A stretch of DNA of 64,000 nucleotides. It comes from Muribaculaceae bacterium (GTDB lineage: Bacteria; Bacteroidota; Bacteroidia; Bacteroidales; Muribaculaceae). Numbering within the stretch: position 1 is the stretch's first letter; every line of letters begins with the position of its first letter. The stretch spans positions 2,259 through 66,258 of the forward strand of contig JAFRRT010000021.1 of NCBI GenBank assembly GCA_017427945.1, read 5' to 3'. A program made the position numbers and the translations under genes. A model generated the notes under the pieces. It worked only from the letters and a program-made list of their open reading frames with translations. It was not told the DNA's origin and did no database searches. This document shows, piece after piece, positions 1-64,000 of this stretch.

Positions 1-324
1 CGCATGCTCACCGCACGCGAGGTGCTCATGGACTTCGGCGCTTGCCAGAACGACCTGATGACCTACACCATGCCGCAGATTGCCATCATTAACGAGGGCA
101 TCTACCAGGTGCTGGAGCTAGGCGTTGACCGGAAAGCCGTGGACGTCGTGGGACGCAACCTGGTGCGCTACATCCAGTGGATGTTGGGTAACGGTCGCCA
201 AGAGGCCATCGCCCACTTCGCCTCATTCTTTGAAAACGCCACCTACCCCAATGCCAACGCCTTCATCATGATGGACTGCCGCGAGGCACTGACGCTCATT
301 AACCAGATGATCAACGACCTATGA
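1..324 (+). CDS. C-terminal fragment of a protein truncated by the window edge; probably the AAA+ ATPase partner of the downstream DUF2201/vWA protein
   Basis: Open frame from base 1 to TGA at 322-324, overlapping the next ATG (ATGA). The function is inferred only from the usual ATPase + DUF2201-vWA pairing; no motif is visible in the fragment. Confidence 0.5.
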   Translation, partial: RMLTAREVLMDFGACQNDLMTYTMPQIAIINEGIYQVLELGVDRKAVDVVGRNLVRYIQWMLGNGRQEAIAHFASFFENATYPNANAFIMMDCREALTLINQMINDL

Positions 325-1508
325 CCGTAGGCGAGCGCATAAAAGCCATCTCTCAGGACTGGTTCCTCACCGAGCCGCTCATGTTTGCCGTGCTGTGTAC
401 CCATGCGCTGAAGCGCAACGACAACATGGGGTGCGACATGCGCTGCGGCAAGGGACTCATCGAGTACAACCCCGAGCGGTTGGAGCATTTCGATGACAAC
501 CAGCTGGGGCTCAGGCTCAAGGCCGAGGTGCTGCGCATCATCCTCAAGCATCCCTACCAGCGACAACCCTACAACCCGCGTCGCGATGTGATGCGCCTGT
601 CGAGTGACCTCACCTTGTGTGACAACCTAGAGGGCATGGACACCGTGGGGCTGGAGCCGCCAAGCATCTTCAACGTTCCCAGGGACCAGGCCTTTGAGCA
701 GTACTACTCGCTCATGGCAGGGCAAATCATGCAGATTGAGCAGGATGCCGATGGCGAAGGTATCCCCATGGATATGGGCGGTGAAGGCAATGGCGAGGGT
801 AACGGTGACCTGACCGATAGCCTGCTGGATGCCGATGCAGGAGCCTCGTTGTGGGAAGAGGACGAACTGATGAGCGAGAAGGTTAATCACGAGATTGAGA
901 CGGCCCAACGCTGCAACCAGTGGGGTTCGTTGAGCGGAGACCTGCGTACCCTCATCGAAAGCACCTTGATCAGCAAGCAGAACTTCCGCGCCATCCTCAG
1001 CCAGTTTCGTGCGAGCATCCTGAGCACCAAGCGCCACCTCACACGCATGCGCCCCAACCGCCGCTATGGCTTTGACGCCATGGGCAGCCAGTATGCCTAT
1101 AGCACTCGACTGCTCGTCGCCGTTGACGTGAGCGGCAGCGTCCCCGACGAGGACATCAAGAAATTCCTTGCCGTCATCAACCGCTTCTTCAAGCAGGGCA
1201 TCGAACAAATTGAGGTCATCGAGTTTGACAGCAAAATCACGACCGAAAAGCCCGTCCTGCTCAAGCAAGCCACCAACAACATCCGCGTCACAGGCCGTGG
1301 CGGCACCGACTTCCAGCCCGCCATCGACTTCTATTACGAGCACGAGGAATATGACGGACTGGTGTTCCTCACCGACGGCTATGCCCCCACACCCAAACTG
1401 CCCGACGACAAGCGCCACAAGCCCCTGGCTTGGATATTGACCACCAACGGTGGCAATGAGGACAACCTCAAGCCCTTCGGCCCGATAGTACGCATCGCCG
1501 GACTGTAA
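321..1508 (+). CDS. DUF2201-type putative metallopeptidase-like N-domain + C-terminal vWA-like domain protein
   Basis: vWA MIDAS motif AVDVSGS, plus GRGGTDF and LVFLTDGY. Acidic/Gly linker. The N-domain has AEVLR where HExxH would be expected. Confidence 0.85.
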   Translation: MTVGERIKAISQDWFLTEPLMFAVLCTHALKRNDNMGCDMRCGKGLIEYNPERLEHFDDNQLGLRLKAEVLRIILKHPYQRQPYNPRRDVMRLSSDLTLCDNLEGMDTVGLEPPSIFNVPRDQAFEQYYSLMAGQIMQIEQDADGEGIPMDMGGEGNGEGNGDLTDSLLDADAGASLWEEDELMSEKVNHEIETAQRCNQWGSLSGDLRTLIESTLISKQNFRAILSQFRASILSTKRHLTRMRPNRRYGFDAMGSQYAYSTRLLVAVDVSGSVPDEDIKKFLAVINRFFKQGIEQIEVIEFDSKITTEKPVLLKQATNNIRVTGRGGTDFQPAIDFYYEHEEYDGLVFLTDGYAPTPKLPDDKRHKPLAWILTTNGGNEDNLKPFGPIVRIAGL

Positions 1509-1539
1509 TCCACCCTGCCGTTTTTCCCTTAATTGTATC

Positions 1540-1592
1540 ACCCCCCTTGGAGAACTCGGAGGTCGCAGAGAACTCAGAGCACTCCAAGGGGG
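1540..1592 (+). terminator. Stem-loop after the DUF2201/vWA gene
   Basis: CCCCCCTTGGAG ... CTCCAAGGGGG inverted repeat enclosing GAGAACTC repeats. Confidence 0.5.
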
Positions 1593-1604
1593 TTACTGTC
1601 TAAT

Positions 1605-1632
1605 GCCTAAAACCTAACGCCTAAAGCCTATA
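1605..1632. repeat. Heptamer tandem array (GCCTAAA ACCTAAC GCCTAAA GCCTATA)
   Basis: Read directly from the sequence; 7-bp periodicity. Confidence 0.7.
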
Positions 1633-1691
1633 ATAAAGGCAAATAAATGTGAAAACTTCGTCTCTTTTTTTGTCCTGTCCGAAACTTGCAC

Positions 1692-1699
1692 TATTTTTG
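1692..1699 (+). promoter_or_regulatory. Bacteroidetes sigma-A -7 box (TATTTTTG) upstream of the tubulin/actin cluster
   Basis: Matches the TAnnTTTG consensus in an AT-rich intergenic region, 45 bp before the ATG at 1744. Confidence 0.6.
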
Positions 1700-1743
1700 C
1701 AGTATATATAATATAATTTGTATTATTCGCAGTTTAAGAAAGA

Positions 1744-3201
1744 ATGAATCACAGAAATATCAGACGATTAGTCACCCTGCTGCTGGGAGCATCTTTCCTG
1801 GCATGTTTATGTGCGTGCGGCGGTCACGGCCAGTTGGAAAAAGCCGTGAGGTCGGCGCTGGTGAGGGGCGACACGACACAGGCAGTCTATGACTCCCTGT
1901 GCTCGATTGTTACCGACAACCCCGGGAAATACAGCGACCTTGTCACGCCCGAGGGCAAGTTGGACCACAAGAAAATGTCAGAATACATCGCTGACTTGGG
2001 CTCGCACCTGCGTCCGCCCATTTATTGGGACACCCGTCGCTATGGCGGTGTCGAGAACCTGTCGCTGACCATCTATTTTGAGCGCAGCGGCTCGATGGTT
2101 CCTTATGACCAGCGTGGCGGAGGCGGCCAGCTGAAGAAGGCCGTTAACGACCTGATTAACCACTTCCCTGCCGGGAGCAAGGTGGACATCAACATCGTGA
2201 ACGACGGCATCTACCCCTACCAGCACACCGTTGACGAGTTCCTGAAAGACCGTGACATCTACCAGAGCACAGCGGGTATCGGCGATGCCAGCTATACCGA
2301 CTTCCAGCTGATTTTCAACAAGATTCTGGAAGCACAACGCCCCGGCAACGTGAGTGTGCTGGTGAGCGACATGATTTATTCGCCCGAAGACACCCACGGC
2401 GTGAGTCTGGACAAGATTTTCAACGAAGAGAACAGCCTCGCTACCCGCGTATTTGCCCGCTACAAGGGCAAGAGCGTGGTGGTGCAGCAGTTCATGGGCG
2501 ACTATAGCGGCAAATATTATCCCTATAACGGCGTGCCGTTCAACTACAGCGGTAAGCGCCCGTTCTATCTGGTGATTATCGCCGACAGCGAGGTGATGGA
2601 CCAGTTGGCCCAGGACAAGCGCTACAGTGGTGTACTCGACGCACCGGGTATCAGAAACAGCTATCGCTTTAACCAAGTCACGAGCGAGGTGCCTTGCCGT
2701 GTGCTTCCCGAATGGAAAGACAACGCAGGACGCTTCCGTGTGAAACACGGCGACGACATTGTGTTGACCAAGTGCCAGGGCGACCGCCAGACCGGCAAGC
2801 TGTGTTTCTCGATGGCTGCCGATCTGAGCGGCCTGATGGCCAATGACGCGTTGCTGACCAATGCCGACAACTATGACGTGCAGAGCATCGACGGTTACAC
2901 CCTTGTGATTAACCCCGTCGATAAGAGCATGTTCACGGCCAACAACAAGGAGTACCTCGAAGGGATGACCCACGTGCTCACGCTCACTGGAGACTTCAAG
3001 AGCCCGCGCGACGAGGTGCGCATCTCGCTGCGCAACAACCTGCCCGACTGGGTTCGCCAGTCCTCAAGCGACAACGACACCCAGGCCGATGGCTCGTTTG
3101 CCACAACGACCTTGGGCCTGGAGCAGCTGTTAGGTGGCATGTTTGACGCGATGAAGGGCGGCAGCAGCTACTTTGACGTGACCATCAACCTACAACGATA
3201 A
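1744..3201 (+). CDS. Lipoprotein with a vWA-like domain
   Basis: Signal peptide with lipobox-like LCAC-GG. IYFERSGSM resembles MIDAS DxSxS with E in place of D, and VLVSDM is the downstream MIDAS-type Asp strand. Confidence 0.7.
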   Translation: MNHRNIRRLVTLLLGASFLACLCACGGHGQLEKAVRSALVRGDTTQAVYDSLCSIVTDNPGKYSDLVTPEGKLDHKKMSEYIADLGSHLRPPIYWDTRRYGGVENLSLTIYFERSGSMVPYDQRGGGGQLKKAVNDLINHFPAGSKVDINIVNDGIYPYQHTVDEFLKDRDIYQSTAGIGDASYTDFQLIFNKILEAQRPGNVSVLVSDMIYSPEDTHGVSLDKIFNEENSLATRVFARYKGKSVVVQQFMGDYSGKYYPYNGVPFNYSGKRPFYLVIIADSEVMDQLAQDKRYSGVLDAPGIRNSYRFNQVTSEVPCRVLPEWKDNAGRFRVKHGDDIVLTKCQGDRQTGKLCFSMAADLSGLMANDALLTNADNYDVQSIDGYTLVINPVDKSMFTANNKEYLEGMTHVLTLTGDFKSPRDEVRISLRNNLPDWVRQSSSDNDTQADGSFATTTLGLEQLLGGMFDAMKGGSSYFDVTINLQR

Positions 3202-3280
3202 TAAATTAGTAGTTAGGAGTTGTTTGATTATCCAACTCGATGACTAAAAACTAGGGATTAGAAAATAGAAACTGAACGAT

Positions 3281-3736
3281 ATGAAACATCTGGTATATTT
3301 AATTATTGGCATCGCGCTGACCGTGCTGTTCTTCATCCTGAGCTGCACCGACGGCTTCAACATCTGGGAGCAGATGTTCTTCAACCAGGGCTACAACGAC
3401 AAGATGTTCAGCCTGGACATGTATCCCGTGATTGCCGCCATCACCATCCTCGTGGCTTGGGGTGGCGCCGCCATCTATTATTACGCCATCAACTCGGTGA
3501 AGTTCGACCGCTGGTACCATTGGCTTGCCGTCATGGGCGTTGTCGTAGTGCTGGCTCCCGTGGTGTGCTACATTTACAACGACACCGTATTTGCCAACAA
3601 CGGTCTGATGTACGTCGGCGAGTCCATCAAGTTTGAGATGCAGACGGTACTGTTTGCAGCACTGCTCTATATCGTCGCCTCCTACTCGATGCGCTGGTGG
3701 AGCAGCAACTGCCGCCACACCCCGCTGCCCCAGTAA
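3281..3736 (+). CDS. Small multi-pass membrane protein (hypothetical)
   Basis: 151 aa with about 4 hydrophobic segments, co-directional within the cluster. Confidence 0.75.
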   Translation: MKHLVYLIIGIALTVLFFILSCTDGFNIWEQMFFNQGYNDKMFSLDMYPVIAAITILVAWGGAAIYYYAINSVKFDRWYHWLAVMGVVVVLAPVVCYIYNDTVFANNGLMYVGESIKFEMQTVLFAALLYIVASYSMRWWSSNCRHTPLPQ

Positions 3737-3745
3737 ACAAGTCAA

Positions 3746-3772
3746 GTGTGTCGTGGCGCTGCCACGACATAC
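3746..3772 (+). other. Intra-operon stem-loop without a U-tract
   Basis: GTGTGTCGTGGC-GCT-GCCACGACATAC forms a 12-bp stem (one G-U pair). Confidence 0.6.
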
Positions 3773-3807
3773 ACAACAACAATCAGATAAACAACTAAGA
3801 ACCAAAT

Positions 3808-5331
3808 ATGAGACTTTTCTTATTTGCTATTGGCGGAACCGGCTCGAGGGTACTGAAGTCCCTGCTGATGTTATCGGCAGCGGGCGCCAGGCCCCTTGAC
3901 GAGAACGGCAAGCCGCTGAAAGACCTTGAGATTGTGCCTGTCATCATTGACCCCCACAAGGCCAACGAGGACCTGAAGCGCACCGAGGCGCTGCTGAACG
4001 ATTACCGCGAAATCAGGCAGAAGCTATACGGCAACGACCCCAACGCTGAGGGATTCTTTGCCAACCGCATTGTCACCCTGCGCGAGATCATGAGCAACAC
4101 AAGTGTGACGCTTGGCGACACGTTCATCTTCAACCTGGGTGCTGTAGAGAACAGCAAGTTCCGTGAGTTCATCGGCTTTGACACGATGAACGAGGCCAAC
4201 CAGGCGCTGACGTCGCTGCTGTTTGCCAACTACCAGTTGGAGAACAAAATGAACATCGGCTTCGTGGGCAGTCCCAACATCGGTAGCGTAGCGCTGAACG
4301 AAATCAAGGACAGCAATGAGTTCAAGGCCTTCAGCAATATCTTCCGCCAGGGAGACCGCATCTTCTTCATCAGTTCCATCTTTGGTGGCACCGGTGCAGC
4401 AGGTTTCCCCATCATGGTGAAGAACATTCGCCAAGCCGCCAACCTAGAAGGCATCGAGAACCGCGACGCCTTGAGCCGTGCGCCCATCGGCGGCCTGACG
4501 GTGCTCCCCTATTTCACCCTCGAAGGCAACAAGCATGACCAGCGCATCGCCACCAGCGACTTCATCGTCAAGACACAGAGTGCGCTGTACTACTATAAGA
4601 ATACGCTCACGGGTGCCAACGACAGCAATGTCAACAGCATCTACTACCTGGGCGACCAGGTGAGGTCGAAGCCCTACCTGTATGACCCGGGAGAGCACGG
4701 CCAGCGCAACAACGCCCACCTCATTGAGCTGATTGGCGCATTGGCACCTCTAGACTTCCTCGGCATGCCTGAGAGCAAACTCACCGACCCCGACGGTTTC
4801 CCGCTGCCCACAACGGCCTATGAGTATGCCCTGGCCAGCGATGAGCTGTCAGTCAACTTCCTGACACTGGGTCGTCGCACCCGCCAACTCATCTATGAGC
4901 CCCTGAGCAAGTTCCACCTGCTGTTCCTGTTCCTGACCACAGGTTTCAAGAACATTATCGGACAAGGTTTCACAGAGGATGTGCCGAAGATCAAGAGCGA
5001 CTTCCTGGCTTCACAGTTCTACCGCACACTGGTTGACCACTTCATGGAAGGTTATGCCCAATGGCTCACCGAGATGAACGACAACATGCGCAGCGTGGCG
5101 CTGTTCAAACCCGGCGAAATCGACATGTCGCATGCCATCGAGGGTGTGAACGTGCGCAAGCGCATGCTCGGCCACTACAAGGTGGACAATGACGTCCTCA
5201 AGAGCGAGATGAACCGCCTGAGCAAGAACAACCCGAGCTACAGCGACCGCTCGGTGGAATTTAAGTTGCTGGACCTGTTCAACCAGGCTGCCCACAACGT
5301 GTTCATCGAACGCTACGAGAATATTAATTAG
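3808..5331 (+). CDS. Divergent FtsZ/tubulin-superfamily protein (tubulin-like GTPase; not cell-division FtsZ)
   Basis: N-terminal AIGGTGSRV (T1 loop), GFVGSPNIG (T3-like) and SSIFGGTGAAG (T4 tubulin-signature-like), followed by GLTVLPYF. 507 aa, with no FtsZ C-terminal peptide. Confidence 0.85.
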   Translation: MRLFLFAIGGTGSRVLKSLLMLSAAGARPLDENGKPLKDLEIVPVIIDPHKANEDLKRTEALLNDYREIRQKLYGNDPNAEGFFANRIVTLREIMSNTSVTLGDTFIFNLGAVENSKFREFIGFDTMNEANQALTSLLFANYQLENKMNIGFVGSPNIGSVALNEIKDSNEFKAFSNIFRQGDRIFFISSIFGGTGAAGFPIMVKNIRQAANLEGIENRDALSRAPIGGLTVLPYFTLEGNKHDQRIATSDFIVKTQSALYYYKNTLTGANDSNVNSIYYLGDQVRSKPYLYDPGEHGQRNNAHLIELIGALAPLDFLGMPESKLTDPDGFPLPTTAYEYALASDELSVNFLTLGRRTRQLIYEPLSKFHLLFLFLTTGFKNIIGQGFTEDVPKIKSDFLASQFYRTLVDHFMEGYAQWLTEMNDNMRSVALFKPGEIDMSHAIEGVNVRKRMLGHYKVDNDVLKSEMNRLSKNNPSYSDRSVEFKLLDLFNQAAHNVFIERYENIN

Positions 5332-5363
5332 GCTTTAGATATCAGACTATAATATCATCAACA

Positions 5364-8300
5364 ATGAGCGAGATATTATCCTATAACAACAGCACGTCGA
5401 AGAACGGCGAAGAGGACTGGATTGCACATGCCCCTTACAGCGATGACGACATCGCGCGCATCAAGGATCCCGATGGTGGCTTGAGCGAGAACCCGCGCAC
5501 CGCCATTCCCAGCCCATTGGCTCAACTCGACCTGGTGAAGAACGCCTTCAAGCAGCTGGCCAACGACCACCTGCGCGGTGCACGCATGAACGAGCGCCTA
5601 GTCTCCAATGCGCTCGACGTGGCACAATTGTTCTTTGACTACGAGAACCATAAAGACTACCTGCGCATCATCAGGTGGAACCGCGAGGAATGCATCGAGC
5701 AGTTAAAGTCCAATCCGCAGCACCGCCTCTACGGCGAGACGTTGGACCTGTTCCTGCGCAGCGACAAGGTCTATAACTTTGACCTGCTGAAGGACTGGTA
5801 CATCATCATGTGGGACCGCAAGGTGCTGGGCGGAACATCTCCGGCATCGGTTGTGATGGCGGCTCCTGCCGTTGGCGTCATCGACGACATCAAAGTGGAG
5901 CAAGGCGTAAGCCTGTTCAGCGAGACACGGCACCTGTGGCAGCGCGACGAGGACTTCGTCTTCTACATGTACCTGCTGATGAATGCCTACCCCACGCTGA
6001 GGTTGCATTGCGGCGAGGTTTATGCCTATATGCAGAAGAACCTCGAGCCGTTGCGCGCCAACCGTCCCGAACTATATAGCCGCCTGACCACCGTCATTCC
6101 CAACCTTGACGCCCTCGACGAAGGACGTGCCAGCACGGTGCTGGAGCAGTTGGAACACAACTATGACCCGTTTGGTGGCGGCATCGACGTGAGTGTGCTT
6201 GGCGCACGCTTCTACCACAAGCGCGCCCTCGACATCCAGTCGGCAGCCAGTGAAAGCGACTTTGTCATCGCTCCCACCATGCCCCAGACCAAGAAGGAAT
6301 TGCCGCTGGCCCTGGTCAACGGCTTCAACGGCAGCGTGGAGCACTTCCGCTACATCGACAAGGAATGGGACAGCGCCACCCAGGTATATGCCAACGGCCA
6401 ACCCTTGAGCGAGCGCAAGCTGCCCGATACCTCGATACAATATCCGTTTGTCACCACCAACGATTTCTTGACCGACACCATCGTCAGGTTGGACAGCGGG
6501 TGCGTCATCGATACCGACCACTTCTTTGACGGCAACCTCAAGCCGCGCACGCCGCAGCCCACCTGCGGCTATCTGCTGCCCTTGAAACCGTTGCTGTTCA
6601 CCTACTTTGACACCGCCTACCTAAAAGGCACCGTCGCCGGCCGCCACGTGATTGACATCGAGGAGTTTGCCGACGGCAGCGTGATGGTCACCCTGCGCAT
6701 CAGGGTGAAGAAAGGCGAGAACCGCTACATCGAGATGTCCCGCAAGTACTTCCCCATCAACGACCACACCTGGTCGTTTGACGAGCGGCGCGGAACAGGC
6801 CGTGTGGTAGGGACCACCCTTTCGACCTCGATATTCCCGTTTGTCAAGACCGACGCCAACGACGACTATACCGTCGAACTGTTCACGATGATTGAGAACG
6901 GCGGAGCCACACTGCGCTTCTACAAGGATGGCATGAAGACCGAAGGGTTGAACGTCAGGGACGCTGACCGTTCACACTCGGGCTACAGCACGACCTACTA
7001 CGATGTGGACGGCTCGTTTGACTATATCGACGTCAGCGTAATGAACCACTTGGGACGCTTTGGAGGTATGATTATCCCGCAATGGAAACCTTACAACCCG
7101 AGCGCCAAGGAATTGATATTTGCTGTGGACTTCGGCACGACCAATACCCACGTAGAGTGGGCCGAGCGAGGCCAGCCTTCACAGCCTTTCACCTTTGAAT
7201 ACGGCTCCAATCAAGTGCTTGTAGCTTCGTTGCACAAGCCCCGCTCGCTGGAGTATGCCGAGCAGGTTCAGCGCGTGGAATTTGTGCCGCGCGAGATTGA
7301 CAACGTCTATGGTTTCCCGCTGCGCTCCACCCTGGCGCGCAACGAGAACAGCGGCGTGGGCAGCAACCTGTTCAGCGACGTGAACATCCCGTTCCTGTAT
7401 GAGCGCCGCTATTTCCACGGCTATGAGGTGACCACCAACCTGAAGTGGAAAGGCGATACCGAGCTGGCAAAAGCCTTCCTGCGTGAGCTCACCCTGCTCA
7501 TCAAGGCCAAAGCCCTGCTTGAAAATGCCGACCTGCGACGCACCGAAATCGTATACTTCTATCCCGTAAGCATGGGCGGCGCTGACCGCGACACGCTGGA
7601 GCGCACATGGAGTGAACTGTTCAACACCTACATTGGTGCCGACAGCGACCGCCTGCGTTCCTACCCCGAGAGCCTCGCTCCCGCCTATTACTACAGCGGA
7701 GCTGAGGTAGCAGGCAGCAGCTATGTGTCTATCGACATCGGCGGCGGCACCTGCGACACGGTAATTTATCAGCCCACGAGCGACAGAATGAGCAGTGAGC
7801 CTGTGGCCATCTCCTCATTCCGCTTTGCCGGCAACGCCATCTTTGGTGACGGCTTTACCGACAAGGATGCCGACAACAACCCGTTGCTGCAGCACTATAC
7901 GCGCTACTTCAAGCAGCTCATCGAGAATGACAAGGGCAACAACATCGCTTACCTGGGCAGCATTCTGAACGACATCATGGCCCAGAAGCGCAGCGAGGAC
8001 ATCAATGCCTTCCTGTTCTCGATTGAGAATGTCGAGGAGCTGCGCTCGCTGCGTGAAATTGACCGCAACCTGTACAGCTACAATGCCCTGTTGCGTAACG
8101 ACAGCCAGCGGCGCCTCATCTTCATGTACTTCTACACGGCCATCATCTATTACATCGCCATGGCGATGAAGCAGCGTGGCTACGAGATGCCCAAGCAGAT
8201 TTACTTCTCGGGCACCGGCAGCAAGATTCTGAACATCCTAGGCTCACACAGCCGCATCAACATGCTCACACAGACCATCATCGAGCGTGTCTTTGACAAG

Positions 8301-8807
8301 CAATACACCGAGCTGTTTGAAATCAAGCAGGAGAACCAGTGTCCCAAGCAAATCACCTGCCGCGGTGGTATCAAACTCGAGAACAGGCGCCTTGAAGGTC
8401 AAGCCGATGTCAGCCGCTACAATGCCACTAGCGTGAAGCGCATGCGCTACTGCTGCTCGATGGTAGGCGAGGACGACCTGACGATGGCCCAAGTGGAATC
8501 TATCGAAGTGCGTGACCGCCTTGTTGAGCAAGTCAAGGTATTCAACCAATTCTTTGTCAACCTGTGTGATGCGGTTGTCAAGGATGAGTTCGGCATCGAG
8601 AACAACGTGCTGAGGCTCTTCGAGAGCGTGCTGAGCGACAACCTCGCCAACTACCTCACGGCTGGCATCAACACGTTCCTGAAAGGCCGATACAATGCCA
8701 ACGACGTGATTGAGGATGTGCCGTTCTTCTACCCGATTATCGGTGTCATCCGCCACAATCTGCTCAAGAACATGCGCAACGACATCATCAGCAAGTTTAA
8801 CCAATAA
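5364..8807 (+). CDS. Large protein with a C-terminal actin/Hsp70-fold ATPase domain (SrfB-like architecture)
   Basis: AVDFGTTNTH (phosphate 1), YPESLAP (connect 1), SIDIGGGTCD (phosphate 2) and YFSGTGSK (adenosine motif). The ~580-aa N-terminal region is unassigned. Confidence 0.8.
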   Translation: MSEILSYNNSTSKNGEEDWIAHAPYSDDDIARIKDPDGGLSENPRTAIPSPLAQLDLVKNAFKQLANDHLRGARMNERLVSNALDVAQLFFDYENHKDYLRIIRWNREECIEQLKSNPQHRLYGETLDLFLRSDKVYNFDLLKDWYIIMWDRKVLGGTSPASVVMAAPAVGVIDDIKVEQGVSLFSETRHLWQRDEDFVFYMYLLMNAYPTLRLHCGEVYAYMQKNLEPLRANRPELYSRLTTVIPNLDALDEGRASTVLEQLEHNYDPFGGGIDVSVLGARFYHKRALDIQSAASESDFVIAPTMPQTKKELPLALVNGFNGSVEHFRYIDKEWDSATQVYANGQPLSERKLPDTSIQYPFVTTNDFLTDTIVRLDSGCVIDTDHFFDGNLKPRTPQPTCGYLLPLKPLLFTYFDTAYLKGTVAGRHVIDIEEFADGSVMVTLRIRVKKGENRYIEMSRKYFPINDHTWSFDERRGTGRVVGTTLSTSIFPFVKTDANDDYTVELFTMIENGGATLRFYKDGMKTEGLNVRDADRSHSGYSTTYYDVDGSFDYIDVSVMNHLGRFGGMIIPQWKPYNPSAKELIFAVDFGTTNTHVEWAERGQPSQPFTFEYGSNQVLVASLHKPRSLEYAEQVQRVEFVPREIDNVYGFPLRSTLARNENSGVGSNLFSDVNIPFLYERRYFHGYEVTTNLKWKGDTELAKAFLRELTLLIKAKALLENADLRRTEIVYFYPVSMGGADRDTLERTWSELFNTYIGADSDRLRSYPESLAPAYYYSGAEVAGSSYVSIDIGGGTCDTVIYQPTSDRMSSEPVAISSFRFAGNAIFGDGFTDKDADNNPLLQHYTRYFKQLIENDKGNNIAYLGSILNDIMAQKRSEDINAFLFSIENVEELRSLREIDRNLYSYNALLRNDSQRRLIFMYFYTAIIYYIAMAMKQRGYEMPKQIYFSGTGSKILNILGSHSRINMLTQTIIERVFDKQYTELFEIKQENQCPKQITCRGGIKLENRRLEGQADVSRYNATSVKRMRYCCSMVGEDDLTMAQVESIEVRDRLVEQVKVFNQFFVNLCDAVVKDEFGIENNVLRLFESVLSDNLANYLTAGINTFLKGRYNANDVIEDVPFFYPIIGVIRHNLLKNMRNDIISKFNQ

Positions 8808-8828
8808 TCATATCAATCTCAAGAAGTT

Positions 8829-10010
8829 ATGAAAAAGATTGCATTAACCTTGGCAGCCATCATCTGCCTCGCCACCTCGGCAATGGCGCAAATCTCCGAG
8901 AACCAGACCCTTTCCACCACATTGTGGAAGCAGGGTATCGCCACTTGTGCCCATTACACAGCCTATGCGCGCGGCTTTGGCAAGCGGGCCGAAGAGATCA
9001 AGTCCCAATATCCCCAAGGCTACACTATTGATGACCTGAACAATGGGGTGTACAGCAACCAAGGCAGGAAATGGGAGAAAATCTACAATGAGTTCAAGGA
9101 AGCCGAAGAGAAGAACGGAAGCATCAACGACCTGAAGGAACTCGTGACGCCGCAAATCTGGAAACTCGTTGAACCCGAGTTCCAGGCGTTCATCACCGAC
9201 CATCCTGAAGCATTGAAGGAAATGCCACCGCAACCGGCCGACGAACAAGCCGAAGCCGACGGTGAAGGCAATGCAAAGGATAATGCCACTGGCGAAGCTG
9301 CTCCCGCCAAGGCAAAGGCAGCCAAATCAGGCGCACCTGCCTGCTCGGCAAATCTGCCCCTGTGGCTGAGTATCATCGGCGCTCTGTTGGGCCTGTGGGC
9401 CCTGCTCACCGCCCTGAGCAACCGCGGCAAACTCAAAGAGATGCGCCGCAATTTCGCCCGTGAGTTGGAGCGCACCAACGCCAACTTGCAGGAGTTCTCG
9501 ACCGACGCCGCCGACCAGATGAAGGCGCTGTCAATCAGGCTGACCGGTAAGGCCATCCGCAAGGATGACAACTTCGAGGAGCCTGTCGTAGAAGACGAAC
9601 CCGTAGAGGGCGAGCCCGAGACGGAAGAAGCCGTTGAGGAAGAGCCCCAGATTGAAGAAGTCGTTGAACAGGCCGTTGAGGAACCGCGTGAGCCTATCAC
9701 CTTGTTCATGTCCAAGCCCGACGAGAACGACGATTTCACCCGCGTGAGCGACACCTTAGAGCCCGGCAACTCCCTCTATGTGCTGGACAGCAAGGACGGT
9801 GAACACGGAACCTTTGAGGTCATCGACAAGCCCGAAGTACACCGCATGGCATTGATGATGCCCACCGAGAACCTGATTCGTGCCTGCTCGGGCAACGCCA
9901 TCCAGATTCCCAGCGGCAACCGCATCGTTACCGACCGTCCCGGTGAGGCAGAATTCATCGACGGCAAATGGCACGTTGTAGTCAAGGCCATTATCCACTA
10001 CGAAGGATAA
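8829..10010 (+). CDS. Signal-peptide protein with an internal TM helix, coiled coil, acidic linker and C-terminal globular domain
   Basis: N-terminal signal sequence; TM LPLWLSIIGALLGLWALLTAL; helical segment KLKEMRRNFARELERTNANLQEF; E/V/P-rich linker. Confidence 0.75.
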   Translation: MKKIALTLAAIICLATSAMAQISENQTLSTTLWKQGIATCAHYTAYARGFGKRAEEIKSQYPQGYTIDDLNNGVYSNQGRKWEKIYNEFKEAEEKNGSINDLKELVTPQIWKLVEPEFQAFITDHPEALKEMPPQPADEQAEADGEGNAKDNATGEAAPAKAKAAKSGAPACSANLPLWLSIIGALLGLWALLTALSNRGKLKEMRRNFARELERTNANLQEFSTDAADQMKALSIRLTGKAIRKDDNFEEPVVEDEPVEGEPETEEAVEEEPQIEEVVEQAVEEPREPITLFMSKPDENDDFTRVSDTLEPGNSLYVLDSKDGEHGTFEVIDKPEVHRMALMMPTENLIRACSGNAIQIPSGNRIVTDRPGEAEFIDGKWHVVVKAIIHYEG

Positions 10011-10027
10011 ACCCTCAATGAGCTAAC

Positions 10028-10125
10028 AGTTAATAGTTAATAGAGAATAGTTGGCAGACTATAACCGTCAACGGGTTAAAGCAACCAACGAAAATCTATT
10101 AACTATTAACTATTCTCTATTAACT
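10028..10125. repeat. Palindromic heptamer element (GTTAATA/GAGAATA arms in inverted orientation)
   Basis: Left arm GTTAATA GTTAATA GAGAATA GTT; the right arm is a reverse-complement array CTATTAACTATTAACTATTCTCTATTAACT. Confidence 0.8.
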
Positions 10126-10133
10126 CAAAAAAC

Positions 10134-10577
10134 ATGCGCTGGACCTGTCCAAAATGCGGCAAAAAGTTGGAAATCAGCAACGAGCAACTCATCGCCAATG
10201 ATGGCGTGATTGTTTGCCCGCAGTGCTTGCTGCAGGCTCGCCAGCCCATTCCCACTGCCCGCGTCGCGGCAAAATATGACAAGGCCGATGCGGACACCAC
10301 ACCCCCAAAACGCACCAAAAACAGTACCCCTCCCCCACACAAGCCCCGCATGAAACAGGCCAAAACGTCCTACCGCTACACCGGCCTCAGTGGCGACAAC
10401 AACAGAGCCACACGTCCATCTACCAAGAAGAAAAGCACCAAAAAGAAATCCAAGAAGAAAAAAGGCAAGGATGAAGGCATGAGCCCGTTGGGCTGCCTGG
10501 GCCGCACCATCATTTTCACGCTGGTGCTGTTCGCCGTTTATGTCTTCTTCGGCCTGTTGCTCGAATCCTTTCAATAA
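10134..10577 (+). CDS. Zinc-ribbon (MJ0042-like) protein with a Lys-rich linker and C-terminal TM helix
   Basis: CPKC...CPQC at the N-terminus; hydrophobic C-terminus. Confidence 0.75.
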   Translation: MRWTCPKCGKKLEISNEQLIANDGVIVCPQCLLQARQPIPTARVAAKYDKADADTTPPKRTKNSTPPPHKPRMKQAKTSYRYTGLSGDNNRATRPSTKKKSTKKKSKKKKGKDEGMSPLGCLGRTIIFTLVLFAVYVFFGLLLESFQ

Positions 10578-10660
10578 CCCCCGCCAAAGCGCCTCCCCGT
10601 TCTTAAAAACAGATAACACAATTTAAGGATATTTCGTGCAGGAATATCGTGCAAAAAGTG

Positions 10661-10668
10661 TAACTTTG
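10661..10668 (+). promoter_or_regulatory. -7 box TAACTTTG
   Basis: TAnnTTTG consensus upstream of the DUF4491 gene. Confidence 0.55.
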
Positions 10669-10727
10669 CAGGACATTTTCGGTCAAGCCACAAAACGGCC
10701 TTGACACGCGGCAAATTTCATGGAGAG

Positions 10728-11072
10728 ATGGCGGATTTTCTCTCGACATATCATTTACAGGGTCTGGTGTTGGGCCTGTGCTCATTCCTGATCATCGGCA
10801 TCTGCCACCCCATCGTCATCAAGGGGGAGTACCATTTTGGACAACGGTTCAAGTGGTTTTTCCTTATTGCAGGTGTGTTGTTGTGCATCGGTTCGCTGAT
10901 GGTCAACAGCGTGATGTTGTCTGCACTGATGGGCGTGGGTGCATTCTCGTGCTTCTGGGGCATCAAGGAGATGGCCGAGCAGCAGGAGCGCGTGCGCAAG
11001 GGCTGGTTTCCCCGCAACCCCAAGCGCACCTACCCTTGGGATGAGAAAGCCGACAAGAAAGACAACGAATAA
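10728..11072 (+). CDS. DUF4491-family membrane protein
   Basis: GLCSFLIIGICHPIVIKGEYHFG and EQQERVRKGWFPRNPKR motifs. ATG 10728 preferred to TTG 10701. Confidence 0.85.
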   Translation: MADFLSTYHLQGLVLGLCSFLIIGICHPIVIKGEYHFGQRFKWFFLIAGVLLCIGSLMVNSVMLSALMGVGAFSCFWGIKEMAEQQERVRKGWFPRNPKRTYPWDEKADKKDNE

Positions 11073-11078
11073 TCGATT

Positions 11079-12908
11079 GTGAAGACGGTGAAGGCGATAA
11101 CCTTGACAACAGTCATGCTTGTGCTGCTTGGCACGGCGATGAGTGCGGCTCACAATGTGAGCGGCACCATTACCTGTGACGGACAGGGTGTCGCCGGTGT
11201 GCCCGTGAGCGACGGTTATGAGGTGGTCCTTACCGATGCCAATGGCCATTATGAGATGACCAGCGGCAAGTACAACGGTTATGTGTTCTACACGCTGCCC
11301 GGCGGTTACGAGCCGATGCTTGCCGATGGCTTCAATCCGCAATTCTGGGCACCGCTCGATTCACATGACGTCAATGTGAGCGAGACACATGATTTTGAAC
11401 TGCGCCGTGTGGACAATGACCACCACATCATGGTCTTCGGTGCCGACACGCATCTGGCACGCCGCATCACCGACCGCGCCTTTTTCAAGAAAGGTTTCCT
11501 CGCCAGCATGAACGAGGAGGTAGAACAAGCGGGCGACCTGCCCATCTATTCCACACTGCTGGGCGACCTCACCTGGGACGTGTTCTGGACCCAGAACGAT
11601 TATGACCTACACGATTTCATGGCCGACATGAAAACATGGAACTATCCCATGACGCTGTGGCCCGTTATCGGTAACCACGACCACGACCCCAGCGTGCCTG
11701 CCGGCTCTACCACCGACTTTGACGCCGCCCAGGCATGGCGCGACATCGTTTGCCCGAATTACTACAGTTTCAACTTGGGCAAGATTCATTATGTCGTCCT
11801 TGATGACATTAATTACCTGAACGAGGCGATACCCGGCGAAAACTACTCCGAGGGTGTCGTCGGCAGCCGCAACTACCGCGGAGTCATCGCTGATTATCAA
11901 CTCAACTGGCTGCGTAAGGATTTGGCGCAAGTGGAGCACAATGTTCCTCTGGTCGTGTGCATACACATCCCCGCTTGGTCAGTCACCTCCCAGTTCGGCT
12001 ATTACTCGCGACTGGACAACACCTACGCGCTGTGTTCCATTCTCAGGCATTATGACAACGTCCACATCGTGAGCGGCCACACCCACGGCAACTATACCGT
12101 GCGCACCTCAGGCTATCCCAACATCACCGAGCATAACATCGCCGCTGTGTGCGGCACGCTGTGGTGGAGCGCGTCAGTGTCAGGCCACAACGTTTGCCAT
12201 GACGGCAGCCCCGCGGGTTATTCACTGTGGGAAGCCGATGGCGACAACCTACGCTGGACGTACAAGGCCACAGGAAACGGCAATGACCAGATGCGCTTGT
12301 ATGACATGAACACCGTGCGCAACTTTTATCGCACCAACAGCACGATATCTGCTCTCTTGAACGAATATCCCTCGCGGGTGGATTTCTCGACGATTGACGA
12401 CAACTTGGTCATGGTAAATGTGTTTGCCTATGACAACGACTGGCAGATAAGCATCTGCGAGGGCGACAGCCTGCTGGGTTGCCAACGTGTTTGCACCGAA
12501 GACCCCTTCCACACCATTGCCCTTGACGTGCCGCGATGGGATGCCGTAGGCTACTTTTCATCAGACTATGCCACAAGCCGTAACACCCACATGTTCGAGG
12601 CCCAGGCCGTGACAGCGACCGAGCCCATCACGGTGCGCGTCATCGACAGATTCGGCAACATTCATCTGCGTTCCATCTCCAGGCCGCACACCTACAGTGC
12701 CAGCATGGAAAAGCAGGAGACCAAATTAACTGCCGGCGACGTGAATGCCGACAGGGAGATAAACATTACCGACGTGAACGCCATCATCAACATGATTACC
12801 ACCGGTAAACGGAAGGGTTATGTGCCCGTCCTCATCGACTGCAATGCCGACAACGAAGTGAACATTGCTGATGTGAACAAAATCATTGACACAATCATAA
12901 CACAATAA
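11079..12908 (+). CDS. Secreted calcineurin-like metallophosphoesterase with a C-terminal dockerin-like domain
   Basis: Motifs [19 protein letters not shown] and SGHTH. C-terminal [15 protein letters not shown] / [14 protein letters not shown]. Confidence 0.85.
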
Positions 12909-12915
12909 CGACACT

Positions 12916-13599
12916 ATGCGAATCGATATTCTCACCGTCATACCCGAGGCACTGGAATCGCCGCTTCACACCTCTATCCTGCAACGCGCGCAGGACAAGG
13001 GGCTGGTGGAGATTCATGTGCACAATCTGCGTGACTGGAGCCTGCGCAAGCACCGCAAGGTGGACGACTACCCCTTTGGCGGAGAAGCCGGCATGGTGAT
13101 GCAGATTGAACCCGTGTGGCGCTGCATGGAGGAACTGAAAAGCCAGCGCGAATATGACGAGATCATCTTCACCTCACCCGACGGTGAACAGCTATCACAG
13201 CCTATGGCCAACGCCCTGTCGCTGAAAGAGAACCTGATGATCTTGTGCGGACACTACAAGGGCGTGGACTACCGCATACGCGAGCATCTCATCACCCGCG
13301 AAATCACCATCGGTGACTATGTCCTCACGGGCGGTGAACTGCCGGCGGCAGTCATTGCCGATGCCGTGGTCAGGCTGATTCCCGGTGCCATAGGTGATGA
13401 GCAGAGTGCATTGAGCGACTCTTTTCAAGACGGGCTCATCGAAGCACCTGTCTATACCCGCCCCGAGGTCTTCAACGGCTGGCGGGTCCCTGAAATCCTG
13501 CTGAGCGGGCATCAGGCTAAAATCGCCGAGTGGAAGATGCAGATGTCATTGGAACGCACCCGACGTTTGCGTCCTAACCTGCTCAAAGACCAAGATTGA
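12916..13599 (+). CDS. trmD: tRNA (guanine37-N1)-methyltransferase
   Basis: [35 protein letters not shown] and LLSGHQAKI motifs. Confidence 0.97.
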
Positions 13600-13640
13600 A
13601 ACAACAAGTAATACATAAACAATCATCATAATAACCGACA

Positions 13641-13949
13641 ATGGCAGCATTAAAATTTCAACGTCCCAAGTGGATACCTCGGTGGCTCAACATACCGTTG
13701 CTCATTTTTGTGGGCTTTGTAGTGGTATTGTTGTTCTTTGGTGACAACAACTACATGCGCATCAGCAAATACCGCTCTCAAATCAATGAGCTCAAGAGCC
13801 AAATCAAGAACAACCAGGACTCGGCAGCAATGTATGAGACCAAAATCAACGAACTGAACACCGACAACGAGACGCTGGAACGCCTGGTCCGTGAGAAATA
13901 CGGCATGAAGCGTACCAACGAGGAGGTTTACATCACCGACATCCCCTGA
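13641..13949 (+). CDS. Septum formation initiator (FtsB/DivIC family)
   Basis: TM helix + coiled coil + LERLVREKYGMKR motif. Confidence 0.85.
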   Translation: MAALKFQRPKWIPRWLNIPLLIFVGFVVVLLFFGDNNYMRISKYRSQINELKSQIKNNQDSAAMYETKINELNTDNETLERLVREKYGMKRTNEEVYITDIP

Positions 13950-13950
13950 C

Positions 13951-14331
13951 ATGAATATGGAGACACAAGAGAGAATCAGTATCTCAGGCGTACTGCTTAT
14001 TATCGGCCTGCTCATCATGGCAGTGATGGCCCTGATGCCGTTGCTCAACATCAACCCTCAATGGATGAAGTGGATGCGTTGGATTTATGCCGGCGGCGCC
14101 GTCTTGGTGCTGGTAGCACGCATTGTGGGAGTTTACAACGGCCCATCACTGCGTATTAAGCGCCTGCACCGCATCCTCATCTCCAGTGGCATCCTGTATT
14201 GCGCCAGTGCCTTGATGATGTTCATCTCTAACGGCACCAACGACTGGATTGGCTTCCTGCTGGCGGGTGTGATGGTGCAACTGTACGCCTCGTGGATGAT
14301 TGAGCACGAAGAGAAGAAATCAGAAAAATAG
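13951..14331 (+). CDS. Hypothetical 4-TM membrane protein
   Basis: 126-aa hydrophobic ORF within the operon. Confidence 0.75.
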   Translation: MNMETQERISISGVLLIIGLLIMAVMALMPLLNINPQWMKWMRWIYAGGAVLVLVARIVGVYNGPSLRIKRLHRILISSGILYCASALMMFISNGTNDWIGFLLAGVMVQLYASWMIEHEEKKSEK

Positions 14332-14375
14332 CCTTGACCAACGGTATATTATTTTTGTAATTTCCAAGATTTGAG

Positions 14376-14383
14376 TAATTTTG
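14376..14383 (+). promoter_or_regulatory. -7 box TAATTTTG
   Basis: Consensus match just upstream of coaX. Confidence 0.45.
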
Positions 14384-14390
14384 CGCGATA

Positions 14391-15155
14391 ATGAAAGGCA
14401 ATCTTATCATAGATAACGGAAACACGTCGGTGAAGGTGGCATTCTTCATCGGTGCACAGGTGGTTGCCACCAACCGTTTCGTCCGTCGGGACGCGCGGTT
14501 GCTGCAGCGTTTCATCAGCACTTACAAGCCCGACTCTGCCATTGTGTGCAGCACAGCCTCAAGTGCCGCCAGTCAACGCATCGAGGAACTTGCCGATCAA
14601 CGCTGCCGCCGGGTGATTCACCTGACGCACGAGACGCCGATGCCCATCCGTTTGGGATACCGTACCCCGCAGACATTGGGCCGCGACCGCATCGCCACAG
14701 CAGTGGGTGCCTGGGGCATTGCCCAGCGTCTCGACAACGCCAGCGATGTGTTGGTCATTGATGCAGGCACTGCCATCACCTATGACCTGGTAACTGCCAA
14801 CGGCTGCTTTGTCGGCGGCAACATCGCCCCCGGCATGAAGTTGCGCTTCAAGGCCTTGCACGAGCACACCGGAAGGCTGCCACTGGTCGATGCCGACGGC
14901 GAGACGCCATTGGTGGGTTATGATACCGACACGGCCATCCGCAGCGGCGTCATGCTGGGTTTGCTGGGCGAAATCAGGTGCTACATCGCCGACCTCAAAC
15001 TCTCCCACCCCAACCTGATGGTCTTCCTCACCGGTGGTGACGGCAAATTGCTGCACAAGCTCATCGGAGACAAGAGCATCATTTATCACGAACTGCTTGC
15101 GGCTGAAGGCCTCAACCGCATCCTATTATACAATCAGGCAAATGAAAAGCTATAA
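14391..15155 (+). CDS. coaX: Type III pantothenate kinase
   Basis: IIDNGNTSVK, LGRDR and VIDAGTAITYD motifs. Confidence 0.93.
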   Translation: MKGNLIIDNGNTSVKVAFFIGAQVVATNRFVRRDARLLQRFISTYKPDSAIVCSTASSAASQRIEELADQRCRRVIHLTHETPMPIRLGYRTPQTLGRDRIATAVGAWGIAQRLDNASDVLVIDAGTAITYDLVTANGCFVGGNIAPGMKLRFKALHEHTGRLPLVDADGETPLVGYDTDTAIRSGVMLGLLGEIRCYIADLKLSHPNLMVFLTGGDGKLLHKLIGDKSIIYHELLAAEGLNRILLYNQANEKL

Positions 15156-16383
15156 GAGAATACTTTTAATGGTGCTTACCGTAGCCATGGGCTGCGGTGC
15201 GGCACAGTCACAAACCATCAATACTCCGTACTCCAAGATGGGCTACGGCATGCTCAACGATAACGTGTCGAGCATTCAACGCTCGATGGGAGGCGTGGGT
15301 TATGCCATGAAGGGCGGACGCATCGTCAACGTGATGAACCCTGCTTCCTATGCCGACGTGGACTCCCTCACCTACCTGTGGGACGTGGGCATTGACTTGA
15401 CGAACCTGTGGAGCAAAGAGAATGACAACAAGGGATACAGCTTTGGCGGCGGACTGGACTACCTGACCGGACATTTCAAGGTTGCCAAAAAGTTAGGCGC
15501 AGCATTCGGACTGTTGCCCTATTCGTCTGTCGGTTACGCCTATGGAGGTGATATCACTGGCGGCAGTGAGGCGCGCAGCGGCAGTGGCGGTCTCAACCAG
15601 CTGTTCCTGGGTGTGGGTTATGAGCCTATCAAGAACCTGAGCGTGGGTGTGAACTTCGCCTACCTCTTCGGTTCGACATCCAACACGACGCTCATCAACG
15701 CAACCTCAACGAGCTACTTCACCCGCAACATGAGCATCAGGGACTGGAACGCCCAAGCCGGTATCCAGTACAGCCTGCCCATTGCCAAAGGTCGTGACAG
15801 GCTCACCCTGGGTGCATCTTTCCAACCCAAGAAGTCGTTCCACGGCAACACATGGGGTACCAGTTTCGACAGTCAGGACACCAAAGTGGACACCATCGGC
15901 TACACCTCGATGAAGGGCAACTATGAGCAGCCCGCCACCATCGGCGTAGGACTGAGTTATGACTTTGACCGCCGTCTTACCGTTGAAGCCGACTACACTT
16001 ATCAGGCCTGGAGCAAAGCAAAATATCTTCCCATCGCCGGTTTTGAGCCCCAAACGATGCAGTTTGACGACCGCTGGAAACTTGCTGCCGGTGTTCAGTA
16101 CTCACCCAACAAGCGCGGCAGCTTCTTCGGAGCGATGTCTTTCCGTGCCGGTGTCTTCTACAACCACGACTATCTGAACTACAACGGCAACAACGTGCGG
16201 GACTACGGTGCCAGCATCGGTGTAGGACTTCCCGCTCCCAACAGCAAGACTACTGTCAACCTGGGATTGGAATGGCGCCACCGCGAGACCAGCCCGGTAC
16301 AACTCATCACCGAGAACTACCTCAACATTACGCTGGGCGTGAATTTCAACGAGTTGTGGTTCTGGAAGAGCCGCATCCGTTAA
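15142..16383 (+). CDS. Outer-membrane beta-barrel protein (FadL-like family)
   Basis: Signal peptide; TPYSKMGYG and NPASY motifs; alternating beta-strand pattern; ends WFWKSRIR. ATG 15142 chosen as start. Confidence 0.75.
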   Translation: MKSYKRILLMVLTVAMGCGAAQSQTINTPYSKMGYGMLNDNVSSIQRSMGGVGYAMKGGRIVNVMNPASYADVDSLTYLWDVGIDLTNLWSKENDNKGYSFGGGLDYLTGHFKVAKKLGAAFGLLPYSSVGYAYGGDITGGSEARSGSGGLNQLFLGVGYEPIKNLSVGVNFAYLFGSTSNTTLINATSTSYFTRNMSIRDWNAQAGIQYSLPIAKGRDRLTLGASFQPKKSFHGNTWGTSFDSQDTKVDTIGYTSMKGNYEQPATIGVGLSYDFDRRLTVEADYTYQAWSKAKYLPIAGFEPQTMQFDDRWKLAAGVQYSPNKRGSFFGAMSFRAGVFYNHDYLNYNGNNVRDYGASIGVGLPAPNSKTTVNLGLEWRHRETSPVQLITENYLNITLGVNFNELWFWKSRIR

Positions 16384-16387
16384 CAAC

Positions 16388-16987
16388 GTGAGACGACTAC
16401 TGCACATAGCTTTTGCGCTGCTCGTGGTGACAGTCGGGATGGCCGGATGCAAGGATGACTCCACCAGTATGGTGAGCCATGCCACCGATCCCGAAAAAGT
16501 ACCCACCATGACAACATCTGACGTGCAGACTGTCATCAGCGACTCGGGGCACACCCGATACCGCATCGCCGCTCCGTCGTGGAACATGTTTGAAGAAGCC
16601 AAAGAGCCGCATTGGACTTTTCCCGAAGGGGTGACCTGTGAGGAACTGGACAACAATTACAACACCGTTTCCACCATCAAATGCGACTCGGCCTATTTTG
16701 ACAAGAACAAATCCCTGTGGAAACTGGTCGGCAATGTGCACATCACTAATGTCTCTGGCGACATTGTGACCACTGACGAGCTGATGTGGGACCAGCATCT
16801 ACACAAGCTTTACAGCAACGCGTTCATCCACATCGAGAAACAGGGCCGCATCATCGAGGGATATGGATATGAGTCGAACGAGCGGCTCACCACCTACCAG
16901 TTGAGGCAGGTGGAGGCCATCTTCCCCATCGACGAGCGGCGCATGCCTCACCCTAACAGTGGCAATGCTCCTCAAAAAATGAGATGA
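16388..16987 (+). CDS. lptC: LPS export periplasmic protein LptC-like (lipoprotein)
   Basis: Lipobox MAGC; WTFPEG, DSAYF and TDELMWDQ segments; conserved Bacteroidetes gene order. Confidence 0.75.
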   Translation: MRRLLHIAFALLVVTVGMAGCKDDSTSMVSHATDPEKVPTMTTSDVQTVISDSGHTRYRIAAPSWNMFEEAKEPHWTFPEGVTCEELDNNYNTVSTIKCDSAYFDKNKSLWKLVGNVHITNVSGDIVTTDELMWDQHLHKLYSNAFIHIEKQGRIIEGYGYESNERLTTYQLRQVEAIFPIDERRMPHPNSGNAPQKMR

Positions 16988-17030
16988 CATGCACAACGAA
17001 CTGACAACAACGATATTATTATAAATCATT

Positions 17031-18320
17031 TTGGATCCTAGTTACACCACTCCGCTGATTATCGCGCTCATCGCGCTGCTGTGCTCGGCCTTCTTCTCGG
17101 GCATGGAAATCGCCTTTGTGTCTTCCAATAAAGTGCGGGCCGAGATCGAGATGGCGCGCGGCGGTATCATCAACCGCATACTCAACATCTATTACCGCAA
17201 CCGCGAGATGTTCATCTCCACGTTGCTGATTGGCAACAACATAGCCAACATCGTGTACTCGATGGCTATGGCAAAACTGCTCACCATCCCCTTGCAGAGT
17301 TGGGTAGGCAACGAGGCGGTACTGCTGTTGGTGCAGACCATTATTGCCACACTGATTATTCTCATCTTCGGAGAGTTCGTTCCCAAGACGATATTCCGCA
17401 TCAACCCCAATGCCTCATTGCGCACGGCCTCCATCCCCCTGTTCATGGCATATTGCACGCTCTACCCCATCTCACGCTTCACCGAGTGGCTGTCAGCGTC
17501 GCTGATGAAACTGTTCGGCATCAAGATTGACTCTACCAGGGTGCGCCTGCTCACCGTTGACGAGCTGGATGCCTACCTGCAAGAGAACATCGACAAACGT
17601 GAGGATGAGAACAAGAGCGTGGAGCGCGAGGTCAAAATTTTTGAGAACGCCCTCGACTTCAGCGACACCCGCCTGAGGGACTGCATGGTACCGCGTAATG
17701 AGATTGTCGCCGTCGATGTCGAAGAGACCACACGCGAGGACCTGGTAAAACTGTTTACACGTTCAGGACTGTCCAAGATTGTGGTCTATAAGGAGAGCAT
17801 CGACGATGTCATCGGCTTTATCCAGGTCAGTGAACTGTTCGTTACCACTGTTGACTGGAAAACCCGCCTCAAACCTGTGGTGTTTGCCCCTGAGACCTTA
17901 CTTGCCCGCAAGATGATGCAGCAACTTATGGACGAAAAACGCTCCATGGCTATCGTCATCGACGAGTTTGGTGGCACCAGCGGCATGGTCACCCTGGAAG
18001 ACCTGGTGGAAGAAATCTTTGGTGAAATCGAGGACGAGCACGACAAGAACCGACTCACTGCCCGACAAATCAACGAGAGTAGCTATGAGTTCTCGGGACG
18101 CATGGAAATCGAGGAAATCAACGAGCGTTTCCACCTCGACATCCCTGAGAGCGACGACTACCAGACCCTTGCCGGCTACCTGCTTGCCGAGGAGGAAGCC
18201 ATCCCCAATGTGGGCGACGTGATTGAGCTGCCGCCATACCGCTTTACCATCGAGCGCAAGACCGCGGCACGCATCGAACTCATCCGTGTAGATATCATCA
18301 GCGAGGACGAGAAGAAATAA
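17031..18320 (+). CDS. HlyC/CorC-family (CNNM/DUF21 + CBS + CorC) transporter
   Basis: FFSGMEIAF, GEFVPK, VIDEFGGTSG, LEDLVEEIFGEIEDEHD and YQTLAG motifs. Confidence 0.92.
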   Translation: MDPSYTTPLIIALIALLCSAFFSGMEIAFVSSNKVRAEIEMARGGIINRILNIYYRNREMFISTLLIGNNIANIVYSMAMAKLLTIPLQSWVGNEAVLLLVQTIIATLIILIFGEFVPKTIFRINPNASLRTASIPLFMAYCTLYPISRFTEWLSASLMKLFGIKIDSTRVRLLTVDELDAYLQENIDKREDENKSVEREVKIFENALDFSDTRLRDCMVPRNEIVAVDVEETTREDLVKLFTRSGLSKIVVYKESIDDVIGFIQVSELFVTTVDWKTRLKPVVFAPETLLARKMMQQLMDEKRSMAIVIDEFGGTSGMVTLEDLVEEIFGEIEDEHDKNRLTARQINESSYEFSGRMEIEEINERFHLDIPESDDYQTLAGYLLAEEEAIPNVGDVIELPPYRFTIERKTAARIELIRVDIISEDEKK

Positions 18321-18415
18321 CCCGCAAGACAAGCAGCAAGACTGCTTATCATGAAAAATGGGTGAATTTAAGCAAAATTTTGTCGAATTATTTGCAATAT
18401 TGAAAAGATTTGCAT

Positions 18416-18423
18416 TATCTTTG
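18416..18423 (+). promoter_or_regulatory. -7 box TATCTTTG of tRNA-Asp
   Basis: Consensus match with an upstream TTTG (-33-like) element. Confidence 0.65.
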
Positions 18424-18450
18424 CACCGCATTTCTGACGAGGTGTAACCA

Positions 18451-18524
18451 GGTGTGTTAGTTCAGTTGGTTAGAATACCTGCCTGTCACGCAGGGGGTCG
18501 CGTGTTCGAGTCACGTACACACCG
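18451..18524 (+). tRNA. tRNA-Asp (GTC)
   Basis: GGTGTGT/ACACACC acceptor stem, anticodon loop CTGTCAC, T-loop TTCGAGT. CCA is not encoded. Confidence 0.96.
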
Positions 18525-18526
18525 CA

Positions 18527-18558
18527 AGAGAGGAATCCATCGAGGATTTCTCTTTTTG
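18527..18558 (+). terminator. Rho-independent terminator after tRNA-Asp
   Basis: AGAGGAATCC...GGATTTCTCT hairpin followed by a T-run. Confidence 0.7.
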
Positions 18559-18702
18559 TTTTATATTCATAGGGTTATTCGTCTATCATACAGACCGTTA
18601 GGGACGGGCGAGCAAGGCTGTCGAAAAAAAATACTTCGAAACCTATAGCAACTCTTAAAAAAAAATACTAAATTTGCGATACATTACTAAAACTATAACT
18701 TC

Positions 18703-19167
18703 ATGGAAAAGATTGACACTCTGGACAAAAAGATTCTGGAAATCATAATGAAAAATGCGCGCATCCCCAGCAAAGATGTAGCACAAGTGTGCGGGGTGTC
18801 GCGTGCAGCTGTACATCAACGCATTCAACGTCTCATCGACGAAGGTATCATCACCGGGTCGGGCTACAACGTCAACCCCAAATCGTTAGGCTACTCCACA
18901 TGCACATTTATCGGCTTGACGCTTGAGAGGGGTTCGATGTACCGCACTGTTGTGCCTGAATTGCTGAAGATCAAGGAAGTTGTGGAGTGTCATTTCACAA
19001 CGGGACACTACACCATGATGATTAAGGTTTATGCCCGCGATAATGAGCACCTCATGTCGCTGGTCAATGACCGCATCCAGCACATCGATGGCGTGGCAGC
19101 TACCGAGACTCTTATCTCCTTGGAACAGAGCATCAACCGTACTCTGCCCATCTACTATGAAGAGTAG
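18703..19167 (+). CDS. Lrp/AsnC-family transcriptional regulator
   Basis: LDKKIL...NARIP...VSRAAVHQRIQRL HTH and ECHFTTGHY motif. -7 box TAAATTTG at 18669. Confidence 0.92.
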   Translation: MEKIDTLDKKILEIIMKNARIPSKDVAQVCGVSRAAVHQRIQRLIDEGIITGSGYNVNPKSLGYSTCTFIGLTLERGSMYRTVVPELLKIKEVVECHFTTGHYTMMIKVYARDNEHLMSLVNDRIQHIDGVAATETLISLEQSINRTLPIYYEE

Positions 19168-19335
19168 CCTTTGGCTCCCTCAAGCGATACTAAGGATATC
19201 AAACCTTCATGCCCAGTCCTACCGAATGCGGGCATTTTGACGCTACAAACCTGTTATCCAGTTTTTTATTTGTAAATTTGAAGCGTCAAATGGCAACAGA
19301 ACATTTAAAACACTATTAAAACAGCAAACACCATC

Positions 19336-20418
19336 ATGATAGAGAATAACCGTTATTGCGTTATCATGTGCGGAGGTGTAGGCAGCCGTTTTTGGCCGTT
19401 CTCCAAAGCCGCAATGCCCAAACAGTTCATCGACTTCTTCGGGACGGGCCGCAGCCTGCTGCAGACCGCAGTTGACCGCATCAGCGACATCGTTCCCCAA
19501 GAGAATATCATTCTCATGACGAACGAGAACTACGAGCACCTGATCAGGGAACAGCTTCCTGATATCAAGGACAACCAGATCCTGCTCGAGCCGGCACGCC
19601 GCAACACGGCTCCGTGCATTGCTTGGGCTGCACACCATATTCAGGCCATCACTCCCAATGCCAAAATCATGGTTGCTCCGAGCGACCACCTCATCATCAA
19701 TGTTGAGAAATTCAAGCAGTGCGTTGAGCGCGCCTTTGACTTCATCGAATCACGCGATGCATTGGTTACAATGGGTATCAAACCCAGCCGACCCGAAACT
19801 GGCTACGGTTACATCCAGGTGGGTGAGCCTGTCGAGGGCGACTTCTCTACAGTGAAAACCTTTACCGAGAAGCCTAATGAGGACCTGGCCCGCGTATTCC
19901 TTAATTCGGGCGAGTTCTATTGGAATTCAGGCATCTTTTTCTGGAGCGCTGACAGCATCCTGAATGCCCTGAACAGCTGCGCCCCCGAGGTGAATGCCGT
20001 TTTTGAACAAGGCAAAGAGTATTTCGGCACCGACCAGGAGCGGAATTACATCGACACCAATTTTGCGGCATGCCCCAGCATCAGCATCGACTTCGCCGTC
20101 ATGGAAAAAGCACCAAACGTCTTTGTCGAGACAGTGGACTTTGGCTGGAACGATCTGGGAACATGGAGGTCGTTGTATGAGCATTCTCCCAAGAACAAGG
20201 ACGGCAACGTCACGCAGAACTGCAAAGCCTTGATGTTCAACAGCCACAACAACATCATAGCCGTTAAGGGCGACAAACTGATTGTCACTTCGGGCCTTGA
20301 AGGATACATCGTCGCCGATGTTGATGACGCTCTGCTCATTGTCCCGATGGAGGAAGAGCAAAAAATCAAGCAATACGTTAACGAGGTAAAATCTAAATAC
20401 GGCGACAAATACCTCTGA
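19336..20418 (+). CDS. manC: Mannose-1-phosphate guanylyltransferase
   Basis: MCGGVGSRFWP, PKQF, EPARRNTAP, FTEKP, WNSGIF, SIDFAVME and GWNDLGTW motifs. Confidence 0.93.
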   Translation: MIENNRYCVIMCGGVGSRFWPFSKAAMPKQFIDFFGTGRSLLQTAVDRISDIVPQENIILMTNENYEHLIREQLPDIKDNQILLEPARRNTAPCIAWAAHHIQAITPNAKIMVAPSDHLIINVEKFKQCVERAFDFIESRDALVTMGIKPSRPETGYGYIQVGEPVEGDFSTVKTFTEKPNEDLARVFLNSGEFYWNSGIFFWSADSILNALNSCAPEVNAVFEQGKEYFGTDQERNYIDTNFAACPSISIDFAVMEKAPNVFVETVDFGWNDLGTWRSLYEHSPKNKDGNVTQNCKALMFNSHNNIIAVKGDKLIVTSGLEGYIVADVDDALLIVPMEEEQKIKQYVNEVKSKYGDKYL

Positions 20419-20451
20419 TGCACATCCAAGCAACAACCTGCAATAAGACCG

Positions 20452-20485
20452 TCACGGGACACCTTTCAAAAAAGATGTCCCGTGA
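20452..20485. terminator. Hairpin between the convergent manC and ssb genes
   Basis: TCACGGGACA...TGTCCCGTGA perfect 10-bp stem. Confidence 0.7.
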
Positions 20486-20513
20486 TTTATTCCGTAGTAA
20501 TTAGAATTGTCCT

Positions 20514-20900
20514 TTATTCCCCTGCGGCCTGCTGTGAGTCGGGAGTCTGCTGTGACATGCCCTCGCGCGGACGAGCCAACAGTTCAAACGTCTCTACATA
20601 AATCTCGGTAGTGAAACGCTTCACCTGGTTCCTGTCTTCCCAGGCGCGTGTGCGCAAGCGGCCTTCAAGGTAAATCTGTGTTCCCTTGCGAATGTAGCGC
20701 TCAGCAATCTCGGCATTCTTGCCCCACATCACAATGTTGTGCCACTCGGTGCGTTCAGGAACCTGCACACCATTGGCATTGGTGTATGCTCTATCGGTAG
20801 TAGCGAGTGTAAAAGATGCCACGGGCTGATTTTGTGCAACATATCGCACATCCGGGTCCCTGCCCACGCGACCCAACAAAATAACTTTATTGACTGACAT
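20514..20900 (-). CDS. ssb: Single-stranded DNA-binding protein
   Basis: SVNKVILLGRVGRDP, RTEWHNIV and EGRLRTR motifs. The acidic DDLPF-type tail is absent. Confidence 0.93.
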   Translation of the reverse strand: MSVNKVILLGRVGRDPDVRYVAQNQPVASFTLATTDRAYTNANGVQVPERTEWHNIVMWGKNAEIAERYIRKGTQIYLEGRLRTRAWEDRNQVKRFTTEIYVETFELLARPREGMSQQTPDSQQAAGE

Positions 20901-20953
20901 AATGAATGGTTTATTAGTTTTACAATTAATTGATAATTCTTCTTAGTTTCTCA

Positions 20954-21910
20954 TCAACAGCCAGTGCCCTTCAAGGCAAGACCTGCTTTCTCGTGCAAGC
21001 CGAACATCAGGTTCATTGCATGAACCGCATTGCCAGCACAGCCCTTGAGCATCGCATCAACCACAGCATGCACAGTTAGCAGACCATCACGCTCGTCCTT
21101 TTCTAGACGAAGGAGGCACTTATTGGTGTTCTCGATGTCGGCCGTAACAATGGGGCGGTCAACCAGGAACACAAAGTTGTGATCCTCATAGTACTGCTCA
21201 TAGAGCTGACGTATCATTTCGCCATCTACACCACACTTGAAACGTGCTGCGACAGCAAGTGTACGCCTTTCGGCTAATGGTGTCACTGTGAGTGTCACAG
21301 GCTGATTGAAACTCGACTGGCATTGTCCCAGAGCCATCTCAATCTCCTGCCGTTGTGCTTGCAGCCACTCGTCAGCAACAGCACCTCCAGGGCCCTTTGC
21401 AATAGCATCATAGTCGATGGTGCCCATCGCCACATGCAGTTCTATAGCGCTGTTGAGCAACAGGTTGCGGGCCATTGGCATCAACGCGAGCAGCGATATC
21501 GTCGCGCATTTGCCAGGGACTGTAACGCATCGTGCATCATGCACAAGCACGCGGCGCTGCATCTCGCTCAAGCCATACTTCCACAGTTTGTCCGCACCAT
21601 GGTCCAGATTCCAGCTTCCGTTCAGGTCAATCAGCCTGATGTCGTTGGCGTTGTCAATCAAGGCGATGGCGCGCTGCGTCTGGTCACGGTTGCCACAAGT
21701 GAAAATGACATCCACCTCAGCAGGAGCGCCAGGGTCATTAACCATGAGCGAACTCTCACCGACAATTCCGGGCACAATCTGTACAAGCGGTACGGTCGCA
21801 TTGCTCGAGGTGTTCACCCACACCAACTCCACATCAGGATGGTTGAGGAGAATTCTCACCAACTCGGCACCCCGAAGATTGTCACATCCTGTGATGCCGA
21901 CTTTAATCAT
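20954..21910 (-). CDS. argC: ArgC (N-acetyl-gamma-glutamyl-phosphate reductase) homologue with degenerate motifs
   Basis: GAELVRILLNHP, LIDL, YEQYYEDHNF, NTNKCLL and LKGCAGNAVHAMNLMFGL match ArgC, and the gene is adjacent to argR. The NADPH loop and catalytic PGC motif are altered. Confidence 0.75.
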   Translation of the reverse strand: MIKVGITGCDNLRGAELVRILLNHPDVELVWVNTSSNATVPLVQIVPGIVGESSLMVNDPGAPAEVDVIFTCGNRDQTQRAIALIDNANDIRLIDLNGSWNLDHGADKLWKYGLSEMQRRVLVHDARCVTVPGKCATISLLALMPMARNLLLNSAIELHVAMGTIDYDAIAKGPGGAVADEWLQAQRQEIEMALGQCQSSFNQPVTLTVTPLAERRTLAVAARFKCGVDGEMIRQLYEQYYEDHNFVFLVDRPIVTADIENTNKCLLRLEKDERDGLLTVHAVVDAMLKGCAGNAVHAMNLMFGLHEKAGLALKGTGC

Positions 21911-22457
21911 TCAGACTGATGCTGTGCGGGGAGTTCTGCGGCATGAATTGCTCGAAGACAAGTCGAGCCTGCTCATGTGTCACACCCTCGGCGAGGATGG
22001 CAACCACAGTGTCGGCACCGGCAATGGTACCAAGCACCTCTGCAGGACGGCTCATATCGATATCATAGGCAAGACCCGGCGCATAGCCGTTGCGGGTCTT
22101 GATGACAGCTACGTTTCCCGAGAATGTAACCGAGACCAGGCCCACCTGTTTAGCGGCGTGCGCGTCGGTCTGGCGCAAACTCAGCAACCTATCTTGTAAC
22201 TGGTTGGTATCGGGAATGATGTACATGTAAGTATTGCGGTCGGTTGCCACCTTGGAAATCTTCAAGGCTTTCAGGTCACGCGACAACGTTGCCTGAGTCA
22301 CATTGATATTGTGCTCACGCAACATATCGGCCAATTCACTTTGGCTACCAATGCAATTTGTCTTGATCAAATCAGCGATCAATTGTAAGCGGTCACGTTT
22401 TCTTTTCACGATAACTTTCTTTTTTCTGGGTTTCTTGGTTTCAGTTGTTGCATTCAT
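21903..22457 (-). CDS. argR: Arginine repressor
   Basis: SQSEL, VTQATLSRDL and LGTIAGADT motifs. Confidence 0.93.
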   Translation of the reverse strand: MNATTETKKPRKKKVIVKRKRDRLQLIADLIKTNCIGSQSELADMLREHNINVTQATLSRDLKALKISKVATDRNTYMYIIPDTNQLQDRLLSLRQTDAHAAKQVGLVSVTFSGNVAVIKTRNGYAPGLAYDIDMSRPAEVLGTIAGADTVVAILAEGVTHEQARLVFEQFMPQNSPHSISLND

Positions 22458-22766
22458 AATTCATATACACTAAATATTTGGTTATCGATGCAAAGGTAAT
22501 TGTTTTTTTATTTCTAACAACATATTTATTGATTTTTTTCTATGAAAATTCATAATATAATTCAATATTCATTACAAATGGTAATATTTTTCCCAATGTT
22601 TCAATAGCCACATGCGCTATTCTTCTCAACGCATGCCACTGCACGGCTTAGCATGTGAAAGAAATGATGATGGTTAAAGTGCGTTAAAAATCTTGACAAC
22701 CCACCAACAATATTGTAATTTTGCAACAAAATATTATTGTTTTACCAATTTAATTCTATTATCACC

Positions 22767-23243
22767 ATGAAAAACATGTATTCACCAGACGTCCATCGCT
22801 ACCTGTGCCAACAGCGGGACAAAGAGTTTCTGGCACTTTACCACCCTACCCTCGATGCTCTGCTTGAAAAAGGCATGCCCTTGGGAAAAGCCCGTCGAGC
22901 GGCAGTGGAATTCACCATCACAAACGGCCATCCGCGCTACCATGTGAACCACGAGAACGCCTACCGCCGGGTGTGCCATCTACTTAAAGCCGACGAGAAA
23001 CACGGCAATGGAGCACGCACCTATGAGGGCAAAGAGGAAATTGGCCTTGCCGAGACACGACTGCGACGCCACATGTGGAAAGAAATCACACAACAGGTCC
23101 GCGAATTGTGCACCTACGGATTGAGTGTTGACCGAGCAGTTGAGCACATTTTGGAACACGGTCGCGCCTCCCGGTTCTTCATCACACCCTCGACGGCACT
23201 GACCAAAATCTGCATCCATGAGCGCTCTCGAGCCTTGCGATGA
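22767..23243 (+). CDS. Hypothetical protein with an internal duplication; phage-like
   Basis: Two related modules (HPRYHVNHENAYRRVC / ASRFFITPSTALTKIC). Own -7 box TAATTTTG at 22716. ATG 22767 chosen as start. Confidence 0.6.
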   Translation: MKNMYSPDVHRYLCQQRDKEFLALYHPTLDALLEKGMPLGKARRAAVEFTITNGHPRYHVNHENAYRRVCHLLKADEKHGNGARTYEGKEEIGLAETRLRRHMWKEITQQVRELCTYGLSVDRAVEHILEHGRASRFFITPSTALTKICIHERSRALR

Positions 23244-23300
23244 ATGTAGCGAAACAAAACCATAGCACTTAAACAATAAACACACATAAACGAGAAAACC

Positions 23301-23711
23301 ATGAAATACCGCATTGACATCACCATCGACCTGGACGAGATCCAGCAAGCCATTTACACCGAAGGGACCTGGCATCCTGCAGCTAACGCCACCGCATGGG
23401 GCGTGAACTCGAGCAATGAACCTATCATTGACCGTCGTGTGCGCGAAGGTCTTGACGACCTGTTAGCCCGCATGAGCGGATATCTCGTCAGCCAAAACAT
23501 CAACTTCAACATTGAGCGCCAGAATATCGTCCTCGGCATCGAGCTCCACCGCCGTCCCACGCTCTCCATCGCCAGCGACCTCAAAAGTGCGATTGTTAAA
23601 GCACTTGCCAACTATACGCTGATGACGCTCTATGGTGACGAGGACAGCATTTATGGCACAGCATGGAAACTGCATCGGGCACGCACGCTGGTGCTGCTCG
23701 TCCGCCCGTAA
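23301..23711 (+). CDS. Hypothetical protein, possibly phage head-tail connector-like
   Basis: 136-aa helical ORF co-transcribed with the previous gene. The resemblance is from recall only. Confidence 0.5.
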   Translation: MKYRIDITIDLDEIQQAIYTEGTWHPAANATAWGVNSSNEPIIDRRVREGLDDLLARMSGYLVSQNINFNIERQNIVLGIELHRRPTLSIASDLKSAIVKALANYTLMTLYGDEDSIYGTAWKLHRARTLVLLVRP

Positions 23712-23732
23712 CCGCCTGCTCATCCTTCTTTC

Positions 23733-23793
23733 AAGACAACAAACCACACGCTGGCCACCGCGACGGCAGTCTGGTTTGTTGTCTTACTTTTTT
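23733..23793 (+). terminator. Terminator closing the two-gene unit
   Basis: AAGACAACAAACCA...TGGTTTGTTGTCTT 14-bp stem followed by a T-run. Confidence 0.7.
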
Positions 23794-23878
23794 TGAAAAA
23801 CTCTGGTTTTTTCTTGTTTAATTCAATAAGCGCCTATACCTTTGCATGCCAATACACACACATTTTAACAAGTTAATT

Positions 23879-24223
23879 ATGAAAGATATACAAGTTTTAG
23901 CCATTGACGGGTTTACGACAATCCTTTTGTTTCTGCTGGTATTGGCGATATTGGCCTATGTTTTTCTGCGACCAATCAAAGCGTTGTTTAAAATGAAGTT
24001 TGATGTTTCCAAGTACTCCGGTAAACTTCTTGGCAGCATCTTATACATCGGCTTTTTTACAGCATTCATATTTATATTTCTGTATCCGGTGGGCTTTGAA
24101 GACACTTCACACATCCCCACTTCACAAAAGTGGATTGTCCAGTTCCATGAGAAGTTCCCATACGATGCCGAGTTCGCAAAATACTTGAAATATTTAAATG
24201 ATGCCATCGAACTGTGGCATTAG
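23879..24223 (+). CDS. Hypothetical AT-rich 2-TM membrane protein
   Basis: Two hydrophobic segments; upstream TACCTTTG box; visibly AT-richer than its neighbours. Confidence 0.55.
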   Translation: MKDIQVLAIDGFTTILLFLLVLAILAYVFLRPIKALFKMKFDVSKYSGKLLGSILYIGFFTAFIFIFLYPVGFEDTSHIPTSQKWIVQFHEKFPYDAEFAKYLKYLNDAIELWH

Positions 24224-24414
24224 TTAGAATGCCCTGCAGTGTAATAGCGTCTGCCACTCTTATCCCGAAAAGTGCAACTTTCTTCACCCTGTGTGGTTCA
24301 TGTTTCGGGAAATATAACTATTTTTGTGCCAGTTTTAAGTTATGGGACAGTCTTTTAGGTAGCTGCGCTCATAAGAACTGTTTTTTAGAAACGTCATTTC
24401 CATCTTAATAAACT

Positions 24415-26322
24415 ATGGGCATCAAACTAACTAGACTCAATCTATGGCATGCTATGACCCTGTTGCTGGCATTGATGTTTGTGGCACCACACTCATTGGC
24501 TACCAACTATGTGACATTCAATAACGGAAGGCTCATCGTTTTCCCAGATTCTTGTGTCAAAGCCTTCGTGACAGACGATGGGAGGTTGACAGTCACTGCC
24601 ATGGACGACAAGGTTTACACTTACTCGCTTGAAGAGATCGCCTCAATCGACCAGCAACTTAACAAGGTGCTGCCCTCTATCACATCCTACAAGTTCAACA
24701 ACAAGTACAACTACCAAGTGTACACCGATGCTACAGGAGTGATTGGCGACGGCGAAATCAATGTAACTGTTGCAGGTATCGGCAAGCGATTGACAGCATC
24801 GTTCAGCCTCTCGGACGAAAACGCCAAAGCCTACGTCGATGGTGTGGAGCAGATCAGCAAGGAGAGCCGCCTGCGTTTTGACGGCAGCCGCGTGTACACA
24901 GTGGGATATCAAGGTGACAAGATACTGTTGCCCGATGTCAATGGCCAATATGTGTTCTTGCCTTTTGGCAGGGAATATTCTGTCAGTGTCGATTTCCTGA
25001 TCGACCAAGCCACCAAAGTACCGCAAATCTATATCAACACCGTGAATGGCGAACCCATATCCAGCAAAAAAAACTATCTTGATGCCGAAATCATTATCGA
25101 CGGAGCCGGTGTTTTCCCGTCAATGACCGATTCAGTTCAAGTCAAGGGACGAGGGCACACATCCTGGTCTTCTAATCCAGACTCCAAAAACCCCTACCGC
25201 CTGAAGTTTGCCGAGAAAGTGAAACCGCTGGGCTTGACCAAGGGCAAAAACTGGGTACTGCTTGCCAACAAATACATGTCCTCAATGTTAACCAATGCCT
25301 TCGGCATGAAGGCCGCCAGCCTCATCGGGACAGCTGCCGTGAACCATATCATCCCTGTGGACCTGTTTGTCAATGGAGTTTACAAGGGCAGTTACAACTT
25401 TACCGAGAAAGTGGGCTTGGCAAACAACAGCGTGGACCTCGACGATGAGAGTGTCGCTACACTGTTAGAACTGGACAGCTACTATGACGAAGATGACACC
25501 CAGAAATTCAGGTCATCACCGTACAGCATCCCCGTGAATATCAAAGATCCCGATTTCAGCGAAGGGACCACTGTCCTCACATTAAATGACATCAAACAGC
25601 GTTTTAACGCTTTTATCAGATCCGTTAAGAATGACGAGGATTTCACCGACTTGGTGGACGTGGACTACCTTGCCCGGTTCCTGCTGTTGAATGAACTGAT
25701 CTGCAACTATGAGATTTTCCACCCAAAGAGCACTTACTGTTACAATGAGAACATTCTTGACGATGACAGCAAGTTTGTATTCGGACCCGTGTGGGACTTT
25801 GACTGGGCCTTTGGCTATCAGACCAACAGGAACTATTTCAAGTGTAATCCCACTGTGGACTTTTACACCCAAGTGAGCATGACACAATTGCCCTTCTTTA
25901 CCAAACTGCGCTACAATGAAAAGGTTTCAAAGCGCATCTATGAAGTCTTAAAAGATTTCGTCGAGAATGGTTTGGACGAGTTGTGTGAGTTTTGCCAAGA
26001 ATATTACCTGTATGCCAAGCCTTCACTTAAACTGAACAAGGTACCGAACAAAGACGGTACCGACTACGCTGCACAGGCGACGATGGCCGCCGATTGGTTC
26101 AGAGAACGAGCTGAATACATGCTTGCCAGCATGGAGCCCGAGCCCACCCTGCCGGGTGACGTGAACGGTGACGGTGAGGTGAACATCGCCGACGTGAATG
26201 CCATCATTGACTTCATTTTGGCCGGGATAGGCTCAGCCAGCGCTGCCGACGTGAATCAAGATGGTGAGGTGAACGTTGGTGATATCACATCAATCATCGA
26301 CATCTTGTTACGTGGGCGTTAA
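24415..26322 (+). CDS. Secreted CotH-family kinase-like protein with a C-terminal dockerin-like domain
   Basis: VKGRGHTSW, KNPYRLKF, KNWVLLANK, YKGSYNFTEKV and FGPVWDFDWAFG motifs; [15 protein letters not shown] repeat pair. Confidence 0.88.
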   Translation: MGIKLTRLNLWHAMTLLLALMFVAPHSLATNYVTFNNGRLIVFPDSCVKAFVTDDGRLTVTAMDDKVYTYSLEEIASIDQQLNKVLPSITSYKFNNKYNYQVYTDATGVIGDGEINVTVAGIGKRLTASFSLSDENAKAYVDGVEQISKESRLRFDGSRVYTVGYQGDKILLPDVNGQYVFLPFGREYSVSVDFLIDQATKVPQIYINTVNGEPISSKKNYLDAEIIIDGAGVFPSMTDSVQVKGRGHTSWSSNPDSKNPYRLKFAEKVKPLGLTKGKNWVLLANKYMSSMLTNAFGMKAASLIGTAAVNHIIPVDLFVNGVYKGSYNFTEKVGLANNSVDLDDESVATLLELDSYYDEDDTQKFRSSPYSIPVNIKDPDFSEGTTVLTLNDIKQRFNAFIRSVKNDEDFTDLVDVDYLARFLLLNELICNYEIFHPKSTYCYNENILDDDSKFVFGPVWDFDWAFGYQTNRNYFKCNPTVDFYTQVSMTQLPFFTKLRYNEKVSKRIYEVLKDFVENGLDELCEFCQEYYLYAKPSLKLNKVPNKDGTDYAAQATMAADWFRERAEYMLASMEPEPTLPGDVNGDGEVNIADVNAIIDFILAGIGSASAADVNQDGEVNVGDITSIIDILLRGR

Positions 26323-26361
26323 TCGGTGCCTACAATCAAATAGACGTAAACCACATAGACT

Positions 26362-27822
26362 ATGAAACTAAGACATTTTATATTACTTGTTGTGGCGTTG
26401 GCGGCTGTTTTGCCCGCTACGGCCGACGTGCATCCCCGCTACACCACAATGGTGAGCGACGCTACTACCACTTATACTACCAAGCGTCCACCCGCCGAAG
26501 AACGGCTGTTCACCAGCGCCATCATCGAGAAACGCATCAAGGAGGTGCTTAAGCAAATCAAGGGCAATCCGCGCCTGGCATGGATGTTTGAGAATTGCTT
26601 CCCCAACACGCTCGACAGCACGGTCCACTATCGCCTGACCGATGACGGTGAGGACGACACCTTTGTCTATACAGGCGACATCCACGCGATGTGGTTGCGC
26701 GACAGCGGTGCCCAAGTGTGGCCCTATGTCAAATATGCCAATAAGGACGAGAAACTGCGGCACATGCTGCGCGGTGTGATTTTGCGTCAATTCAAGTGCA
26801 TCATCCTCGATCCATATGCCAACGCATTCAACGATGGCCCCACAGGCAGCCAATGGGAAAACGACCTCACCGACATGAAGCCCGAGCTGCATGAGCGCAA
26901 GTATGAGATTGACTCGCTGTGCTATCCCATTAGGCTCGCCTACGAGTACTGGCTGGTAACCGGCGATGACAGCATCTTTGGCGACCTGTGGCAACAGGCC
27001 ATCCAAGCCGTGCTGCGAACCTTCAAGGAGCAACAGCGCAAGAACGGAAACAAGGGACCGTATAAGTTCATGCGCCGAGATATCGACGCTAAATCTTCGC
27101 TTACTTGGTACGGTTGGGGACCGCCCGTCAACCCTGTGGGACTCATCGTGTCGTGCTTCCGTCCCAGCGACGATGCTACTGTACTGCCATTCCTGGTGCC
27201 CAGCAACTTCATGGCGGTATCCTCGTTGCGCAAGGCTGGCGAGATTCTGCAGAAGGTGAACAGTGACTACTTGCTTGCCGAACAATGTCGCGACTTGGCC
27301 CAGGAGGTGGAAGATGCCCTGCACAAATATGCCATCGTGGACCATCCCAAGTACGGAAAAATCTATGCTTACGAGGTGGACGGCTGGGGCGGACGCGTGC
27401 TGGCCGACGATGCCAATGTGCCGAGTCTGCTGGCAATGGGCTATCTGGGCGACGTGCCCATGGATGATCCCATCTACCGCAACACCCGTCGCTTTGTGTG
27501 GAGTGAGGACAATCCCTGCTTCTTCAAGGGTAAGGCGGGCGAAGGTATCGGCGGCGCCCACACAGCCTATAACCTCATCTGGCCCATGAGCATCATGATG
27601 AAAGCCTTCACTGCCGACAACGACGAAGAAATTGCCTGGTGCATGCGCCAACTGCTCACCACCGATGCGGGCACAGGCTTCATGCACGAGTCATTCAACA
27701 AGGATGACGCATCACGCTACACCCGCGCCTGGTTTGCCTGGCAGAATACACTCTTCGGCGAACTGGTCATCCACCTGGTCGAGAACGGCAAGACCGACCT
27801 GCTCGTACACTGCCTCGACTGA
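26362..27822 (+). CDS. Glycoside hydrolase family 125 (exo-alpha-1,6-mannosidase type)
   Basis: [42 protein letters not shown] and [11 protein letters not shown] motifs. Confidence 0.93.
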
Positions 27823-27946
27823 CCCAGCGTTATTCAAAAAAATCTTTTACAATCCCTATCAAATATTAAAATGATGGGGATTGTCTTTTTGTACACTCAA
27901 AAAGCACTACCTTTGCCGCCACATATTCATTTTTATTATCTAAGAC

Positions 27947-29803
27947 ATGAAAGAATACCTCCAATTGACAGACCAACAAATCGAATCCCTGAAAAAGAAT
28001 GACTGTTGGGCACAAGACTGGAAAGACATCAAGGTAACGGCCGATTTTGACACGAGCCGCTGCCACCGCGTGCAGTTCTATGGCTGGGCTCGCCTGGGTA
28101 ACGGATGCGGCACGGTAGAAATCACCGACGGATTTGTGAAGAACTGTGGCATCTATAATGCCACGCTGCGCAATGTGACTATCGGCGACAACTGCCTCAT
28201 CGAGAACATCGGCAACTACATGAACAACGTAACCATTGGCGACAGTTGCTACATCTCAAACGTGAGCACCATCGACACCATGGGTGAACCCAACTACGGA
28301 CAAGGGCACACCATCGCCGTCCTCAACGAGGTGGGCAACGGCAACCTGTTATTGCTCAATGAACTCAACAGCCAGCTCGCCGCCCTCATGGTCAAGCATG
28401 GCGACAACAAGCCACTGATGGACGCCATCAAACGCATGGTAGCACAGTCTGTGGCCAATTCGCGTCCCGAGTGCAGCACCATCGGCAACCAGGTTCGTAT
28501 CGTCAACACGGGTGTTATCATCAACAGCATCATTGATGACGGATGCCAGTTGTGCGGTGTGTCACGGTTGAGCAACTGCACCATCAGCAGCACGATGGAG
28601 AATCCCATCATCATTCGCACGGGCGTCATGTGCGAGAACACCATCATCAGCGGTGGTTCACACCTCTTTGGCAGCGTCAAACTGACCGATTGCTTTGTAG
28701 GCGAGTCATGCCATTTGGAGAACGGTTTCACTGCTGCCAGTAGCGTGTTTTTCGCCAACAGCTACATGTCTAACGGTGAAGCCTGTGCAGCATTTTGCGG
28801 TCCCTTCACGGTGAGCCACCACAAGAGTTCGCTGCTCATCGGCGCCATGTTCTCGTTCTACAATGCTGGGTCGGCGACTAACTTCAGCAATCATGCCTAC
28901 AAAATGGGGCCTATGCACTACGGCGCTTTGGAACGCGGCTGCAAGACCGCCAGCGGCGCCTATCTGCTCCTGCCGGCAAACATCGGCTCATTCAGCGTGT
29001 TGTTTGGCAAGCTGATGTACCACCCCGACACACGCGACCTACCCTTCTCCTACCTTATCGCCTATGGCGACACGATGTACCTGAAACCAGGCCGCAACTT
29101 CGCCACGGTAGGCCTGTACCGCGACATCCGTAAATGGCCCAAACGCGACAAGCGCTATAAGAAAGAACACCGCAGTGTAGTCAACTTCGACTGGCTAAGC
29201 CCCTTCACCATCAGTGAAGTGCTGCGAGGAAAGAAGATTCTCGAGAGGCTGCGTGCCGCCAGCGGCGACAACGTGAGCACCTACAACTACCACGAGTATG
29301 TCATCAAGGCGCCCTTCCTGCACAAGGGCATCAAGTACTATGACATGGCACTGCGCATCTACATGGGCGCGGTGCTCAAGCGCCACAAACCCGTGCCTCC
29401 TGTCTCGACCGATGGCGAGGGCAACTGGATCGACCTCATGGGACTGCTCATGCCGCAGAGTGCCGAGGAGCGCATCATTGACGACATCATTGCCGGACGC
29501 CTCAACACCATCGACGCCGTCAACGCCCGATTCAAGGAAATCCACAACAACTACAACGAGTTGAGGTGGTCGTGGAGTTACCGCATCATCCTCGACTACT
29601 ACGGTATCGACGAACTCACCGAAGAGGCCGTGCAACGCATCCACCAGGACTACGTCACCGCACGCCGTGAATGGATTTCCCTCATCCGCGAAGACGCCGA
29701 GAACGAGTACACCCTGGGCGACATCGACCGCGAAGTGCTCGACGACTTCGTCACCCTCCTCGACCGCGAAGTGGACTTCGAGAACCAGAAATTGTATATG
29801 TAA
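27947..29803 (+). CDS. DUF4954-family protein (hexapeptide beta-helix-like)
   Basis: I/V-G-D-N/S-C hexapeptide repeats; GEACAAFCGPFTVSHHKSSLLI and GSATNFSNHAYKMGP motifs; -7 box at 27908. Confidence 0.88.
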   Translation: MKEYLQLTDQQIESLKKNDCWAQDWKDIKVTADFDTSRCHRVQFYGWARLGNGCGTVEITDGFVKNCGIYNATLRNVTIGDNCLIENIGNYMNNVTIGDSCYISNVSTIDTMGEPNYGQGHTIAVLNEVGNGNLLLLNELNSQLAALMVKHGDNKPLMDAIKRMVAQSVANSRPECSTIGNQVRIVNTGVIINSIIDDGCQLCGVSRLSNCTISSTMENPIIIRTGVMCENTIISGGSHLFGSVKLTDCFVGESCHLENGFTAASSVFFANSYMSNGEACAAFCGPFTVSHHKSSLLIGAMFSFYNAGSATNFSNHAYKMGPMHYGALERGCKTASGAYLLLPANIGSFSVLFGKLMYHPDTRDLPFSYLIAYGDTMYLKPGRNFATVGLYRDIRKWPKRDKRYKKEHRSVVNFDWLSPFTISEVLRGKKILERLRAASGDNVSTYNYHEYVIKAPFLHKGIKYYDMALRIYMGAVLKRHKPVPPVSTDGEGNWIDLMGLLMPQSAEERIIDDIIAGRLNTIDAVNARFKEIHNNYNELRWSWSYRIILDYYGIDELTEEAVQRIHQDYVTARREWISLIREDAENEYTLGDIDREVLDDFVTLLDREVDFENQKLYM

Positions 29804-29807
29804 TAAT

Positions 29808-29849
29808 GAGGTTAAAGGTTAGAGGTTAAAGGTTAGAGGTTAAAGGTTA
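29808..29849 (+). repeat. Tandem array (GAGGTTAAAGGTTA)x3, i.e. six heptamers
   Basis: Three perfect 14-bp copies directly before the four-helix-bundle ATG. Confidence 0.95.
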
Positions 29850-29855
29850 GAGGGA

Positions 29856-30230
29856 ATGGAAGATTTGGACATTTTTCAGTTTGAGAGGCTAGTAGCATGG
29901 AAAAAAGCAAAAGAACTGACGCGTTGTGTCTATCAACTAATTGCCAATTTCCCGCAACACGAACAGTATGCCCTCAGCAGCCAAATCAGAAGGGCTGTCA
30001 TTTCAATTCCATCAAACATTGCCGAAGGGTCCGGACGAACGTCAATGAAGGAGAAAATCCATTTTCTGGAAATTGCTTATGGCTCGCTGACAGAAACATA
30101 TTGCCAACTGCTCATCGCAGCAGAATTAGGCTATTTATCTGATGATGAATTAATTGCAATAAAACCGATATTTAAAGAGACTTCACGTCTAATAAGCGGT
30201 TTGCGGAAACGATTTAATTCTAACCTTTAA
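29856..30230 (+). CDS. Four-helix-bundle protein (S23/IVS-like, TIGR02436-type family)
   Basis: FERLVAWKKA, FPQHEQYALSSQIRRAVISIPSNIAEGSGR, FLEIAYGSLTE and ELGYL motifs. Confidence 0.93.
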   Translation: MEDLDIFQFERLVAWKKAKELTRCVYQLIANFPQHEQYALSSQIRRAVISIPSNIAEGSGRTSMKEKIHFLEIAYGSLTETYCQLLIAAELGYLSDDELIAIKPIFKETSRLISGLRKRFNSNL

Positions 30231-30240
30231 CCTCTAACCT
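30220..30240 (-). repeat. Inverted copy of the upstream heptamer array, overlapping the stop codon
   Basis: CTAACCTTTAACCTCTAACCT is the reverse complement of AGGTTAGAGGTTAAAGGTTAG. Confidence 0.9.
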
Positions 30241-30242
30241 AC

Positions 30243-30268
30243 TTGTTTTTTGCCTAGGCAAAAAACAA
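30243..30268. repeat. Perfect 26-bp palindrome
   Basis: TTGTTTTTTGCCTAGGCAAAAAACAA. Confidence 0.85.
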
Positions 30269-30296
30269 AAGAAGCGCCACTCGTGGCGCTTCTTTT
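30267..30296. terminator. Bidirectional terminator between the four-helix-bundle gene and tRNA-Met
   Basis: AAAAGAAGCGCCAC-TC-GTGGCGCTTCTTTT. Confidence 0.85.
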
Positions 30297-30297
30297 G

Positions 30298-30371
30298 TAG
30301 CGGGACTGAGAATTGAACTCAGGACCTCCGGGTTATGAATCCGACGCTCTAACCAACTGAGCTATCCCGCC
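30298..30371 (-). tRNA. tRNA-Met (CAT), probably elongator
   Basis: The reverse complement reads GGCGGGATAGCTCAGTTGGTTAGAGCG...TTCATAA...GAGTTCAATTCTCAGTCCCGCTA and folds as a cloverleaf with anticodon CAT. An Ile2 identity cannot be fully excluded. Confidence 0.93.
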
Positions 30372-30448
30372 ATTTCCCTAAAAGCGACTGCAAAGGTATA
30401 ACCATTTCCCCAACTGACCAAATTTTTTCCGAAAAAAGTTTTTTCTCA

Positions 30449-31906
30449 TCAGTTATTCTTCCAAAATGCGGGCGTGAAGATGACCAGCACGGTGAAGATT
30501 TCAAGCCTTCCCATCAGCATCAGGGCCGAGAGAATCCACTTGACCATCATCGGCAACACGCTCCACGACATGGTCGGGCCGATTTCGAGTCCCAGGGTGG
30601 GCCCCACGTTGCTGGCACAACTCAGGGCAATGGTAAACGAGTTGGTGCTGTCGACCCCGGCAAGAATCATGACGAAGTAGGCGAAGAAGCAGAGCAGGAT
30701 GAAGACCAGCAGGAAGGCAATCAACGTAATCTGGCCCGACGAGTTGATGGTCGAGTCGTTGACCTTGACCGGCAAGATGGCTTTGGGATGAATCCTGTGG
30801 AGTATCTCGTTGCGCATGATCTTCAGCGCAATGACACCGCGGGCACACTTGAAACCGCCGGCGGTGCTGCCGGCACAACCGCCGAAGAACATACACAGGC
30901 TCAGTATCACCCAGGTGATGTGATGCCACTGGGCGGCATCCTCGTTGAACATGCCCGTCGTGGTGATAAACGACACCACCTGGAACAGCGCGCACCTGAT
31001 GGCGTCCCCGACCGAATAGTGGTTATACTGCAACAGGAAATACACGATCACGACCGTCGACAGCACAATCAGCGCCGAGTAGAAGCGGAACTCCGCGTTC
31101 TTGAGCAGACGCTTGATCCTCATCTTGAAAAACGCGGCATACAGCATGGCGAAACTGATACCCGAAACGAACATGAAAATGATGGCGGTATAGTCGATTG
31201 CGGCATTGTTGAAGTAGCCCGTGCTCGCGTCGTGGGTCGCAAAGCCACCGGTAGCGGTGATGGTCATGGCATAGTTCACGGCATCAAATCCGCCCATGCC
31301 GAAGAGGAAAAACAAGAGGGCACAGGCGGCCGTGAGCACAAGATACACGCCCCACAGCGCCTTGGCGCTCATCGTCAGACGCGGCTGCAGTTTGGACTGC
31401 ACGGGACCCGTGGCCTCGGCGGCAAACACCTTGATTGAACCGCCGACAAACGACGGCAGCACGGCGATGGTGAAGAACACGATACCCAAACCGCCAATCC
31501 ACTGGGTCAGCGAACGCCATAACAGCACTCCGTGCGGCATGCCTTCCACATGGTCGATGACTGTCGCTCCCGTAGTCGTCAAGCCCGACATGGTCTCGAA
31601 GAAGGCATCCGCGATGCCCTTGATGTAGCCCCCCATGAGGAAGGGTATCGAACCGAAGGCCGCAAAGGCTATCCACACGATGGTCACGAGCAGATAGGCA
31701 TCGCGGCGGCCCAGGGCGTTGGTCGCCCCGCGCCCCAGCAGCCAGAGCACCAGTGCCGCCAGCAGCGTGGCCCCCACTGTGACAGCGAGGGGTACCATGT
31801 CGCCCTCCTGATAACACAGGGACACGATCAGGCACACCGCCATGAACATCGCCTCGAGGAACAGCAGGGTGCCCAAAATCTTGGCTATGAGTTTGAAATT
31901 TATCAT
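30449..31906 (-). CDS. trkH: Trk potassium uptake membrane protein
   Basis: FETMSGLTTTG, WIGGLG, TATGGF, FITTTG, GGCAGSTAGG, SNVGP and MGRLEI motifs. Confidence 0.95.
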   Translation of the reverse strand: MINFKLIAKILGTLLFLEAMFMAVCLIVSLCYQEGDMVPLAVTVGATLLAALVLWLLGRGATNALGRRDAYLLVTIVWIAFAAFGSIPFLMGGYIKGIADAFFETMSGLTTTGATVIDHVEGMPHGVLLWRSLTQWIGGLGIVFFTIAVLPSFVGGSIKVFAAEATGPVQSKLQPRLTMSAKALWGVYLVLTAACALLFFLFGMGGFDAVNYAMTITATGGFATHDASTGYFNNAAIDYTAIIFMFVSGISFAMLYAAFFKMRIKRLLKNAEFRFYSALIVLSTVVIVYFLLQYNHYSVGDAIRCALFQVVSFITTTGMFNEDAAQWHHITWVILSLCMFFGGCAGSTAGGFKCARGVIALKIMRNEILHRIHPKAILPVKVNDSTINSSGQITLIAFLLVFILLCFFAYFVMILAGVDSTNSFTIALSCASNVGPTLGLEIGPTMSWSVLPMMVKWILSALMLMGRLEIFTVLVIFTPAFWKNN

Positions 31907-31909
31907 CGC

Positions 31910-33256
31910 TCAAATGAAGTATTTCTCGATTTGACTGATGTTGGTATCCTGGCAGAAGACCACGACGTTATCGCCCGGCTGAATCTGGGTGCTGCCGTTA
32001 ATCAGTATGCCCACACCGCCGCGCACCAGTCCGCCCAGTTCCACCGACTTGGGCAGATTGAGTTCATACACCCGCTTGGAGGTGATGCGCGAACCCTTGT
32101 GGGCATTGAACTCGGCGATGTCGGCATTGACCATCAGCAGGTTGCGGATGTTGCGCACATCGCCGTTCAGCAGCATCTGGTAGATGTAACTGGCCGTCAG
32201 GGCCTGCTTGTTGATGACTGTGCCGATGTCGGAATTGCCGGCAATGTTCATGTAGTCCATGTTCTCGACCATCGCAACGGTCTTGCTCACCCCGAGTTCC
32301 TGGGCCGTCATACAGGTCAGGATATTGGCCTCGGAATTGCCGGTCAACGCCAACAATGCCTGGGTGCTCCTGACGTTTTCCTCGAGCAGGTTGGCCACCG
32401 AACGTCCGTCGGCGTTGATGACCATCACGCGGCTGGTGTCGATGACAGCATTCAGTTCTTCACAACGTGCCGTGCTGGTCTCAAAGATTTTGGCCTTCAT
32501 CCCCCGTGGCAGGTTGTTGACCACCCTGACAGCGGTTTTGCCGCCGCCCACGATGATGACATTCTTCACATCGGGATAGTGCTCTTTGCCCGTTACTCTC
32601 CTCATCTCGGGCACATAGTCTCTGGTTGTCATGAAGTAGACATAGTCCTGGCTGAGCATCATGTCATTGCCCGTGGGAATGATGGTGCTGTTGCCGCGCT
32701 TGATGGCCACCACATGGTAGGGGCAGCCTGGTTGGCACACGTTCTTGAGCGGACGATTGAGAATCTCGCATTCCTCCCTCAACTTGATGCCAAGCATCGT
32801 GAGCGCCCCGCCATGCACATTCCACCGTTGCCGCACCCACGAGAGTTCCAGGCCGGCGATGATTTCCTGTGCCGCCAGGTCGTCGGGATAGATAATCGAT
32901 GAGATGCCGGCACGCTTGAAGGCATTGGTGATGTGGACGTCGGTGAACTCGGCGTTCTCGACACGGGCGACGGTCTGCTTGGCACCCATCGACCTGGCCA
33001 GTACGCACAGGCTCAGGTTCAGATTCTCATCTCGCATCACCGAGATAAAGAGGTCGGCAGTGTTCACACCTGCATCCCTGAACGATTTGATGGGGGTGTT
33101 GGCCGAGGATTTGATGGTCAACAGGTCGCAATAAGCGGCGATGCGCTCCAATTTCGACTCGTCCTCATCAATGATGATGATATTCTGTTTAATCTTGGAA
33201 AACAGTTCTGCCAAGTGGGCTCCGATGGCATCTGCGCCGACAATGATGACTTTCAT
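31910..33256 (-). CDS. trkA: Trk potassium uptake NAD-binding subunit
   Basis: Two RCK_N/RCK_C modules; 448 aa; adjacent to trkH. Confidence 0.92.
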   Translation of the reverse strand: MKVIIVGADAIGAHLAELFSKIKQNIIIIDEDESKLERIAAYCDLLTIKSSANTPIKSFRDAGVNTADLFISVMRDENLNLSLCVLARSMGAKQTVARVENAEFTDVHITNAFKRAGISSIIYPDDLAAQEIIAGLELSWVRQRWNVHGGALTMLGIKLREECEILNRPLKNVCQPGCPYHVVAIKRGNSTIIPTGNDMMLSQDYVYFMTTRDYVPEMRRVTGKEHYPDVKNVIIVGGGKTAVRVVNNLPRGMKAKIFETSTARCEELNAVIDTSRVMVINADGRSVANLLEENVRSTQALLALTGNSEANILTCMTAQELGVSKTVAMVENMDYMNIAGNSDIGTVINKQALTASYIYQMLLNGDVRNIRNLLMVNADIAEFNAHKGSRITSKRVYELNLPKSVELGGLVRGGVGILINGSTQIQPGDNVVVFCQDTNISQIEKYFI

Positions 33257-33429
33257 AATTAAAGTTGGTTATTTGGGTGCCGCAAATATAAGGGCATTTC
33301 TTGATTGCAGGCATACGTACGCAAAAATATTTGTTAAAAACGCACTTTTTTCCCTTTTTTGGTTTTTTGGCGGCCTATTTCGGGCATCTCATGAAAATTG
33401 ACTACCTTTGTGCTATATCTCATCACGAT

Positions 33430-34671
33430 ATGGCGAGAATCCGTCACATAGCCCTCATGCTCGCGGCATGTATGGCCTTCGTGCTCAGCAGCACCGCCCA
33501 GACGGTGGTGTTCGACACCGATGTGGCTGCCTGCCATTATTTCCGCATTCCGGCCATCGTGCAACTGCTTGACGGACGGCTGCTGGCCATCGGCGACGAC
33601 CGCCACGGCAGCGACTACGACATCGGCGGCAACCACGGCATCGACATCGTGGGGCGCCTCAGCGACGATGGCGGCAAGACCTGGGGCGATGTCATCATGA
33701 TCGCCGACGGCGACGAGCGACATCCGGGATTCCACGACAGCCACGGCGACGCGGCAGCGGTCGTGGACCGCGAGACGGGCCGGGTGCTCATCATGTGTGC
33801 CTCGGGCCGACAGGGCTTCCTCAACTCCTCGCTGCAGGAGCCGCTGCGCGTGGGCCGTTACCTCAGCGATGACGACGGCAAGACCTGGACGGGCGACGAC
33901 GTGACCGGTGACATCTACGGCATCTTTGACGGCTGTCCCGAGGTGAATGCCCTGTTCTTCTCCAGCGGACGCATCTGCCAAAGCAGCCGCATCAGGCAGG
34001 GTAGCCATTACCGCCTCTACTCTGCCGTCGACGGGCCGATGGGCACAGGGTGCCTCGTGCTCTACAGTGATGACTTCGGCCTGTCGTGGCAGGCCTTGGG
34101 CGGCCCGTCGGCACGACCGACAACCGCACCCTGGGGCGACGAGGCCAAGGTCGAGGAACTGCCCGACGGCAATGTGCTCCTCAGTTGCCGCTCCAAGCAG
34201 ACGGGCACCAGCGGCCGGCTGTTCAACATCTATGATTACGCCACAGGCTCATGGGGCGAGATGGCTGTGAGCAATGACCCAGAATCGGGCACCTGCAGCG
34301 AGGACTGCTCCTGCAACGGCGAACTGCTCATCGTGCCGGCCCAGCGCACCAGCGACGGCCGTCGCGTCCATCTGGCCCTGCAGTCGGTGCCTCGCGGCAA
34401 GGGCCGCCAGCGTGTGAGCATTTACTATAAGGCACTGCTCGACGGCAACGACTATGACGAGCCCTCCGACTTCTCATGGGGCTGGCAGCGCTACCAGGTG
34501 ACCGGGAATTACTCGGCCTATTCCACGATGATTGCCGTCACGGGCGGCGACATCGCCTTCCTTCACGAGGACTGCAACGACAACCAGAGCACGTCGGCCT
34601 ATGACCTGCTGTTCCAGCGGCTTTCAATCCAGACAATCACCGGCGGCCGGTACACCGCCATCAAACCATAA
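33430..34671 (+). CDS. Secreted sialidase (GH33-like)
   Basis: FRIP motif; Asp-boxes SDDGGKTW, SDDDGKTW and SDDFGLSW; SAYS Tyr; signal peptide. ATG 33430 chosen as start; -7 box at 33403. Confidence 0.88.
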   Translation: MARIRHIALMLAACMAFVLSSTAQTVVFDTDVAACHYFRIPAIVQLLDGRLLAIGDDRHGSDYDIGGNHGIDIVGRLSDDGGKTWGDVIMIADGDERHPGFHDSHGDAAAVVDRETGRVLIMCASGRQGFLNSSLQEPLRVGRYLSDDDGKTWTGDDVTGDIYGIFDGCPEVNALFFSSGRICQSSRIRQGSHYRLYSAVDGPMGTGCLVLYSDDFGLSWQALGGPSARPTTAPWGDEAKVEELPDGNVLLSCRSKQTGTSGRLFNIYDYATGSWGEMAVSNDPESGTCSEDCSCNGELLIVPAQRTSDGRRVHLALQSVPRGKGRQRVSIYYKALLDGNDYDEPSDFSWGWQRYQVTGNYSAYSTMIAVTGGDIAFLHEDCNDNQSTSAYDLLFQRLSIQTITGGRYTAIKP

Positions 34672-35651
34672 TGAATATGAACGACAACATCCAGATACCA
34701 GTGCTTGCGGCTCCGCTGCAAGGTGTGACCGATAACGTGTGGCGCATAGCGCAACACGATGTGTTTGGCGGCGTGGACGCCTATTATGCGCCCTTCATGC
34801 GCGTGGAGCACAGCGAGGTCAGGCGCAAGGACCTGCGCGACGTGGACCCCGAGCGCAACACGGGCACCACGCTCATCCCCCAGATTCTCGCCTGCCAGCC
34901 AGACCATGCCCTGATGATGGTCGATGCCCTCAAGCAGATGGGCTACACCCGCATCGACATCAACCTGGGCTGCCCGTTCCCGCCCATCGCCCTGCACCGC
35001 AAGGGCTCGGGCATGCTCGCCTATCCCGACCTGGCCGAGGCGCTCTTCCAGGCCCTCGCCACCGTCGACGGCGTGCAGTGGAGCGTCAAGATGCGGCTGG
35101 GATGGGACCGCAACGACCAGTGGCGCGACATCCTGCCCCTGCTGGACATCATCAAGCCCGTGAACATTGCCGTGCATCCCCGCACGGGCAAGCAGCAGTA
35201 CAAGGGCGACTTGGACGTCGGGCAGTTTGAGGCCCTGCTGGCCGCATCGCCCTGGCCCGTCATCTACAACGGCAGCCTGCGCACCGTCGAGGACATCGAA
35301 AATACCATCCAGCGCTACCCCACCCTCGCCGCAGTGATGGTGGGCAGCGGCCTTGCCGCCAACCCCGGCATGCTGGCCCCCGGCGCCACCCCAGCCGACT
35401 ATCGCCGCTTCCATGACCTGCTGGTCGACGGCTACACCGAGCAACTCAACGGCGGCGAAGCCCAACTCGTGCGTCACCTGCAGGACATCTGGCAGACCTT
35501 CCTGCCCGGCACAGCCCACAAGTTGTTCAAGGCCATCCGCAAGTCCCGCACCCTGGACCAGTACCAGAACGCCGCTGCCGCCGCCCTTGCCGATGTGGAG
35601 AACGCCTTGAGCGACAAGCCCGAAGACGAGAATCAGGACGTACTGTTTTAA
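34671..35651 (+). CDS. tRNA-dihydrouridine synthase family protein
   Basis: APLQGVTD, IDINLGCP, SVKMRLGW, HPRTGKQQY and YNGSL motifs. Confidence 0.88.
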   Translation: MNMNDNIQIPVLAAPLQGVTDNVWRIAQHDVFGGVDAYYAPFMRVEHSEVRRKDLRDVDPERNTGTTLIPQILACQPDHALMMVDALKQMGYTRIDINLGCPFPPIALHRKGSGMLAYPDLAEALFQALATVDGVQWSVKMRLGWDRNDQWRDILPLLDIIKPVNIAVHPRTGKQQYKGDLDVGQFEALLAASPWPVIYNGSLRTVEDIENTIQRYPTLAAVMVGSGLAANPGMLAPGATPADYRRFHDLLVDGYTEQLNGGEAQLVRHLQDIWQTFLPGTAHKLFKAIRKSRTLDQYQNAAAAALADVENALSDKPEDENQDVLF

Positions 35652-36257
35652 TTAGAACTTGTAGCGAACACCGCCCAAGAGGATGCCTTGTTCGCCGATA
35701 CCCAATTCGGCAAAGCCACGCACATTACGGCCACCGGCCTCAACACCGATGAGTGAAGCATGGAAGTTGAAGAACACATCATTGGAACTGCCCTTATCAT
35801 CAACCCTCCTGCCGCTGTCGTCAAAGTTCTGCTCACTATAATGGGCAAGCGTAGCGCCCAACGCTACCTTGGAATACAATCCCCATTTGTTCTTGCGCAA
35901 CCAGTTGAACTTCACCGACGGCATGAGAGTCGAGTAAGATTTGAAGCGGTGCGATAAGAGTTTCTCTTTACTGAAGCCGTCATCATTGTTGGAGGAAAAG
36001 ACAGCAACAGCGCCCACACCCACCAATGGGCTGGTATGATAGTAATATTCAAGTCCTATGGGACCAACATACTGTTTGTTATCATAAGTGTACCCAAACA
36101 CCGCAGGAACCACATCGGCCAAGACATCAAACCAAACCGAGTTGGGGACTGTACCATAGCTGATACCGATCTCATGACGGGTTTCTTCCTGAGCGCGGGC
36201 AGGAACACACAACACCGAGCTAATAGCCAGCACGGCCAATAAACACTTGATTTTCAT
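35652..36257 (-). CDS. Outer-membrane beta-barrel domain protein
   Basis: Signal peptide; amphipathic strands; terminal GVRYKF. Confidence 0.75.
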   Translation of the reverse strand: MKIKCLLAVLAISSVLCVPARAQEETRHEIGISYGTVPNSVWFDVLADVVPAVFGYTYDNKQYVGPIGLEYYYHTSPLVGVGAVAVFSSNNDDGFSKEKLLSHRFKSYSTLMPSVKFNWLRKNKWGLYSKVALGATLAHYSEQNFDDSGRRVDDKGSSNDVFFNFHASLIGVEAGGRNVRGFAELGIGEQGILLGGVRYKF

Positions 36258-36501
36258 ATTCTTAATAGTTCAATAATCCAATAATTCCAATAAATCCACC
36301 CACAAAGGTAGTTAATCGTTTTCAGTTGACATTCTTTTTGCTGCAATTAGTGGACCAAACAATAATCGGGTGTGTTAATCTTTTAACAATATATTTGTTA
36401 AATTAACGAGATTTTCACGCGCGCGTGTTAGGTAATGATGTATTTTTGCACCTTGAAAAAAGACATTTAATGACCATTTAAAGAGAAAAACAGATATTTC
36501 T

Positions 36502-37497
36502 ATGGCAGAATCAGTCAATATCAGGGACTTGAACGACCTGATTGCAAGTAAGAGTAATTTTGTGAACTTGATACGTCAAGGAATGGACCAGACCATCGTG
36601 GGCCAGAAGCATCTTGTGGACTCCCTGCTCATCGCGCTGCTCGCCAACGGGCACGTGCTGCTTGAGGGTGTTCCCGGCCTGGCCAAGACCAAGGCCATCA
36701 GCACGCTGGCATCGCTGATTGATGCCCGCTTCTCGCGCATCCAGTTCACGCCCGACCTGCTGCCTGCCGACGTAGTGGGTACGATGATTTACAGCATCAA
36801 GAAGGAGCAGTTCGAGGTTAAGAAGGGCCCAGTATTTGCGAATTTCGTCCTTGCCGACGAGATTAACCGCGCCCCTGCCAAAGTGCAGAGCGCCTTGCTC
36901 GAGGCCATGCAGGAGCGTCAGGTGACCATCGGTGAACAGACTTTTAAGCTTGATGACCCCTTCCTGGTGCTTGCCACCCAAAACCCCATCGAGCAAGAGG
37001 GTACCTATCCGCTGCCCGAAGCCCAGGTGGACCGTTTCCTGATGAAGGTGCTCATTGGCTATCCCAGCAAGAACGAGGAGGGCGACATCATCAAGATGAA
37101 CATTGCTCCTGACCCTGTCGAGGTGCGCCCGCTGGTCACCCCTGCCGACATCGTTGACACACGCAAGGTGGTTCAGCAGATTTATATCGACGAGAAAATC
37201 CAGAAGTATATCGTGGACATCGTGTTCGCCACCCGCTTCCCGAGCGACTATGGCCTGAATGACCTGAAGAGCATGATTTCGTTTGGTGCTTCGCCTCGTG
37301 CATCCATCAACATGGCGTTGGCATCAAGGGCCTATGCCTTCCTGCGCAACCGCGGCTATGTCATCCCCGAGGATGTGCGTGCCGTTTGCCACGACGTGAT
37401 GCGTCACCGTCTGGGACTCTCCTACGAGGCCGAGGCCAACAACATCACTGCCGACGAAATCATCAGCAACATCCTGGACAAGATTGCAGTTCCTTAA
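36502..37497 (+). CDS. moxR: MoxR-family AAA+ ATPase
   Basis: LEGVPGLAKT, RIQFTPDLLPAD, LADEINRAPAKVQSALLEAMQE and GASPRA motifs. Confidence 0.95.
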   Translation: MAESVNIRDLNDLIASKSNFVNLIRQGMDQTIVGQKHLVDSLLIALLANGHVLLEGVPGLAKTKAISTLASLIDARFSRIQFTPDLLPADVVGTMIYSIKKEQFEVKKGPVFANFVLADEINRAPAKVQSALLEAMQERQVTIGEQTFKLDDPFLVLATQNPIEQEGTYPLPEAQVDRFLMKVLIGYPSKNEEGDIIKMNIAPDPVEVRPLVTPADIVDTRKVVQQIYIDEKIQKYIVDIVFATRFPSDYGLNDLKSMISFGASPRASINMALASRAYAFLRNRGYVIPEDVRAVCHDVMRHRLGLSYEAEANNITADEIISNILDKIAVP

Positions 37498-37498
37498 C

Positions 37499-37590
37499 AG
37501 TTAATAGAGAATAGTTTATAGTTAATGGTTGATTGTTGCATCATTTCACAAATGAGTTAACTATTCTCTTTCAACTATTAACTATTAACT
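37499..37590. repeat. Palindromic heptamer element, same family as 10028-10125
   Basis: GTTAATA GAGAATA GTTTATA GTTAATG GTTGATT ... AACTATTCTCTTTCAACTATTAACTATTAACT. Confidence 0.8.
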
Positions 37591-37599
37591 TGATGAGTA

Positions 37600-38475
37600 A
37601 TGGACACCAATGAACTGTTGCGCAAGGTCCGCAAGATAGAAATCAAGACCAAGGGCCTGTCGCAGAACATATTTGCCGGCGAGTACCACTCGGCCTTCAA
37701 GGGCAGGGGTATGACCTTCAGCGAGGTGCGCGAGTACCAGTATGGTGACGACGTGCGCGATATCGACTGGAACGTCACGGCGCGCTACAACCGTCCCTAC
37801 GTCAAGGTGTATGAGGAGGAGCGCGAACTCACGGTGATGCTGCTCGTTGACGTGAGCGGCAGCAAGGACTTCGGCGCCGTCGGCGTGGCCAAGCGCGAAA
37901 TGATGGCCGAAATCGGTGCCACCATCGCTTTCTCGGCTATCCAGAACAACGATAAGGTGGGCGTGATTTTCTTCAGCGACAAGGTAGAAAAGTTCATCCC
38001 GCCCAAGAAAGGGCGCAAGCACATCCTGCTCGTCATCCGCGAGCTGCTCGATTTCCAGCCCGAGGGCACCGGCACCGACATCAACATGGTGCTGGAATAC
38101 ATGACCAGTGCGCTGAAAAAGCGCTGCACCACGTTCCTGGTGAGCGATTTCATCGACGAACACGACTACAGCAAATCCCTGTCTATCGCCAACCACAAGC
38201 ATGACGTCATTGCCGTGCAGGTCTATGACAAGCGCGAGGCACAGTTGCCCGACGTGGGGTTCATGCGCGTGCGTGATGCCGAGCGAGGCACCATGCGTTG
38301 GGTCAACACGGGCAGCAAAAAGGTGCGTGACACCTACCGCCGCTGGTGGTACAACCAGCAGCAGGCCGTCAACGGCACGCTGCAGCGCTGCAACGTCGAC
38401 CTGGCAAGCGTGGCGACCGACGAGGATTATGTAACTGCCCTGATGGGGTTATTCAAGTCGCGTAAAGCGACTTGA
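37600..38475 (+). CDS. DUF58 domain protein
   Basis: GRGMTFSEVREY, GDDVRDIDWNVTAR, EERELT and DVSGS motifs. Confidence 0.93.
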   Translation: MDTNELLRKVRKIEIKTKGLSQNIFAGEYHSAFKGRGMTFSEVREYQYGDDVRDIDWNVTARYNRPYVKVYEEERELTVMLLVDVSGSKDFGAVGVAKREMMAEIGATIAFSAIQNNDKVGVIFFSDKVEKFIPPKKGRKHILLVIRELLDFQPEGTGTDINMVLEYMTSALKKRCTTFLVSDFIDEHDYSKSLSIANHKHDVIAVQVYDKREAQLPDVGFMRVRDAERGTMRWVNTGSKKVRDTYRRWWYNQQQAVNGTLQRCNVDLASVATDEDYVTALMGLFKSRKAT

Positions 38476-38476
38476 A

Positions 38477-38504
38477 GTTTAGAGTTTATTGTTTAGAGTT
38501 TAGA
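38477..38504 (+). repeat. Heptamer array GTTTAGA GTTTATT GTTTAGA GTTTAGA
   Basis: Fills almost the whole intergenic gap. Confidence 0.8.
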
Positions 38505-38506
38505 GA

Positions 38507-39460
38507 ATGTCACACAAATTGAGACATATCGTGATGACCGCCATCGTGCTGCTGGCTGCAACAACCACGGCATGGGGCGGCAATGTCACTTTCAAGGCGC
38601 GGCTCGACAGCGCCACGCTGCTCATGGGAAAAACCACAGCCCTGCATCTGGAGATCACCCAGGACAAGGACGCCCGAGGCTTTTTCCCAGGGGAACAACT
38701 GGACACACTCAGCGCCATGGTCGAGATTGCCGACCGCACCAAAGCCGACACGACCGACCTGGGCAATAACCGCATTCAAATCAACCGTGACCTCATCCTC
38801 CAGAGCTTTGACTCGGGCATGTGGATCATCAAGCCCATCCCCTATGTGGTGAATGGCGACACGGCATTCTGCAATCAGCTGTCGCTCAAAGTGCTGCCGG
38901 TTGACGTGAGCAAGATGCAGGACGTGCACGACATCAAGCCCGTGGAGGACGTCCCCTTCAATCTGCTGGACTGGCTTCCCAATTACTGGTGGGCGTGGCT
39001 CCTCGCGTTGTTGCTTATCGGCGCTGGTATCTGGGCTTACCGCAAGTTCTACAAGAAAGGCATCAACCCCTTGAAGGCCGTGAAGAAACGTCTGCCGCCC
39101 TACGAGGAAGCGATGATTAACCTGCAACGGCTCAAGGAAGCCCAGTTGTGGCAGCAAGGCCAGGAGAAAGAATACTTCACAGGACTTACCGATATCCTGC
39201 GCGTCTATATTGACCGCCGCTTCCACATCAACGCCGTGGAGATGACCTCTACTCAAATCATCGAGACCCTCAAGAAGAACGAGGAGACCAAGGCTGTCAA
39301 CGAACAACTGGAGATGATTCTGGAGGTTGCCGACATCGTCAAGTTTGCCAACGCCCGACCCCTCGCCGACGACAACGAGGTGGCTTTCCAGCGTGCCGTG
39401 AACTTCGTGGAAGAGACAAAGCCCGTTGAACAACCGCAAAAAGAGGAGGTGAAGAAATGA
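38507..39460 (+). CDS. Conserved bat-operon membrane-anchored protein
   Basis: Signal peptide, TM, PPYEEAM, YFTGLTDILR, EMTSTQI and DIVKFA motifs; sits between DUF58 and batA. Confidence 0.85.
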   Translation: MSHKLRHIVMTAIVLLAATTTAWGGNVTFKARLDSATLLMGKTTALHLEITQDKDARGFFPGEQLDTLSAMVEIADRTKADTTDLGNNRIQINRDLILQSFDSGMWIIKPIPYVVNGDTAFCNQLSLKVLPVDVSKMQDVHDIKPVEDVPFNLLDWLPNYWWAWLLALLLIGAGIWAYRKFYKKGINPLKAVKKRLPPYEEAMINLQRLKEAQLWQQGQEKEYFTGLTDILRVYIDRRFHINAVEMTSTQIIETLKKNEETKAVNEQLEMILEVADIVKFANARPLADDNEVAFQRAVNFVEETKPVEQPQKEEVKK

Positions 39461-40452
39461 TGACTCTCGCTCATCCGGGATGGCTGTGGCTGCTGCCAGT
39501 GCTGATGATACCACTCATCGCATGGTATATCTATAGCCAGGACAAGAACGAGCCCGAATTGAACATGTCTTCGACGCGTGCGTTTGACGGCATGGGGACG
39601 AGCTGGAAAGTATGGGCAAAGCACCTGTCGTTTGCCCTCAAAATGGGTGCGTTGGCATGTCTTGTAATCATCTTATGCCGCCCGCAGACCAAGGACAGCT
39701 GGTCCACCAGTGATGTTGAGGGTACCGACATCGTCATCGCCCTTGACGTGTCCACCAGTATGCTCGCCAAGGACTTCAGACCCAACCGCTTTGAGAGCGC
39801 CAAGAAGGTGGCTACACAATTTGTCAGCGGTCGTGACCATGACAACATCGGCCTGGTGCTGTTTGCCGGTGAGAGTTTCACTCAGGTGCCCATGACCATG
39901 GACAATGCTACCCTGGTCAATGCCATAGGACAGACCGAAATCGGCACCCTTGAGGACGGTACCGCCATTGGCGACGGTATTGCGACGGCCATCAACCGCA
40001 TACGCGACGGTAAGGCCAAGAGCAAAAGCATCATCCTGCTCACCGACGGCTCGAACAACACTGGTGTCGTTGCCCCGAATACCGCAGCCGACATCGCCCG
40101 CAAATTCGGCATCAAGATTTACACCATCGGTGTAGGCAGCAACGGTACTGCCGACTACCCTGTCGCCATTGACTATGCCGGCAACATCCAGTATCAGCGC
40201 ATGCCTGTGGTCATCGACGAGACGACCTTGAAGAACATCGCCTCCACCACCGGCGGCAAGTATTTCCGTGCCACGTCGGGCAGTGTGCTCAACAACGTGT
40301 TCAAGGAAATCGACCAGTTGGAGAAAACCCACATGGACGTGCAGCGCTTCACCCACACCGAGGACCATTACGAGCCCTGGGCACTGCTGTTGCTGGGACT
40401 GCTGCTGTTAAGCCTGCTGATGGATTACACTATTTTGAGGCATATACCTTGA
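39457..40452 (+). CDS. batA: Aerotolerance vWA protein BatA
   Basis: N-terminal BatA TM domain; ALDVSTSM, GTAIGDG, LLTDGSNN and TGGKYFRA motifs. Confidence 0.9.
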   Translation: MMTLAHPGWLWLLPVLMIPLIAWYIYSQDKNEPELNMSSTRAFDGMGTSWKVWAKHLSFALKMGALACLVIILCRPQTKDSWSTSDVEGTDIVIALDVSTSMLAKDFRPNRFESAKKVATQFVSGRDHDNIGLVLFAGESFTQVPMTMDNATLVNAIGQTEIGTLEDGTAIGDGIATAINRIRDGKAKSKSIILLTDGSNNTGVVAPNTAADIARKFGIKIYTIGVGSNGTADYPVAIDYAGNIQYQRMPVVIDETTLKNIASTTGGKYFRATSGSVLNNVFKEIDQLEKTHMDVQRFTHTEDHYEPWALLLLGLLLLSLLMDYTILRHIP

Positions 40453-40465
40453 TGTGCTGCGCACA

Positions 40466-40486
40466 GTTTAAAGTTTAGAGGTTAGA
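40466..40486 (+). repeat. Heptamer array GTTTAAA GTTTAGA GGTTAGA
   Basis: At the batA-batB junction. CAGTTTAAAGTTTAGAG is identical to the copy at 45065. Confidence 0.7.
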
Positions 40487-40491
40487 GAACT

Positions 40492-41571
40492 ATGATCAAT
40501 TTCGCTCATCCGCAATATTTCTACCTGCTGCTCCTGCTGCCCGCCCTGGTGCTGCTGTTCCTGTGGAACCGCCGCGACCGCAGCAAGCGTCTGGAGCGTT
40601 ATGGCAAGCGCTCATCCATCGACCCGCTGATGCCTGAGGTGTCACGCTACAAGCCCTGGATACGGCTCGCGCTGGAACTGCTGCTGCTCACCATGGTCAT
40701 TGTGGTGCTTGCGCGCCCACGTGCCGGCTCCAGCAAGACCACGACCAATGTCCACGGCATCGAAGTCATGGTAGCCGTCGACGTGTCCAACTCGATGAAC
40801 GCTTCCAGCACCGACAATCCGCAAGACGTGAGCCGCCTGCAACGCGCCAAGATGATTTTGCAGAAACTCATCGACCGCCTCGACAACAACAAGGTGGGAC
40901 TGATTGTATTTGCAGGAAATGCCTATATGCAGATGCCCATGACGAGCGATGCTGCTTCGGCCAAACTGTTCCTTAACGGAATCAACACCAGCATGGCGCC
41001 CACTCAGGGAACGGCCATCGGTGCTGCCATCAACCTGGGACTGAACGGCTTCTCGCAAAGCAAGAAATCTCAAAAAGCGATGATTATCATCACCGATGGT
41101 GAGAACTTTGAGGACGATGCTGTCGAAGCTGCCAAGAACGCCGCCAAGATGGGCGTGCAGGTAGATGTCATCGGCGTGGGTTCCACAACAGGTGCGCCAA
41201 TTCCCGTTCAGGGTGGTTACCTCACTGATGACAGCGGACAACCCGTAACCACCTATCTCAACGAGAAGATGGCCCAGCAGATTGCCGATGCCGGCAAGGG
41301 TGTCTATATCTCGGGCACCGCCAACGATGCCGTCTCCACCCTGCAAGAGACGCTCGATAAGTTGGCCAAGAGCGACCTGGCAACGGTTACCTACACACAG
41401 CACGACGAGCAGTTCCCCGTCTTCGCCGTTATTGCGCTGCTCCTGCTGCTGGCATTGCTCCTGCTGCTCGAGCGCAAGAATCCGTGGCTCAAGCGTTACA
41501 ATTTCTTCACCAAGGACAAAGAAAACACTTCAATCCTGACACGCAAAGATGAAACTCAAGAACATCAATAA
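40492..41571 (+). CDS. batB: Aerotolerance vWA protein BatB
   Basis: AVDVSNSM, SRLQRAK, VFAG, GTAIGAAI and IITDGENFE motifs. Confidence 0.9.
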   Translation: MINFAHPQYFYLLLLLPALVLLFLWNRRDRSKRLERYGKRSSIDPLMPEVSRYKPWIRLALELLLLTMVIVVLARPRAGSSKTTTNVHGIEVMVAVDVSNSMNASSTDNPQDVSRLQRAKMILQKLIDRLDNNKVGLIVFAGNAYMQMPMTSDAASAKLFLNGINTSMAPTQGTAIGAAINLGLNGFSQSKKSQKAMIIITDGENFEDDAVEAAKNAAKMGVQVDVIGVGSTTGAPIPVQGGYLTDDSGQPVTTYLNEKMAQQIADAGKGVYISGTANDAVSTLQETLDKLAKSDLATVTYTQHDEQFPVFAVIALLLLLALLLLLERKNPWLKRYNFFTKDKENTSILTRKDETQEHQ

Positions 41572-42418
41572 TACGATACTCTCACTTGCTCTGGCAACTG
41601 TCGTGATGCTTGGCACAGCATTGCCCGCCGCAGCACAGACCAAAGCCCCAAAGATGACCAAACAGGAGCGGGTGGCCCTGCGAAACGGCAACAAGCTGTA
41701 TCAGAAAAAGCGCTATGCCGAGGCCGAGGTCGAGTACCGCAAGGCCCTGCAGGCCAATCCTGCCAGTGAGAAAGCACAATTCAACCTGGCCACAGCCCTC
41801 ATGCGGCAAGGCAGCGCCAATGCAAGCCAAGACGACGAGAAGAGCCCGATGAATCAGGCTGAAGGACTGTTGACCAATCTGGCAAAAAAAGCCCAGGACA
41901 AGCAGCTGCGCGGCAAAGCCTGCTACGACTTGGGTAATATCGCCTATGGCCGTCAGGACTATGGCAAGGCCGTGGAGTTCTACAAACATGCGTTGCGCTG
42001 CAACCCCGACGACGACCAGGCACGCGACAACCTGCGTCTGGCCCAGCTCAAGAAACAGCAGCAAGACCAGAATAAAGATAAGAACCAGGATAAGAACAAA
42101 GACCAGAATCAAGATCAAAACAAAGATCAAAACAAGGACAAAGACCAGAACAAAGATCAGAATAAGGACCAAAACAAGGACCAGAATCAAGATAAGCAAG
42201 ATCAAAATCAGGACAAACAGAATCAGGACCAGAACAAGCAGAACCAAAACCAGGACCAGCAGAAACAGCAGCAACAGCAGGGCGGCATGAGTCAGCAAAA
42301 CGCCGAGCAGGTGCTCAAGGCGATGCAGGACCGTGAACGCGCCACCCAGCAGCGCATCAATGCGCAACAGGCGCAGCAACAGCGCCATGAGCGCCAGCGC
42401 ACCAACAAGAAATGGTAA
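41549..42418 (+). CDS. batC: TPR protein BatC with a Q/D/N/K low-complexity linker
   Basis: TPR motifs (YRKAL, FNLATAL, YDLGN, YKHALR); DQNK repeats; MSQQNAEQVL...KKW tail. Confidence 0.88.
   Translation: MKLKNINNTILSLALATVVMLGTALPAAAQTKAPKMTKQERVALRNGNKLYQKKRYAEAEVEYRKALQANPASEKAQFNLATALMRQGSANASQDDEKSPMNQAEGLLTNLAKKAQDKQLRGKACYDLGNIAYGRQDYGKAVEFYKHALRCNPDDDQARDNLRLAQLKKQQQDQNKDKNQDKNKDQNQDQNKDQNKDKDQNKDQNKDQNKDQNQDKQDQNQDKQNQDQNKQNQNQDQQKQQQQQGGMSQQNAEQVLKAMQDRERATQQRINAQQAQQQRHERQRTNKKW
42053..42280 (+). repeat. Coding low-complexity repeat (DQNK/QDQN, roughly 12-nt period)
   Basis: Read from the DNA and the translation. Confidence 0.85.
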
Positions 42419-42464
42419 TTTAGGCTTTAGGAAATATTCTGAAAACTGACGACTATAAGAAGTA

Positions 42465-44279
42465 ATGAAGCGAATCATCTATATAGCAATCCTGCTCCTG
42501 ACCGCTCTGGCGGCACAAGCGGCCTCGTTTACTGTCGAGGCGCCGCGCCAGGTGGTCGAGGGCAATAAATTCAATGTCACCTTTGTGCTCAAGAACGGAG
42601 AGGGCAACAGTTTTACCCCTCCCGAGGTGACAGGAGCCAAACTCATCTACGGCCCCAGCGTGTCACACAGCTACAGCTCAACGTGGGTCAACGGCAAGTC
42701 GAGCAGCAGCTCCACCGAGGAGTACACGATGATTTATAAGGCCACCGCAACGGGCAAATGCCACATCGGTGCCGCATCGGTTGTGTCAGGTGGTAACAAA
42801 CTCACGACCAAGCCGCTCACAATCGACGTTTTGCCGGCAGGCAGCCAGCCCAGCCAGCAAATGCAGAGCACACCGGGCGCTCCTACCCCCTATAGCGACC
42901 CGATGACACAGAGCGCCGACAAGGCTGTCGGCAGCAAGGACTTGTTCGTGCGCATCGAGATGTCCAAGCCCAGGGTCTATGAGCAACAAGCTGTGGTTTG
43001 CACCATCAAGCTGTACACCAAGTACCAGATATCGCAGTTCATGCCCACCATCCAGCCCTCGTTTGACGGCTTTCTCATCGAGGAGATTCCCGTCCAGCCC
43101 AGCCTGAACAAGGTGGAAACGCTCAATGGCGAGCGCTACATGACCGCCATCCTCAAGAAGTGCATCCTATACCCGCAACAAAGCGGCAAACTCACCATCA
43201 CGTCGGGAAACTATGACGTGAGCGTGGTGCAGTTCGACACGTTCAAGAGCATCTTCGGCTCCATCTCCAAACCCGTGGAGAAAGATCTCAAAGTGCAGAG
43301 CAACACGGCAACGGTCAATATCCTGCCGCTGCCCGAGCCCAAGCCCGCATCTTTCTCGGGTGCTGTGGGCAAGTTCAACGTCACCGCTGACCTGCAGCCT
43401 GCCACAGGCTTCAAGACCTACAGCGCGGCAACCTATCGCTATATCATCAGCGGAACGGGTAATATCAAGTACATCAAAGCGCCCGAAGTGAAATTCCCCG
43501 ACCAGTTTGACGTCTATGACCCGAAGACCGACGCTCAGGTCAACGACGCCGCTGGCGACATGAGAGGCAAGGTAGTTATCAGTTACTCATTCATTCCCCA
43601 GTATGCCGGTGAGTTCGAAATACCCGCCGGAGAATTTACCTACTTCGACCCCGACGAGGGCAAATACGAGACCATCACCGTGCCGGCACGACACCTCACC
43701 GTCGCCAAGGGTGAGGGACAACCCAGCAACCACTACCGCATGAAGAACATGGACATCAGGCCCATCAAGAGCGGCGACCTGGGATTGAAGAAATCTCATG
43801 GCTATATCCTCGACAACTGGACCTACTGGCTGTGGTTCCTGCTGCCTCTGTTGGCATTGGCAGCATTGCTCATCTACTACCGCAAGCAGCTCAAGGAACG
43901 TGCCGACGTGCGCCGCATGCGCGCCAAACGGGCCAGCAAGGTGGCACAACGCCGCCTGAAAGCTGCCCGCGGCTTTGCTTCACGCGGTGACAGGAACGGC
44001 TTCTATGCCGAGATGCTGAACGCCATGTGGGGCTACATGAGCGACAAGTTGTCAATACCCGTGAGCGAACTGAGCAAAGACAACATCAATGCCGAACTCG
44101 AGCAGTTCGGTGTCAACGAGCAACTGCGAAAAGAGGCGATGGACCTGATTGACAAGTGTGAGTTCGCTCAGTATGCCCCTGAACTGGCACAGGGCGACTT
44201 GAACGCTGTGCTCGACGAGGCTGCTGGCGTCATCGACCGCTTGGAGAATGTGAAACGCAAAAAAACCGTACAGCCATGA
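42465..44279 (+). CDS. batD: BatD oxygen-tolerance protein
   Basis: Ig-like repeats; LYPQQSGKL, GAVGKF and GTGNIK motifs; position in the operon. Confidence 0.88.
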   Translation: MKRIIYIAILLLTALAAQAASFTVEAPRQVVEGNKFNVTFVLKNGEGNSFTPPEVTGAKLIYGPSVSHSYSSTWVNGKSSSSSTEEYTMIYKATATGKCHIGAASVVSGGNKLTTKPLTIDVLPAGSQPSQQMQSTPGAPTPYSDPMTQSADKAVGSKDLFVRIEMSKPRVYEQQAVVCTIKLYTKYQISQFMPTIQPSFDGFLIEEIPVQPSLNKVETLNGERYMTAILKKCILYPQQSGKLTITSGNYDVSVVQFDTFKSIFGSISKPVEKDLKVQSNTATVNILPLPEPKPASFSGAVGKFNVTADLQPATGFKTYSAATYRYIISGTGNIKYIKAPEVKFPDQFDVYDPKTDAQVNDAAGDMRGKVVISYSFIPQYAGEFEIPAGEFTYFDPDEGKYETITVPARHLTVAKGEGQPSNHYRMKNMDIRPIKSGDLGLKKSHGYILDNWTYWLWFLLPLLALAALLIYYRKQLKERADVRRMRAKRASKVAQRRLKAARGFASRGDRNGFYAEMLNAMWGYMSDKLSIPVSELSKDNINAELEQFGVNEQLRKEAMDLIDKCEFAQYAPELAQGDLNAVLDEAAGVIDRLENVKRKKTVQP

Positions 44280-45046
44280 AACAAGCTATCATCACTATCA
44301 TGTTAGTCGTGCTGGCCATACCCGTGATAGCCGGCAACGCCAATATTGACAAGGCTAACCAAGCCTACAAGCAGGAACTGTACAACGAAGCGTTGAAACT
44401 GTATCTACAGGAGGCCAAGGAGACCGGCGTGTCTTCGGCGCTTTACTGCAACATAGGCGACACCTACTACCGCCTCAAGGACAACGTGCATGCCGTGCTC
44501 TATTATGAGCGTGCCCTGCTGCTCGACCCCTCGAACAGCGACGCACGGTTCAACCTCGACTTCGTACGCGGCAAGATGCAGCTGCCCGACGATGCCGGCG
44601 ACTCATGGTTCAGCAATTGGGTGGACCGTACCGTCAGCCGCCTGTCGAGCAACACCTGGGCCATTATCGCCATCGTCACCTTCCTACTCTTTTTGGCAGG
44701 ATTGGCGGCCTACCTGTTCATGGACAACGTGCTGATGCGCAAGTTGGGCTTCTTTGGTGGTGCACTGGTGCTGTTGATCAGCATTTTGGCCAATTTAGCC
44801 GCTTTCCATGTCTATCACAAGGCGACCAGCGGCAACGCCGCCATCATCATGCCCGAGTCGGTCACATTGTGCACCGCCCCACGCGCGCCGCGTGACAAAA
44901 ACGAGGAGGCTTTTGAACTGATGCAGGGCACCCGTGTCGAGATTGTTGACTCCATTGCCGACAAGACCAATGGCAAGTGGCTGCAAGTCTCCACTGCCGG
45001 CGGCCACAAGGCATGGCTCAACGCCAAGGATATCGAAGTGATTTAA
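44276..45046 (+). CDS. batE: BatE (TPR + SH3-like)
   Basis: YCNIGDTYY, YERALLLDPSNSDARFNL and C-terminal KAWL motifs. Confidence 0.88.
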   Translation: MKQAIITIMLVVLAIPVIAGNANIDKANQAYKQELYNEALKLYLQEAKETGVSSALYCNIGDTYYRLKDNVHAVLYYERALLLDPSNSDARFNLDFVRGKMQLPDDAGDSWFSNWVDRTVSRLSSNTWAIIAIVTFLLFLAGLAAYLFMDNVLMRKLGFFGGALVLLISILANLAAFHVYHKATSGNAAIIMPESVTLCTAPRAPRDKNEEAFELMQGTRVEIVDSIADKTNGKWLQVSTAGGHKAWLNAKDIEVI

Positions 45047-45066
45047 TTATGCGGGCGATGCCCGCA

Positions 45067-45113
45067 GTTTAAAGTTTAGAGAGAGGTCCCAAACTAAAGA
45101 CTAAGGACTAAAA
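45067..45113. repeat. Heptamer element with converging arms (GTTTAAA GTTTAGA ... ACTAAAG ACTAAGG ACTAAAA)
   Basis: Read directly at the batE-PAP2 junction. Confidence 0.65.
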
Positions 45114-45114
45114 A

Positions 45115-45777
45115 ATGCTCGAATACCTCAACGACATAGATACCACCGCGCTGCTGGCCATCAACGGCTGGAACGGCACGTTCCAGGACTTCCTGTGGTG
45201 GATGGTTTCGGCCAAATGGGCATCGCTGCTGATGGCGCTGGCCTTGCTGTGGGTGTTGCTGCACCAGAATCGGCGCCATGCCCTGCTCGTGCTGGCGATG
45301 GTCGTTCTTGCCTTTGTCGTTGCCGACCAGTTGTCATCTGGAGTTATCAAGCATTTGGTGGAGCGCCTGAGGCCCACTCGCGAGCCTGCGCTCAACAACC
45401 TGCTGCACATCGTCAACGATTACCGTGGCGGCATGTACGGCTTTGTTTCAAGCCACGCCGCCAACTCCTTTGCCGCCGCGACATTGTTGGCCCTTGTCAT
45501 CCGCTACAGGGTGGTGACATTGTCTTTATTCAGTTGGGCGGTATTGCAATGCTACAGCCGTGTCTATTTGGGCGTGCATTACCCTGGTGACATCTTGGGA
45601 GGCATCGTCGTTGGCGTCCTGGTCGGATGGCTTGTGTGGCGTCTCATGCGCTGGATTGAGCGACGTTGGCGCCTGCCCAAGGGGTACTATACCCGCACCG
45701 ATGCCATGGTGATGGCTTCCTCATTTGCCGTTACTGTCATCGCCCTTCTCACCGCCGCCCTTATCCAGACCGTGTGA
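45115..45777 (+). CDS. PAP2-family membrane phosphatase (LpxF-like candidate)
   Basis: KHLVERLRP, FVSSHAANS and SRVYLGVHYPGD motifs. Confidence 0.88.
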   Translation: MLEYLNDIDTTALLAINGWNGTFQDFLWWMVSAKWASLLMALALLWVLLHQNRRHALLVLAMVVLAFVVADQLSSGVIKHLVERLRPTREPALNNLLHIVNDYRGGMYGFVSSHAANSFAAATLLALVIRYRVVTLSLFSWAVLQCYSRVYLGVHYPGDILGGIVVGVLVGWLVWRLMRWIERRWRLPKGYYTRTDAMVMASSFAVTVIALLTAALIQTV

Positions 45778-45785
45778 TATAAAAA

Positions 45786-45813
45786 GTGCCGCCCGGAACA
45801 CATCCTGCGGCAC
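45786..45813. terminator. Hairpin between the convergent PAP2 and Na/Pi genes
   Basis: GTGCCGC...GCGGCAC, preceded by an A-run. Confidence 0.5.
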
Positions 45814-45850
45814 CTTGATGGGTTGGTTTCAATTCAATTTGTTTTGCCTT

Positions 45851-47677
45851 TTATACGCTGACCTTAGCAGTCTTCTCGGGGTTCAGCTCACCGATGTCAA
45901 GCGGATTGCTGTCGGGAGCCTGGCTGCGCATGAGGTCCTCGATGGCATCGATGACGTTAACGATGAAGTCACCCAGTTTCTCGGTCTCGCACACGATATC
46001 CATGTAGAAGATACCGGCCTTGTAGGGATACTTGTGCTGGTTGACGTTCTCGATGTTCTCGGTGCGGCACAGGTTGCGGAAGTTGTTGATTTCGCGCTCC
46101 TTGTCGTAGTTGCGCATCAGATCCTCGGGCGTCACGTTGTCGATGTCGATGAGCAGGGTGAGCATGTTGGTCATTGCCTCGCTCACCATCTTGAGCATCT
46201 CGTCGATGTTCTTATAATTGTACTCGTTGAAGTGGGCATCGGCCTCCTCCTTGCGCACAAGCGCCTTGGCGATATTGTTGCAGCTGTCACCGATGCTCTC
46301 CAGCTCACTGATGATGCTCAACAGGCCCGACACGCGTTTCTTGGCCTTGCTACTGAGCTTGCCGTCGAGCACCTTGTTCAGATAGCTACCGATTTCAAAC
46401 TCCATACGGTCGGTGATGTCCTCATACTTCTCGACGCGCGAGAAAATTTTGTTGAACTCTGGGGTACCCGTCTTGGTATGCACGAGTTCCTTGACCATGC
46501 CCAACATGCGCTCAACACGCTCGGCAAACACGACAATCTCGCGCTCGGCCTGAGCAATGTTAAGCTCTGATGCACTGAGCAGACCGCCCTGGATATACTT
46601 GAGTTGGAACTCCTCTTCTTTGTTCTTGCTCTTAATGAGCACGTTGAGCAACTTGGTATATAACTTGGTGAACCAAATCATGATGAGCAAGTTGAAGAAC
46701 TTGAAGAGGGTATGGAACATCGTCATGCCGATGGACATTGCCACCTGCTCCTGCACCAATCCGTTGCCATCGGCATTGGCACCAGCCTTCACACTGTTAT
46801 ATAGTGCCAACGGGTCACCCAGACCGAACAGGTCCTTGACTACCCAGGTCACCATTGACACGAACGGGTGGAAAATCAACAGTACCCAGACGGCACCAAA
46901 CAGGTTGAACAGGGCATGGCCCAAGGCCGCCTTCTTGGCCTCGGTATTACCGCCCAACGATGCCAACAAAGGCGTGATACTTGTACCGATGCTGGCACCC
47001 AGCACCATGGCACAGCCTATGTCAAACGATATCCACCCCTTGGCCGCCATAATCAACACAATGGCGAATGTCGCGGCACTCGACTGGATGACCATGGTAA
47101 TCACCCATCCCGCGAGGGTAAAGATAAGGATGGACAGGAAACCCATCGACGTGAATTGCTTGAGCCAGGCAAACACATCGGGTGACTTGGACAAGTCGGG
47201 CACGTTGGCGCTGATGGCATCCAGACCCATGAACAGGAACACGAAACCGATGAGCAACTCACCGATATTCTTGTAGTTGTTCCTCTTGATGAACAACATG
47301 GGTACAGCAAACGCCAGCAAAGGCAACAGAAATGCCGACAGCTTGACCTTGAAGCCGAAGATGGCGATGATCCACTCGGTGAACGTTGTTCCCAGAGCGG
47401 CACCAAAGCTCACCGCAAGCGACTGTTCCAGCGGCATCAGTCCGGCATTGACAAAGCTGACAACCATCGATACCGAGGCCGACGAACTCTGAATCAAAGC
47501 TGTGATGATGACACCAGTGACAATGGCAAGGAAACGGTTCTTGGTCATCCACGCAAGAATAGAACGCAAGCGCTTACCGGCGGTCTTCTGCAGACCTTCA
47601 CTCATGATTTTCATTCCGTATAGGAACAAACACACGGCACCCAGCAGGGCAAGCAAGTCAACTAAAGAGTAATCCAT
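45851..47677 (-). CDS. Na/Pi cotransporter family protein with PhoU-like C-terminal domains
   Basis: LFLYGMKIMSEGL, IQSSSAS, GAALGTT, IQSSAAT and GASIGTSIT motifs. Confidence 0.92.
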   Translation of the reverse strand: MDYSLVDLLALLGAVCLFLYGMKIMSEGLQKTAGKRLRSILAWMTKNRFLAIVTGVIITALIQSSSASVSMVVSFVNAGLMPLEQSLAVSFGAALGTTFTEWIIAIFGFKVKLSAFLLPLLAFAVPMLFIKRNNYKNIGELLIGFVFLFMGLDAISANVPDLSKSPDVFAWLKQFTSMGFLSILIFTLAGWVITMVIQSSAATFAIVLIMAAKGWISFDIGCAMVLGASIGTSITPLLASLGGNTEAKKAALGHALFNLFGAVWVLLIFHPFVSMVTWVVKDLFGLGDPLALYNSVKAGANADGNGLVQEQVAMSIGMTMFHTLFKFFNLLIMIWFTKLYTKLLNVLIKSKNKEEEFQLKYIQGGLLSASELNIAQAEREIVVFAERVERMLGMVKELVHTKTGTPEFNKIFSRVEKYEDITDRMEFEIGSYLNKVLDGKLSSKAKKRVSGLLSIISELESIGDSCNNIAKALVRKEEADAHFNEYNYKNIDEMLKMVSEAMTNMLTLLIDIDNVTPEDLMRNYDKEREINNFRNLCRTENIENVNQHKYPYKAGIFYMDIVCETEKLGDFIVNVIDAIEDLMRSQAPDSNPLDIGELNPEKTAKVSV

Positions 47678-47870
47678 TGAACAGAAATTGTATCGTTGAT
47701 GAGTTATTATTCGGTCACAAAATTATAATAAATCCTGCATATATCATAATACCGAGGCAACGATTTTCAAGAATTGTAGTCACTGTGATGATAAAAACCG
47801 ATTGTTTCTCAACAAAAACCGCCTTGCGGAAATGGCTTTTACGAATAAATTCATTACCTTTGTGGGCACT

Positions 47871-48209
47871 ATGACAATACAAGAGGCCCAGGAGCGTGTT
47901 GACGCTTGGATCAAACAATATGGGGTGCGCTACTTCAGCGAACTGACCAACATGGCGGTGCTCACCGAGGAGGTTGGCGAGGTGGCCCGTGTCATCGCGC
48001 GCCGCTACGGCGACCAGTCGAGCAAGCCGGGCGATGACCTGGACCTGGCCGACGAATTGGCCGACGTGCTGTGGGTGGTGATGTGCTTGGCGAACCAGAC
48101 GGGCATTGACCTCGACGAGGCACTGGAACGTAACTTCGCCAAGAAGACCAGCCGCGACAAGGAGCGGCATCTCCAAAATACAAAACTATGTGCAAGCCGA
48201 AAGCCATAA
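47871..48209 (+). CDS. MazG-like nucleotide pyrophosphohydrolase
   Basis: LTEEVGEVAR, LADELADVLW and LANQTGIDL motifs. ATG 47871 chosen as start. Confidence 0.9.
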   Translation: MTIQEAQERVDAWIKQYGVRYFSELTNMAVLTEEVGEVARVIARRYGDQSSKPGDDLDLADELADVLWVVMCLANQTGIDLDEALERNFAKKTSRDKERHLQNTKLCASRKP

Positions 48210-48279
48210 AACATGTTTTAACGGCTGAGGTGCCGCCAGAGTTATTGAAACTTACTAACCAATAAATAATAAGACAATT

Positions 48280-49227
48280 ATGAGCAATCACGAACATGAA
48301 CACTGCGGATGCGGCTGTGAGCATCACGATCACGAACACAAGGCCATGGATAAGTACATGACCGCCATCAACCAGAGCAATGTCACCATCGACGATGCTG
48401 CCGTCACTGCCGCCGTGCAGGAAATCCTTGACAAGCATGCTGCCGAGAACAACACTCCCGAGGTGCAGCAGTTTCTGCTGAACTGCGTGGACCTGACTAC
48501 CCTTGCCACCGAGGACTGCGAAAGCAGCGTGGCCAAGTTTGTACAGAAAGTCAATGACTTTGACAACAACTATCCCCAATACAAGAACGTGGCTGCCATC
48601 TGCGTTTACAGCAACTTCGCCGCCGTGGTGCGCGGTACGCTTGAGGTGAGCGGTGTAGATGTTGCCGTGTGCAGCGCCTGCTTCCCCTCCAGCCAGGCCC
48701 ATATCGAGACCAAGATTGCCGAGACCGCCCTGGCTGTTGCCGACGGTGCCGACGAGGTGGACATCGTGCTCAACGTGGGCTATTTCAAGGATGAGGCCTA
48801 CGAGGAGTTGTGCGATGAGATCGCCGAAATCAAGCACGTCCTGGGTGAGCGTCCCTTGAAGGTCATCCTCGAGACCGGACTGCTGAAGACTGCCGAAGCC
48901 ATCCGCCGCGCCAGCATCCTGTCGATGTACTCGGGCTGCGACTTCATCAAGACCTCGACTGGCAAAATTTATCCCGGCGCGTCGCTGGAGGCTGCCTATG
49001 TGATGTGCCAGTGCATCAAGGAGTATTACGAGAAGCATGGCCGCATGGTGGGCTTCAAGGCATCGGGTGGCATCCGTTCGACCGAGGATGCCGTGAAGTA
49101 CTACACCATCGTCAAGGAAGTCCTGGGCGAGAAGTGGCTTAATAACCAATACTTCCGTATCGGCGCGTCGAGCCTTGCCAACGCCTTGTTCCAGTCCTTC
49201 ACCGGCAGCGAGGAAAAGCCCTTCTAA
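48280..49227 (+). CDS. deoC: Deoxyribose-phosphate aldolase
   Basis: VDLTTL, GADEVDIV, LKVILETG, FIKTSTGK, GFKASGGIR and FRIGASSL motifs. Confidence 0.94.
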   Translation: MSNHEHEHCGCGCEHHDHEHKAMDKYMTAINQSNVTIDDAAVTAAVQEILDKHAAENNTPEVQQFLLNCVDLTTLATEDCESSVAKFVQKVNDFDNNYPQYKNVAAICVYSNFAAVVRGTLEVSGVDVAVCSACFPSSQAHIETKIAETALAVADGADEVDIVLNVGYFKDEAYEELCDEIAEIKHVLGERPLKVILETGLLKTAEAIRRASILSMYSGCDFIKTSTGKIYPGASLEAAYVMCQCIKEYYEKHGRMVGFKASGGIRSTEDAVKYYTIVKEVLGEKWLNNQYFRIGASSLANALFQSFTGSEEKPF

Positions 49228-49284
49228 AACAACCACTTAACTACGAATTAAGCGAATTTAACTAAGAACATCTACGCTAAAAAC

Positions 49285-49362
49285 AAACAACTGAACATTC
49301 TGATAACTCTGATTTCGTCCCATCGGATATAGAATCAGAAAACTCAGATTGTTCAGTTGTTT
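49285..49362. repeat. REP-like hairpin, a divergent relative of the 80-bp repeats at 55955 and 57393
   Basis: AAACAACTGAAC...GTTCAGTTGTTT 12-bp stem; the first 32 nt match the 55955 copy at 27 positions. Confidence 0.75.
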
Positions 49363-49387
49363 GATTATTTGGCAGTATCTTTGTAGT

Positions 49388-50695
49388 GTGAATAAGGAAA
49401 TCCTGAAGATTGCGTTACCGGCGATTATCGCCAACATCACTGTCCCGTTGCTGGGGCTGGTGGACACCGCCATCGCTGGACACCTGGGTGACAAGGTGTT
49501 CATCGGTGCCGTGGCGGTAGGTGCGATGATGTTCAACCTGGTGTATTGGAATTTCGGGTTCCTGCGCATGAGTACATCGGGCATGACAGCGCAGACGTGC
49601 GGTAGCGGCGATTTCAAGGAGAGTGCCAAACTGCTGGGCGAGTCCACCGCCTTGGCCATTGTCATATCGGCCATCATCATCGTGCTGCAATGGCCAATCC
49701 GACTGCTGCTGTTGTGGATTATTGGCCCCTCGCCCGAAGTGACGTCGCTCGCTATCACCTATTTCACCATTTGCATCTGGGGCGTGCCGCCCGTGTTGGT
49801 GATGATGGCTTTCAAGGGGTGGCTGCTGGGCATGCAGGACTCCAAGGGCGCGATGTGGATTTCCATCATGACCAACGTCTTCAACATTGCTGCCAGCCTC
49901 ATTTGCGTCTATCTCTTCAATATGGGATTTGTCGGCATTGCTGTGGGTACCATGGCGGGCGAGTGGTTAGGATTGCTGTATGCTGCCCTGTTGGTGCAGC
50001 GCAAGTTCCCGCGCCTTGACGGCATGATAGACTGGCGCCGCGTGTGGCGCTTCAAGGACGCGGGCCGCTACTTCAAGGTGAGCCGCGACATCTTCGTGCG
50101 CAGTTTCCTGCTGATGACAGTAAGTCTGGCATTTGTGTCCATCGGCGCCCGCAGTGGCGACCTCATCCTCGCCGTCAACGCCTTGATTCTGCAACTCTTC
50201 ACCCTCTATAGCCACTTCATGGACGGCATCGCCTTTGCCGGTGAGGCTGTCGTGGGCAAGTATTACGGCATGGGCGACATGGGACGCATGAGGCGCTGCG
50301 TGTGGCTGTTGTTCCTGTGGGGTCTTGCTGTTGCTGCCGCCTTTACCCTCGTTTACTCCTTCCCGCGCGTAGCCTTCGGGCTGCTCACCGACCAGCAGAG
50401 CGTCATCGAGGCGGCGATGGACTATCGCGTGTGGTGCGCACTTATTCCCGCGGCGGGCATGGCAGCCTTTGTGTGGGACGGCGTGTTCATCAGCCTCACG
50501 CGCTCAATGGGCATGCTCATCTCGGCCTTCATCGCCTGGACCCTGTTTTTCATCATCTACTGGATTACTCCTGAAGCATGGGGCAATAACCGCCTATGGA
50601 TTGCCTACCTGAGTTTCCTTGCCCTGCGCGGCATCATCCAGACCATCCTTTATAGCGGCTACCTCAAGCGAGGTGTGCTCCAGAACATGGCATAA
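49388..50695 (+). CDS. MATE-family efflux transporter (DinF-like)
   Basis: ALPAIIANITVPLLGLVDTAIAGHL, FGFLRMSTSG and MDGIAFAGEA motifs; about 12 TM. GTG 49388 chosen as start. Confidence 0.92.
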   Translation: MNKEILKIALPAIIANITVPLLGLVDTAIAGHLGDKVFIGAVAVGAMMFNLVYWNFGFLRMSTSGMTAQTCGSGDFKESAKLLGESTALAIVISAIIIVLQWPIRLLLLWIIGPSPEVTSLAITYFTICIWGVPPVLVMMAFKGWLLGMQDSKGAMWISIMTNVFNIAASLICVYLFNMGFVGIAVGTMAGEWLGLLYAALLVQRKFPRLDGMIDWRRVWRFKDAGRYFKVSRDIFVRSFLLMTVSLAFVSIGARSGDLILAVNALILQLFTLYSHFMDGIAFAGEAVVGKYYGMGDMGRMRRCVWLLFLWGLAVAAAFTLVYSFPRVAFGLLTDQQSVIEAAMDYRVWCALIPAAGMAAFVWDGVFISLTRSMGMLISAFIAWTLFFIIYWITPEAWGNNRLWIAYLSFLALRGIIQTILYSGYLKRGVLQNMA

Positions 50696-50701
50696 AACAG
50701 C

Positions 50702-50729
50702 GATGGCAGGCCGTCAACGACCTGCCATC
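50702..50729. terminator. Hairpin between the convergent MATE and M6 protease genes
   Basis: GATGGCAGG...CCTGCCATC. Confidence 0.65.
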
Positions 50730-50749
50730 ACTTAATTATCGGTTCTAAC

Positions 50750-53620
50750 TTAATCTCTGTTTCCTTTTGACAGCAGCATGTCGATGAGCGCTGTCACGTC
50801 GGCGATGCTCACAGTCTCATCACCGTTCACGTCGGCGCAAATCGAGCAATAATCAGCCGCACCCAACAGGTAATCAATCAATGCCGTCACGTCGGCAATG
50901 CTTACGTTGCTGTCATGATTCACGTCGCCCACTACATGAGGCGGCATGTTCTCGATGAGGTAAACTTCCTGCTTGTTGCTCCACGCGCTCTCGGTGCCGT
51001 CAATGTACTGGGCTTTCACTTTATATACAAAGTTGCCGCCAGCCATCAGGTCCCTCACGACATAAGACTTGCCGGTGATGCCGGTAATGAGCCTATAGGT
51101 GTCATCGCCGGTCTCGAAAGGCGAGGTGAGATCCAGGGCAGTCAGGTCGCCAGCATAAATCGTGATCATCTTGACGCTGGTATAGTTCTCGAGAGATGTG
51201 ATGGTAACCGCATCGGCATCGGCACAATCCAGCACAACAGTGTATTGTGACATGGAATCGTCCAATGTCAAGTCTTGGCTGTCAACACTCGTCGATACCC
51301 TAATGGAAGAATTGCTGTAGTAATAGGAAGCCGTCCTGATAACCACGGTCATCTTGTCATAGCCGGAGAGGGAATACACCGGTGACTTGATGGTGCCATC
51401 ATAAGCAAGCAGAATCGCATTGTTGTAAGCTCCCATATAAGAGGTACCTTTCCATCCATCGGGCAGATAATCCTGATAGTTGTCCGAGATGTCAATCAGG
51501 CCGTTTCCGTCTTCAGAGAGAGCATCGGGCACGTTGCTGAAGTCGGCGGTCTCCAATAGTTCAACGGTTGGCTTGGTCATTACCTCAAGGGTGTAGCTGG
51601 CGACATTATCGGCGGGAGTCATGTCGGTCCAGTCGGCACGGAACTGCGTCAAGTGGACGTAATTATAGTCGGCGGGCTCCATCACGGGAGTGTAAGTCAA
51701 CAGCGCACCACGGCCTGTCAGGTTTACCACAACATCCTGTGCACCGGGGCTGCTCAGCGTCAAGGTGCCGCTATAGTTCTGCAGGGCCGTCGGCTCTAAG
51801 GTCACTGTCACTGTCATACCGGTAGCGGCATCGTTGGCGCTGATGACCGTAGGATTGACGGTAAACACGCCATTGGGGTCGTTGACTGTGAGCGTCACAT
51901 TTCCCGTCAAGGCGCCACCCATCACGTTAAAGGTTGCCGAACCAGTGGTAGTGAGCATCACGTCGCCCAGGTCGAGGTCGTTAGTCGAAACCGAGATAAC
52001 GGGATTGGTTGCCGATCCCTTCATGTACCAGAAACTGGCGGTGCCGTCGGCATTGATGACCATCTCGGTGATGGGCTTGCCCAGGTAACCGGCATTGCTC
52101 ACAATGCTGCCGTTAGCCCTCATGTGAAGTTTGGCAGCAGGCGTGGAATTGTCGGTAAACTCGGTCTTGCCATTCTGAGGCCACAAGTCGGTACTCTCGT
52201 CGTAATAAGACCACGAGTTGTCGGCATTCATGAGGGTCATCAACTGGATGTCTTCATTATTGGGCGTGTTGCCCCACCAGCGGTCCTGGTTATAGGTGAC
52301 ATGGGTAATCATGATGCCCGAGCCGGGGGCATAGCGGTCCCAACCCTGCTTCCTGCGGTTCTCGACGATGAAGAACTCGTTCTGGTTCAGGTTGCTTGTG
52401 AGGCACAGAGCCTTGTCGGTAGCTGCCTGCTTCTGGTTAAACACGGGCAGTGTGTAGTAGGTGCCGGGCATAGGAGTGATGTAATCGATCCATCCCATGA
52501 AATGCTTCTCGTAGGCCGAATAACCCGGCGGCGTATAGCCGTCATTGTTGTAACAACCCAGGCACATGATGTCCCAGTCACCCAAACCGTAATGGCCGCC
52601 GTCACCCGTATCATAGAAGTCGGGCAGACCCAGGCAATGGCCGAACTCGTGGCAGAAGGTGCCGATACCGTCAATCGTCGAGGTATTGTCATTGCTGCCG
52701 TGCAGCTCATTAAAGACGGCAAACATGTCAACCAACGGGTCTCCCGAGTTGGGACGGAAGGCACCGTTGCCACCCATGCCATAGTAAGAGGCCGAGCTGA
52801 GGTACCAGTTGCAGGGCCAAACAGCCTCGGGGTGCTCATAATAGGCCTGGGCCTCCCCCACGCCTGCATAGATGACGATGACCACGTCGCAGTAGTCGTC
52901 ATTGTTGGTGTCATAAGGCCTGAACGTCACGCCGTCGGCTGCCGCCAACTGGCAGGCTTCGGTCACCAGATATCCCAGTCCCTTGTCATTATTGTTGCCT
53001 TGATGCCCACCGTAATACACACGGTTTTGGCTCAAGGTATAGATGCCATAGACATCAAAATCGGGCTGATATAAACCATTGGACTGGTCGCGGAAGTACT
53101 GGCCCACGCTCTCGTTGCCGGTGAGCATGGCATCGATGATGCCTTGAGGCGTGTTGTTGAACTTCTTGTCCTTAAACTCCACCAGGATGATGGGAATTTT
53201 GCGGGAGCCGTTGGCGGGAACGCCCGATTCATCGTTGCTGCCACCAATGCCCAACATCGTGCCGCTACGCTTCGGACGCTTCCATTGCCACTGCTTGGCC
53301 GGGACTGGCATCGTCAAGCTGCCGCGCTGGGCCTCGATGAATGCCGTCTCGGCAGCGGTACGCTGGTTGGTCTCGTGGGCACGCACGGCGGTGACACCCG
53401 TCAGCGACGAGTTGTAATAGTAATCGCCGTCAGCGCCACGCACCACCATCAGGCCATCCTGCGTGAGAATCGCACTGTTAAAGGCATTACCCACAGCATG
53501 AATCTTCAGGGTGGTGCCATCACTCTGGTTCACAGTGATCCAACCCGGCTTTGCGGGCACAGCCATAGCGGCTATACCGCAACAAAGCACAGCAAAAAGA
53601 AGTAAAATGGATTTCTTCAT
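50750..53620 (-). CDS. Secreted M6 (immune inhibitor A-type) metalloprotease with Ig/FN3-like modules and a C-terminal dockerin-like domain
   Basis: GIGTFCHEFGHCLGLPDFYDT, WDIMCLG and YSAYEK motifs; GDVNHDSNVSIADVT / ADVNGDETVSIADVT. ATG 53620 chosen as start. Confidence 0.92.
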   Translation of the reverse strand: MKKSILLLFAVLCCGIAAMAVPAKPGWITVNQSDGTTLKIHAVGNAFNSAILTQDGLMVVRGADGDYYYNSSLTGVTAVRAHETNQRTAAETAFIEAQRGSLTMPVPAKQWQWKRPKRSGTMLGIGGSNDESGVPANGSRKIPIILVEFKDKKFNNTPQGIIDAMLTGNESVGQYFRDQSNGLYQPDFDVYGIYTLSQNRVYYGGHQGNNNDKGLGYLVTEACQLAAADGVTFRPYDTNNDDYCDVVIVIYAGVGEAQAYYEHPEAVWPCNWYLSSASYYGMGGNGAFRPNSGDPLVDMFAVFNELHGSNDNTSTIDGIGTFCHEFGHCLGLPDFYDTGDGGHYGLGDWDIMCLGCYNNDGYTPPGYSAYEKHFMGWIDYITPMPGTYYTLPVFNQKQAATDKALCLTSNLNQNEFFIVENRRKQGWDRYAPGSGIMITHVTYNQDRWWGNTPNNEDIQLMTLMNADNSWSYYDESTDLWPQNGKTEFTDNSTPAAKLHMRANGSIVSNAGYLGKPITEMVINADGTASFWYMKGSATNPVISVSTNDLDLGDVMLTTTGSATFNVMGGALTGNVTLTVNDPNGVFTVNPTVISANDAATGMTVTVTLEPTALQNYSGTLTLSSPGAQDVVVNLTGRGALLTYTPVMEPADYNYVHLTQFRADWTDMTPADNVASYTLEVMTKPTVELLETADFSNVPDALSEDGNGLIDISDNYQDYLPDGWKGTSYMGAYNNAILLAYDGTIKSPVYSLSGYDKMTVVIRTASYYYSNSSIRVSTSVDSQDLTLDDSMSQYTVVLDCADADAVTITSLENYTSVKMITIYAGDLTALDLTSPFETGDDTYRLITGITGKSYVVRDLMAGGNFVYKVKAQYIDGTESAWSNKQEVYLIENMPPHVVGDVNHDSNVSIADVTALIDYLLGAADYCSICADVNGDETVSIADVTALIDMLLSKGNRD

Positions 53621-53799
53621 AAAACTTATAATGTATTGATAGTTAATAATGATTACTCTATAACATTTGGTACACGCAAAATTATATCTAATAATCCACC
53701 TATCCAAATTTTTGAAGATTATCGTATGTCCGAAAACTATAAAAGTGAAAACAATTCACTACCTTTGCGTTTTGATAATAACCTTTTCAACCTTTACAC

Positions 53800-55038
53800 A
53801 TGATGAAACTGAATCTGATCACATTCGCCTCGTCGCTGGCTACGAGGGAGTCGATTTTCACCGACCATCACGAGTTGCTCGACGCGATAAAAGAGAAATA
53901 TGACGTGCGTTACATCTTCCCCGAGGAACTTGACAGTGCAACGCCCGAGGACGCCACGATGGTGCTCGTGGGCAGTGGTGGCGTCGAAGAGATGGTCAAG
54001 GCCAACATCGACCGCTTGCCGCCTTACATAGTTCTTATCGCCGACGGTCTGAAGAACTCGCTCGCCGCCTCGCTCGAAATCCTCTCGTGGATGCGCCTCA
54101 ACGACCGTCACGGCCGCGTGCTGCACGGCCCCACCAGTTTCATCATGCAAGGTATCGACGACTATGCAGCTGCCAGCGAAGCGGTAGCCCGTCTGCACGG
54201 CAAACGCGTGGGCGTCATCGGCAAGCCGTCGGGGTGGCTCATTGCCAGCAATGTGGACTATGCCGCGATGCGCGAGCGCTGGGGCATCGAGATGGTTGAC
54301 GTGCCCCTCGACGAAGTAGTCCAGGGTTATGAGGCCATTGGTGATGATGAGGTGCAAGAGATTGCCGACGAGTTCATCAGCAAGGCCGTCGGTGTGAAGG
54401 AGCCCTCGCGTGACGAGGTCGTCAAGGCTATGCGCCTCTACCGCTCGGTCAAAGGCATCGTGGAGCGTTACCGCTTGGACGCCTTTACCCTCAACTGCTT
54501 TGACCTGATTCCTACCACACGCACCACGGGCTGCGTGGCACTGGCGCTGCTCAACCAGGAAGGCATTCCCGCCGGCTGCGAGGGTGACGAACAGACCCTG
54601 CTCACCATGCTTGCCGTGCAGGCTGCCACGAGCGAGATGACCTTCATGGCCAACCCGTCAAAGATTCTGGACAACGCCGCCCACGAGATGGTGTTTGCCC
54701 ACTGCACCATCGCTCCCGCCATGACCGACCGTTACATCGTTCGCGACCACTACGAGTCGCTGAGCGGTGTCGCCGTCGAGGGCGTTTTCGACCCAATGGA
54801 CATGACCGTCGTCAAGTGCGGCGGCAGGGCCATGGAGCGCTTTTTCATCAGCCGCGCTCGTCTGCTTGAATGTACCGACAACCCCAACATGTGCCGCACA
54901 CAGCTGCACCTGCGCCTCGACGAGCCGCTGGACTACTTCTTGGAGCGCAGCATCGGCAACCACCACGTCATAGTCCGCGGCAACCACGTTGAAAGACTGA
55001 CAGCTGTCTTTCGACAATTATCTGCTTTGAGCAATTAG
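53800..55038 (+). CDS. L-fucose/L-arabinose isomerase-like protein
   Basis: FTLNCF, GCVALALLN, PAGCEGD, FMANP, AHCT, CRTQ and GNHH motifs; -7 box at 53760. Confidence 0.75.
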   Translation: MMKLNLITFASSLATRESIFTDHHELLDAIKEKYDVRYIFPEELDSATPEDATMVLVGSGGVEEMVKANIDRLPPYIVLIADGLKNSLAASLEILSWMRLNDRHGRVLHGPTSFIMQGIDDYAAASEAVARLHGKRVGVIGKPSGWLIASNVDYAAMRERWGIEMVDVPLDEVVQGYEAIGDDEVQEIADEFISKAVGVKEPSRDEVVKAMRLYRSVKGIVERYRLDAFTLNCFDLIPTTRTTGCVALALLNQEGIPAGCEGDEQTLLTMLAVQAATSEMTFMANPSKILDNAAHEMVFAHCTIAPAMTDRYIVRDHYESLSGVAVEGVFDPMDMTVVKCGGRAMERFFISRARLLECTDNPNMCRTQLHLRLDEPLDYFLERSIGNHHVIVRGNHVERLTAVFRQLSALSN

Positions 55039-55194
55039 CTTTTAGCAATATTATAACCGCCCTGCGGGCGGGAAATTCAACAAATTCATCATCGATTTTT
55101 CAATTATAATTTGAATAATTTCCAGTGCGTTAGCACTGTTGAATGAAGTAGTCCTAATCTGTAGGGGCAACATCTTTATCGTTCGCAAAAAGCA

Positions 55195-55938
55195 ATGCTA
55201 TTAAATCCAAAATATCAGCATCTGAAAGAGTGGCTGGAACGGCTGCCCGAAGATTTCGAGCAGTTAGGCGAGGTCATTTATGACAAGCGTAACCAGTTGC
55301 GTGTCATCGAGGCCCCCGACGGCACCCTCGTCAATGCCAAGCGCTACTGCAAGACGCATCTGGTGAACCGTGTGGTCTATTCGCTTGGCATCCGTCAACC
55401 TAAAGGGCTACGCGCCTTTCTCTACCCCACCCGCCTGCTCGAGCGCGGCATCAGCACCCCCGAGCCCATCGCCTATATCGAACAGCGCCAATGTGGACTG
55501 CTGGGATTGAGTTACTTCATCAGCGTGCAGTCGCCGCTGAGCCACACGCTCTATGAGTTCGGCGACGCCCAGGAGGGCACCTATGAGGAGATGGCGCACG
55601 AACTGGGACGCTTTACCGCCATGATGCACAACAACGAGGTCCTGCACCTCGACTACTCCCCAGGCAACATCCTGTGGGACAAAGACGGTGACGGCTACCA
55701 CTTTGCCGTGGTGGACATCAACCGCATGCGTTTCGGCACAGTGGACATCAAGGACGGCTGTGCTGCCCTGCGTCGCCTGTGGGGCCCAAAACGATTCATC
55801 GAACTCATTGCCCGCAGCTATGCCGCCGCCCGAGGCTTCGACGAGGACGAGGCCGTCCGCCTCACCATGGAGGCCCGCACCACCTTTTGGACCCGCTACC
55901 AACGCCGCCACCCCGTCGACTTCCCCCTCGAAATCTAA
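55195..55938 (+). CDS. Lipopolysaccharide kinase (Kdo/WaaP) family protein
   Basis: KRNQLR, TPEPIAYIE, LHLDYSPGNIL and VDINRM motifs. Confidence 0.85.
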   Translation: MLLNPKYQHLKEWLERLPEDFEQLGEVIYDKRNQLRVIEAPDGTLVNAKRYCKTHLVNRVVYSLGIRQPKGLRAFLYPTRLLERGISTPEPIAYIEQRQCGLLGLSYFISVQSPLSHTLYEFGDAQEGTYEEMAHELGRFTAMMHNNEVLHLDYSPGNILWDKDGDGYHFAVVDINRMRFGTVDIKDGCAALRRLWGPKRFIELIARSYAAARGFDEDEAVRLTMEARTTFWTRYQRRHPVDFPLEI

Positions 55939-55954
55939 TTCTTTCAAACAACTG

Positions 55955-56034
55955 AAACAACTGAGGTTTCTGATAAATCTGGTTTCAGACCATTCAGAAG
56001 CCTCAGTTGTTTTATTAAGTGCGGATGCCTAAAT
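55955..56034 (+). repeat. 80-bp direct repeat, copy 1 (hairpin-forming)
   Basis: AAACAACTGAGG...CCTCAGTTGTTT stem plus tail ATTAAGTGCGGATGCCTAAAT; identical to 57393-57472. Confidence 0.95.
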
Positions 56035-56049
56035 CCGTAAAATTAAGAC

Positions 56050-56140
56050 TGCAATCATAAAAATAACAACAAAAACTAAGTTTATAATCACAAAAAGTGG
56101 CTAAAAAATTATGATTGTAATCACAATTTATATATCTTTG
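56050..56140 (+). promoter_or_regulatory. Three 11-bp motifs phased at 33 bp plus a -7 box (TATCTTTG, 56133)
   Basis: TGCAATCATAA (56050), TATAATCACAA (56083), TGTAATCACAA (56116). Confidence 0.55.
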
Positions 56141-56160
56141 CGGCAAAAATATTGACAGTT

Positions 56161-57354
56161 ATGCAAAGATTAATCCATACTTATAACAGGCTTTTGGCTA
56201 ATGTTGATGAAACGTTTATACGTTATTTATACCCTCTGATTGACTGGAATAACCGCCTCATCGTTATCAAAGGGGCTCGAGGTGTGGGCAAAACAACCAT
56301 GCTACTTCAACATATCAAAAAGGCTTTTCCTGATGTGAAGAAAGCGCTCTATGCTTCACTTGACAACATCTGGTTTACGACCAATACTCTCATCGATTTG
56401 GCCGAATACCACTATACACACGGCGGCACTCATTTGTTCCTTGACGAAATCCATCGTTATCAGGGGTGGCAACGGGAAATCAAGAACATCTATGACTCCT
56501 ACCCTGACCTACATGTTGTCATCACTGGTTCCTCACTCTTGAAGCTGGAGGAATCCATTATTGCCGATCTGTCAAGAAGGCATCGGCAATACACGCTTAA
56601 CGGCATGTCTTTTCGTGAATATCTGCAACTTGAAGATGTTGCATCACTACCGCCGCTCTCCCTTCAGGACATTTTAGACAAACATGTCGAGATTGCAGTT
56701 CAAATCACATCAAAGACCAAAGTGCTACAGCATTTCGAAGAATATGTACATCATGGCTTCTATCCTTTCTACCGAGAAGATGAAGAAGGCTTTGAAGACC
56801 GTCTGCAACAAATCATTGATACCATCATCGAGAGCGAGATTCCTGCTGTGAGCGATATTAAGTATGATTCGGTGTATAAGGCTAAACGGCTTTTAGGAAT
56901 CCTTGCTCAGCAGTCACCCTATACGCTCAACATCGCTGCATTAAGCAACACTTTACAAGTCTCACGAGAAAATGTACTCAAATTGCTTGACTTGATGGAC
57001 AAATCGGCACTTGTGAGGAAACTATACTCTCATTCGGGTGGCATGAAGATGCTTGTCAAACCAGAAAAAATCCTCTTCGACAATTCCAATATCATGTTCG
57101 CCTTGAGCAATCATGCCGATGCGGGTACTATGCGCGAAACCCTGTTTGCTTCACAACTGAACGTTGGGCATCAACTCTACATGCCACAACAAGGAGACTT
57201 TGTAGTAGATGATGCTTTTACCTTCGAAGTCGGAGGGCGTGGCAAAGGCTACAAACAAATCCGGAACTTGGAGAACAGCTATGTTGTCCAAGACGAGATA
57301 GAGCTGGGCATTGACAACAAGATTCCTCTCTGGCTTTTTGGATGCCTCTACTAA
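56161..57354 (+). CDS. AAA_14 ATPase + DUF4143 domain protein
   Basis: Walker A GARGVGKT, Walker B LFLDEIH, ITGSS, GFYPFY, RETLF and FEVGG motifs; AT-richer codon usage than the flanks. Confidence 0.9.
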   Translation: MQRLIHTYNRLLANVDETFIRYLYPLIDWNNRLIVIKGARGVGKTTMLLQHIKKAFPDVKKALYASLDNIWFTTNTLIDLAEYHYTHGGTHLFLDEIHRYQGWQREIKNIYDSYPDLHVVITGSSLLKLEESIIADLSRRHRQYTLNGMSFREYLQLEDVASLPPLSLQDILDKHVEIAVQITSKTKVLQHFEEYVHHGFYPFYREDEEGFEDRLQQIIDTIIESEIPAVSDIKYDSVYKAKRLLGILAQQSPYTLNIAALSNTLQVSRENVLKLLDLMDKSALVRKLYSHSGGMKMLVKPEKILFDNSNIMFALSNHADAGTMRETLFASQLNVGHQLYMPQQGDFVVDDAFTFEVGGRGKGYKQIRNLENSYVVQDEIELGIDNKIPLWLFGCLY

Positions 57355-57392
57355 TTCTATTACCTGACATTATCGACAACCTATTATCATTA

Positions 57393-57472
57393 AAACAACT
57401 GAGGTTTCTGATAAATCTGGTTTCAGACCATTCAGAAGCCTCAGTTGTTTTATTAAGTGCGGATGCCTAAAT
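57393..57472 (+). repeat. 80-bp direct repeat, copy 2
   Basis: Base-for-base identical to 55955-56034. Confidence 0.95.
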
Positions 57473-57503
57473 TCGTATAATTAGCGAAATTCGTAGTTTC
57501 GAA

Positions 57504-58910
57504 TTATTTGTAGAGAATGTAAGCGGTCATGGGGGCGAGGGTGGCCTTGAGGACGCCTTTCTTTACCTGCAGGCGTTGCTTGGTCACCGCGTCATGATAT
57601 TTGCCGTTGCTCAGGGTGACGGGGATGGCCACCTGAGCGGCCTGCTCGTCGAGGTTGATGACCACGGCGGCCTTGGCGCCACGCTCGACGATAATCTGCT
57701 TGCCGTTGTCGCTATAGATGATGTTCTCGGGCTGGTTGATGGTGCGGTGGCGGAACTCGTTGACGGCACGCACCACAGGGTGCTTGAACTCGTCGTTGCC
57801 CACCTTACCGATCTCGTTGTCGCCCCAATAGTTCTCGCGGGTGCTGCCGTGAGGACGGGAGTAGAACAAGGGCGTGCCATACTTGCGGGCAGTCAGGAAG
57901 ACCCATCCCAGGCGGATGAGCTCGTCGCTCATGCCTGCCGAGGCGTGGTCGTTGCAATAGGTGTCGTGCGACTCCACCCAGGTCACCAGGTGGGCGGGAT
58001 CGACAGAATGGTGCCAGGTGAGGAGGTTATCGGCACGGGCATCGTGCTTATTGAGCACGTTGCGCAGCACCCAGCCATAGTTGCTGGCGGTCAAGTCCAT
58101 ATACTCGGCATAGCCCTGCTCGGGCACATTGCGGTCCTGCAACACCTCGCCATAGATGAAGAGCTGTTCACGGGGAACGGCCAACCAGAGACCCTTGACG
58201 GGTTTGCGGCCCATGGCGACGTCCCAGAAGTCATTCTCGGGCGACTTGGGGTCACGCATCTCGTTGGGCAGACCGATGTGCTTGGCCGTGTCGTAGCGGA
58301 AGCCACTGGCGCCGCAAGCCAGCACGTCGTTGACAAACTGCATGTAGTAATACTGGAAGTCGGGGTTCTCGGTATTGACGTCGGGCAGGGTGCCCATCTC
58401 ACCGGTCGTGCACTGGTAGCGGTCGCTGTAGTCTTTAATGGGCCACAGGCCGTTGGCGTGGAAGAGGTTCTCGCGGCCATGCACGGCGCTGTCGAGGCGC
58501 GCGTTAATCTGCGTGCGGTCAATCACCGTGTGGTTGGGCAGCACATCGACAATGACACGCAGCCCCAGGCGGGTGGCCTCGGCACACATCGCCTTGAACT
58601 CGTCGCGGGTGCCTAACTGATAGTTGCCGATGGTCCAGTCCGTCGGCTGGTAGTGGTAGTACCACTTGCCATTGCCGAACAACTGGCGGCCGCCGTTCTC
58701 GCCCACGACGCACTCGTTGATGGGAGACGTCTGCACAATCGTGAAGCCTGCATCCTTGATTTCGGGCAGATGCTCCTTGATGGTGTTGAACGACCACGAC
58801 CAGGCGTGGAGAATAATCTCGTTGTTTCCTTGACCGGAATCTGCGGCCGATGCCAGACCTGACATCAAACCAATGACAGCAACAAGGGCTGTAGAAATAA
58901 ACTTTCTCAT
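57504..58910 (-). CDS. Secreted alpha-amylase (GH13)
   Basis: ILHAWSW, VQTSP, VDVLPNH, GFRYDTAKH, YGEVLQ and WVESHD motifs. ATG 58910 chosen as start. Confidence 0.92.
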   Translation of the reverse strand: MRKFISTALVAVIGLMSGLASAADSGQGNNEIILHAWSWSFNTIKEHLPEIKDAGFTIVQTSPINECVVGENGGRQLFGNGKWYYHYQPTDWTIGNYQLGTRDEFKAMCAEATRLGLRVIVDVLPNHTVIDRTQINARLDSAVHGRENLFHANGLWPIKDYSDRYQCTTGEMGTLPDVNTENPDFQYYYMQFVNDVLACGASGFRYDTAKHIGLPNEMRDPKSPENDFWDVAMGRKPVKGLWLAVPREQLFIYGEVLQDRNVPEQGYAEYMDLTASNYGWVLRNVLNKHDARADNLLTWHHSVDPAHLVTWVESHDTYCNDHASAGMSDELIRLGWVFLTARKYGTPLFYSRPHGSTRENYWGDNEIGKVGNDEFKHPVVRAVNEFRHRTINQPENIIYSDNGKQIIVERGAKAAVVINLDEQAAQVAIPVTLSNGKYHDAVTKQRLQVKKGVLKATLAPMTAYILYK

Positions 58911-59165
58911 ATATACTATACTTTTGTTTTTAATAATCAGCGAGAAACAAGCACTCAAGTGCCCGCCTATCAAGTGCAAAAGTAATAAAAACTCTGAGCC
59001 ACCACAAGACAACAAACGTTATTATTTGCATTTTTACCGTCAAACGTAACCTGTCAATACCTTTTAACGTATTTTTTAGTGCAGTAATGTAAAAATGCAC
59101 TATCTTTGTGGCAGATAAACCAATACATTCAATTTTACTAACCTATAAGTCATTAACTAGTTACA

Positions 59166-60626
59166 ATGAACGAAATTGAAAAACTGAAACCGACGTGCAT
59201 CTGGCGCAACTTCTATGCGCTGACGCAAATCCCCCGTCCCTCGGGACATGTTGAGAAAATCCAGCAGTACCTGCTCGACTTCGCCAAGAAGGTGGGTGTG
59301 GAGGCCTTCCAGGATCCCGCTGGCAACATCGTGATGCGTAAGCCCGCGACTCCCGGTATGGAGAACCGCAAGTGCATCACCATGCAGGCCCACATGGACA
59401 TGGTGCCGCAAAAGACGCCCGAGTCGAAGCACGACTTCGAAAAAGACCCCATCCAGCCATACATCGACGGCGAGTGGGTAAAGGCAAAAGGCACCACGCT
59501 GGGTGCTGACGACGGTCTGGGCGTGGCAGCCATCATGGCAGTCATGGAGGACAAGAAACTCAAGCATGGTCCCATCGAGGGCCTCATCACCAAGGATGAG
59601 GAGACAGGCATGTATGGCGCCAATGACCTGCCCAAGGGTCAGATGAAGGGCGACATCCTGTTCAACCTCGACAGCGAGACCTGGGGCAAGTTCGTCATCG
59701 GCAGTGCCGGCGGTATCGACGTTACCTGCACCCGCAACTATAACGAGGTGAAGACAGCCAGCGGCGACACCGCCGTGCGCATCACCCTCAAGGGCCTGAA
59801 GGGCGGCCACAGCGGCCTCGAGATTCATGAGGGCCGTGCCAACGCCAACAAGCTGATGGCCCGCCTCGTGCAACTTGCCATCGTGGACCACAAGGCCCGC
59901 CTGGTGAGCTGGCATGGCGGCAACATGCGCAATGCCATCCCCTTCAAGGCCGAGACCGTGCTCGTTGTTCCCAAGGACAACATCAAGGGTATGAAGAAAC
60001 TCGTCAAGACGATGAAAGCCGAGTTCGAGAGCCAGTTCAAACTTATCGAGGACAAAGTTGACCTGACGCTCAAGGAAATCGACCGTCCCAAGATGAAGAT
60101 GGCGCTCGACGACCAGACGACCATTCTGCGCGCCCTCTACGCTTGCCATGACGGCGTGGTTCGTTTCATTCCCGCCTATCCCAACGTAGTTGAGACTTCA
60201 TCTAACCTCGCCATCATCGACATCGAGGACGGAAAGGCTGCCGTGCAGATTCTTGCCCGCTCGGCCCGCGAGGACATGAAGGACTACATCGTGAAGATGT
60301 TGAAGACCTGCTTCCACCTCGCCGACTTCAAGGTAGAGACCGGCGGTGACTACATTGGCTGGGATCCCAACCCCGACAGCGAGGCCCTGCACATGCTGCT
60401 CGACCTGTACAAAAAGCTGTTCAAGGAGGAAGGCATCGTGCAAGTTGACCATGCCGGTCTGGAGTGCTCCATCATCCTGGGCAAGTATCCGCACATGGAC
60501 GTGGTGAGCTTCGGTCCCACCCTGCGCAGCCCACACACCACCATCGAGCGCGCTTACATTCCCGCAGCAGAGCCCTTCTGGAAACTGCTCGTCAAGGCAC
60601 TCGAAGAAGCACCCGTCAAGAAGTAA
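59166..60626 (+). CDS. pepD: Aminoacyl-histidine dipeptidase (M20C)
   Basis: IPRPSGH, QAHMDMV, TTLGADDGLG, DEETGM, LDSE, GGHSG, HAGLEC and SFGPT motifs; -7 box at 59101. Confidence 0.94.
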   Translation: MNEIEKLKPTCIWRNFYALTQIPRPSGHVEKIQQYLLDFAKKVGVEAFQDPAGNIVMRKPATPGMENRKCITMQAHMDMVPQKTPESKHDFEKDPIQPYIDGEWVKAKGTTLGADDGLGVAAIMAVMEDKKLKHGPIEGLITKDEETGMYGANDLPKGQMKGDILFNLDSETWGKFVIGSAGGIDVTCTRNYNEVKTASGDTAVRITLKGLKGGHSGLEIHEGRANANKLMARLVQLAIVDHKARLVSWHGGNMRNAIPFKAETVLVVPKDNIKGMKKLVKTMKAEFESQFKLIEDKVDLTLKEIDRPKMKMALDDQTTILRALYACHDGVVRFIPAYPNVVETSSNLAIIDIEDGKAAVQILARSAREDMKDYIVKMLKTCFHLADFKVETGGDYIGWDPNPDSEALHMLLDLYKKLFKEEGIVQVDHAGLECSIILGKYPHMDVVSFGPTLRSPHTTIERAYIPAAEPFWKLLVKALEEAPVKK

Positions 60627-60646
60627 TAATTTCAGCTCTTAGTAAT

Positions 60647-60682
60647 AATACCGCAGGATGTATCACAGCACCCTGCGGTATT
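60647..60682. terminator. Hairpin between the convergent pepD and HTH genes
   Basis: AATACCGCAGG...CCTGCGGTATT. Confidence 0.75.
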
Positions 60683-60731
60683 TTATATAATTAAAAAATG
60701 AAGCTATAGTCTGTAAAAGACTCAATCCTGT

Positions 60732-60941
60732 TTACTCATCGTCGGGGCGGTATTCCAGGATGTCGCCGGGGGCACAGTCGAGGACGCGGCAGATGGTGTC
60801 GAGGGTAGAGAAACGGACCGCTTTGGCTTTGCCGGTCTTCAGGATCGAGAGGTTGGCCACGGTGATTCCCACGCGCTCGCTCAGTTCGTTAAGCGACATC
60901 TTGCGACGCGCCATCATCACATCAAGATTCACGATAATCAT
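60732..60941 (-). CDS. Cro/C1-type (YozG-like) HTH regulator
   Basis: NLDVMMARRKMSLNELSERVGITVANLSILKTGKAKAVRFSTL...PGDILEY. Confidence 0.92.
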   Translation of the reverse strand: MIIVNLDVMMARRKMSLNELSERVGITVANLSILKTGKAKAVRFSTLDTICRVLDCAPGDILEYRPDDE

Positions 60942-60954
60942 AGCGCAACGGGAT

Positions 60955-61443
60955 TTAAATGGTTAACTTCTGTTCCTCAGCAGCATCATAACCCAACTTA
61001 TATAGCAAGGCGACAAGTGCCGCCACGACTCCTCCAACTAAGGTATTGACTGACAACAAAATACGCCAGTCAGATATGTCGACGCCACTGAACACATATA
61101 CCATATTGTCACCCAACAACGAATAAATGGGAAACACAATGGCCAATGTCCATAACAGTTTCACGTTCTTGCGATTGAAAATGGCACCTCTCTTGAGATG
61201 GTTGAGTGTATTCTTCATAAACGCGACAAGCAAGCCAGCGATAACAAGAGCTAAAAGGCATCTGAATATAAATAATGCCACTCTAAGCTCTATTTGGGGC
61301 GCACTCCAATTTATCACACCAGACCCGCTGCCATCGGTAAAGACGAAATAGGCATATCGTGCTAAGACTACCATCCACACAATCACACATATAATCGCAA
61401 TAATGCACACTGCTTTCAATACTTTGTTTGAAGTCTTTTCCAT
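60955..61443 (-). CDS. DUF2975-family membrane protein
   Basis: IFNRKNVKLL segment and C-terminal EEQKLTI; canonical pairing with the HTH gene. ATG 61443 chosen as start. Confidence 0.85.
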   Translation of the reverse strand: MEKTSNKVLKAVCIIAIICVIVWMVVLARYAYFVFTDGSGSGVINWSAPQIELRVALFIFRCLLALVIAGLLVAFMKNTLNHLKRGAIFNRKNVKLLWTLAIVFPIYSLLGDNMVYVFSGVDISDWRILLSVNTLVGGVVAALVALLYKLGYDAAEEQKLTI

Positions 61444-61579
61444 AATGAATAAATAATATTGAGTTGAATTCCGCTGCAAAGATATATCAATTTATCGAAA
61501 AACAATAAATATATCATGATATTTAAGAAATTTTAATCCTTTTGCGAAAAAACCATGATAGCAAGTATTATAAAAAAAC

Positions 61580-61614
61580 AGCGGTTGATTTGCCGCAAAG
61601 GTAAATCAACCGCT
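61580..61614 (-). terminator. Terminator for the minus-strand gene 61641-62201
   Basis: AGCGGTTGATTT...AAATCAACCGCT with an A-run on the left (T-run on the minus strand). Confidence 0.7.
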
Positions 61615-61640
61615 ATGCCTTGAAAAGACGGGGAATGAGG

Positions 61641-62201
61641 TTACTCTTCCCCGATGAGTTCTTGCAGACGACGGGTAATATCCTCATCACTGGGACCTAC
61701 TAAATATTTACCACGTATTAATCTGGAAACATACAATGTAGCGGCGGCTAAGCTGATGATCCAGGTAATCACTTTCATTGTAATACCCAAATTAGGGGAC
61801 AATGTGAAATAAGCAAAAAACCACCCGGTAAATATCAGACTTCCTATCGTCAAGATGATACTTTTGTCTTTAACGTACTTTTTGAACTTGTTCAATAGCT
61901 GTTCTGGAGTGCCGAGACCGTCGATGGTTTTTAAAAAGCTGTAAGATTTTAGAGCCCACCAGCCTGAAATAAGGGCCTCTAAAAATATCGTCAAGAGGAG
62001 AACAAAATGTTCTTTACCATGTGCCGAATAATGAATCTCTGGATGAAGCTCGACATATATTGCAATTGTCACCATTATCAGGAAAAGTATCAAGGAAACC
62101 AACCCAACCCAGAAATCAGTTTTCGCTTTTTTCTTGCACTTGTCTTTGATAACATCCAGCCATTCTTCTTTGTTAATCAAGTATAAATCTTCCAGTTTCA
62201 T
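61641..62201 (-). CDS. Hypothetical AT-rich 4-TM membrane protein
   Basis: Hydrophobic pairs; ends ITRRLQELIGEE. ATG 62201 chosen as start. Confidence 0.65.
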   Translation of the reverse strand: MKLEDLYLINKEEWLDVIKDKCKKKAKTDFWVGLVSLILFLIMVTIAIYVELHPEIHYSAHGKEHFVLLLTIFLEALISGWWALKSYSFLKTIDGLGTPEQLLNKFKKYVKDKSIILTIGSLIFTGWFFAYFTLSPNLGITMKVITWIISLAAATLYVSRLIRGKYLVGPSDEDITRRLQELIGEE

Positions 62202-62341
62202 AATGATACGCTTTAATTGTTGGTCACAAAAAAAATTATTATGCAAAGGTTGCGATTTTTTCGCTAAACATTCATATTCTTTTGGTTTTGGTGATTGAGT
62301 GTTCATGAGGCGCTGCCTTTTCCTACTCTATTCTCCCGCGT

Positions 62342-63991
62342 TTACAGCGACTTGATATTAGAGCTATCGGGCATCAGGTAACGGGTACCGGTGTCCTTGC
62401 TGATCTGCTCACGGAACTGCTGGTCATAGCCAGGTGTAGTATAGCGTCCCGGAACGACTTTACCATCCTCTGAAGGCTTCATGATCTGGTCGTTGTGCTT
62501 AACGGCTATGAGGCGGAAGAGTTTGTCCCAACGCTGCATCATCTGGGCGGTGTAGGCAGCACTCTTGCTAGTGAGGTAGCTGACGCGCTCACCCTTGGTG
62601 AGCGGCTCTATGTCTTTCAACACCTGTGCCTGATCGGCAGCGTAGAAGTCCTCCAACTCCTTTTGCGCCTCACGCAGATCGCCTATCATGGCGCTGTAGC
62701 GCGGATAAATCATGTTGGCCACCAGATTGTTCATCCAAAAAGCGCTGCGCTCGCTGAACTCGTTGCTCACGTTGTTCTCACGGCGGAAGGCTTCGGGGAC
62801 ATCATTCACGCAGCAATACACAGGCACGTAGGCGATCATGTTGGCATCATCGCAGTTAAAATACATGATGCCTCCCACCTCGTCAGGTAACCAGCTGCGA
62901 AGTTGTGATACCAGCGTGAAACCCGACTGTGGGGTGCCGATGGCACGCTCGCGGAAATAGTTCTTTCCATCGACGTCCCAGTTCATGGGCAGGGGACGGT
63001 AAGGTGAGCTCCAAGGTCCTGCGCTCATGTCGGCTGTCATGTCGAGCGGAGTGCCCTCGTAATGGTCACGCATGTCGTTCATGATGTCACGCACCGACAA
63101 CTTGCGGTCGGGCTTGATGTAGAGCGGCAGATGGTCGCACAGGTCATGCTGACCGTTGATGTAGGGCAGGTACTTGTCCATCTCGGCCTTGTCGTAGTGG
63201 TGGCGGAAGAAACTCCACACACGGGCATCGGCATAGCGCACCGAGGAGAAGGAGATGGGACAATAGGCATCGCGGAAGCTGAAGTCAGCATCCTTGCCAC
63301 TGAAATAGCCCTTCTCACGTGCAAAGGAAATCACGTCCTTGGAATACAGGCAGTTCTTGGGGTCCTTCAACGGGAACTGGCGTATGCGGCAGAGATTGGC
63401 ATGGGCACAGATGCAGTCGTCAGGGATGCGAACGGCTACCCACACGGCACCTTTCACGCCCGGACCCTTGCCCACGATTTCGAGAATCCAAGCCTCGTTC
63501 TTGTCGCACACGGTGATAGACTCTCCCGTGCTGCAGTAACCGTAATCCCGCACGAGGTCGGTCATGATGATGATGGCCTCACGTGCCGTTGCAGCACGCT
63601 CCAGTCCCAGATGCATCATGGTGAAATAGTCGAGCAACCCTTCAGGATTCTGCAACTCCAGGCGGCCGTCGAAGGTGGTTTCCACGATGCTCACCTGCTT
63701 CTCATTGATAAAGCCGATGACGTCATAAGTGTATTCCGCTTGAGGAATATAACCTCTTACAGGTCCCCTGCCCCACTCACGGATGGCAATCTTCTCGTCT
63801 TTCTCATGCCTGCCGCCTGGGGTGCGCGACAGCGAGCCGGCGAAGCCATAGCCATCACAATTATAGGTACAAATCACGGAGCCATCTACCGAAGCAGCCT
63901 TACCAACGATGAGGTTTGTACATGCCCACGACTGAGGGACTGCCAGCGCCAACGTCGCCACGAGGAAGGAAAGAAATCGTTTCGTTTTCAT
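62342..63991 (-). CDS. C69-family dipeptidase
   Basis: Signal peptide followed by A-CTNLIV (N-terminal nucleophile Cys); INEKQVSIVETT and AHAN motifs. Confidence 0.92.
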   Translation of the reverse strand: MKTKRFLSFLVATLALAVPQSWACTNLIVGKAASVDGSVICTYNCDGYGFAGSLSRTPGGRHEKDEKIAIREWGRGPVRGYIPQAEYTYDVIGFINEKQVSIVETTFDGRLELQNPEGLLDYFTMMHLGLERAATAREAIIIMTDLVRDYGYCSTGESITVCDKNEAWILEIVGKGPGVKGAVWVAVRIPDDCICAHANLCRIRQFPLKDPKNCLYSKDVISFAREKGYFSGKDADFSFRDAYCPISFSSVRYADARVWSFFRHHYDKAEMDKYLPYINGQHDLCDHLPLYIKPDRKLSVRDIMNDMRDHYEGTPLDMTADMSAGPWSSPYRPLPMNWDVDGKNYFRERAIGTPQSGFTLVSQLRSWLPDEVGGIMYFNCDDANMIAYVPVYCCVNDVPEAFRRENNVSNEFSERSAFWMNNLVANMIYPRYSAMIGDLREAQKELEDFYAADQAQVLKDIEPLTKGERVSYLTSKSAAYTAQMMQRWDKLFRLIAVKHNDQIMKPSEDGKVVPGRYTTPGYDQQFREQISKDTGTRYLMPDSSNIKSL

Positions 63992-64000
63992 ATCATGTCA

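Follow-up and report, generated by a model that had tools for sequence, protein, structure and literature searches.

What is the function of a membrane-associated gene cluster in which a tubulin-like and an Hsp70-like nucleotide-binding protein are encoded side by side? We address this question for a cluster of six genes carried by a rumen Bacteroidales bacterium and contained in a 64,000-nucleotide stretch of its DNA (hereafter, the window). An earlier note on this DNA had offered two functional options, a cytomotive membrane-remodelling apparatus and an NTP-gated anti-phage or conflict system. The comparative evidence reported here leans towards the conflict system and away from a housekeeping cytomotive apparatus, without settling the choice. 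The locus is laid out as follows.

1692-1699, + strand: Bacteroidetes-type -7 promoter box, TATTTTTG (TAnnTTTG), 45 nt upstream of the g1 start codon.
1744-3201, + strand: g1, a lipoprotein of 485 aa with an invariant lipobox Cys25 and an ExSxS...D (MIDAS-like) motif.
3281-3736, + strand: g2, an integral membrane protein of 151 aa with four hydrophobic segments.
3808-5331, + strand: g3, a predicted divergent GTP-binding protein of the tubulin/FtsZ superfamily, 507 aa, assigned by fold and T1/T4 motifs.
5364-8807, + strand: g4, an Hsp70-like protein of 1147 aa, assigned by AlphaFold2 (AF2) fold and nucleotide motifs.
8829-10010, + strand: g5, a bitopic membrane protein of 393 aa with a signal peptide and one transmembrane (TM) segment at about 176-196.
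10019-10127, no strand: inverted repeat with heptamer arrays GTTAATA/GAGAATA, in the g5-d1 spacer.
10134-10577, + strand: d1, 147 aa, with a Zn-ribbon at the N terminus and a TM anchor at the C terminus, joined by a basic low-complexity linker.

The five + strand open reading frames g1 to g5 lie at the coordinates given for them in the earlier note, with intergenic gaps of 79, 71, 32 and 21 nt, and the -7 box claimed at 1692 is present. No other + strand TAnnTTTG lies between g1 and the gene before it; elsewhere between 1500 and 10700 this strand carries the motif only inside g4 (5774) and upstream of a DUF4491 gene (10661). The palindrome noted near 10028 corresponds to the inverted repeat at 10019-10127, which contains an 18-nt perfect core (10035-10052 / 10108-10125) and folds into a long hairpin (-35.7 kcal/mol); relatives keep its position, with different heptamer sequences. 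The proposed five-gene boundary has to be extended: d1 travels with the cluster, following g5, in 62/80 loci and lacks a separate -7 box, and is therefore probably the sixth gene of the unit. An upstream MoxR/DUF2201 pair was rejected as part of it.

The genes form a conserved unit: 65 of the 80 related loci have g1 to g5 in this order, far beyond chance, and contig ends interrupt 11 of the others. The core g1-g2-g3-g4 is retained across Bacteroidota classes, down to about 25% identity. It is found in order in 21 divergent full-cluster loci (L089-L092, L098-L113 and L118, the last from Runella), in six of which the g1 or g2 slot was assigned by position, size and TM content and not by HMM hit (g2 in four loci, g1 in L111/L112), and in every divergent locus the cluster opens with a g1 homologue. 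Prevotella sp. oral taxon 299 (L114) also retains the core order, and a Zn-ribbon protein likewise follows its g5-like gene; in L093 a contig end falls within g4. The proposal that a tubulin-type and an Hsp70/actin-fold NTPase act together is supported: the two genes are adjacent in every locus examined and fused in L104 into one 1596-aa ORF (8105-12892), where the g3 HMM covers residues 3-497 and the g4 HMM residues 524-1436. Lipoprotein, small TM protein, tubulin-like protein and Hsp70-like protein constitute an invariant ordered core.

For g3, AlphaFold2 and Foldseek agree on the tubulin/FtsZ fold that had been suggested. The model (pLDDT 84, pTM 0.88) retrieved from the PDB a top 50 consisting entirely of FtsZ, TubZ, tubulin and CetZ structures, with probabilities of about 0.75-1.0, E values from 2e-3 and low TM scores of 0.2-0.37. 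The protein contains T1 (GGTGSR), GFxGxPNxG, T4 (SSIFGGTGAAGFP) and T5-like LPYF motifs and fits the tubulin loop signatures for T1 (GxGxxG) and T4 ([SAG]GGTG[SAT]G); among 26 sequences, with identities as low as 30%, neither G9-G10-T11-G12 nor S190-I-F-G193-G-T-G196-A-A-G199 varies. No T7 synergy loop (NxDxxD/E) is conserved after the H7-like helix in the aligned sequences, and the C-terminal part (356-502) is helical in the model, with no FtsZ/tubulin C-domain. Both Tubulin and Tubulin_2 stay below threshold in Pfam (Tubulin_2 at 13.5 bits against a gathering cut-off of 27, E 0.043), and some orthologues have a weak or faint precomputed Tubulin_2 match. Model and motifs together show g3 as a predicted tubulin/FtsZ GTP-binding fold with T1 and T4 intact.

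The partner, g4, had been described as actin/Hsp70-fold, of which the Hsp70 half stands. Its AF2 model (pLDDT 82) returned only Hsp70/DnaK nucleotide-binding domains (NBDs) among the top 50 PDB matches (best E 2.7e-9, probability 1.0), and is therefore Hsp70-like and not actin/MreB-like; viral Hsp70s are also resembled in the structure search. A conserved disordered N-terminal peptide (about 35-62) is followed by a novel alpha/beta domain and a beta-sandwich (about 50-580), the Hsp70-type NBD (about 585-1010; DFGTTN, DIGGGT, SGTGS) and a helical tail (1016-1147), so that a novel half of ~550 aa lies ahead of the ATPase domain. Invariance of D589-F-G-T-x-N594, D791-I-G-G-G-T796 and G950-x-G952-S953 in 25 sequences, together with the model, shows a predicted Hsp70-type ATPase domain whose phosphate-1, phosphate-2 and adenosine motifs are intact. 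The NBD is followed by no Hsp70 substrate-binding domain, only by the ~130-aa tail, the beta-sandwich preceding it, and a Pfam search revealed no J-domain or GrpE partner in the cluster.

The remaining proteins place the pair at the envelope. The label of vWA lipoprotein given to g1 has support at the level of motif, from an invariant ExSxS...D: C25, E113, S115, S117, M118 and D209 do not vary in the alignment. In vWA domains the MIDAS motif is DxSxS with an Asp further downstream, set on a Rossmann-like fold. Searches against Pfam, PDB profiles and hhalign yielded no vWA support, and in an hhalign comparison with the window's own BatB the ExSxS falls on DxSxS at a probability of 0.3%; from its sequence, a vWA fold is possible. 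Surface lipoproteins of Bacteroidota carry an acidic surface-export motif after the lipobox cysteine. In g1 the residues after Cys25 are GGHGQLEK, with the first acidic residue at +7, and the export motif is therefore missing; the "outer-facing" placement is unsupported, and the protein is probably periplasmic. The four hydrophobic segments of g2, by eye, agree with its description as a 4-TM protein, and its C-terminal ~25 residues are ~97% conserved. Inspection by eye also agrees with g5 as a TM-anchored coiled-coil protein with domains on both sides of the membrane: a signal peptide and variable periplasmic domain precede the TM segment, which is followed in the cytoplasm by a coiled coil, an acidic linker and, at the C-terminal end, a conserved domain of ~100 aa. 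Identity is 47-57% for the N-terminal domain, 21% for the linkers and 63-81% across the last 100 residues. The claimed envelope span survives as periplasmic, membrane and cytoplasmic parts. Rates of evolution are highest in the periplasmic part of g5 and in d1, and lowest in g3 and g4 (mean identity about 80% over 70 aligned sequences).

The family is large (>1000 clusters at 50% identity) and patchily distributed, being carried by 7/401 genomes of the phylum sample (1.7%), 39/201 genomes of the family and 18/35 of its genera, with up to 3 copies per genome and divergent paralogues within one genome. Within the host genus it occurs at a fixed position in 10/10 genomes sampled, beside housekeeping genes (trmD and DUF4491; MutS and POR in relatives), and no integrase or classical defence island was found near the genus loci. 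The window also encodes FtsB/DivIC (13641), and a normal division cluster lies elsewhere in the genome. PADLOC-DB v2 contains no family matching g1-g5 at E<=1 or d1 at E<=0.001, and the literature searched yielded neither a paper describing the system nor a name for the g4 family with its giant protein and novel N-terminal half. In line with the suggestion that the system is undescribed, the cluster belongs to a large Bacteroidota family that is unnamed in the literature searched.

Relatives attach a variety of modules to the core. In 8 divergent loci the core is followed by a ZorB-like (PADLOC E 8.6e-14) and a ZorA-like (E 1e-7) gene; L106 has a ZorA-like gene without a ZorB-like partner. These matches are modest and could represent generic stators of the MotAB/ExbBD/TolQR type. 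The pair is absent from the window cluster and its genome, where one weak generic match lies on another contig. Periplasmic lipoprotein trypsin-like proteases occur among relatives in at least four architectures; others have retropepsin-like, PrsW, SNase or YkuD genes, and OmpA/MotB-like genes are present in sister clades only, with none in the window cluster. In a very distant branch (24% identity, without g1 and g2), a g3-like gene is paired with one for a g4-like protein fused to TIR, and TIR-FGE-sulfatase and TIR genes come next. Conflict genes are inserted in the g3-g4 spacer in 7/65 loci where both genes could be placed, among them HaeIII R-M, D12 MTase with AlwI, a YhcG/PDC-S02 nuclease, PDDEXK_3 and a set with a weak KAP/AAA-like ATPase, while RHS toxin cassettes occur in L037, a locus without g3, on the upstream side of g4 and in L062 on its downstream side. 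Embedded cassettes of the R-M and nuclease kind may simply mark a permissive co-transcribed spacer.

We place about even confidence in the reading of the six-gene unit as an inner-membrane-anchored, envelope-spanning, nucleotide-gated conflict system with two NTPases, whose role would most likely be phage or mobile-element defence or envelope surveillance. Membership of a conflict family is suggested by relatives in which the cluster is coupled to ion motors of the Zorya type, to exported proteases or to TIR domains. This reading is favoured because the family is patchy and has paralogues, variable accessory modules, a TIR branch and conflict genes nested in the cluster, and also because of the fast-evolving g5 periplasmic part and d1 and the match to the tubulin/HSP70 themes of Kaur et al. 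2020. It draws as well on the predicted folds, the motif conservation, the constant gene order and the g3-g4 fusion. In such a system, an envelope event would be sensed from the periplasm by g1, which has a MIDAS-like site, and by the rapidly evolving N-domain of g5, and g2, g5 and d1 would tether the cytoplasmic g3/g4 pair to the membrane, the C-domain of g5 being the likely docking site. GTP-bound g3 would self-assemble; g4 would bind it, perhaps through its conserved disordered N-terminal peptide, and ATP turnover by g4 would gate, remodel or disassemble the assembly. The output of the window's "short" version might, as a guess, be membrane perturbation or growth arrest; sister clades would mount a ZorAB-like proton motor, periplasmic trypsin-like proteases or TIR domains as transducers or effectors on the same core.

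Several observations weaken the conflict reading. The window's own version encodes nothing recognisable as an effector, be it nuclease, TIR, protease or pore-former, and has neither a PADLOC match nor a ZorAB-like partner; g3 and g4 are highly conserved, the ZorA/ZorB matches are modest and the TIR branch is very distant. Presence in all ten genus genomes at a fixed site beside housekeeping genes, away from integrases and defence islands, looks more like a vertically inherited cellular function. The main rival, put forward tentatively as less probable, is a cellular, non-immune envelope machine in which a membrane-tethered tubulin-like polymer is controlled by an Hsp70-like ATPase, in parallel with FtsZ-FtsA and, in stator-bearing relatives, with Tol-Pal. 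Possible roles include outer-membrane vesicle formation, peptidoglycan or lipoprotein quality control and local membrane shaping. The effector-free window version, the strong conservation of g3 and g4 and the constancy within the genus all suit such a machine, as do the envelope-directed accessory genes of relatives (peptidoglycan binders resembling OmpA/MotB, trypsin-like (HtrA-like) proteases of the periplasm, a YkuD L,D-transpeptidase, and a protein combining TPR with an OMP beta-barrel); the proteases, the L,D-transpeptidase and the OmpA-like domains suit envelope maintenance and conflict equally. Membrane remodelling has also been proposed for FtsZ-like/vWA operons (Makarova & Koonin 2010, PMC2875224). 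Such a machine is harder to reconcile with the very patchy distribution and the divergent paralogues of one genome, with TIR fusions and TIR-FGE-sulfatase neighbours in one branch, with the modular swapping of downstream modules between clades, and with the R-M, nuclease and RHS cassettes nested within the cluster.

It is improbable that the cluster belongs to a predicted system already described, either FtsZl1-vWA-GTPase-OmpA or GAP1-N2 / DO-GTPase. FtsZl1 proteins have ~900-1100 aa, with an FtsZ-like domain at the N terminus, a long coiled coil and an alpha-helical C-domain, and their operon partners are a vWA protein (COG2304), a diverged P-loop GTPase and an OmpA-like protein (Makarova & Koonin 2010, Biol Direct 5:33, PMC2875224). 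Like FtsZl1, g3 has a divergent GTP-binding domain with T1 and T4 and lacks a recognisable T7 loop and FtsZ/tubulin C-domain, and it weakly matches Tubulin_2, the Pfam model of FtsZl1; the MIDAS-like-motif lipoprotein g1 occupies the position of the vWA partner, and membrane proteins, a possible vWA-type partner and patchy distribution are shared. Unlike FtsZl1, g3 is half as long, has no coiled coil and scores below the Tubulin_2 threshold; no COG2304 vWA protein was recognised in the window cluster, OmpA is absent from it, and the constant partner is a giant Hsp70-like ATPase not described in PMC2875224. The Bacteroides FtsZl1 loci published there, including that of Bacteroides caccae, have different neighbours, and the earlier placement with FtsZl1/FtsZl2 is not upheld. 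The systems of Kaur et al. 2020 are built on a TRAFAC GTPase and GAP1 core; their tubulin and HSP70 themes are described as mutually exclusive and as occurring solely or mainly in Firmicutes and Actinobacteria, and the HSP70 they use is canonical, accompanied by GrpE or DnaJ (eLife 9:e52696, PMC7159879). Shared with these are tubulin- and HSP70-superfamily NTPases as predicted multimerising parts, linked membrane proteins and a possible vWA-type protein, lineage-specific modular accessory genes and, in the distant branch of the present family, TIR with FGE-sulfatase. The present cluster differs in having neither TRAFAC GTPase nor GAP1, and in that g4 is no canonical HSP70. Neither a Walker A motif (GxxxxGK[ST]) nor a Pfam GTPase match was found in g1-g5 or d1, and the defining GTPase is therefore missing.

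An apparatus dedicated to secreting, assembling or sorting a surface product, with an Hsp70-like chaperone and a tubulin-like scaffold for export, is highly improbable: it would draw on an Hsp70-type ATPase with membrane proteins and a lipoprotein, on stator units in relatives (such units power transport elsewhere, as in ExbBD, TolQR and GldLM) and on the TPR and OMP beta-barrel gene downstream of the core in L092, but it has no conserved cargo gene, no secretin, ABC or T9SS component conserved with the core and no Hsp70 substrate-binding domain in g4, and leaves the TIR and R-M associations without explanation.

The envelope-anchored conflict system favoured here can be set beside three further known systems. 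Zorya combines a proton-driven ZorAB motor with ZorC/D/E effectors. Like Zorya, sister clades encode, directly after the core, a MotA-like protein whose helical tail is long and a peptidoglycan-binding protein of the MotB type, and the implied logic couples envelope sensing to a cytoplasmic response; unlike Zorya, the window cluster and its genome have no ZorAB-like pair, and ZorC, ZorD and ZorE homologues were likewise not seen. As in Hsp70/DnaK, the predicted NBD of g4 combines the fold with DxGTTNS, DxGGGTxD and a Gly-rich adenosine loop, whereas a 580-residue novel region precedes the NBD, no substrate-binding beta-sandwich or lid follows it, and the DnaJ and GrpE partners are missing. With FtsZ-FtsA, in which an actin-fold ATPase encoded next door tethers a tubulin-fold polymer to the membrane, the cluster shares neighbouring genes for a GTPase of tubulin fold and an ATPase of ASKHA fold at the inner membrane, and a conserved disordered peptide on one partner that is a plausible docking element; here, however, the ASKHA domain is Hsp70-like rather than FtsA/actin-like, the gene order is reversed, and g3 dispenses with the C-terminal domain and T7 loop of canonical polymerisation-coupled hydrolysis.

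The window, positions 2259-66258 of contig C15 in a 2.77-Mb Muribaculaceae genome, carries a cluster of genes built around a tubulin-like GTPase (g3) and a 1147-aa Hsp70-like ATPase (g4), which we read, with moderate confidence, as an envelope-anchored, nucleotide-gated conflict system of six genes. The five open reading frames described in the earlier note lie exactly at the coordinates it gave, all on the + strand, and are followed by a sixth gene (d1):

1692-1699, + strand, Bacteroidetes -7 box (TATTTTTG), from a motif scan
1744-3201, + strand, ORF g1, lipoprotein
3281-3736, + strand, ORF g2, small transmembrane (TM) protein
3808-5331, + strand, ORF g3, tubulin-like GTPase
5364-8807, + strand, ORF g4, Hsp70-like ATPase
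8829-10010, + strand, ORF g5, bitopic protein
10134-10577, d1, Zn-ribbon protein with a C-terminal TM anchor

Gaps of 79, 71, 32 and 21 nt separate g1 to g5. The only further + strand -7 boxes before 10700 lie within g4 (5774) and 5' of a DUF4491 gene (10661); sigma-70-type promoter-like matches numbered 13 against 4.9 +/- 2.3 in shuffles, the sigma-70 consensus being uninformative for Bacteroidota. The palindrome said to close the unit is real (arms 10019-10050 and 10096-10127, perfect core of 18 nt, fold energy -35.7 kcal/mol), and an intrinsic-terminator scan gave no excess of terminator-like sites over chance within the cluster. The grouping of g1-g5 stands, but the boundary proposed after g5 is not supported: d1 follows g5 in 62 of 80 related loci, a Zn-ribbon protein likewise comes after the g5-like gene in Prevotella sp. 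oral taxon 299, and the + strand scan found no -7 box belonging to d1, so we count six genes in the unit. Two upstream genes, a MoxR AAA+ gene (C15:1506-2579, in coordinates of the window's contig) and a DUF2201 VWA/metallopeptidase gene (window 321-1508), were rejected as members because neither has a homologue adjoining the cluster in any of the 80 related loci. The window also holds a second moxR-bat operon at ~36.5-45 kb and, at 11079-12908, a 609-aa calcineurin-like metallophosphoesterase whose C-terminus scores above the cut-off as a Dockerin_1 domain (25.2 bits, E 1.9e-5), which is unusual in Bacteroidota.

Hairpins in the g5-d1 spacer occur in ~35 of the 41 spacers listed for related loci L002-L046, at -27 to -64 kcal/mol. 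They are inverted arrays of short repeats, mostly 7-mers, with alphabets that vary by locus (GTTAATA/GAGAATA, TTAGGAG/TGAGAAG, TTAGGCT/TTAGGTT, CAGTTAA/CAGTGAA, TTAGCTG); structure and position are conserved and the sequence turns over. The element might, for example, work as an attenuator, stabilise the RNA or be a mobile palindrome.

None of the five proteins matched anything above threshold in Pfam, NCBIfam or the defence-system library PADLOC: g1, g2, g4 and g5 gave nothing meaningful, and the sole library matches of g3 were sub-threshold (Tubulin and Tubulin_2, E about 0.03). Phmmer and profile searches of PDB sequences were insignificant. With the libraries silent, family assignment from sequence alone was abandoned, and g3 and g4 were resolved by structure prediction only. 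The proposed tubulin/FtsZ fold of g3 was borne out, as the top 50 PDB Foldseek matches of its model (pLDDT 84, pTM 0.88) are all FtsZ, TubZ, CetZ or tubulins. Its alignment contains invariant T1 (GGTG), GFxGxPNxG, T4 (SSIFGGTGAAGFP) and T5-like PYF motifs, no conserved T7 motif was found there, and the C-terminal part is helical. The Hsp70-type fold of g4 also held: for its model (pLDDT 82), the top 50 PDB matches are all Hsp70/DnaK nucleotide-binding domains (NBDs; E about 3e-9), viral Hsp70s match likewise, and the DFGTTN, DIGGGT and SGTGS motifs stay unchanged in sequences with as little as 25% identity. Every Foldseek match falls on the NBD; the N-terminal half returned no fold or sequence match, residues 1-580 comprising a disordered yet conserved peptide, an alpha/beta domain and a beta-sandwich.

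The first gene had been called an outer-facing vWA lipoprotein. Its lipobox Cys25 and an E113-x-S-x-S117...D209 pattern, which by its residues looks like a MIDAS, are invariant, but profile tests for vWA gave no significant match; similarity to the window's BatA and BatB was not significant in hhalign. Bacteroidota surface lipoproteins are known for an acidic surface-export motif, and this is missing from the residues after the Cys (GGHGQLEK, first acidic residue at +7), so the outward orientation is unsupported. Of the remaining products, g2 is a small membrane protein with four segments, and g5 has one TM segment, preceded by a signal peptide and a periplasmic domain and followed by a coiled coil, an acidic linker and, last, a C-domain that is conserved.

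Gene order is conserved across relatives: among the 80 loci recovered with a g4 profile, g1-g5 are ordered in 65, and 11 of the remainder are cut by contig ends. Divergent loci (g4 at ~20-36% identity), which represent further clades of Muribaculaceae as well as other families and a different class, keep the order lipoprotein, small TM protein, tubulin-like, Hsp70-like wherever the contig shows a full cluster, the g1 or g2 slot in the most divergent loci being assigned from position and size, without an HMM match. One related locus, L104, has g3 and g4 as a single 1596-aa ORF (g3 HMM at residues 3-497, g4 HMM at 524-1436), which by the Rosetta-stone argument points to physical cooperation between the two.

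The g4 family numbers 2753 clusters (50% identity) at E<=1e-3 and 1021 at E<=1e-30, its named members all being "hypothetical" except for one automatic UniRef domain label (Ppx/GppA). All recovered relatives bearing genus- or phylum-level names are Bacteroidota; the family is common in gut and rumen Bacteroidales and has members in Runella, Spirosoma, Fibrisoma, Dyadobacter, Mucilaginibacter and Dysgonomonas, with Prevotella sp. oral taxon 299 F0039, Dysgonomonas sp. 520, Spirosoma oryzicola and Mucilaginibacter sp. 21P among other named carriers. The distribution is patchy, with g4 in 7/401 genomes of a phylum-wide sample and in 39/201 genomes and 18 of 35 genera of the family; within the window's genus all ten genomes have it. 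Divergent copies, two or three to a genome, occur in some cases, and in the window's genome each cluster gene is single-copy. Carriage by mobile elements was rejected: g3 has no phage match, g4 matches a single "plasmid", which is in fact a Prevotella's second replicon of 1.77 Mb, and no integrases were seen in the inspected neighbourhoods. A second full cluster in a genus-mate (L098, G498:C14:73525-80127) has tandem g4 paralogues of 1223 and 909 aa, the shorter with two in-frame TAA codons; g4 has a single in-frame TAA in two other genus-mates (G474:C45 and G446:C37). These could reflect pseudogenisation or assembly errors.

What lies 3' of the core (g1-g4) varies. It is g5 and the Zn-ribbon gene in the window's clade, and in eight divergent loci a MotA-like protein (~540 aa, with a long helical tail) and a MotB/OmpA-like protein (~215 aa), matching PADLOC ZorA (E 1e-7) and ZorB (E 8.6e-14); another locus, L106, has the MotA-like gene alone. 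Trypsin-like lipoprotein proteases come in at least four architectures, and further accessory genes at other loci encode a retropepsin-like protease, a Zn-ribbon-PrsW protease, an SNase nuclease, a YkuD transpeptidase and TPR or OMP-barrel proteins. In a distant branch, without g1 and g2, a g3-like gene precedes one for a g4-like protein that begins with a TIR domain, and TIR-FGE-sulfatase and TIR genes come next. The g3-g4 spacer, normally 10-75 nt, holds co-directional cargo in 7 of the 65 loci where both genes were placed, of at least five kinds (a HaeIII-type R-M pair, a D12 methylase with AlwI, a YhcG/DUF1016 nuclease corresponding to PADLOC candidate PDC-S02, a PDDEXK_3 cassette, and a gene set with a weak KAP/AAA-like ATPase), and RHS toxin cassettes lie within two clusters.

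Small PDDEXK_3 ("GxxExxY") genes occur as ~0.5 kb cassettes in different cluster spacers, between g3 and g4 (L012:9527-9988, L024:9522-9950, L032:9526-9825) or between g2 and g3 (L043:7955-8368, L048:6213-6638); the L012 cassette has inverted-repeat flanks CGCTAAGACGCAAAGGCGCTAAG ... CTTAGCGCCTTTGCGCCTTCGCG, and the cassettes may be a mobile class that targets intergenic hairpins. At L062:13452-22937, a ~8 kb cassette (T9SS-tail protein, 1060-aa protein, DUF6443-RHS toxin) lies 3' of a full-length g4; beyond it come a duplicated g4 C-terminus of 432 aa and then a short g5-like ORF (147 aa), which indicates insertion with partial target duplication. An HSDR_N-domain protein is encoded a few kb 3' of the cluster in Runella (L118:19841-20911), near a faint Nuc_deoxyrib_tr gene, and in Mucilaginibacter (L123:16442-19277), before a PfkB-nucleoside deoxyribosyltransferase fusion and an adenylosuccinate-synthetase-like gene. 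These genes may form a conflict module of their own that targets nucleotides.

We favour a conflict role because the cluster family follows the usual grammar of such systems: the NTPase core is fixed, sensor and effector modules are swappable, TIR and FGE-sulfatase neighbours occur, distribution is patchy with paralogues, periplasmic parts evolve fast, and defence genes, apparently enriched there, are nested in the clusters. We infer that sensing at the envelope would lead to assembly of g3, gated by g4. The same architecture might instead serve envelope maintenance or a cytomotive function, an explanation we consider less probable and still a serious rival, since the window's version of the cluster has no identifiable effector, the cluster is universal and syntenic within the genus (beside housekeeping genes), and many accessory genes act on the envelope.

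A broader and tentative extension of the conflict reading is that the core represents a new, widespread prokaryotic immune or surveillance class. A g3 polymer would act as a signal-amplifying switch gated by g4, and the core would plug into different sensors and effectors, such as a ZorAB-like motor, periplasmic proteases or TIR NADases; the window's partners would be a minimal bitopic sensor and a Zn-ribbon anchor. Such a class would be the first defence system based on a tubulin-Hsp70 pair and would give the first experimental handle on FtsZ-like operons unexplained since 2010. A conflict role would itself expose a defence principle missed by the catalogues, an envelope cytoskeletal GTPase with an Hsp70-like ATPase, and account for a Zorya-like motor with new partners; an envelope machine would be a second tubulin/ASKHA machine alongside FtsZ-FtsA in Bacteroidota. 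Either outcome is relevant to the fields of bacterial cytoskeleton, phage defence and Bacteroidota envelope, and the large family, with carriers among named organisms, makes the question experimentally reachable.

We know of no experimental tests of the predicted tubulin-like operons. Consistent with the suggestion of an undescribed system, a PADLOC run matched no system to the cluster, and a literature search found no description of the g3-g4 pair. A 2010 study predicted operons that combine divergent tubulin-like proteins with vWA and membrane partners (PMC2875224), and a 2020 study recast them as conflict systems (PMC7159879). The earlier placement of g3 near the FtsZl1 family of the former study had to be given up, as its length, its lack of a coiled coil, its operon partners and its Tubulin_2 score all fail to fit. 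The cluster also differs from GAP1-N2 systems, whose defining GTPase is absent from the six genes, and from the anti-phage system Zorya, the window's genome being without a ZorAB-like pair; its features nonetheless echo the tubulin and HSP70 themes of the conflict systems described in 2020.

Follow-up and report, generated by a model that had tools for sequence, protein, structure and literature searches.

A giant ASKHA-fold protein encoded beside a tubulin-like GTPase in a gene cassette of Bacteroidota

The 64,000-nucleotide stretch of Muribaculaceae bacterium DNA that we analysed (GCA_017427945.1 JAFRRT010000021.1:2259-66258; hereafter the window) codes for a giant ASKHA-fold protein of 1147 amino acids, P0001, which judging from gene linkage is probably partnered with a tubulin-like GTPase. 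Its open reading frame was recovered at positions 5364..8807 on the + strand, where a first-pass annotation of the window had placed a protein of this length. We are highly confident of the overall architecture, in which a 580-residue N-terminal half is followed by an ATPase domain and a helical C-terminal domain. The family of P0001 is large and uncharacterised. It comprises 1,235 clusters at 50% identity, with lengths of 1,100-1,250 amino acids in nearly all of them; its members are annotated only as 'hypothetical protein', and it is absent from Pfam, NCBIfam and PADLOC. In this analysis we saw family members only in Bacteroidota.

The ASKHA (Hsp70/MreB-like) ATPase domain covers aa 581-1010 (7104..8393, + strand) and was recognised from its motifs, its conservation, a structural model and Foldseek matches. 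The first-pass annotation had described a full actin-superfamily motif set in the expected order, and its three motifs lie where it put them: DFGTTNT (phosphate-1; aa 589-595, nt 7128-7148), DIGGGTCD (phosphate-2, a loop common to all ASKHA families; aa 791-798, nt 7734-7757) and SGTGSK (aa 949-954, nt 8208-8225), the last forming part of the adenosine motif FSGTGSK (aa 948-954). Connect-1 (E769-S-L-A-P, ESLAP), with its invariant acidic residue E769, and connect-2 (PKQITCRGG, aa 994-1002) complete the five ASKHA motifs; the adenosine and connect-2 motifs were equated with those of Hsp70 by position and pattern. The key residues are invariant across a set of 138 full-length homologues with approximately 30% identity: D589, G591 and T592 in phosphate-1, E769 in connect-1, D791, G793, G794 and D798 in phosphate-2, G950 in the adenosine motif, and K995 and G1001 in connect-2. 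K694 is likewise invariant, as part of an invariant pair with W695 inside the domain, and a helical IIB-like insert occupies aa 840-937.

The AlphaFold (AF2) model of P0001 has a pLDDT of 86.9 and a pTM of 0.78. Its C-terminal half is modelled as a two-lobed ASKHA fold of the Hsp70/MreB/FtsA/actin branch, the fold on which the first-pass annotation had staked its interpretation: Foldseek matched it to an Hsp70 nucleotide-binding domain (NBD; 6p2u, E = 1.4e-9) and to MreB (1jce, E = 4e-9), both with a probability of 1.0, and target-normalised TM-scores were 0.44-0.58 for domain-sized chains. Because the key residues are invariant across 138 homologues at this low identity, and because the modelled C-terminal half matches Hsp70 NBDs and MreB, the motif set as read from the sequence is not a product of chance. 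The family profile matches MreB5 with an E-value of 2e-4 in the phosphate-2 region, and in the same region it also matches Hsc70, FtsA and the actin-like protein 8r2n, which was solved as the BeeR filament. When the profile was compared by hhalign to the DnaK (probability 18%) and MreB (64%) of the same genome, only the phosphate-2 region was aligned, with E769 paired to the Glu of NEPTAA in DnaK. These sequence alignments locate E769 and D791 in P0001, and no family assignment follows from them. Since outside the phosphate-2 region the sequence shows no similarity to known ASKHA families, K694 can only be proposed as the Hsp70-type catalytic lysine. By its motifs the domain appears catalytically intact, so we would expect P0001 to have ATPase activity. 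It is predicted to be cytoplasmic, because we found no transmembrane (TM) segment, hydrophobic segment or Walker A motif in it.

By family tests on the sequence, P0001 is not an SrfB, Hsp70, MreB or FtsA protein. It gave no match to the Pfam Hsp70 profile (PF00012) even at E <= 10; the DnaK of the same genome scored 864 bits. No homologue scored above 16.2 bits with the MreB profile (PF06723; cut-off 27), and this match was limited to the phosphate-2 loop; with the FtsA profile (PF14450) no score exceeded 16.7 bits (cut-off 31.8). A scan for hydrophobic segments found none in P0001 that could stand for the C-terminal membrane-targeting helix of FtsA. The host genome also carries a normal DnaK and a normal MreB, and a third match to the MreB_Mbl profile looks like FtsA, which we took it to be. 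The SrfB-like architecture suggested by the first-pass annotation survives as an analogy of layout, in that both proteins place an ASKHA-type ATPase behind a long N-terminal stretch. That P0001 is a homologue of the enterobacterial SrfB family with a shared function is, however, scarcely tenable: the SrfB profile (PF07520) did not match P0001 even at E <= 10, and when P0001 and five homologues were scanned, two of the six gave E-values of 0.08-0.12, over 22-30 residues of the phosphate-2 loop only. The gene neighbourhood also differs, with tubulin-like and membrane protein genes and no srfA- or srfC-like neighbours.

P0001 resembles the Hsp70/DnaK NBD and MreB in its fold and in its five motifs. 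A dedicated Hsp70-type chaperone–a clamp powered by ATP that acts in the folding, assembly or disassembly of a single client (the tubulin-like polymer or the partners in the membrane), and in which the N-terminal half replaces the Hsp70 substrate-binding domain–would fit motif wording that is closest to Hsp70 (DxGTTNS-like, ExxA, DxGGGTxD and an invariant Lys), the Hsp70-like spacing of the motifs, and the presence of Hsp70 NBDs among the top structural matches. It would also fit the account by Kaur et al. (2020, PMC7159879), in which Hsp70 modules act as switches of NTP-dependent conflict systems. We nevertheless consider a chaperone improbable, since P0001 lacks a family-level match and a substrate-binding domain (its C-terminus is a 137-aa helical domain), a Pfam scan found no DnaJ or GrpE co-chaperone genes in the cassette, the N- and C-terminal additions are different, and the structural matches to MreB are equally good.

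The N-terminal half, of which the first-pass annotation recognised no motif in some 580 residues, gave no match in single-sequence scans of P0001 against Pfam, NCBIfam, PADLOC and PHROGs, or in a phmmer search of PDB sequences. Near its start is a conserved peptide, T-[SA]-I-P-S-P-F-A-x-x-[DE]-L-V..AF (aa 41-62; 5484..5549, + strand), with an invariant P49, which contains the previously noted TAIPSPLAQLD (aa 46-56, nt 5499-5531). It is the best-conserved stretch of the whole protein and borders a low-confidence region of the model, and we suggest it as a candidate docking motif. It is followed by a family-specific alpha/beta domain (aa 63-300; 5550..6263, + strand) made up of helices (74-133), a sheet (144-184) and a helical bundle (196-266), for which Foldseek listed no structural match. 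An extended segment comes next (aa 301-428; 6264..6647, + strand), mostly irregular though confidently modelled, with conserved residues R351, L353, P354, P361, D367, P406 and F412. The last part is an all-beta region (aa 429-580; 6648..7103, + strand) with weak matches to Ig-like beta-sandwiches.

The first-pass annotation had called for a Foldseek search of residues 1-580. Modelled alone, this half has a pLDDT of 84.7, and a search of the model against PDB and BFVD gave only weak Ig-like matches (E of about 1e-3 or weaker) and nothing better for aa ~50-420. We assigned the Ig-like matches to aa ~430-575 because this is the sole all-beta part of the model. They are too generic to be accepted as homology to any named protein, and we read them as 'beta-sandwich'. 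On the model, the N-terminal half appears to be largely a new fold, with approximately 400 residues for which no structural relative could be detected. The first-pass annotation had suggested that this half may be a sensor, scaffold or effector. Conservation is even along the protein, and the N-terminal half has no hypervariable segment of the type expected of a sensor. The lowest conservation in P0001 is in the C-terminal helical domain (aa 1011-1147, 137 residues; 8394..8804, + strand; defined from the model and conservation), which is swapped out in some relatives, where the match stops near aa 1003-1017.

The upstream gene (3808..5331, + strand) codes for a 507-aa tubulin/FtsZ-like GTPase with the loops GGTGS (aa 9-13) and GGTGAAG (aa 193-199), both invariant among its orthologues. 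All 18 orthologues examined match Pfam Tubulin (best E = 2.8e-4) and 15 of the 18 match Tubulin_2 (best E = 1e-6), in every case under the curated cut-offs, and a profile of the tubulin-like protein hit only CetZ in PDB (E = 0.084). The first-pass annotation had remarked on adjacent actin-like and tubulin-like genes. The neighbour was confirmed, and the two genes stay paired across Bacteroidota, the tubulin-like gene being directly upstream of the ASKHA gene in 17/17 loci with readable upstream sequence. We also found a second, divergent pair of a tubulin-like gene and an ASKHA gene of ~1,145 aa in identical order. Intergenic gaps in the window are 32 and 21 nt, and one relative (L003) has a 4-nt overlap. 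From this gene linkage we infer that the two proteins interact.

Adjacency of this kind was called unusual by the first-pass annotation, but it is not so by itself, since ftsA and ftsZ adjoin each other in most bacteria. The unusual feature is that the genome has, beside a normal DnaK, MreB and presumed FtsA, a second pair of actin-fold and tubulin-fold genes that is not the division pair. Like the window cassette, the division cluster places the gene for an actin-fold ATPase, FtsA, next to that for a tubulin-fold GTPase, FtsZ, and action near the membrane is expected of them. Unlike the division cluster, the window cassette has the tubulin-like gene first and a patchy distribution, and it is found in a genome that keeps its own MreB and presumed FtsA; the ASKHA protein is about three times larger than FtsA and has the novel 580-aa N-terminal half.

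The cassette comprises, in order, a lipoprotein, a 4-TM protein, the tubulin-like protein, the ASKHA protein and a bitopic protein, to which the window adds a zinc-ribbon protein. The first gene (1744..3201, + strand) encodes a 485-aa probable lipoprotein with an invariant Cys25. It has an invariant E113-x-S115-x-S117 and D209 that resemble remnants of a von Willebrand factor A (vWA) MIDAS site; there was no match to Pfam VWA, and a PDB profile search gave nothing useful. The second gene (3281..3736, + strand) encodes a 151-aa integral membrane protein in which a scan found three hydrophobic stretches and we identified a fourth by eye. The fifth (8829..10010, + strand) encodes a bitopic protein of 393 aa, in which a signal peptide and a TM segment near aa 174-198 are followed by an acidic linker and a C-terminal domain. 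A probable sixth gene (10134..10577, + strand; 147 aa) encodes, from N- to C-terminus, a zinc ribbon, a basic linker and a TM anchor. This gene comes after the cassette in relatives of the same genus and in one other locus (L006), and in another (L007) a 304-aa zinc-ribbon protein takes its place. None of the six proteins has a Walker A motif, none of the cassette proteins matched a P-loop GTPase or other NTPase family in Pfam or NCBIfam, and there was no PADLOC match for the five scanned (all but the zinc-ribbon protein). Two upstream genes, for a MoxR-like AAA_5 protein and a DUF2201 protein, were rejected as members of the system because they are absent beside the cassette in all other loci, including those of species of the same genus.

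This gene content invites comparison with the FtsZl1 operons (Pfam Tubulin_2, PF13809), which encode a divergent tubulin/FtsZ-like GTPase without the canonical C-terminal half (Makarova & Koonin 2010, PMC2875224). They also hold vWA-type and membrane proteins, occur in genomes with normal division genes, and were predicted to act in membrane remodelling; a Bacteroides sequence was already in the FtsZl1 alignment (PMC2875224). The window cassette joins a tubulin-like gene to genes for membrane proteins and for a probable lipoprotein that may be of vWA type. It differs in its giant ASKHA partner, which went unrecognised in that study, where the other operon genes were called lineage-specific and without recognisable domains (PMC2875224). 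The window's tubulin-like protein is also about half the ~1,050 aa typical of the FtsZl1 family, whose members have a long coiled coil (PMC2875224), and its Tubulin_2 score is under the cut-off. FtsZl1-type tubulin homologues were predicted in 2010 and are not known to have had a function tested since; the P0001 family would be their constant partner in Bacteroidota, and it joins an intact actin/Hsp70-type ATPase to the ~400 residues that lack structural relatives.

Our best explanation, which we favour by inclination more than conviction, is that P0001 serves the tubulin-like GTPase as a nucleotide-driven switch or as a partner in assembly, within a machine that is linked to the envelope and probably related to conflict. 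P0001 and the FtsZl1/Tubulin_2-like GTPase would make up a soluble core of two NTPases in a membrane-anchored cassette, with P0001 as the obligate partner. Binding and hydrolysis of ATP in the ASKHA cleft might make P0001 switch conformation, or assemble together with the GTP-bound form of the tubulin-like protein, beneath the inner membrane, and the N-terminal half may serve as an adaptor towards partners. If nucleotide-driven assembly does take place, the two proteins would be a second bacterial pair of actin-fold and tubulin-fold proteins beyond cell division. The machine would most likely answer a disturbed envelope in the course of conflict, against phages or invaders.

We propose this setting on account of distant orthologous cassettes, which also encode an ion-driven stator like ZorA/ZorB, together with proteases or nucleases that vary between loci. 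These long forms (L002, L009, L011, L032 and L033) have ZorA-like genes with E-values down to 1e-8 and ZorB-like genes with E-values down to 8e-13, and terminal genes in relatives encode an Asp-protease, a trypsin, Endonuclease_NS, EEP, or a C1+C14 peptidase. The resemblance to the Zorya anti-phage systems is in the ZorA- and ZorB-like genes, which have a nuclease or protease gene after them, but no ZorC-G homologues were detected and the tubulin-like/ASKHA core is outside any described Zorya type. The window cassette, which has neither ZorAB-like genes nor a recognisable enzyme effector, is a minimal 'short form'. Tubulin homologues, vWA proteins and Hsp70-type NTPases have been predicted to be recruited, near the membrane and under NTP regulation, to conflict systems with DO-GTPase/GAP1-N2, in which the tubulin and HSP70 themes were described as non-overlapping and mainly from Firmicutes and Actinobacteria (Kaur et al. 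2020, PMC7159879). Unlike those systems, the window cassette has no DO-GTPase or GAP1 that we could find with Pfam and NCBIfam, libraries that may not include GAP1. The even conservation of P0001 weakens the case for a conflict role, since sensors of conflict systems typically have a hypervariable segment. So do the lack of ZorAB-like genes, of a recognisable effector and of PADLOC matches in the window cassette, and the absence of phage matches for the family. We advance that role as a tentative one, nearly in balance.

A housekeeping role in membrane remodelling or envelope maintenance, in which the tubulin-like and actin-fold proteins would build a small membrane-shaping cytoskeleton (used, for instance, in vesicle formation or local envelope repair) and have no part in conflict, also fits because every genome of the window's genus carries the cassette (25/25, one copy each). 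The remodelling role predicted for FtsZl1 operons that encode vWA and membrane proteins (PMC2875224), the lack of an enzyme effector in the short form and the even conservation point the same way. We still regard a housekeeping role as unlikely: the cassette is patchy across the phylum (4/300 other Bacteroidota genomes sampled), its chromosomal neighbourhood varies between species of one genus, and the joining of long forms to ZorAB-like stators and variable proteases or nucleases is a pattern typical of defence systems.

A more specific version of the conflict reading is speculative and, in its entirety, doubtful. Beneath the inner membrane the tubulin-like GTPase and the ASKHA ATPase might co-assemble into a second, nucleotide-driven structure that resembles that of FtsZ and FtsA but is not the division one. 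This structure would itself transduce the signal, or act as effector, in immune machines of a new, envelope-triggered class in Bacteroidota. In the short form the trigger would come through the vWA-like lipoprotein and the bitopic protein. In the long form it would come through a Zorya-type ion-driven motor, and the end result would be the release or activation of a protease or nuclease. Through their link to Zorya-like stators, the relatives also offer a way into the question of how signals from the envelope are passed to machinery in the cytoplasm.

The lipoprotein, TM and bitopic protein genes recur in loci of Muribaculaceae, Hymenobacter, Flavobacterium and Sphingobacterium, and members of the P0001 family are frequent among Bacteroidales of the gut and rumen. 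A phage search gave no match for the family, and a plasmid search (tblastn) gave one, on a 1.77-Mb Prevotella replicon without annotation.

P0001, the 1,147-residue product of an ORF at 5364-8807 on the + strand, is an ATPase of a new family within the actin/Hsp70/sugar-kinase (ASKHA) superfamily, with a largely novel N-terminal half. Scans of Pfam, NCBIfam, PADLOC and PHROGs and a sequence search of the PDB gave no significant match to it. We predict that P0001 is soluble and cytoplasmic, because it lacks both a hydrophobic segment and a Walker A motif. By a word-indexed search we found 731 relatives, mostly in Muribaculaceae; none has a Pfam domain, and those named at all are called 'hypothetical protein'. 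Searching 1.84 billion cluster representatives exhaustively with HMMER, we identified a family of 1,235 clusters at E <= 1e-3 (726 of them at E <= 1e-30), nearly all of which are 1,100-1,250 residues long and align end to end, so the two-part architecture is fixed family-wide. Among 138 members (~30% identity), P49, D85 and F412 are invariant in the N-terminal half, as are D589, G591, T592, P652, K694, W695, P734, E769, P773, D791, G793, G794, D798, S818, G950, K995 and G1001 in the C-terminal half, and column entropy revealed no hypervariable segment anywhere along the protein.

All five classical ASKHA motifs are present, in order, in the C-terminal half: phosphate-1 (DFGTTNT, residues 589-595, nt 7128-7148), connect-1 (ESLAP, with the invariant E769), phosphate-2 (DIGGGTCD, residues 791-798, nt 7734-7757), adenosine (FSGTGSK, residues 948-954, of which SGTGSK, residues 949-954, is at nt 8208-8225) and connect-2 (PKQITCRGG, residues 994-1002). 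DFGTTNT, DIGGGTCD and SGTGSK lie exactly where the first-pass annotation had placed them. The family profile matches MreB5 (E = 2e-4), then Hsc70, FtsA and 8r2n (an actin-like protein solved as the BeeR filament), always within the phosphate-2 region, and the sub-threshold Pfam matches of homologs (MreB_Mbl, FtsA, Ppx-GppA, EutA, Hydantoinase_A, MutL and SrfB) all fall at the phosphate-2 loop. When the family was aligned by hhalign to DnaK from its own genome, E769 lay opposite the glutamate of NEPTAA and D791-D798 opposite DLGGGTFD; the phosphate-2 loop also aligned with that of the genome's MreB. Phosphate-1 and connect-1 are 180 residues apart, and phosphate-2 and adenosine about 150, a spacing that is closer to that of Hsp70 than to that of MreB.

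An AlphaFold2 model of full-length P0001, built on 68 homologs, has a mean pLDDT of 86.9 and a pTM of 0.78. Its 281 Foldseek matches in the PDB at E <= 1e-3 are led by Hsp70 nucleotide-binding domains (6p2u, E = 1.4e-9), MreB (1jce, E = 4e-9) and BeeR, each at probability 1.0, and the target-normalized TM-score against domain-sized PDB chains is 0.44-0.58 over 460-500 aligned columns. Matches at this probability mean that the C-terminal half does model as the two-lobed actin fold on which the first-pass annotation depended. The residues that contact the nucleotide do not vary, which speaks for an active ATPase; its K694 may be the counterpart of the catalytic lysine of Hsp70. The earlier interpretation stands as regards the ASKHA C-terminal half, the unassigned N-terminal half and the tubulin-like neighbor, but not as regards SrfB: family criteria rule out SrfB, Hsp70, MreB and FtsA alike as the identity of P0001. 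Since the genome also encodes an ordinary DnaK, an ordinary MreB and a third match to the MreB_Mbl profile besides P0001, which we take to be FtsA, P0001 is an extra protein and not a replacement.

The N-terminal half, modeled alone from 30 sequences, has a pLDDT of 84.7 and a secondary structure that agrees with the full-length model. It comprises a low-confidence stretch (residues 1-50), an alpha/beta domain with a helical bundle (51-300), an extended but confidently placed segment (301-428) and an all-beta region (429-580). Foldseek searches of this model against PDB and BFVD returned only Ig-like beta-sandwich matches (E of about 8e-4 or weaker), which we assign to the all-beta region, at residues ~430-575. 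Residues ~50-420 had no match better than an E of about 1e-2, so these searches detected no similarity there. The best-conserved stretch of the entire protein is residues 41-62 (T-S/A-I-P-S-P-F-A-x-x-D/E-L-V..A-F, including TAIPSPLAQLD at residues 46-56), whose mean column entropy of 1.3 bits matches the low values of the ATPase loops and which borders the poorly modeled N-terminus. Because this peptide is short, invariant and flexible, we hypothesize that it is a docking motif.

By gene linkage, P0001 has a fixed partner, an FtsZl1-like GTPase, within a membrane-anchored cassette. The gene directly upstream (3808-5331, + strand) encodes a 507-residue protein that is, on sequence grounds, a distant tubulin homolog of the FtsZl1 type: its GGTGS and GGTGAAG loops are invariant among orthologs, and Pfam Tubulin matches 18 of 18 orthologs (best E = 2.8e-4) and Tubulin_2 15 of 18 (best E = 1e-6), all under the curated cut-offs. 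In order along the one strand that they share, the cassette genes are those for the lipoprotein (1744-3201), the small transmembrane protein (3281-3736), the tubulin-like protein, the ASKHA protein, the bitopic protein (8829-10010) and the Zn-ribbon protein (10134-10577), with short gaps of 79, 71, 32, 21 and 123 nt. We compared loci from Muribaculaceae, Prevotella, Spirosoma, Gillisia, Sphingobacterium, Flavobacterium, Hymenobacter, Solirubrum, Cytophagales and Chitinophagaceae. A tubulin-like gene directly precedes the ASKHA gene in every locus with upstream sequence, and the order lipoprotein, small transmembrane protein, tubulin-like, ASKHA, bitopic protein recurs. The gap within the core pair is 3-230 nt, or an overlap, other than in L036, a locus from the most divergent genome in the genus (G321:C6). 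There, about 1.6 kb (6443-8083) separates the two genes and no lipoprotein homolog was found upstream; the spacer may represent an insertion or hold an additional gene. In the lipoprotein family the lipobox cysteine is invariant, as are E-x-S-x-S and D residues that resemble a vWA MIDAS site, though a vWA identity found no support in Pfam or PDB. Genus relatives and locus L006 likewise have the tail-anchored Zn-ribbon protein directly after the cassette, and a longer Zn-ribbon protein (304 residues) holds the equivalent place in the Prevotella locus L007. In the window's version (147 residues), a basic linker rich in Lys, Ser and Thr joins an N-terminal zinc ribbon to a transmembrane anchor at the C-terminus.

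The window and loci L003, L006, L007, L008 and L017 have a short form of the cassette; distant orthologous cassettes (27-37% identity) carry extra genes after the bitopic-protein gene, which the short form lacks. These include ZorA-like proteins of ~500 residues in L002, L032 and L009 (E down to 1e-8) and, weakly, L033 (E = 1.6e-3), with no ZorA match in L011; ZorB/MotB-like proteins of 200-230 residues in L002, L032, L033 and L011 (E down to 8e-13); and weaker MotB_plug, OmpA or MotA_ExbB matches in L011, L013, L014 and L018. The enzymes are a retropepsin-like Asp protease (L002, L032, L013), a trypsin-like peptidase (L009), Endonuclease_NS (L033), an EEP nuclease/phosphatase (L013), and papain-like and caspase-like peptidases (L031). 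An unchanging core joined to a Zorya-type stator and to interchangeable enzymes at the end is how conflict systems are put together. In L031, a metagenomic variant (15840-23735), the ASKHA protein has 1,244 residues and a different C-terminus, and the genes for the two peptidases, papain-like (C1) and caspase-like (C14), precede a helicase and DUF4391 pair, a setting that looks like a defense island.

Every one of 25 genomes of the window's genus has one copy of the P0001 family, compared with 4 of 300 other Bacteroidota species genomes sampled. Among 16 genomes from other families of the order, one has the P0001 family, and a weaker ASKHA-region match occurs in that genome and in one other. 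Phage records gave no match, and a 1.77-Mb Prevotella replicon was the single 'plasmid' hit. Other Bacteroidales have a second, divergent pair (L022, 7722-12866, and L023, 7503-12690, both on the - strand), consisting of a tubulin-like protein of about 530 residues (Tubulin_2 E = 3e-5) and an ASKHA protein of ~1,145 residues, whose ASKHA region aligns with P0001 at the same residue positions (hhalign probability 96%). One of these pairs is accompanied by an HtrA-like trypsin-PDZ protease gene and the other by an AAA_35/STAND-like ATPase gene. Both ASKHA families are present in one genome (G332).

Makarova & Koonin 2010 defined FtsZl1 together with its operons, which also encode membrane, vWA, GTPase and OmpA proteins; they proposed membrane remodeling as the role and described the other genes there as lineage-specific and lacking recognizable domains (PMC2875224). 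P0001 is a variant within kinds already known, the ASKHA superfamily and FtsZl1 operons. According to Kaur et al. 2020, tubulin homologs and HSP70 belong to DO-GTPase/GAP1-N2 conflict systems, where they form two distinct themes that do not overlap and occur chiefly in Firmicutes and Actinobacteria (PMC7159879); the defining DO-GTPase and GAP1 are missing from the window's cassette by Pfam and Walker A scans. Full-text literature searches found no paper describing a Bacteroidota cassette of tubulin-like and giant ASKHA genes. Most likely, P0001 would work at the inner membrane, either as an ATP-driven switch or by co-assembling with its tubulin-like neighbor. Because of the linkage pattern in relatives, we favor an envelope-triggered conflict role over housekeeping membrane remodeling. 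P0001 and the tubulin-like protein offer a concrete, testable two-protein way into a system unexplained since 2010.

The cassette sits among different neighbors in other species of the genus. Downstream, 11079-12908 encodes a calcineurin-like phosphoesterase of 609 residues (MetallophosN/Metallophos/MetallophosC) with a C-terminal type I dockerin domain; it lies directly upstream of trmD, and its adjacency to the cassette is not kept in genus relatives. The upstream MoxR-like AAA_5 and DUF2201 genes were rejected as cassette members, being unlinked elsewhere and missing even in same-genus species. They occupy window 1-1508 and the sequence upstream of it (locus L024, 243-2582): the AAA_5 ATPase has 358 residues, the last 107 of which are encoded at window 1-324, and the DUF2201 gene, whose product has a metallopeptidase-like N-terminal domain and a VWA-like domain, overlaps it by 4 nt. 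A 392-residue ORF with no Pfam match precedes the AAA_5 gene, and the layout of these three genes is like that of the MoxR-vWA 'ternary' systems.

Follow-up and report, generated by a model that had tools for sequence, protein, structure and literature searches.

The stretch of DNA analysed here (the window, 64,000 nt) carries, at positions 29808 to 30240, a small gene set between two complementary arrays of 7-base repeats, in the gap between a protein-coding gene and a tRNA gene. The locus raises the question of what such a unit is: a relative of the intervening sequences (IVSs) of 23S rRNA placed in a messenger transcript, a mobile DNA element, an invertible switch, or a gene lying among repeats that are not its own. 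A first-pass annotation had offered the first two of these, proposing either that the arms pair so that the whole open reading frame (ORF) loops out of the transcript, as in an IVS, or that the gene marks a minimal mobile unit. The features needed to judge these proposals are listed below, from left to right.

27947–29803, + strand: DUF4954/DUF6819 host gene (Pfam PF16314, E = 4.6e-154)
29808–29853, + strand: 5′ heptamer array, (GAGGTTA/AAGGTTA) x6.4, equal to a 14-mer x3.3, ending 2 nt before the ATG
29856–30230, + strand: four-helix-bundle gene (PF05635 23S_rRNA_IVP / TIGR02436), 124 aa, PF05635 E = 1.6e-35
30219–30240, + strand: 3′ inverted heptamer array, TCTAACC x3.1, perfect complement of 29830–29851
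30243–30268, no strand assigned: short perfect palindrome TTGTTTTTTGCCT/AGGCAAAAAACAA between cassette and terminator, forming its own hairpin when folded
30265–30298, no strand assigned: GC-rich hairpin flanked by A- and T-runs (inverted-repeat search and minus-strand terminator scan)
30297–30371, − strand: tRNA-Met(cat) (ARAGORN; Rfam tRNA, 66.9 bits)

Tandem repeat analysis (TRF) resolved the 5′ array as (GAGGTTAAAGGTTA)x3.3 at 29808–29853, with 100% matches and a score of 92. The third complete 14-mer finishes at 29849, 6 nt short of the ATG (29856), in agreement with the first-pass annotation, and a partial fourth copy continues to 29853. The stop codon, TAA at 30228–30230, lies inside the 3′ arm; the 21-bp exact reverse complement said to overlap it is present and measured 22 nt here (29830–29851 paired with 30219–30240), extending to 33 nt at 85%. 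With 22 perfect nucleotides, the 3′ arm is short compared with the 46-nt 5′ array. The arm score of 22 stands well apart from the surrounding genome, designated G000, in which 400 random pairs of positions 375 bp apart gave a maximum of 12, none of them reaching the score of the cassette.

On the left, the DUF4954 stop at 29803 lies 4 nt before the 5′ array. On the right, the GC-rich hairpin at 30265–30298 is the terminator of tRNA-Met and probably also terminates the DUF4954-cassette transcript, while the tRNA-Met gene itself is the conserved right anchor of a variable gap. The gene had been placed correctly between that stop and that terminator, and its higher AT content relative to its neighbours was also borne out: GC and GC3 are 40% and 37% in the cassette ORF versus 55% and 76% in DUF4954 and 57.5% and 81% in TrkH. 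The neighbours of the cassette are DUF4954, tRNA-Met, TrkH, and TrkA; no recombinase, no reverse transcriptase, and no template or variable repeats occur among them. The statement that the gene has no promoter of its own agrees with the absence of the Bacteroidetes −7 motif (TAnnTTTG) from the + strand in the approximately 350 nt scanned upstream; the same interval contains one sigma-70-like match, which is at chance level. When 29600–30500 was searched against Rfam, the tRNA was the sole match, and the cassette is flanked by a protein-coding gene and a tRNA, not by 23S rRNA.

The cassette protein matched PF05635 with 121.9 bits (cut-off 33.8) over profile positions 2–106 of 106 and TIGR02436 with 116.6 bits (cut-off 24), and its residues 9–119 are homologous to XCC0516 (PDB: 2GSC; E = 1.9e-23). 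Judged by this homology to a solved pentamer, the protein is a member of the four-helix-bundle family, as had been assigned. The kinship with the DGR accessory protein Avd that had been claimed alongside it is distant only. The fold of Avd (bAvd; PDB: 4DWL) is a related four-helix bundle and both are small, basic, pentamer-forming proteins with weak HMM matches to each other; however, both Avd models score under their cut-offs (NF033474, 24.1 bits versus 80; PF22296, 23.6 bits versus 40, E = 7e-5), and the cassette gene has no reverse transcriptase or template/variable repeat next to it. Among orthologous cassette alleles dN/dS ranges from 0.04 to 0.17, with similar values for DUF4954, so the protein is under purifying selection and hence is made and used. 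Four of the 21 filled alleles at the DUF4954/tRNA-Met locus are pseudogenes and the gene has been lost in many lineages, so that the cassette gene is evidently dispensable.

We then considered whether the arms belong to this copy or to the family. Among 121 sampled genomes of the rumen Prevotella genus, 103 contain PF05635 genes, with 0 to 10 per genome. An arm survey of 88 genes (80 further genes of the genus and eight at the DUF4954/tRNA-Met locus) revealed cognate inverted arms with a score of at least 15 in 68 (77%), compared with 6% of non-cognate arm pairs, formed across different cassettes, and 0/400 random G000 sites. Across phyla, 45 of the 76 analysable loci in the sample were armed (59%), and period 7 was dominant. 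The words of the arms vary by locus (TAGTTTC/TAGTCCC, AAGTTTT, CAGTTGT, TTAGACT, TTTAGGC, GATTAGA, AGTTTAG; a few with period 8) and have YTAR cores, and the heptamer word tracks the protein clade, also between different loci. These observations show that the arms are specific to the cassette and inherited with the gene, and that this layout is standard among the family members of this Prevotella genus. The flanking arrays are therefore shared by most of the four-helix-bundle genes that the first-pass annotation had singled out for comparison, and the gene is not syntenically fixed, its locus being polymorphic.

The survey also disclosed how the cassettes are placed. The median distance from the end of the upstream ORF to the 5′ arm is 8 nt and that from the 3′ arm to the next ORF is 18 nt; cassettes fill the stop-to-start gap between neighbouring genes. 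The gene runs in the direction of its upstream neighbour at 30 of 32 unique loci, and 23 of these lie between co-directional genes. All three frames on both strands are closed by 59% of the arms versus 25% of word-shuffled controls, a property that is enriched, not universal.

A comparison of the orthologous gap in 44 genomes of the sub-clade with this gene order yielded a series of alleles. The gap is filled in 21 genomes, with the gene in the + orientation in 18 and flipped between unchanged flanks in three (G029, G083, and G098); the pseudogenes are all among the + alleles, two with a frameshift (G025, G117) and two with a stop codon (G118, G143). Empty alleles, the first thing that one would look for in a mobile unit, were found as short gene-less gaps of 54–130 nt in 15/44 genomes. 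Four gaps hold other DNA (202–210 bp in G007 and G094, an 877-bp insert in G099, and a Y1-transposase insert in G028), and in the remaining four genomes no tRNA-Met was found downstream in the stretch examined, two of these being cut by contig ends.

The 17 intact proteins encoded at this locus form one clade against 78 proteins from other loci (SH-aLRT 99), and the cassette therefore arrived once; as read from the protein tree, a single entry into the gap in the ancestor of a sub-clade is shown, and no re-insertion was detected at the DUF4954/tRNA-Met locus among these 17 proteins of one clade. When the filled and empty states are placed on the DUF4954 tree, at least nine changes are needed. 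Counting these as nine insertions was considered and rejected, because the gap recombines independently of its flanks.

Several alleles illustrate that recombination. Relative to its sister G068, the 'empty' allele of G128 retains the 5′ array with GGGAAT and, fused directly to it, the final 18 nt of the ORF with the 3′ array; it is an internal deletion that left a bare hairpin. Gene-less short alleles, where traceable, arose by such deletions or are unrelated alleles of the gap that recombination brought in. Several alleles contain higher-order tandem units that combine the array with the first 20–60 nt of the ORF, the result of unequal recombination, and the flipped alleles are the expected product of recombination between inverted arms; inversion in place was also seen elsewhere, between L112 and L116. 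The arms demonstrably recombine as DNA. The words found at this locus (AGTTTAG, AGTTTAA, AGGTTAA, and TGTTTAA) differ by single bases, each matched in both arms.

Exchange extends to the gap as a whole. The window protein groups with those of G100, G029, and G068, while the window DUF4954 is sister to those of G011 and G022. In the comparison of G000 with G011, identity reaches 98% over the final 450 nt of DUF4954 and 100% over the tRNA with its spacer but is just 36–63% across the whole gap (29800–30296), and dS is about 3.2 for the cassette gene (IVP) versus 0.48 for DUF4954. The entire gap, terminators included, is thus exchanged between species by homologous recombination anchored in the conserved flanks.

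Two further structures were observed in this gap. In L003–L006, L008, L013, and L014 (approximately locus positions 295–330), a palindrome of 12–14 bp includes the DUF4954 stop codon (TGTAAAATGTGC..GCACATTTTACA); it occurs in many relatives, with compensatory variants between species, and is absent in the window and in the short gene-less alleles. In the gap of G028 (L014/L162), a 974-bp insert replaces the cassette and encodes an IS200-like Y1 transposase (PF01797, E = 4e-21) that is flanked by GC-rich hairpins; isolated AGGTTAAAGG and CTCTAAAC heptamers lie at the margins of the insert.

Evidence for movement came from relatives of the window cassette. The clade of the window cassette occupies one locus; its sister clade, armed with TAGTTTC/TAGTCCC (TAGTYYY; SH-aLRT 95), is found at four unrelated junctions and keeps its arms in every one: speA>truA, LD-carboxypeptidase>membrane protein, aspS>nif3, and S41 peptidase>. 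Occurrence in several genomic contexts, as expected of a MITE or transposon-like element, is seen in the sister clade and not in the clade of the window cassette. Three of these four sites are without a TAGTYYY cassette in G000, where speA and truA overlap as a TAATG stop/start and the other gaps measure 13 nt and 30 nt. The occurrence in four junctions indicates that whole cassettes relocate, rarely, on the time scale of species divergence, and relocating cassettes come to lie precisely between one stop codon and the following start. The proposal of a minimal mobile unit is thus partly upheld: the sister clade relocates and the locus of the window is polymorphic, but the cassette has a single origin here and its arms are unique in G000, where AGGTTAR x2 was found at no site other than the DUF4954/tRNA-Met cassette. 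Almost all protein pairs with at least 80% identity are syntenic. No direct repeats indicative of target duplication were seen at the junctions of the window cassette, nor at those of the TAGTYYY cassettes when set against the G000 empty sites, in comparisons of older filled/empty pairs.

The aspS>nif3 site, occupied by a TAGTYYY cassette in G035, holds a gene-less hairpin of the word TTTAGGC in G000. Derivation of this hairpin from the TTTAGGC-armed gene clade was considered and not adopted, as no link was apparent and the context of that clade differs. The speA>truA junction was also inspected in 30 genomes (L167–L196), in which the flanking proteins are 98–100% identical and the spacer is hypervariable, consisting almost wholly of short tandem repeats. 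Its contents are 0 nt with the TAATG overlap, direct arrays of period 8–9 (CTAGA/TATAG), CGCTAAG-armed bare hairpins (13 genomes), or cassettes.

Heptamer arrays are not confined to cassettes. G000 contains 236 period-7 arrays (TRF), of which 174 are intergenic although intergenic DNA makes up 11% of the genome, and of its ten inverted pairs of such arrays one alone holds a PF05635 gene. This is also the one real PF05635 copy of G000, beside roughly 174 intergenic arrays with other words; recognition of all of these by one protein is doubtful. Two inverted array pairs with cassette-sized loops in G000 (C25:2572-3027 and C6:23176-23660) contain other hairpin repeats and no gene remnant.

The number of arrays per genome follows the gene. 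Counting the pattern TTAG(N3) x4 in the 121 genomes, we found at most five hits in all 18 genomes without PF05635 (median 0) and more than five, up to 469, in 75 of the 103 genomes with it. The association (Fisher p = 2e-9; Spearman rho 0.48, with kinship handled by a two-way split alone and genome size uncorrected) holds on both sides of that split, with a rho of 0.57 inside the close clade (n = 44) and 0.46 outside it (n = 77). The IS200-like Y1 transposase was evaluated as the enzyme behind the arrays and rejected; this control family of small mobile genes (Y1_Tnp) correlates weakly with the arrays (rho 0.27), which are still present in eight of the 23 Y1-less genomes, some of them array-rich.

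In the predicted fold of the transcript, the two arms pair with each other and leave the entire ORF as a loop (MFE −152.4 kcal/mol, z = −5.98), with the pairing present in both the MFE and the centroid folds. The pairing that had been proposed from the letters alone is supported, as a model, by this fold, by complementarity kept across differing words, and by the co-orientation at 30/32 loci. Mismatches between the arms showed no wobble bias, with 116 G:U versus 133 A:C on the sense strand of 113 cassettes (p = 0.31), a result that lends no support to selection at the RNA level and speaks against a purely RNA-level reading. Recombination of the arms as DNA could thus maintain their complementarity in place of selection on an RNA stem.

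The closest known system is the 23S rRNA IVS of Coxiella burnetii (helix 45) and Leptospira, in which an ORF of the same PF05635 family is enclosed by stem-forming terminal inverted repeats. In Coxiella, the S23p ORF lies within a 28-bp stem, tandem heptamers precede its ATG, and the IVS is excised by RNase III (PMC4990558). The cassette resembles this arrangement in its tandem heptamers directly upstream of the ATG, in the lack of its own promoter, and, as far as its position indicates, in being transcribed within a host RNA. It differs in that it is not in rRNA and lies after a protein-coding gene beside a tRNA terminator, and elsewhere in the genus between cistrons; in that both of its arms are wholly heptamer arrays; and in that its protein is under purifying selection, in contrast to the decaying, apparently untranslated Coxiella ORF.

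We read the window element as an IVS-like cassette in an mRNA context. That it is an IVS-like unit outside rRNA, in which complementary heptamer arrays enclose a PF05635 gene read through from DUF4954, is the account that we favour, with confidence slightly better than even. Its placement at a cistron boundary, its co-orientation with the upstream gene, the lack of a promoter, and the pairing of the arms fit an element that lives in host transcripts as a long stem. Transcription would enter the cassette by read-through from DUF4954, its presumed source, and the arms of the transcript would then form the long stem that the fold predicts, looping out the ORF. By analogy with the Coxiella IVS, this stem may be a substrate for double-strand-specific processing by RNase III, and such processing could release the cassette from the mRNA of the host gene. 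The protein, which is homologous to the pentameric, nucleic-acid-binding Avd, may act on YTAR-type heptamer arrays, because the word follows the clade and the presence of the gene predicts the arrays. Since its single entry, the cassette has been lost by internal deletion, leaving gene-less hairpins, flipped between its arms, and passed between species by exchange of the whole gap.

Other explanations have to be weighed against this account. The arrays could be the ends of a transposon-like unit, moved as DNA by the four-helix-bundle protein or by host enzymes, with MITE-like gene-less hairpins and this copy as one insertion. The TAGTYYY clade, with the same arms in four unrelated junctions of which three are clean or arm-free in G000 (one of them the TAATG overlap), would be accounted for, as would the low GC3 of the gene relative to its neighbours, the existence of gene-less derivatives, and the covariation of gene and array counts across genomes. 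MITEs and REP-type hairpins are likewise short intergenic inverted-repeat elements with gene-less copies, and deletion derivatives occur here too. However, the cassette encodes no transposase, RAYT, or other recombinase, target-site duplication is visible at no junction examined, the count of Y1 transposases does not predict the arrays, and AGGTTAR arms occur at no second G000 site. The single origin at this locus without sign of re-insertion, the synteny of nearly all pairs with at least 80% identity, and the swap between G000 and G011, which took the whole gap with its terminators and did not run from arm to arm, also speak against it, and the strong co-orientation with the upstream gene is unexpected for a plain DNA transposon. 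We consider a DNA-level element unlikely. A more marked improbability attaches to the view in which the arms do not belong to the gene, that is, that heptamer hairpins are a general feature of junctions in the genus and that the gene landed, or is tolerated, in a pre-existing loop. It agrees with the preponderance of intergenic arrays in G000 (174/236, one pair holding the gene), with the species-to-species variation of speA>truA (0 nt, direct arrays, CGCTAAG hairpins, cassettes), and with the gene-less TTTAGGC hairpin of G000 at the site of the G035 cassette; it conflicts with a word that follows the protein clade even between loci, with the 6% match rate of non-cognate arm pairs, with traceable gene-less forms that keep pieces of the ORF (G128) and so are cassette-derived, and with the near absence of such arrays from genomes lacking PF05635.

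Invertible segments flanked by inverted repeats are common in Bacteroidales, and an inversion between the arms, site-specific or homologous, could set the gene on or off relative to DUF4954 transcription. Such a switch would explain the gene flipped between unchanged flanks in 3/21 alleles here and in one pair at another locus. We nevertheless judge it very improbable, since the neighbourhood contains no recombinase gene, the flipped forms distinguish species as fixed differences, with both orientations seen between species only, and the arms are variable repeat arrays and not a conserved recombination site; rare RecA-type exchange between 22–45-bp inverted repeats suffices for the flips. Finally, a chance juxtaposition of a tandem repeat with a short inverted match draws on the general abundance of heptamer arrays in G000 and nothing further; with 0/400 random sites reaching the score and the layout present in 77% of the genus genes and 59% of the cross-phylum sample, it is already rejected and retains a negligible probability.

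The individual ingredients of the IVS-like account are published already, each separately: the PF05635 family, the IVS of rRNA, and the over-representation of heptamer repeats (PMC4990558, PMC4679880, PMC4692102). TAACTGA is an over-represented intergenic heptamer in Beggiatoaceae, Cyanobacteria, and Bacteroidetes (PMC4679880), and the GGGAATC heptamer of Xanthomonas forms 70–75 convergent pairs (PMC4692102). Like the arrays described here, the repeats in these two papers are intergenic tandem 7-mers, often right before start codons, with some convergent inverted pairs; the present arrays differ in bracketing a PF05635 gene and in having a per-genome number that tracks that gene. A term search of PMC4679880 and passages of PMC4692102 revealed no mention of the 23S IVS protein family, and in the literature searched no publication was found that connects PF05635 genes with hairpins of heptamer arrays other than in rRNA.

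A wider reading, which we put forward tentatively and regard as more doubtful than the IVS-like account of the window, is that a single genetic system comprises PF05635 proteins together with YTAR-type heptamer arrays. Armed cassettes would be its gene-carrying, 'autonomous' form, with the gene-less arrays and hairpins, hundreds of them in each genome, as derivatives or clients. The repeats would be bound by the pentameric protein, each clade recognising its own word. By forming the stem, the arms would draw the stop codon upstream close to the start codon downstream, so that an element inserted where two cistrons meet does almost no harm to the operon, and the 23S rRNA IVSs would be copies that landed in rRNA. 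This would tie together two puzzles, namely the role of the proteins encoded by rRNA IVSs and the over-representation of 7-base tandem repeats between bacterial genes. If the arms hide the insertion from the host operon, they would represent a new way for a small gene to live within transcription units. The natural allelic series within one genus, comprising intact, inverted, and pseudogenised cassettes, cassettes deleted to a bare hairpin, and short gene-less gaps, makes the role of the hairpin and the target of the protein testable with ordinary genetics and RNA mapping.

Additional repeats and genes were encountered in the window and in G000. Two gene-less hairpins in the window (10024–10125 and 37497–37590) share GTTAATA/GAGAATA heptamers around different loops of approximately 30–45 nt, and this word recurs in about 20 arrays scattered over G000. 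At 38476–38505 of the window, an AGTTTAG array, for which no inverted partner was seen, takes up the entire interval between the stop of one gene and the start codon (ATG at 38507) of the co-directional gene that follows. A second, weak PF05635-like match in G000 (C35:69923-70129, L002; 28 bits, below the cut-off) lies within a 210-aa frame and is preceded by a period-9 ATAGGTCC-type array. An AT-rich hairpin element (GGAAATTAAACA ... TGTTTAATTTCC, then CGTGCGNTAGCACG) was noted at C6:23100-23720 of G000 and in L007 (G007); it occupies several gaps, including the DUF4954>tRNA-Met gap of G007. Upstream of the cassette, positions 24415–26322 of the window encode a CotH-kinase-like protein with a C-terminal dockerin domain (PF08757 and PF00404) in this Prevotella genome.

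Follow-up and report, generated by a model that had tools for sequence, protein, structure and literature searches.

PDC-S01 is a candidate defence system only, defined through enrichment in defence islands. Among single defence loci of rumen genomes it is reported as the commonest (PMC13356809), yet the way in which its genes move is not described. The closest described parallel for the arrangement that we report here comes from Escherichia coli, where conjugation with one homology arm yielded mostly 109- to 950-bp duplications of the homologous locus, the outcome of one crossover with a circularised molecule (PMC3240628). With integron cassettes, our locus shares the succession of folded imperfect palindrome, single gene and folded palindrome in a unit of ~1.4 kb, and the original prediction had read it as an insertable one-gene cassette with a folded, attC-like recombination site. 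The attC sites of integrons carry boxes with the consensus RYYYAAC (R'') and GTTRRRY (R'). A further comparison, which concerns the folded sequence itself, is with intrinsic bidirectional terminators and REP-like hairpins. What fits our data best is an ordinary mechanism and not a new cassette system: an ATPase gene inserted in the putative terminator region of two convergent genes, with the terminator duplicated as a recombination scar.

The window—the whole 64,000-nucleotide stretch of Muribaculaceae DNA that was analysed—contains two direct repeats (55955–56045 and 57393–57483) that are identical at 89 of 91 positions and whose starts lie 1438 bp apart. The identity is complete over the first 80 positions (55955–56034 and 57393–57472), and both mismatches fall within the last 11 nucleotides, so that alignment bears out the predicted 80/80 match with an extension of about 11 bp at two mismatches. 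The 58-nt core of the hairpin occurs exactly twice in the window, compared to zero occurrences expected from shuffled sequences. When 1367 genes of this genome (G000) were scored for bracketing repeats, in a scan of genes of at least 250 amino acids with a background of 0.66% at scores of at least 25, the ATPase gene enclosed by the two copies ranked top. Both copies, including the same two end mismatches, are present in four independent metagenome assemblies that are 99.76–100% identical across 6–9 kb; this agreement, together with the assembly of one of the contigs at k = 141, which exceeds the repeat length, makes an assembly artefact very unlikely. The features of the locus are as follows.

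55195–55938, plus strand: Kdo/WaaP-like kinase gene, left flank (PF06293, E = 3.4e-8)
55953–56014, no strand assigned: hairpin proper, with a 21-bp and an inner 4-bp stem, then TTTTATT (from the fold and the family members)
55955–56045, plus strand: left repeat copy, hairpin and tail (A1 alignment against the single-copy spacer of relative G083)
56038–56129, plus strand: three to four palindrome-like boxes of the TGATTGCAATCA type with 33-bp spacing (repeat families D2 and I12)
56046–57392, plus strand: putative inserted segment proper, 1347 bp between the repeat copies, with boxes, promoter, ATPase gene and 38-nt 3' UTR
56133–56140, plus strand: Bacteroidetes-type −7 promoter box TATCTTTG (TAnnTTTG), read from the sequence and also found in homologous alleles
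56161–57354, plus strand: AAA_14/DUF4143 ATPase gene, 397 amino acids, PADLOC candidate PDC-S01 (Pfam, PADLOC and A2 alignment)
57393–57483, plus strand: right repeat copy, apparently ancestral, which runs on into the native spacer and the amylase stop codon
57504–58910, minus strand: alpha-amylase family gene, right flank (PF00128; 468 amino acids in public assemblies)

The enclosed gene belongs to a subfamily with one copy in this genome, and its product combines an AAA_14 P-loop domain (PF13173, E = 6.5e-32, 110.7 bits compared to a cut-off of 27), with GARGVGKT as its Walker A motif, and a DUF4143 match (PF13635) that scores 22.1 bits, under the Pfam cut-off of 28.1. PADLOC assigns it to PDC-S01 (PDLC04789, E = 3.3e-33, plus six more PDC-S01 models), in line with the earlier suggestion of a plausible defence gene, and we regard it as a putative single-gene phage-defence candidate of this family. 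It shares with PDC-S01 the HMM match, the AAA_14 domain and the organisation as a single gene with its own promoter, but differs in its below-cut-off DUF4143 and in having FEVGGxxK where (D/E)xK is expected. DUF4143 is listed within the PD-(D/E)xK superfamily (PMC3424549), and the FEVGG motif had been taken for a remnant of such a nuclease site. In our A2 alignment of 19 homologs, down to 47% identity, the residues E326, D346, E356 and K362 (RET...GDFxVD...FEVGGxxK) are invariant; this E...D...E-x5-K set suggests that the nuclease-like site is a conserved variant and not a remnant. A search of the PDB gave no sequence match for the ATPase, and Foldseek with an AF2 model of moderate quality (pLDDT 67) returned only generic AAA+ folds (clamp loaders, DnaA, Orc1/Cdc6).

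Two further properties of the gene had been read correctly from the letters. It is AT-richer than its surroundings, with 43.7% GC compared to ~59% in both flanking genes, and it has a promoter of its own, in that the −7 box lies 20 nt before the ATG at 56161 and agrees with the TAnnTTTG motif that defines the −7 element of Bacteroides promoters. The TGATTGCAATCA-type boxes upstream of it, which are kept in all related alleles (upstream regions of L063, L065, L067 and L077), are probably operators.

The hairpin is longer than the 12-bp stem originally described: the predicted RNA fold consists of a 21-bp stem and a 4-bp inner stem (−45.3 kcal/mol, z = −10), and the repeat tail folds into a small second hairpin. 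TTTTATT follows directly 3' of the hairpin, and a T-run also ends the opposite strand. This genome harbors ~11 dispersed hairpins of the same AACAACTGA...TCAGTTGTT family, and the tail is itself a short element with many copies throughout the genus. Rfam returned nothing above the gathering score for the repeat, only chance miRNA-like hairpin matches. We propose that hairpin and tail probably form the bidirectional terminator of the convergent kinase and amylase genes. This role agrees with the fold and with a T-run on either strand; a simple consensus scan called no terminator at the hairpin. The element has in common with intrinsic terminators and REP-like hairpins a long, G+C-containing stem, T-runs on both strands, a position between convergent genes (in G083) and membership in a genome family of ~11 copies. 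It departs from them in that one member, tail included, is here present in duplicate on the two sides of an inserted gene, and in that its terminator role is a prediction.

The flanking genes allowed us to compare the locus with its counterparts in relatives. Kinase orthologs occur in 10 genomes of the same genus (76–87% amino acid identity), where the gene is convergent with an ortholog of the amylase (89–92% identity in relatives). In nine of these 10 genomes, kinase and amylase are directly adjacent without an ATPase gene between them, separated by spacers of 82–246 bp, in one case 639 bp, that bear different hairpins, and across 60 relatives the nearest homolog of the ATPase reaches no more than 49% identity. 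The comparison suggests that the ATPase gene is an inserted unit at the kinase-amylase site. The relative G083, from the same genus, provides the arrangement that the original prediction had proposed to look for, with a kinase gene, a single hairpin (91% identical), the start of the tail and the amylase gene, and no ATPase between them; its ATPase homolog (80%) lies on the far side of the amylase. In the A1 alignment with the native spacer of G083, colinearity of the left copy of our repeat runs from the kinase stop codon through hairpin and tail, and that of the right copy from the hairpin as far as the amylase stop codon. An AATTA microhomology marks the place where the left copy joins the beginning of the module, and both mismatches cluster there. 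The window and allele L065 share the junction at which the ATPase 3' UTR passes into the hairpin. Given that G083 has a single hairpin, that hairpin and tail belong to dispersed families and that each copy is colinear with one native side, the repeat appears to be duplicated native target sequence and not something carried by the gene. Further, the A1 colinearity and the junction shared with L065 indicate that the right copy is the ancestral one and the left copy a recent duplicate.

Public contigs hold ATPase genes 80–90% identical to ours in the same kinase-amylase neighbourhood. Our scan of metagenome contigs yielded one relative (L076) and that of genome contigs eight, with L077 as the only close one. 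These sister alleles differ in their scars in that (i) in L065 (89% ATPase) the bracketing sequence is a 43-nt piece of the amylase 3' end, repeated at 93% identity, and the hairpin stands once only, downstream of the gene; (ii) L076 (84% ATPase) is bracketed by a 316-nt direct repeat of the amylase 3' end, 96.2% identical; (iii) L067 has no bracketing repeat; and (iv) in L063 and L077 the module occupies a second position, with the amylase 5' end on one side and the M20 peptidase gene on the other, and nothing is duplicated. The order in L076 is kinase, spacer, truncated amylase remnant, 64-nt kinase 3' fragment, ATPase, PDDEXK_4 and amylase, and the kinase fragment is 89.7% identical to the resident kinase. 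This order suggests that L076 combines the remnant of an empty-type allele with an occupied-type segment and the donor flank that came with it. In every bracketed allele the right side is homologous, and the left joint is different each time. The groupings of the genes are also discordant: the L063 kinase groups with L067/L068 (86% nucleotide identity), whereas the L063 ATPase groups with that of the window (84.6% compared to 76.6%). Taken together, the scars of the sister alleles and these discordant groupings argue that the module has been exchanged among lineages through flank homology, with the left joint made anew and sequence to the right of the module duplicated on each occasion. Between diverged paralog pairs, homology stops at the stop codon and 12–140 nt upstream, which at 75–85% identity is uninformative as to the ends of the insert.

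The explanation that we consider probable, with some room for doubt, is that one homologous crossover and one microhomology joint duplicated the hairpin-tail target around the module. The ATPase module—operator boxes, promoter and gene—would be an old associate of the kinase-amylase-M20 neighbourhood in the genus, exchanged among lineages via homology in the conserved flanks. An empty spacer of the order a–hairpin–tail–b would have received the module from a near-identical donor in which it lay just left of the hairpin. The first join would have been a homologous crossover inside the hairpin-tail or the amylase, and the second an illegitimate joint at the AATTA microhomology, linking the tail to the start of the module. 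Equivalently, a module with a hairpin-tail fragment may have circularised and integrated by a single Campbell-type crossover; with either circular or linear donor DNA, and with general recombination of the host as the presumed agent, the hairpin-tail would end up on both sides of the module. The two 80-bp copies could in turn recombine, which would delete the gene and leave a single hairpin. Look-ups with the exact ATPase, kinase and amylase proteins gave the present arrangement only, in all eight contigs with the exact kinase and all five with the exact amylase; no conspecific empty allele, no single-hairpin product of such a deletion and no donor allele with the module beside a single identical hairpin was found among these contigs.

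The proposed event resembles the Campbell/HFIR insertions of E. coli in several respects. Native target sequence, single-copy in the empty site of G083, is directly duplicated to either side of the insert, one junction is homologous and the other a novel microhomology joint, the duplication length is variable (43 nt for L065, 91 nt for the window, 316 nt for L076, compared to 109–950 bp in E. coli) and donor flank can be co-imported, as in the kinase 3' fragment of L076. It differs in being a natural event in a rumen Bacteroidales bacterium, in the shorter homology (80–91 nt) and in involving a defence-candidate gene at an apparent recurrent hotspot. Other genes of this genome turned out to be flanked by repeats as well, a search that the original prediction had proposed: hydrolases, a muramidase, an MBL-fold protein, ATPase_2 and a Phage_CRI protein are among the genes of unrelated functions that are bracketed by 34- to 62-nt imperfect copies, which in several cases appear to derive from the ends of neighbouring genes. 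That unrelated genes are bracketed in the same way favours a general process. Besides the lack of conspecific empty and donor alleles among the contigs with the exact kinase or amylase, some points count against the preferred explanation. A homology of 80–91 nt is short for RecA-type recombination, and the model gives no account of the first arrival of the module at the locus, or at its second position.

A first alternative is an origin in situ, which we regard as unlikely. The module would already have stood beside the hairpin, and either the 1438-bp unit of module plus hairpin-tail was duplicated in tandem (with the AATTA joint) and then lost its first gene copy, or gene conversion homogenised two old copies of the hairpin. 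The nucleotide identity among alleles is similar for the ATPase (75–85%) and the kinase (78–86%), which points to a gene long resident at this locus, and each edge shows a short homology (AAACAAC at the left one, AATTA at the right one). Yet this route takes two steps, of which the deletion must restore exactly the native contiguity of a and hairpin seen in G083; the species closest by kinase identity (G028, G022 and G011) are empty; and the structure of L076, with copies diverged to 89.7% and 96.2% identity, fits import better.

A second alternative assigns the insertion to the protein itself: the AAA_14/DUF4143 ATPase would drive insertion of its own gene, with long and variable target duplications, via widely staggered cuts or by stimulating recombination near the operator boxes. 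In its favour is a survey of an unselected set of 100 homolog loci drawn from 300 Bacteroidales genomes, in which, at a bracketing score of at least 25, repeats enclosed 10 of 98 ATPase genes (~10%) compared to 5 of 287 neighbouring genes (1.7%), an enrichment of ~6-fold (Fisher p = 7e-4). Even among the controls that scored positive, three of seven at the weaker threshold were AAA_14-type ATPases (L158 and the weaker L159 and L205), and both the invariance of the nuclease-like residues and a box array on both sides of the gene in L166 are compatible with an active protein. The details of the survey and of the sister alleles, however, speak against it. The repeats, 36–190 nt long and mutually unrelated in sequence, lie at widely varying distances from the genes (28–291 nt upstream and 47–293 nt downstream) and therefore define no fixed ends; one of them, at L143, is partly a dispersed ~107-nt element, with a relative, G438, that lacks the gene. 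The ends of the insert bear no terminal inverted repeats, L076 contains co-imported donor flank, the alleles at the second position have no duplication, and unrelated types of genes in this genome are bracketed likewise. In addition, we know of no precedent for 40- to 300-bp duplications made by a nuclease-ATPase. We thus think it improbable that the ATPase promotes its own insertion, and the broader proposal that PDC-S01 genes are selfish single-gene elements, whose box-bound ATPase-nuclease promotes insertion or excision with long variable target duplications, seems doubtful to the same degree. The enrichment may instead reflect fast turnover of these accessory genes, an active role of the protein being less likely; the general process that we prefer accounts for it only if these genes turn over unusually fast, which counts against our explanation.

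The attC-like reading, in which a folded hairpin travels with the gene as a recombination site for a recombinase acting in trans, has the layout of the locus in its favour, with a hairpin on each side of the gene and perfect identity over 80 positions. Whether as single-stranded DNA or as RNA, the hairpin folds very stably, and L030, in another genome of the genus, has the same layout with a different hairpin. It is very unlikely all the same, and we consider it largely refuted, the model failing each criterion by which we compared it. The hairpin is native to the empty site of G083, and the sister alleles have amylase coding sequence as their "repeat", or none. There is no integron integrase in this genome (the best TIGR02249 match reaches 71.8 bits compared to a cut-off of 265), where the tyrosine recombinases are generic ones only. 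The candidate boxes AAACAAC and GTTGTTT agree with the R'' and R' consensus only in their AAC and GTT triplets, and extrahelical bases are missing from the stem, which as RNA is unbroken over 21 bp with no bulge and as DNA has one symmetric internal mismatch (a T/G position). The ATPase gene moreover has its own promoter. The locus thus differs from integron cassettes in a site that derives from the target, in the lack of IntI, R''/R' boxes, extrahelical bases, array and attI, and in the promoter of its gene. Of the cassette originally proposed, the inserted unit stands, with nine of 10 relatives empty at the site; the recombination site carried by the cassette does not.

A classical transposon or IS was rejected on the absence of inverted repeats at the insert ends, the ATPase as the only gene and a duplication length of 43–316 nt. 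Two independent REP- or MITE-like insertions, to which the dispersed families of hairpin and tail might point, or else an assembly error, hardly come into question, as other family members are only ~75% identical compared to 80/80 and a common tail here, each copy is colinear with one native side, and the four assemblies agree.

Returning to the preferred reading of one crossover and one microhomology joint, the locus is a clean reconstructed example of how a gene of this frequent rumen family moves: a one-gene module, exchanged through homology in its flanks, with the duplicated target left as a scar. It comes with a comparison set of one relative of the empty type and three sister alleles that differ in their scars. 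The case also cautions that an arrangement of hairpin, gene and hairpin need not mean an integron-like cassette. One aspect that merits follow-up is the family-wide enrichment in such scars. If the 6-fold excess holds, it would mean either an unusually fast turnover of PDC-S01 genes or an active part of these genes in their own insertion.

Across the 100 Bacteroidales loci with homologs of the ATPase that we surveyed, AAA_14/DUF4143 genes were bracketed by direct repeats in 10 of 98 cases, compared to 5 of 287 neighbour genes, a 6-fold enrichment. The bracketed neighbours include a gene for an AbiEii-like nucleotidyltransferase; another has a copy of a superoxide dismutase 3' end on each side. 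Within the genome that contains the window (G000), 8 further genes lie between imperfect direct repeats of 34-62 nt, among them an MBL-fold gene (35% GC), an ATPase_2 gene and a Phage_CRI replication gene, and several of these repeats appear to be copies of the end of the adjacent gene.

Bracketed genes elsewhere in G000 (contig:position)
C6:233477
C28:27459
C30:20090
C18:60958
C38:8885
C11:42280
C5:44802
C28:32148

About 11 long hairpins, spread genome-wide in G000, form one family built from ...TCTGA.../...TCAGA... heptads flanked by AACAACTGA and TCAGTTGTT stems, usually with a T-run on the 3' side and, for some members, with CGCTAAGGCGCTAAG-type repeats upstream. These hairpins probably represent terminators typical of the species, or REP-like elements.

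Hairpin family members
Window 49286-49361
G000, one entry per contig: C8, C13, C18, C28, C36, C39
G000 C25, two copies

The tail element is likewise multicopy in each genome across the genus; it is ∼45 nt long and intergenic, its copies are 85-93% identical, and in places it forms tandem arrays, as on contig C8 of genome G116 and contig C5 of genome G132.

Tail element
Window 57452-57500, tail element (GTGCGGATGCCTAAATTCGTATAATTAGCGAAATTCG...), with many further loci in the genus

The window also encodes a large secreted peptidase with a C-terminal dockerin domain, which is unusual outside cellulosome-forming Firmicutes.

Peptidase
Window 50750-53707 (-), M6 (immune inhibitor A-like) peptidase

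Among the related alleles, L077 comes from a genome (G083) assigned to the same genus as that of the window by its placement in the genome collection; the kinase and amylase of G083 share 86-92% identity with those of the window. Upstream of the ATPase, palindromic boxes are kept in every related allele (L063, L065, L067, and L077) and are likely autoregulatory operators; in L166, which is a more distant homolog, a different array of boxes lies on both sides of the gene.

Boxes upstream of the ATPase
Window 56038-56129, three to four palindromic TGATTGCAATCA-like boxes, 33-bp spacing

In several sister alleles, a PDDEXK_4 gene that matches the PADLOC candidate PDC-S26 (E value of 1.4e-77) follows 40-55 nt downstream of the ATPase.

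PDDEXK_4 gene, downstream of the ATPase
L063:4239-5519
L068:4248-5510
L076

The ATPase and the PDDEXK_4 gene may constitute a two-gene unit, or they may be two stacked candidates that share one hotspot.
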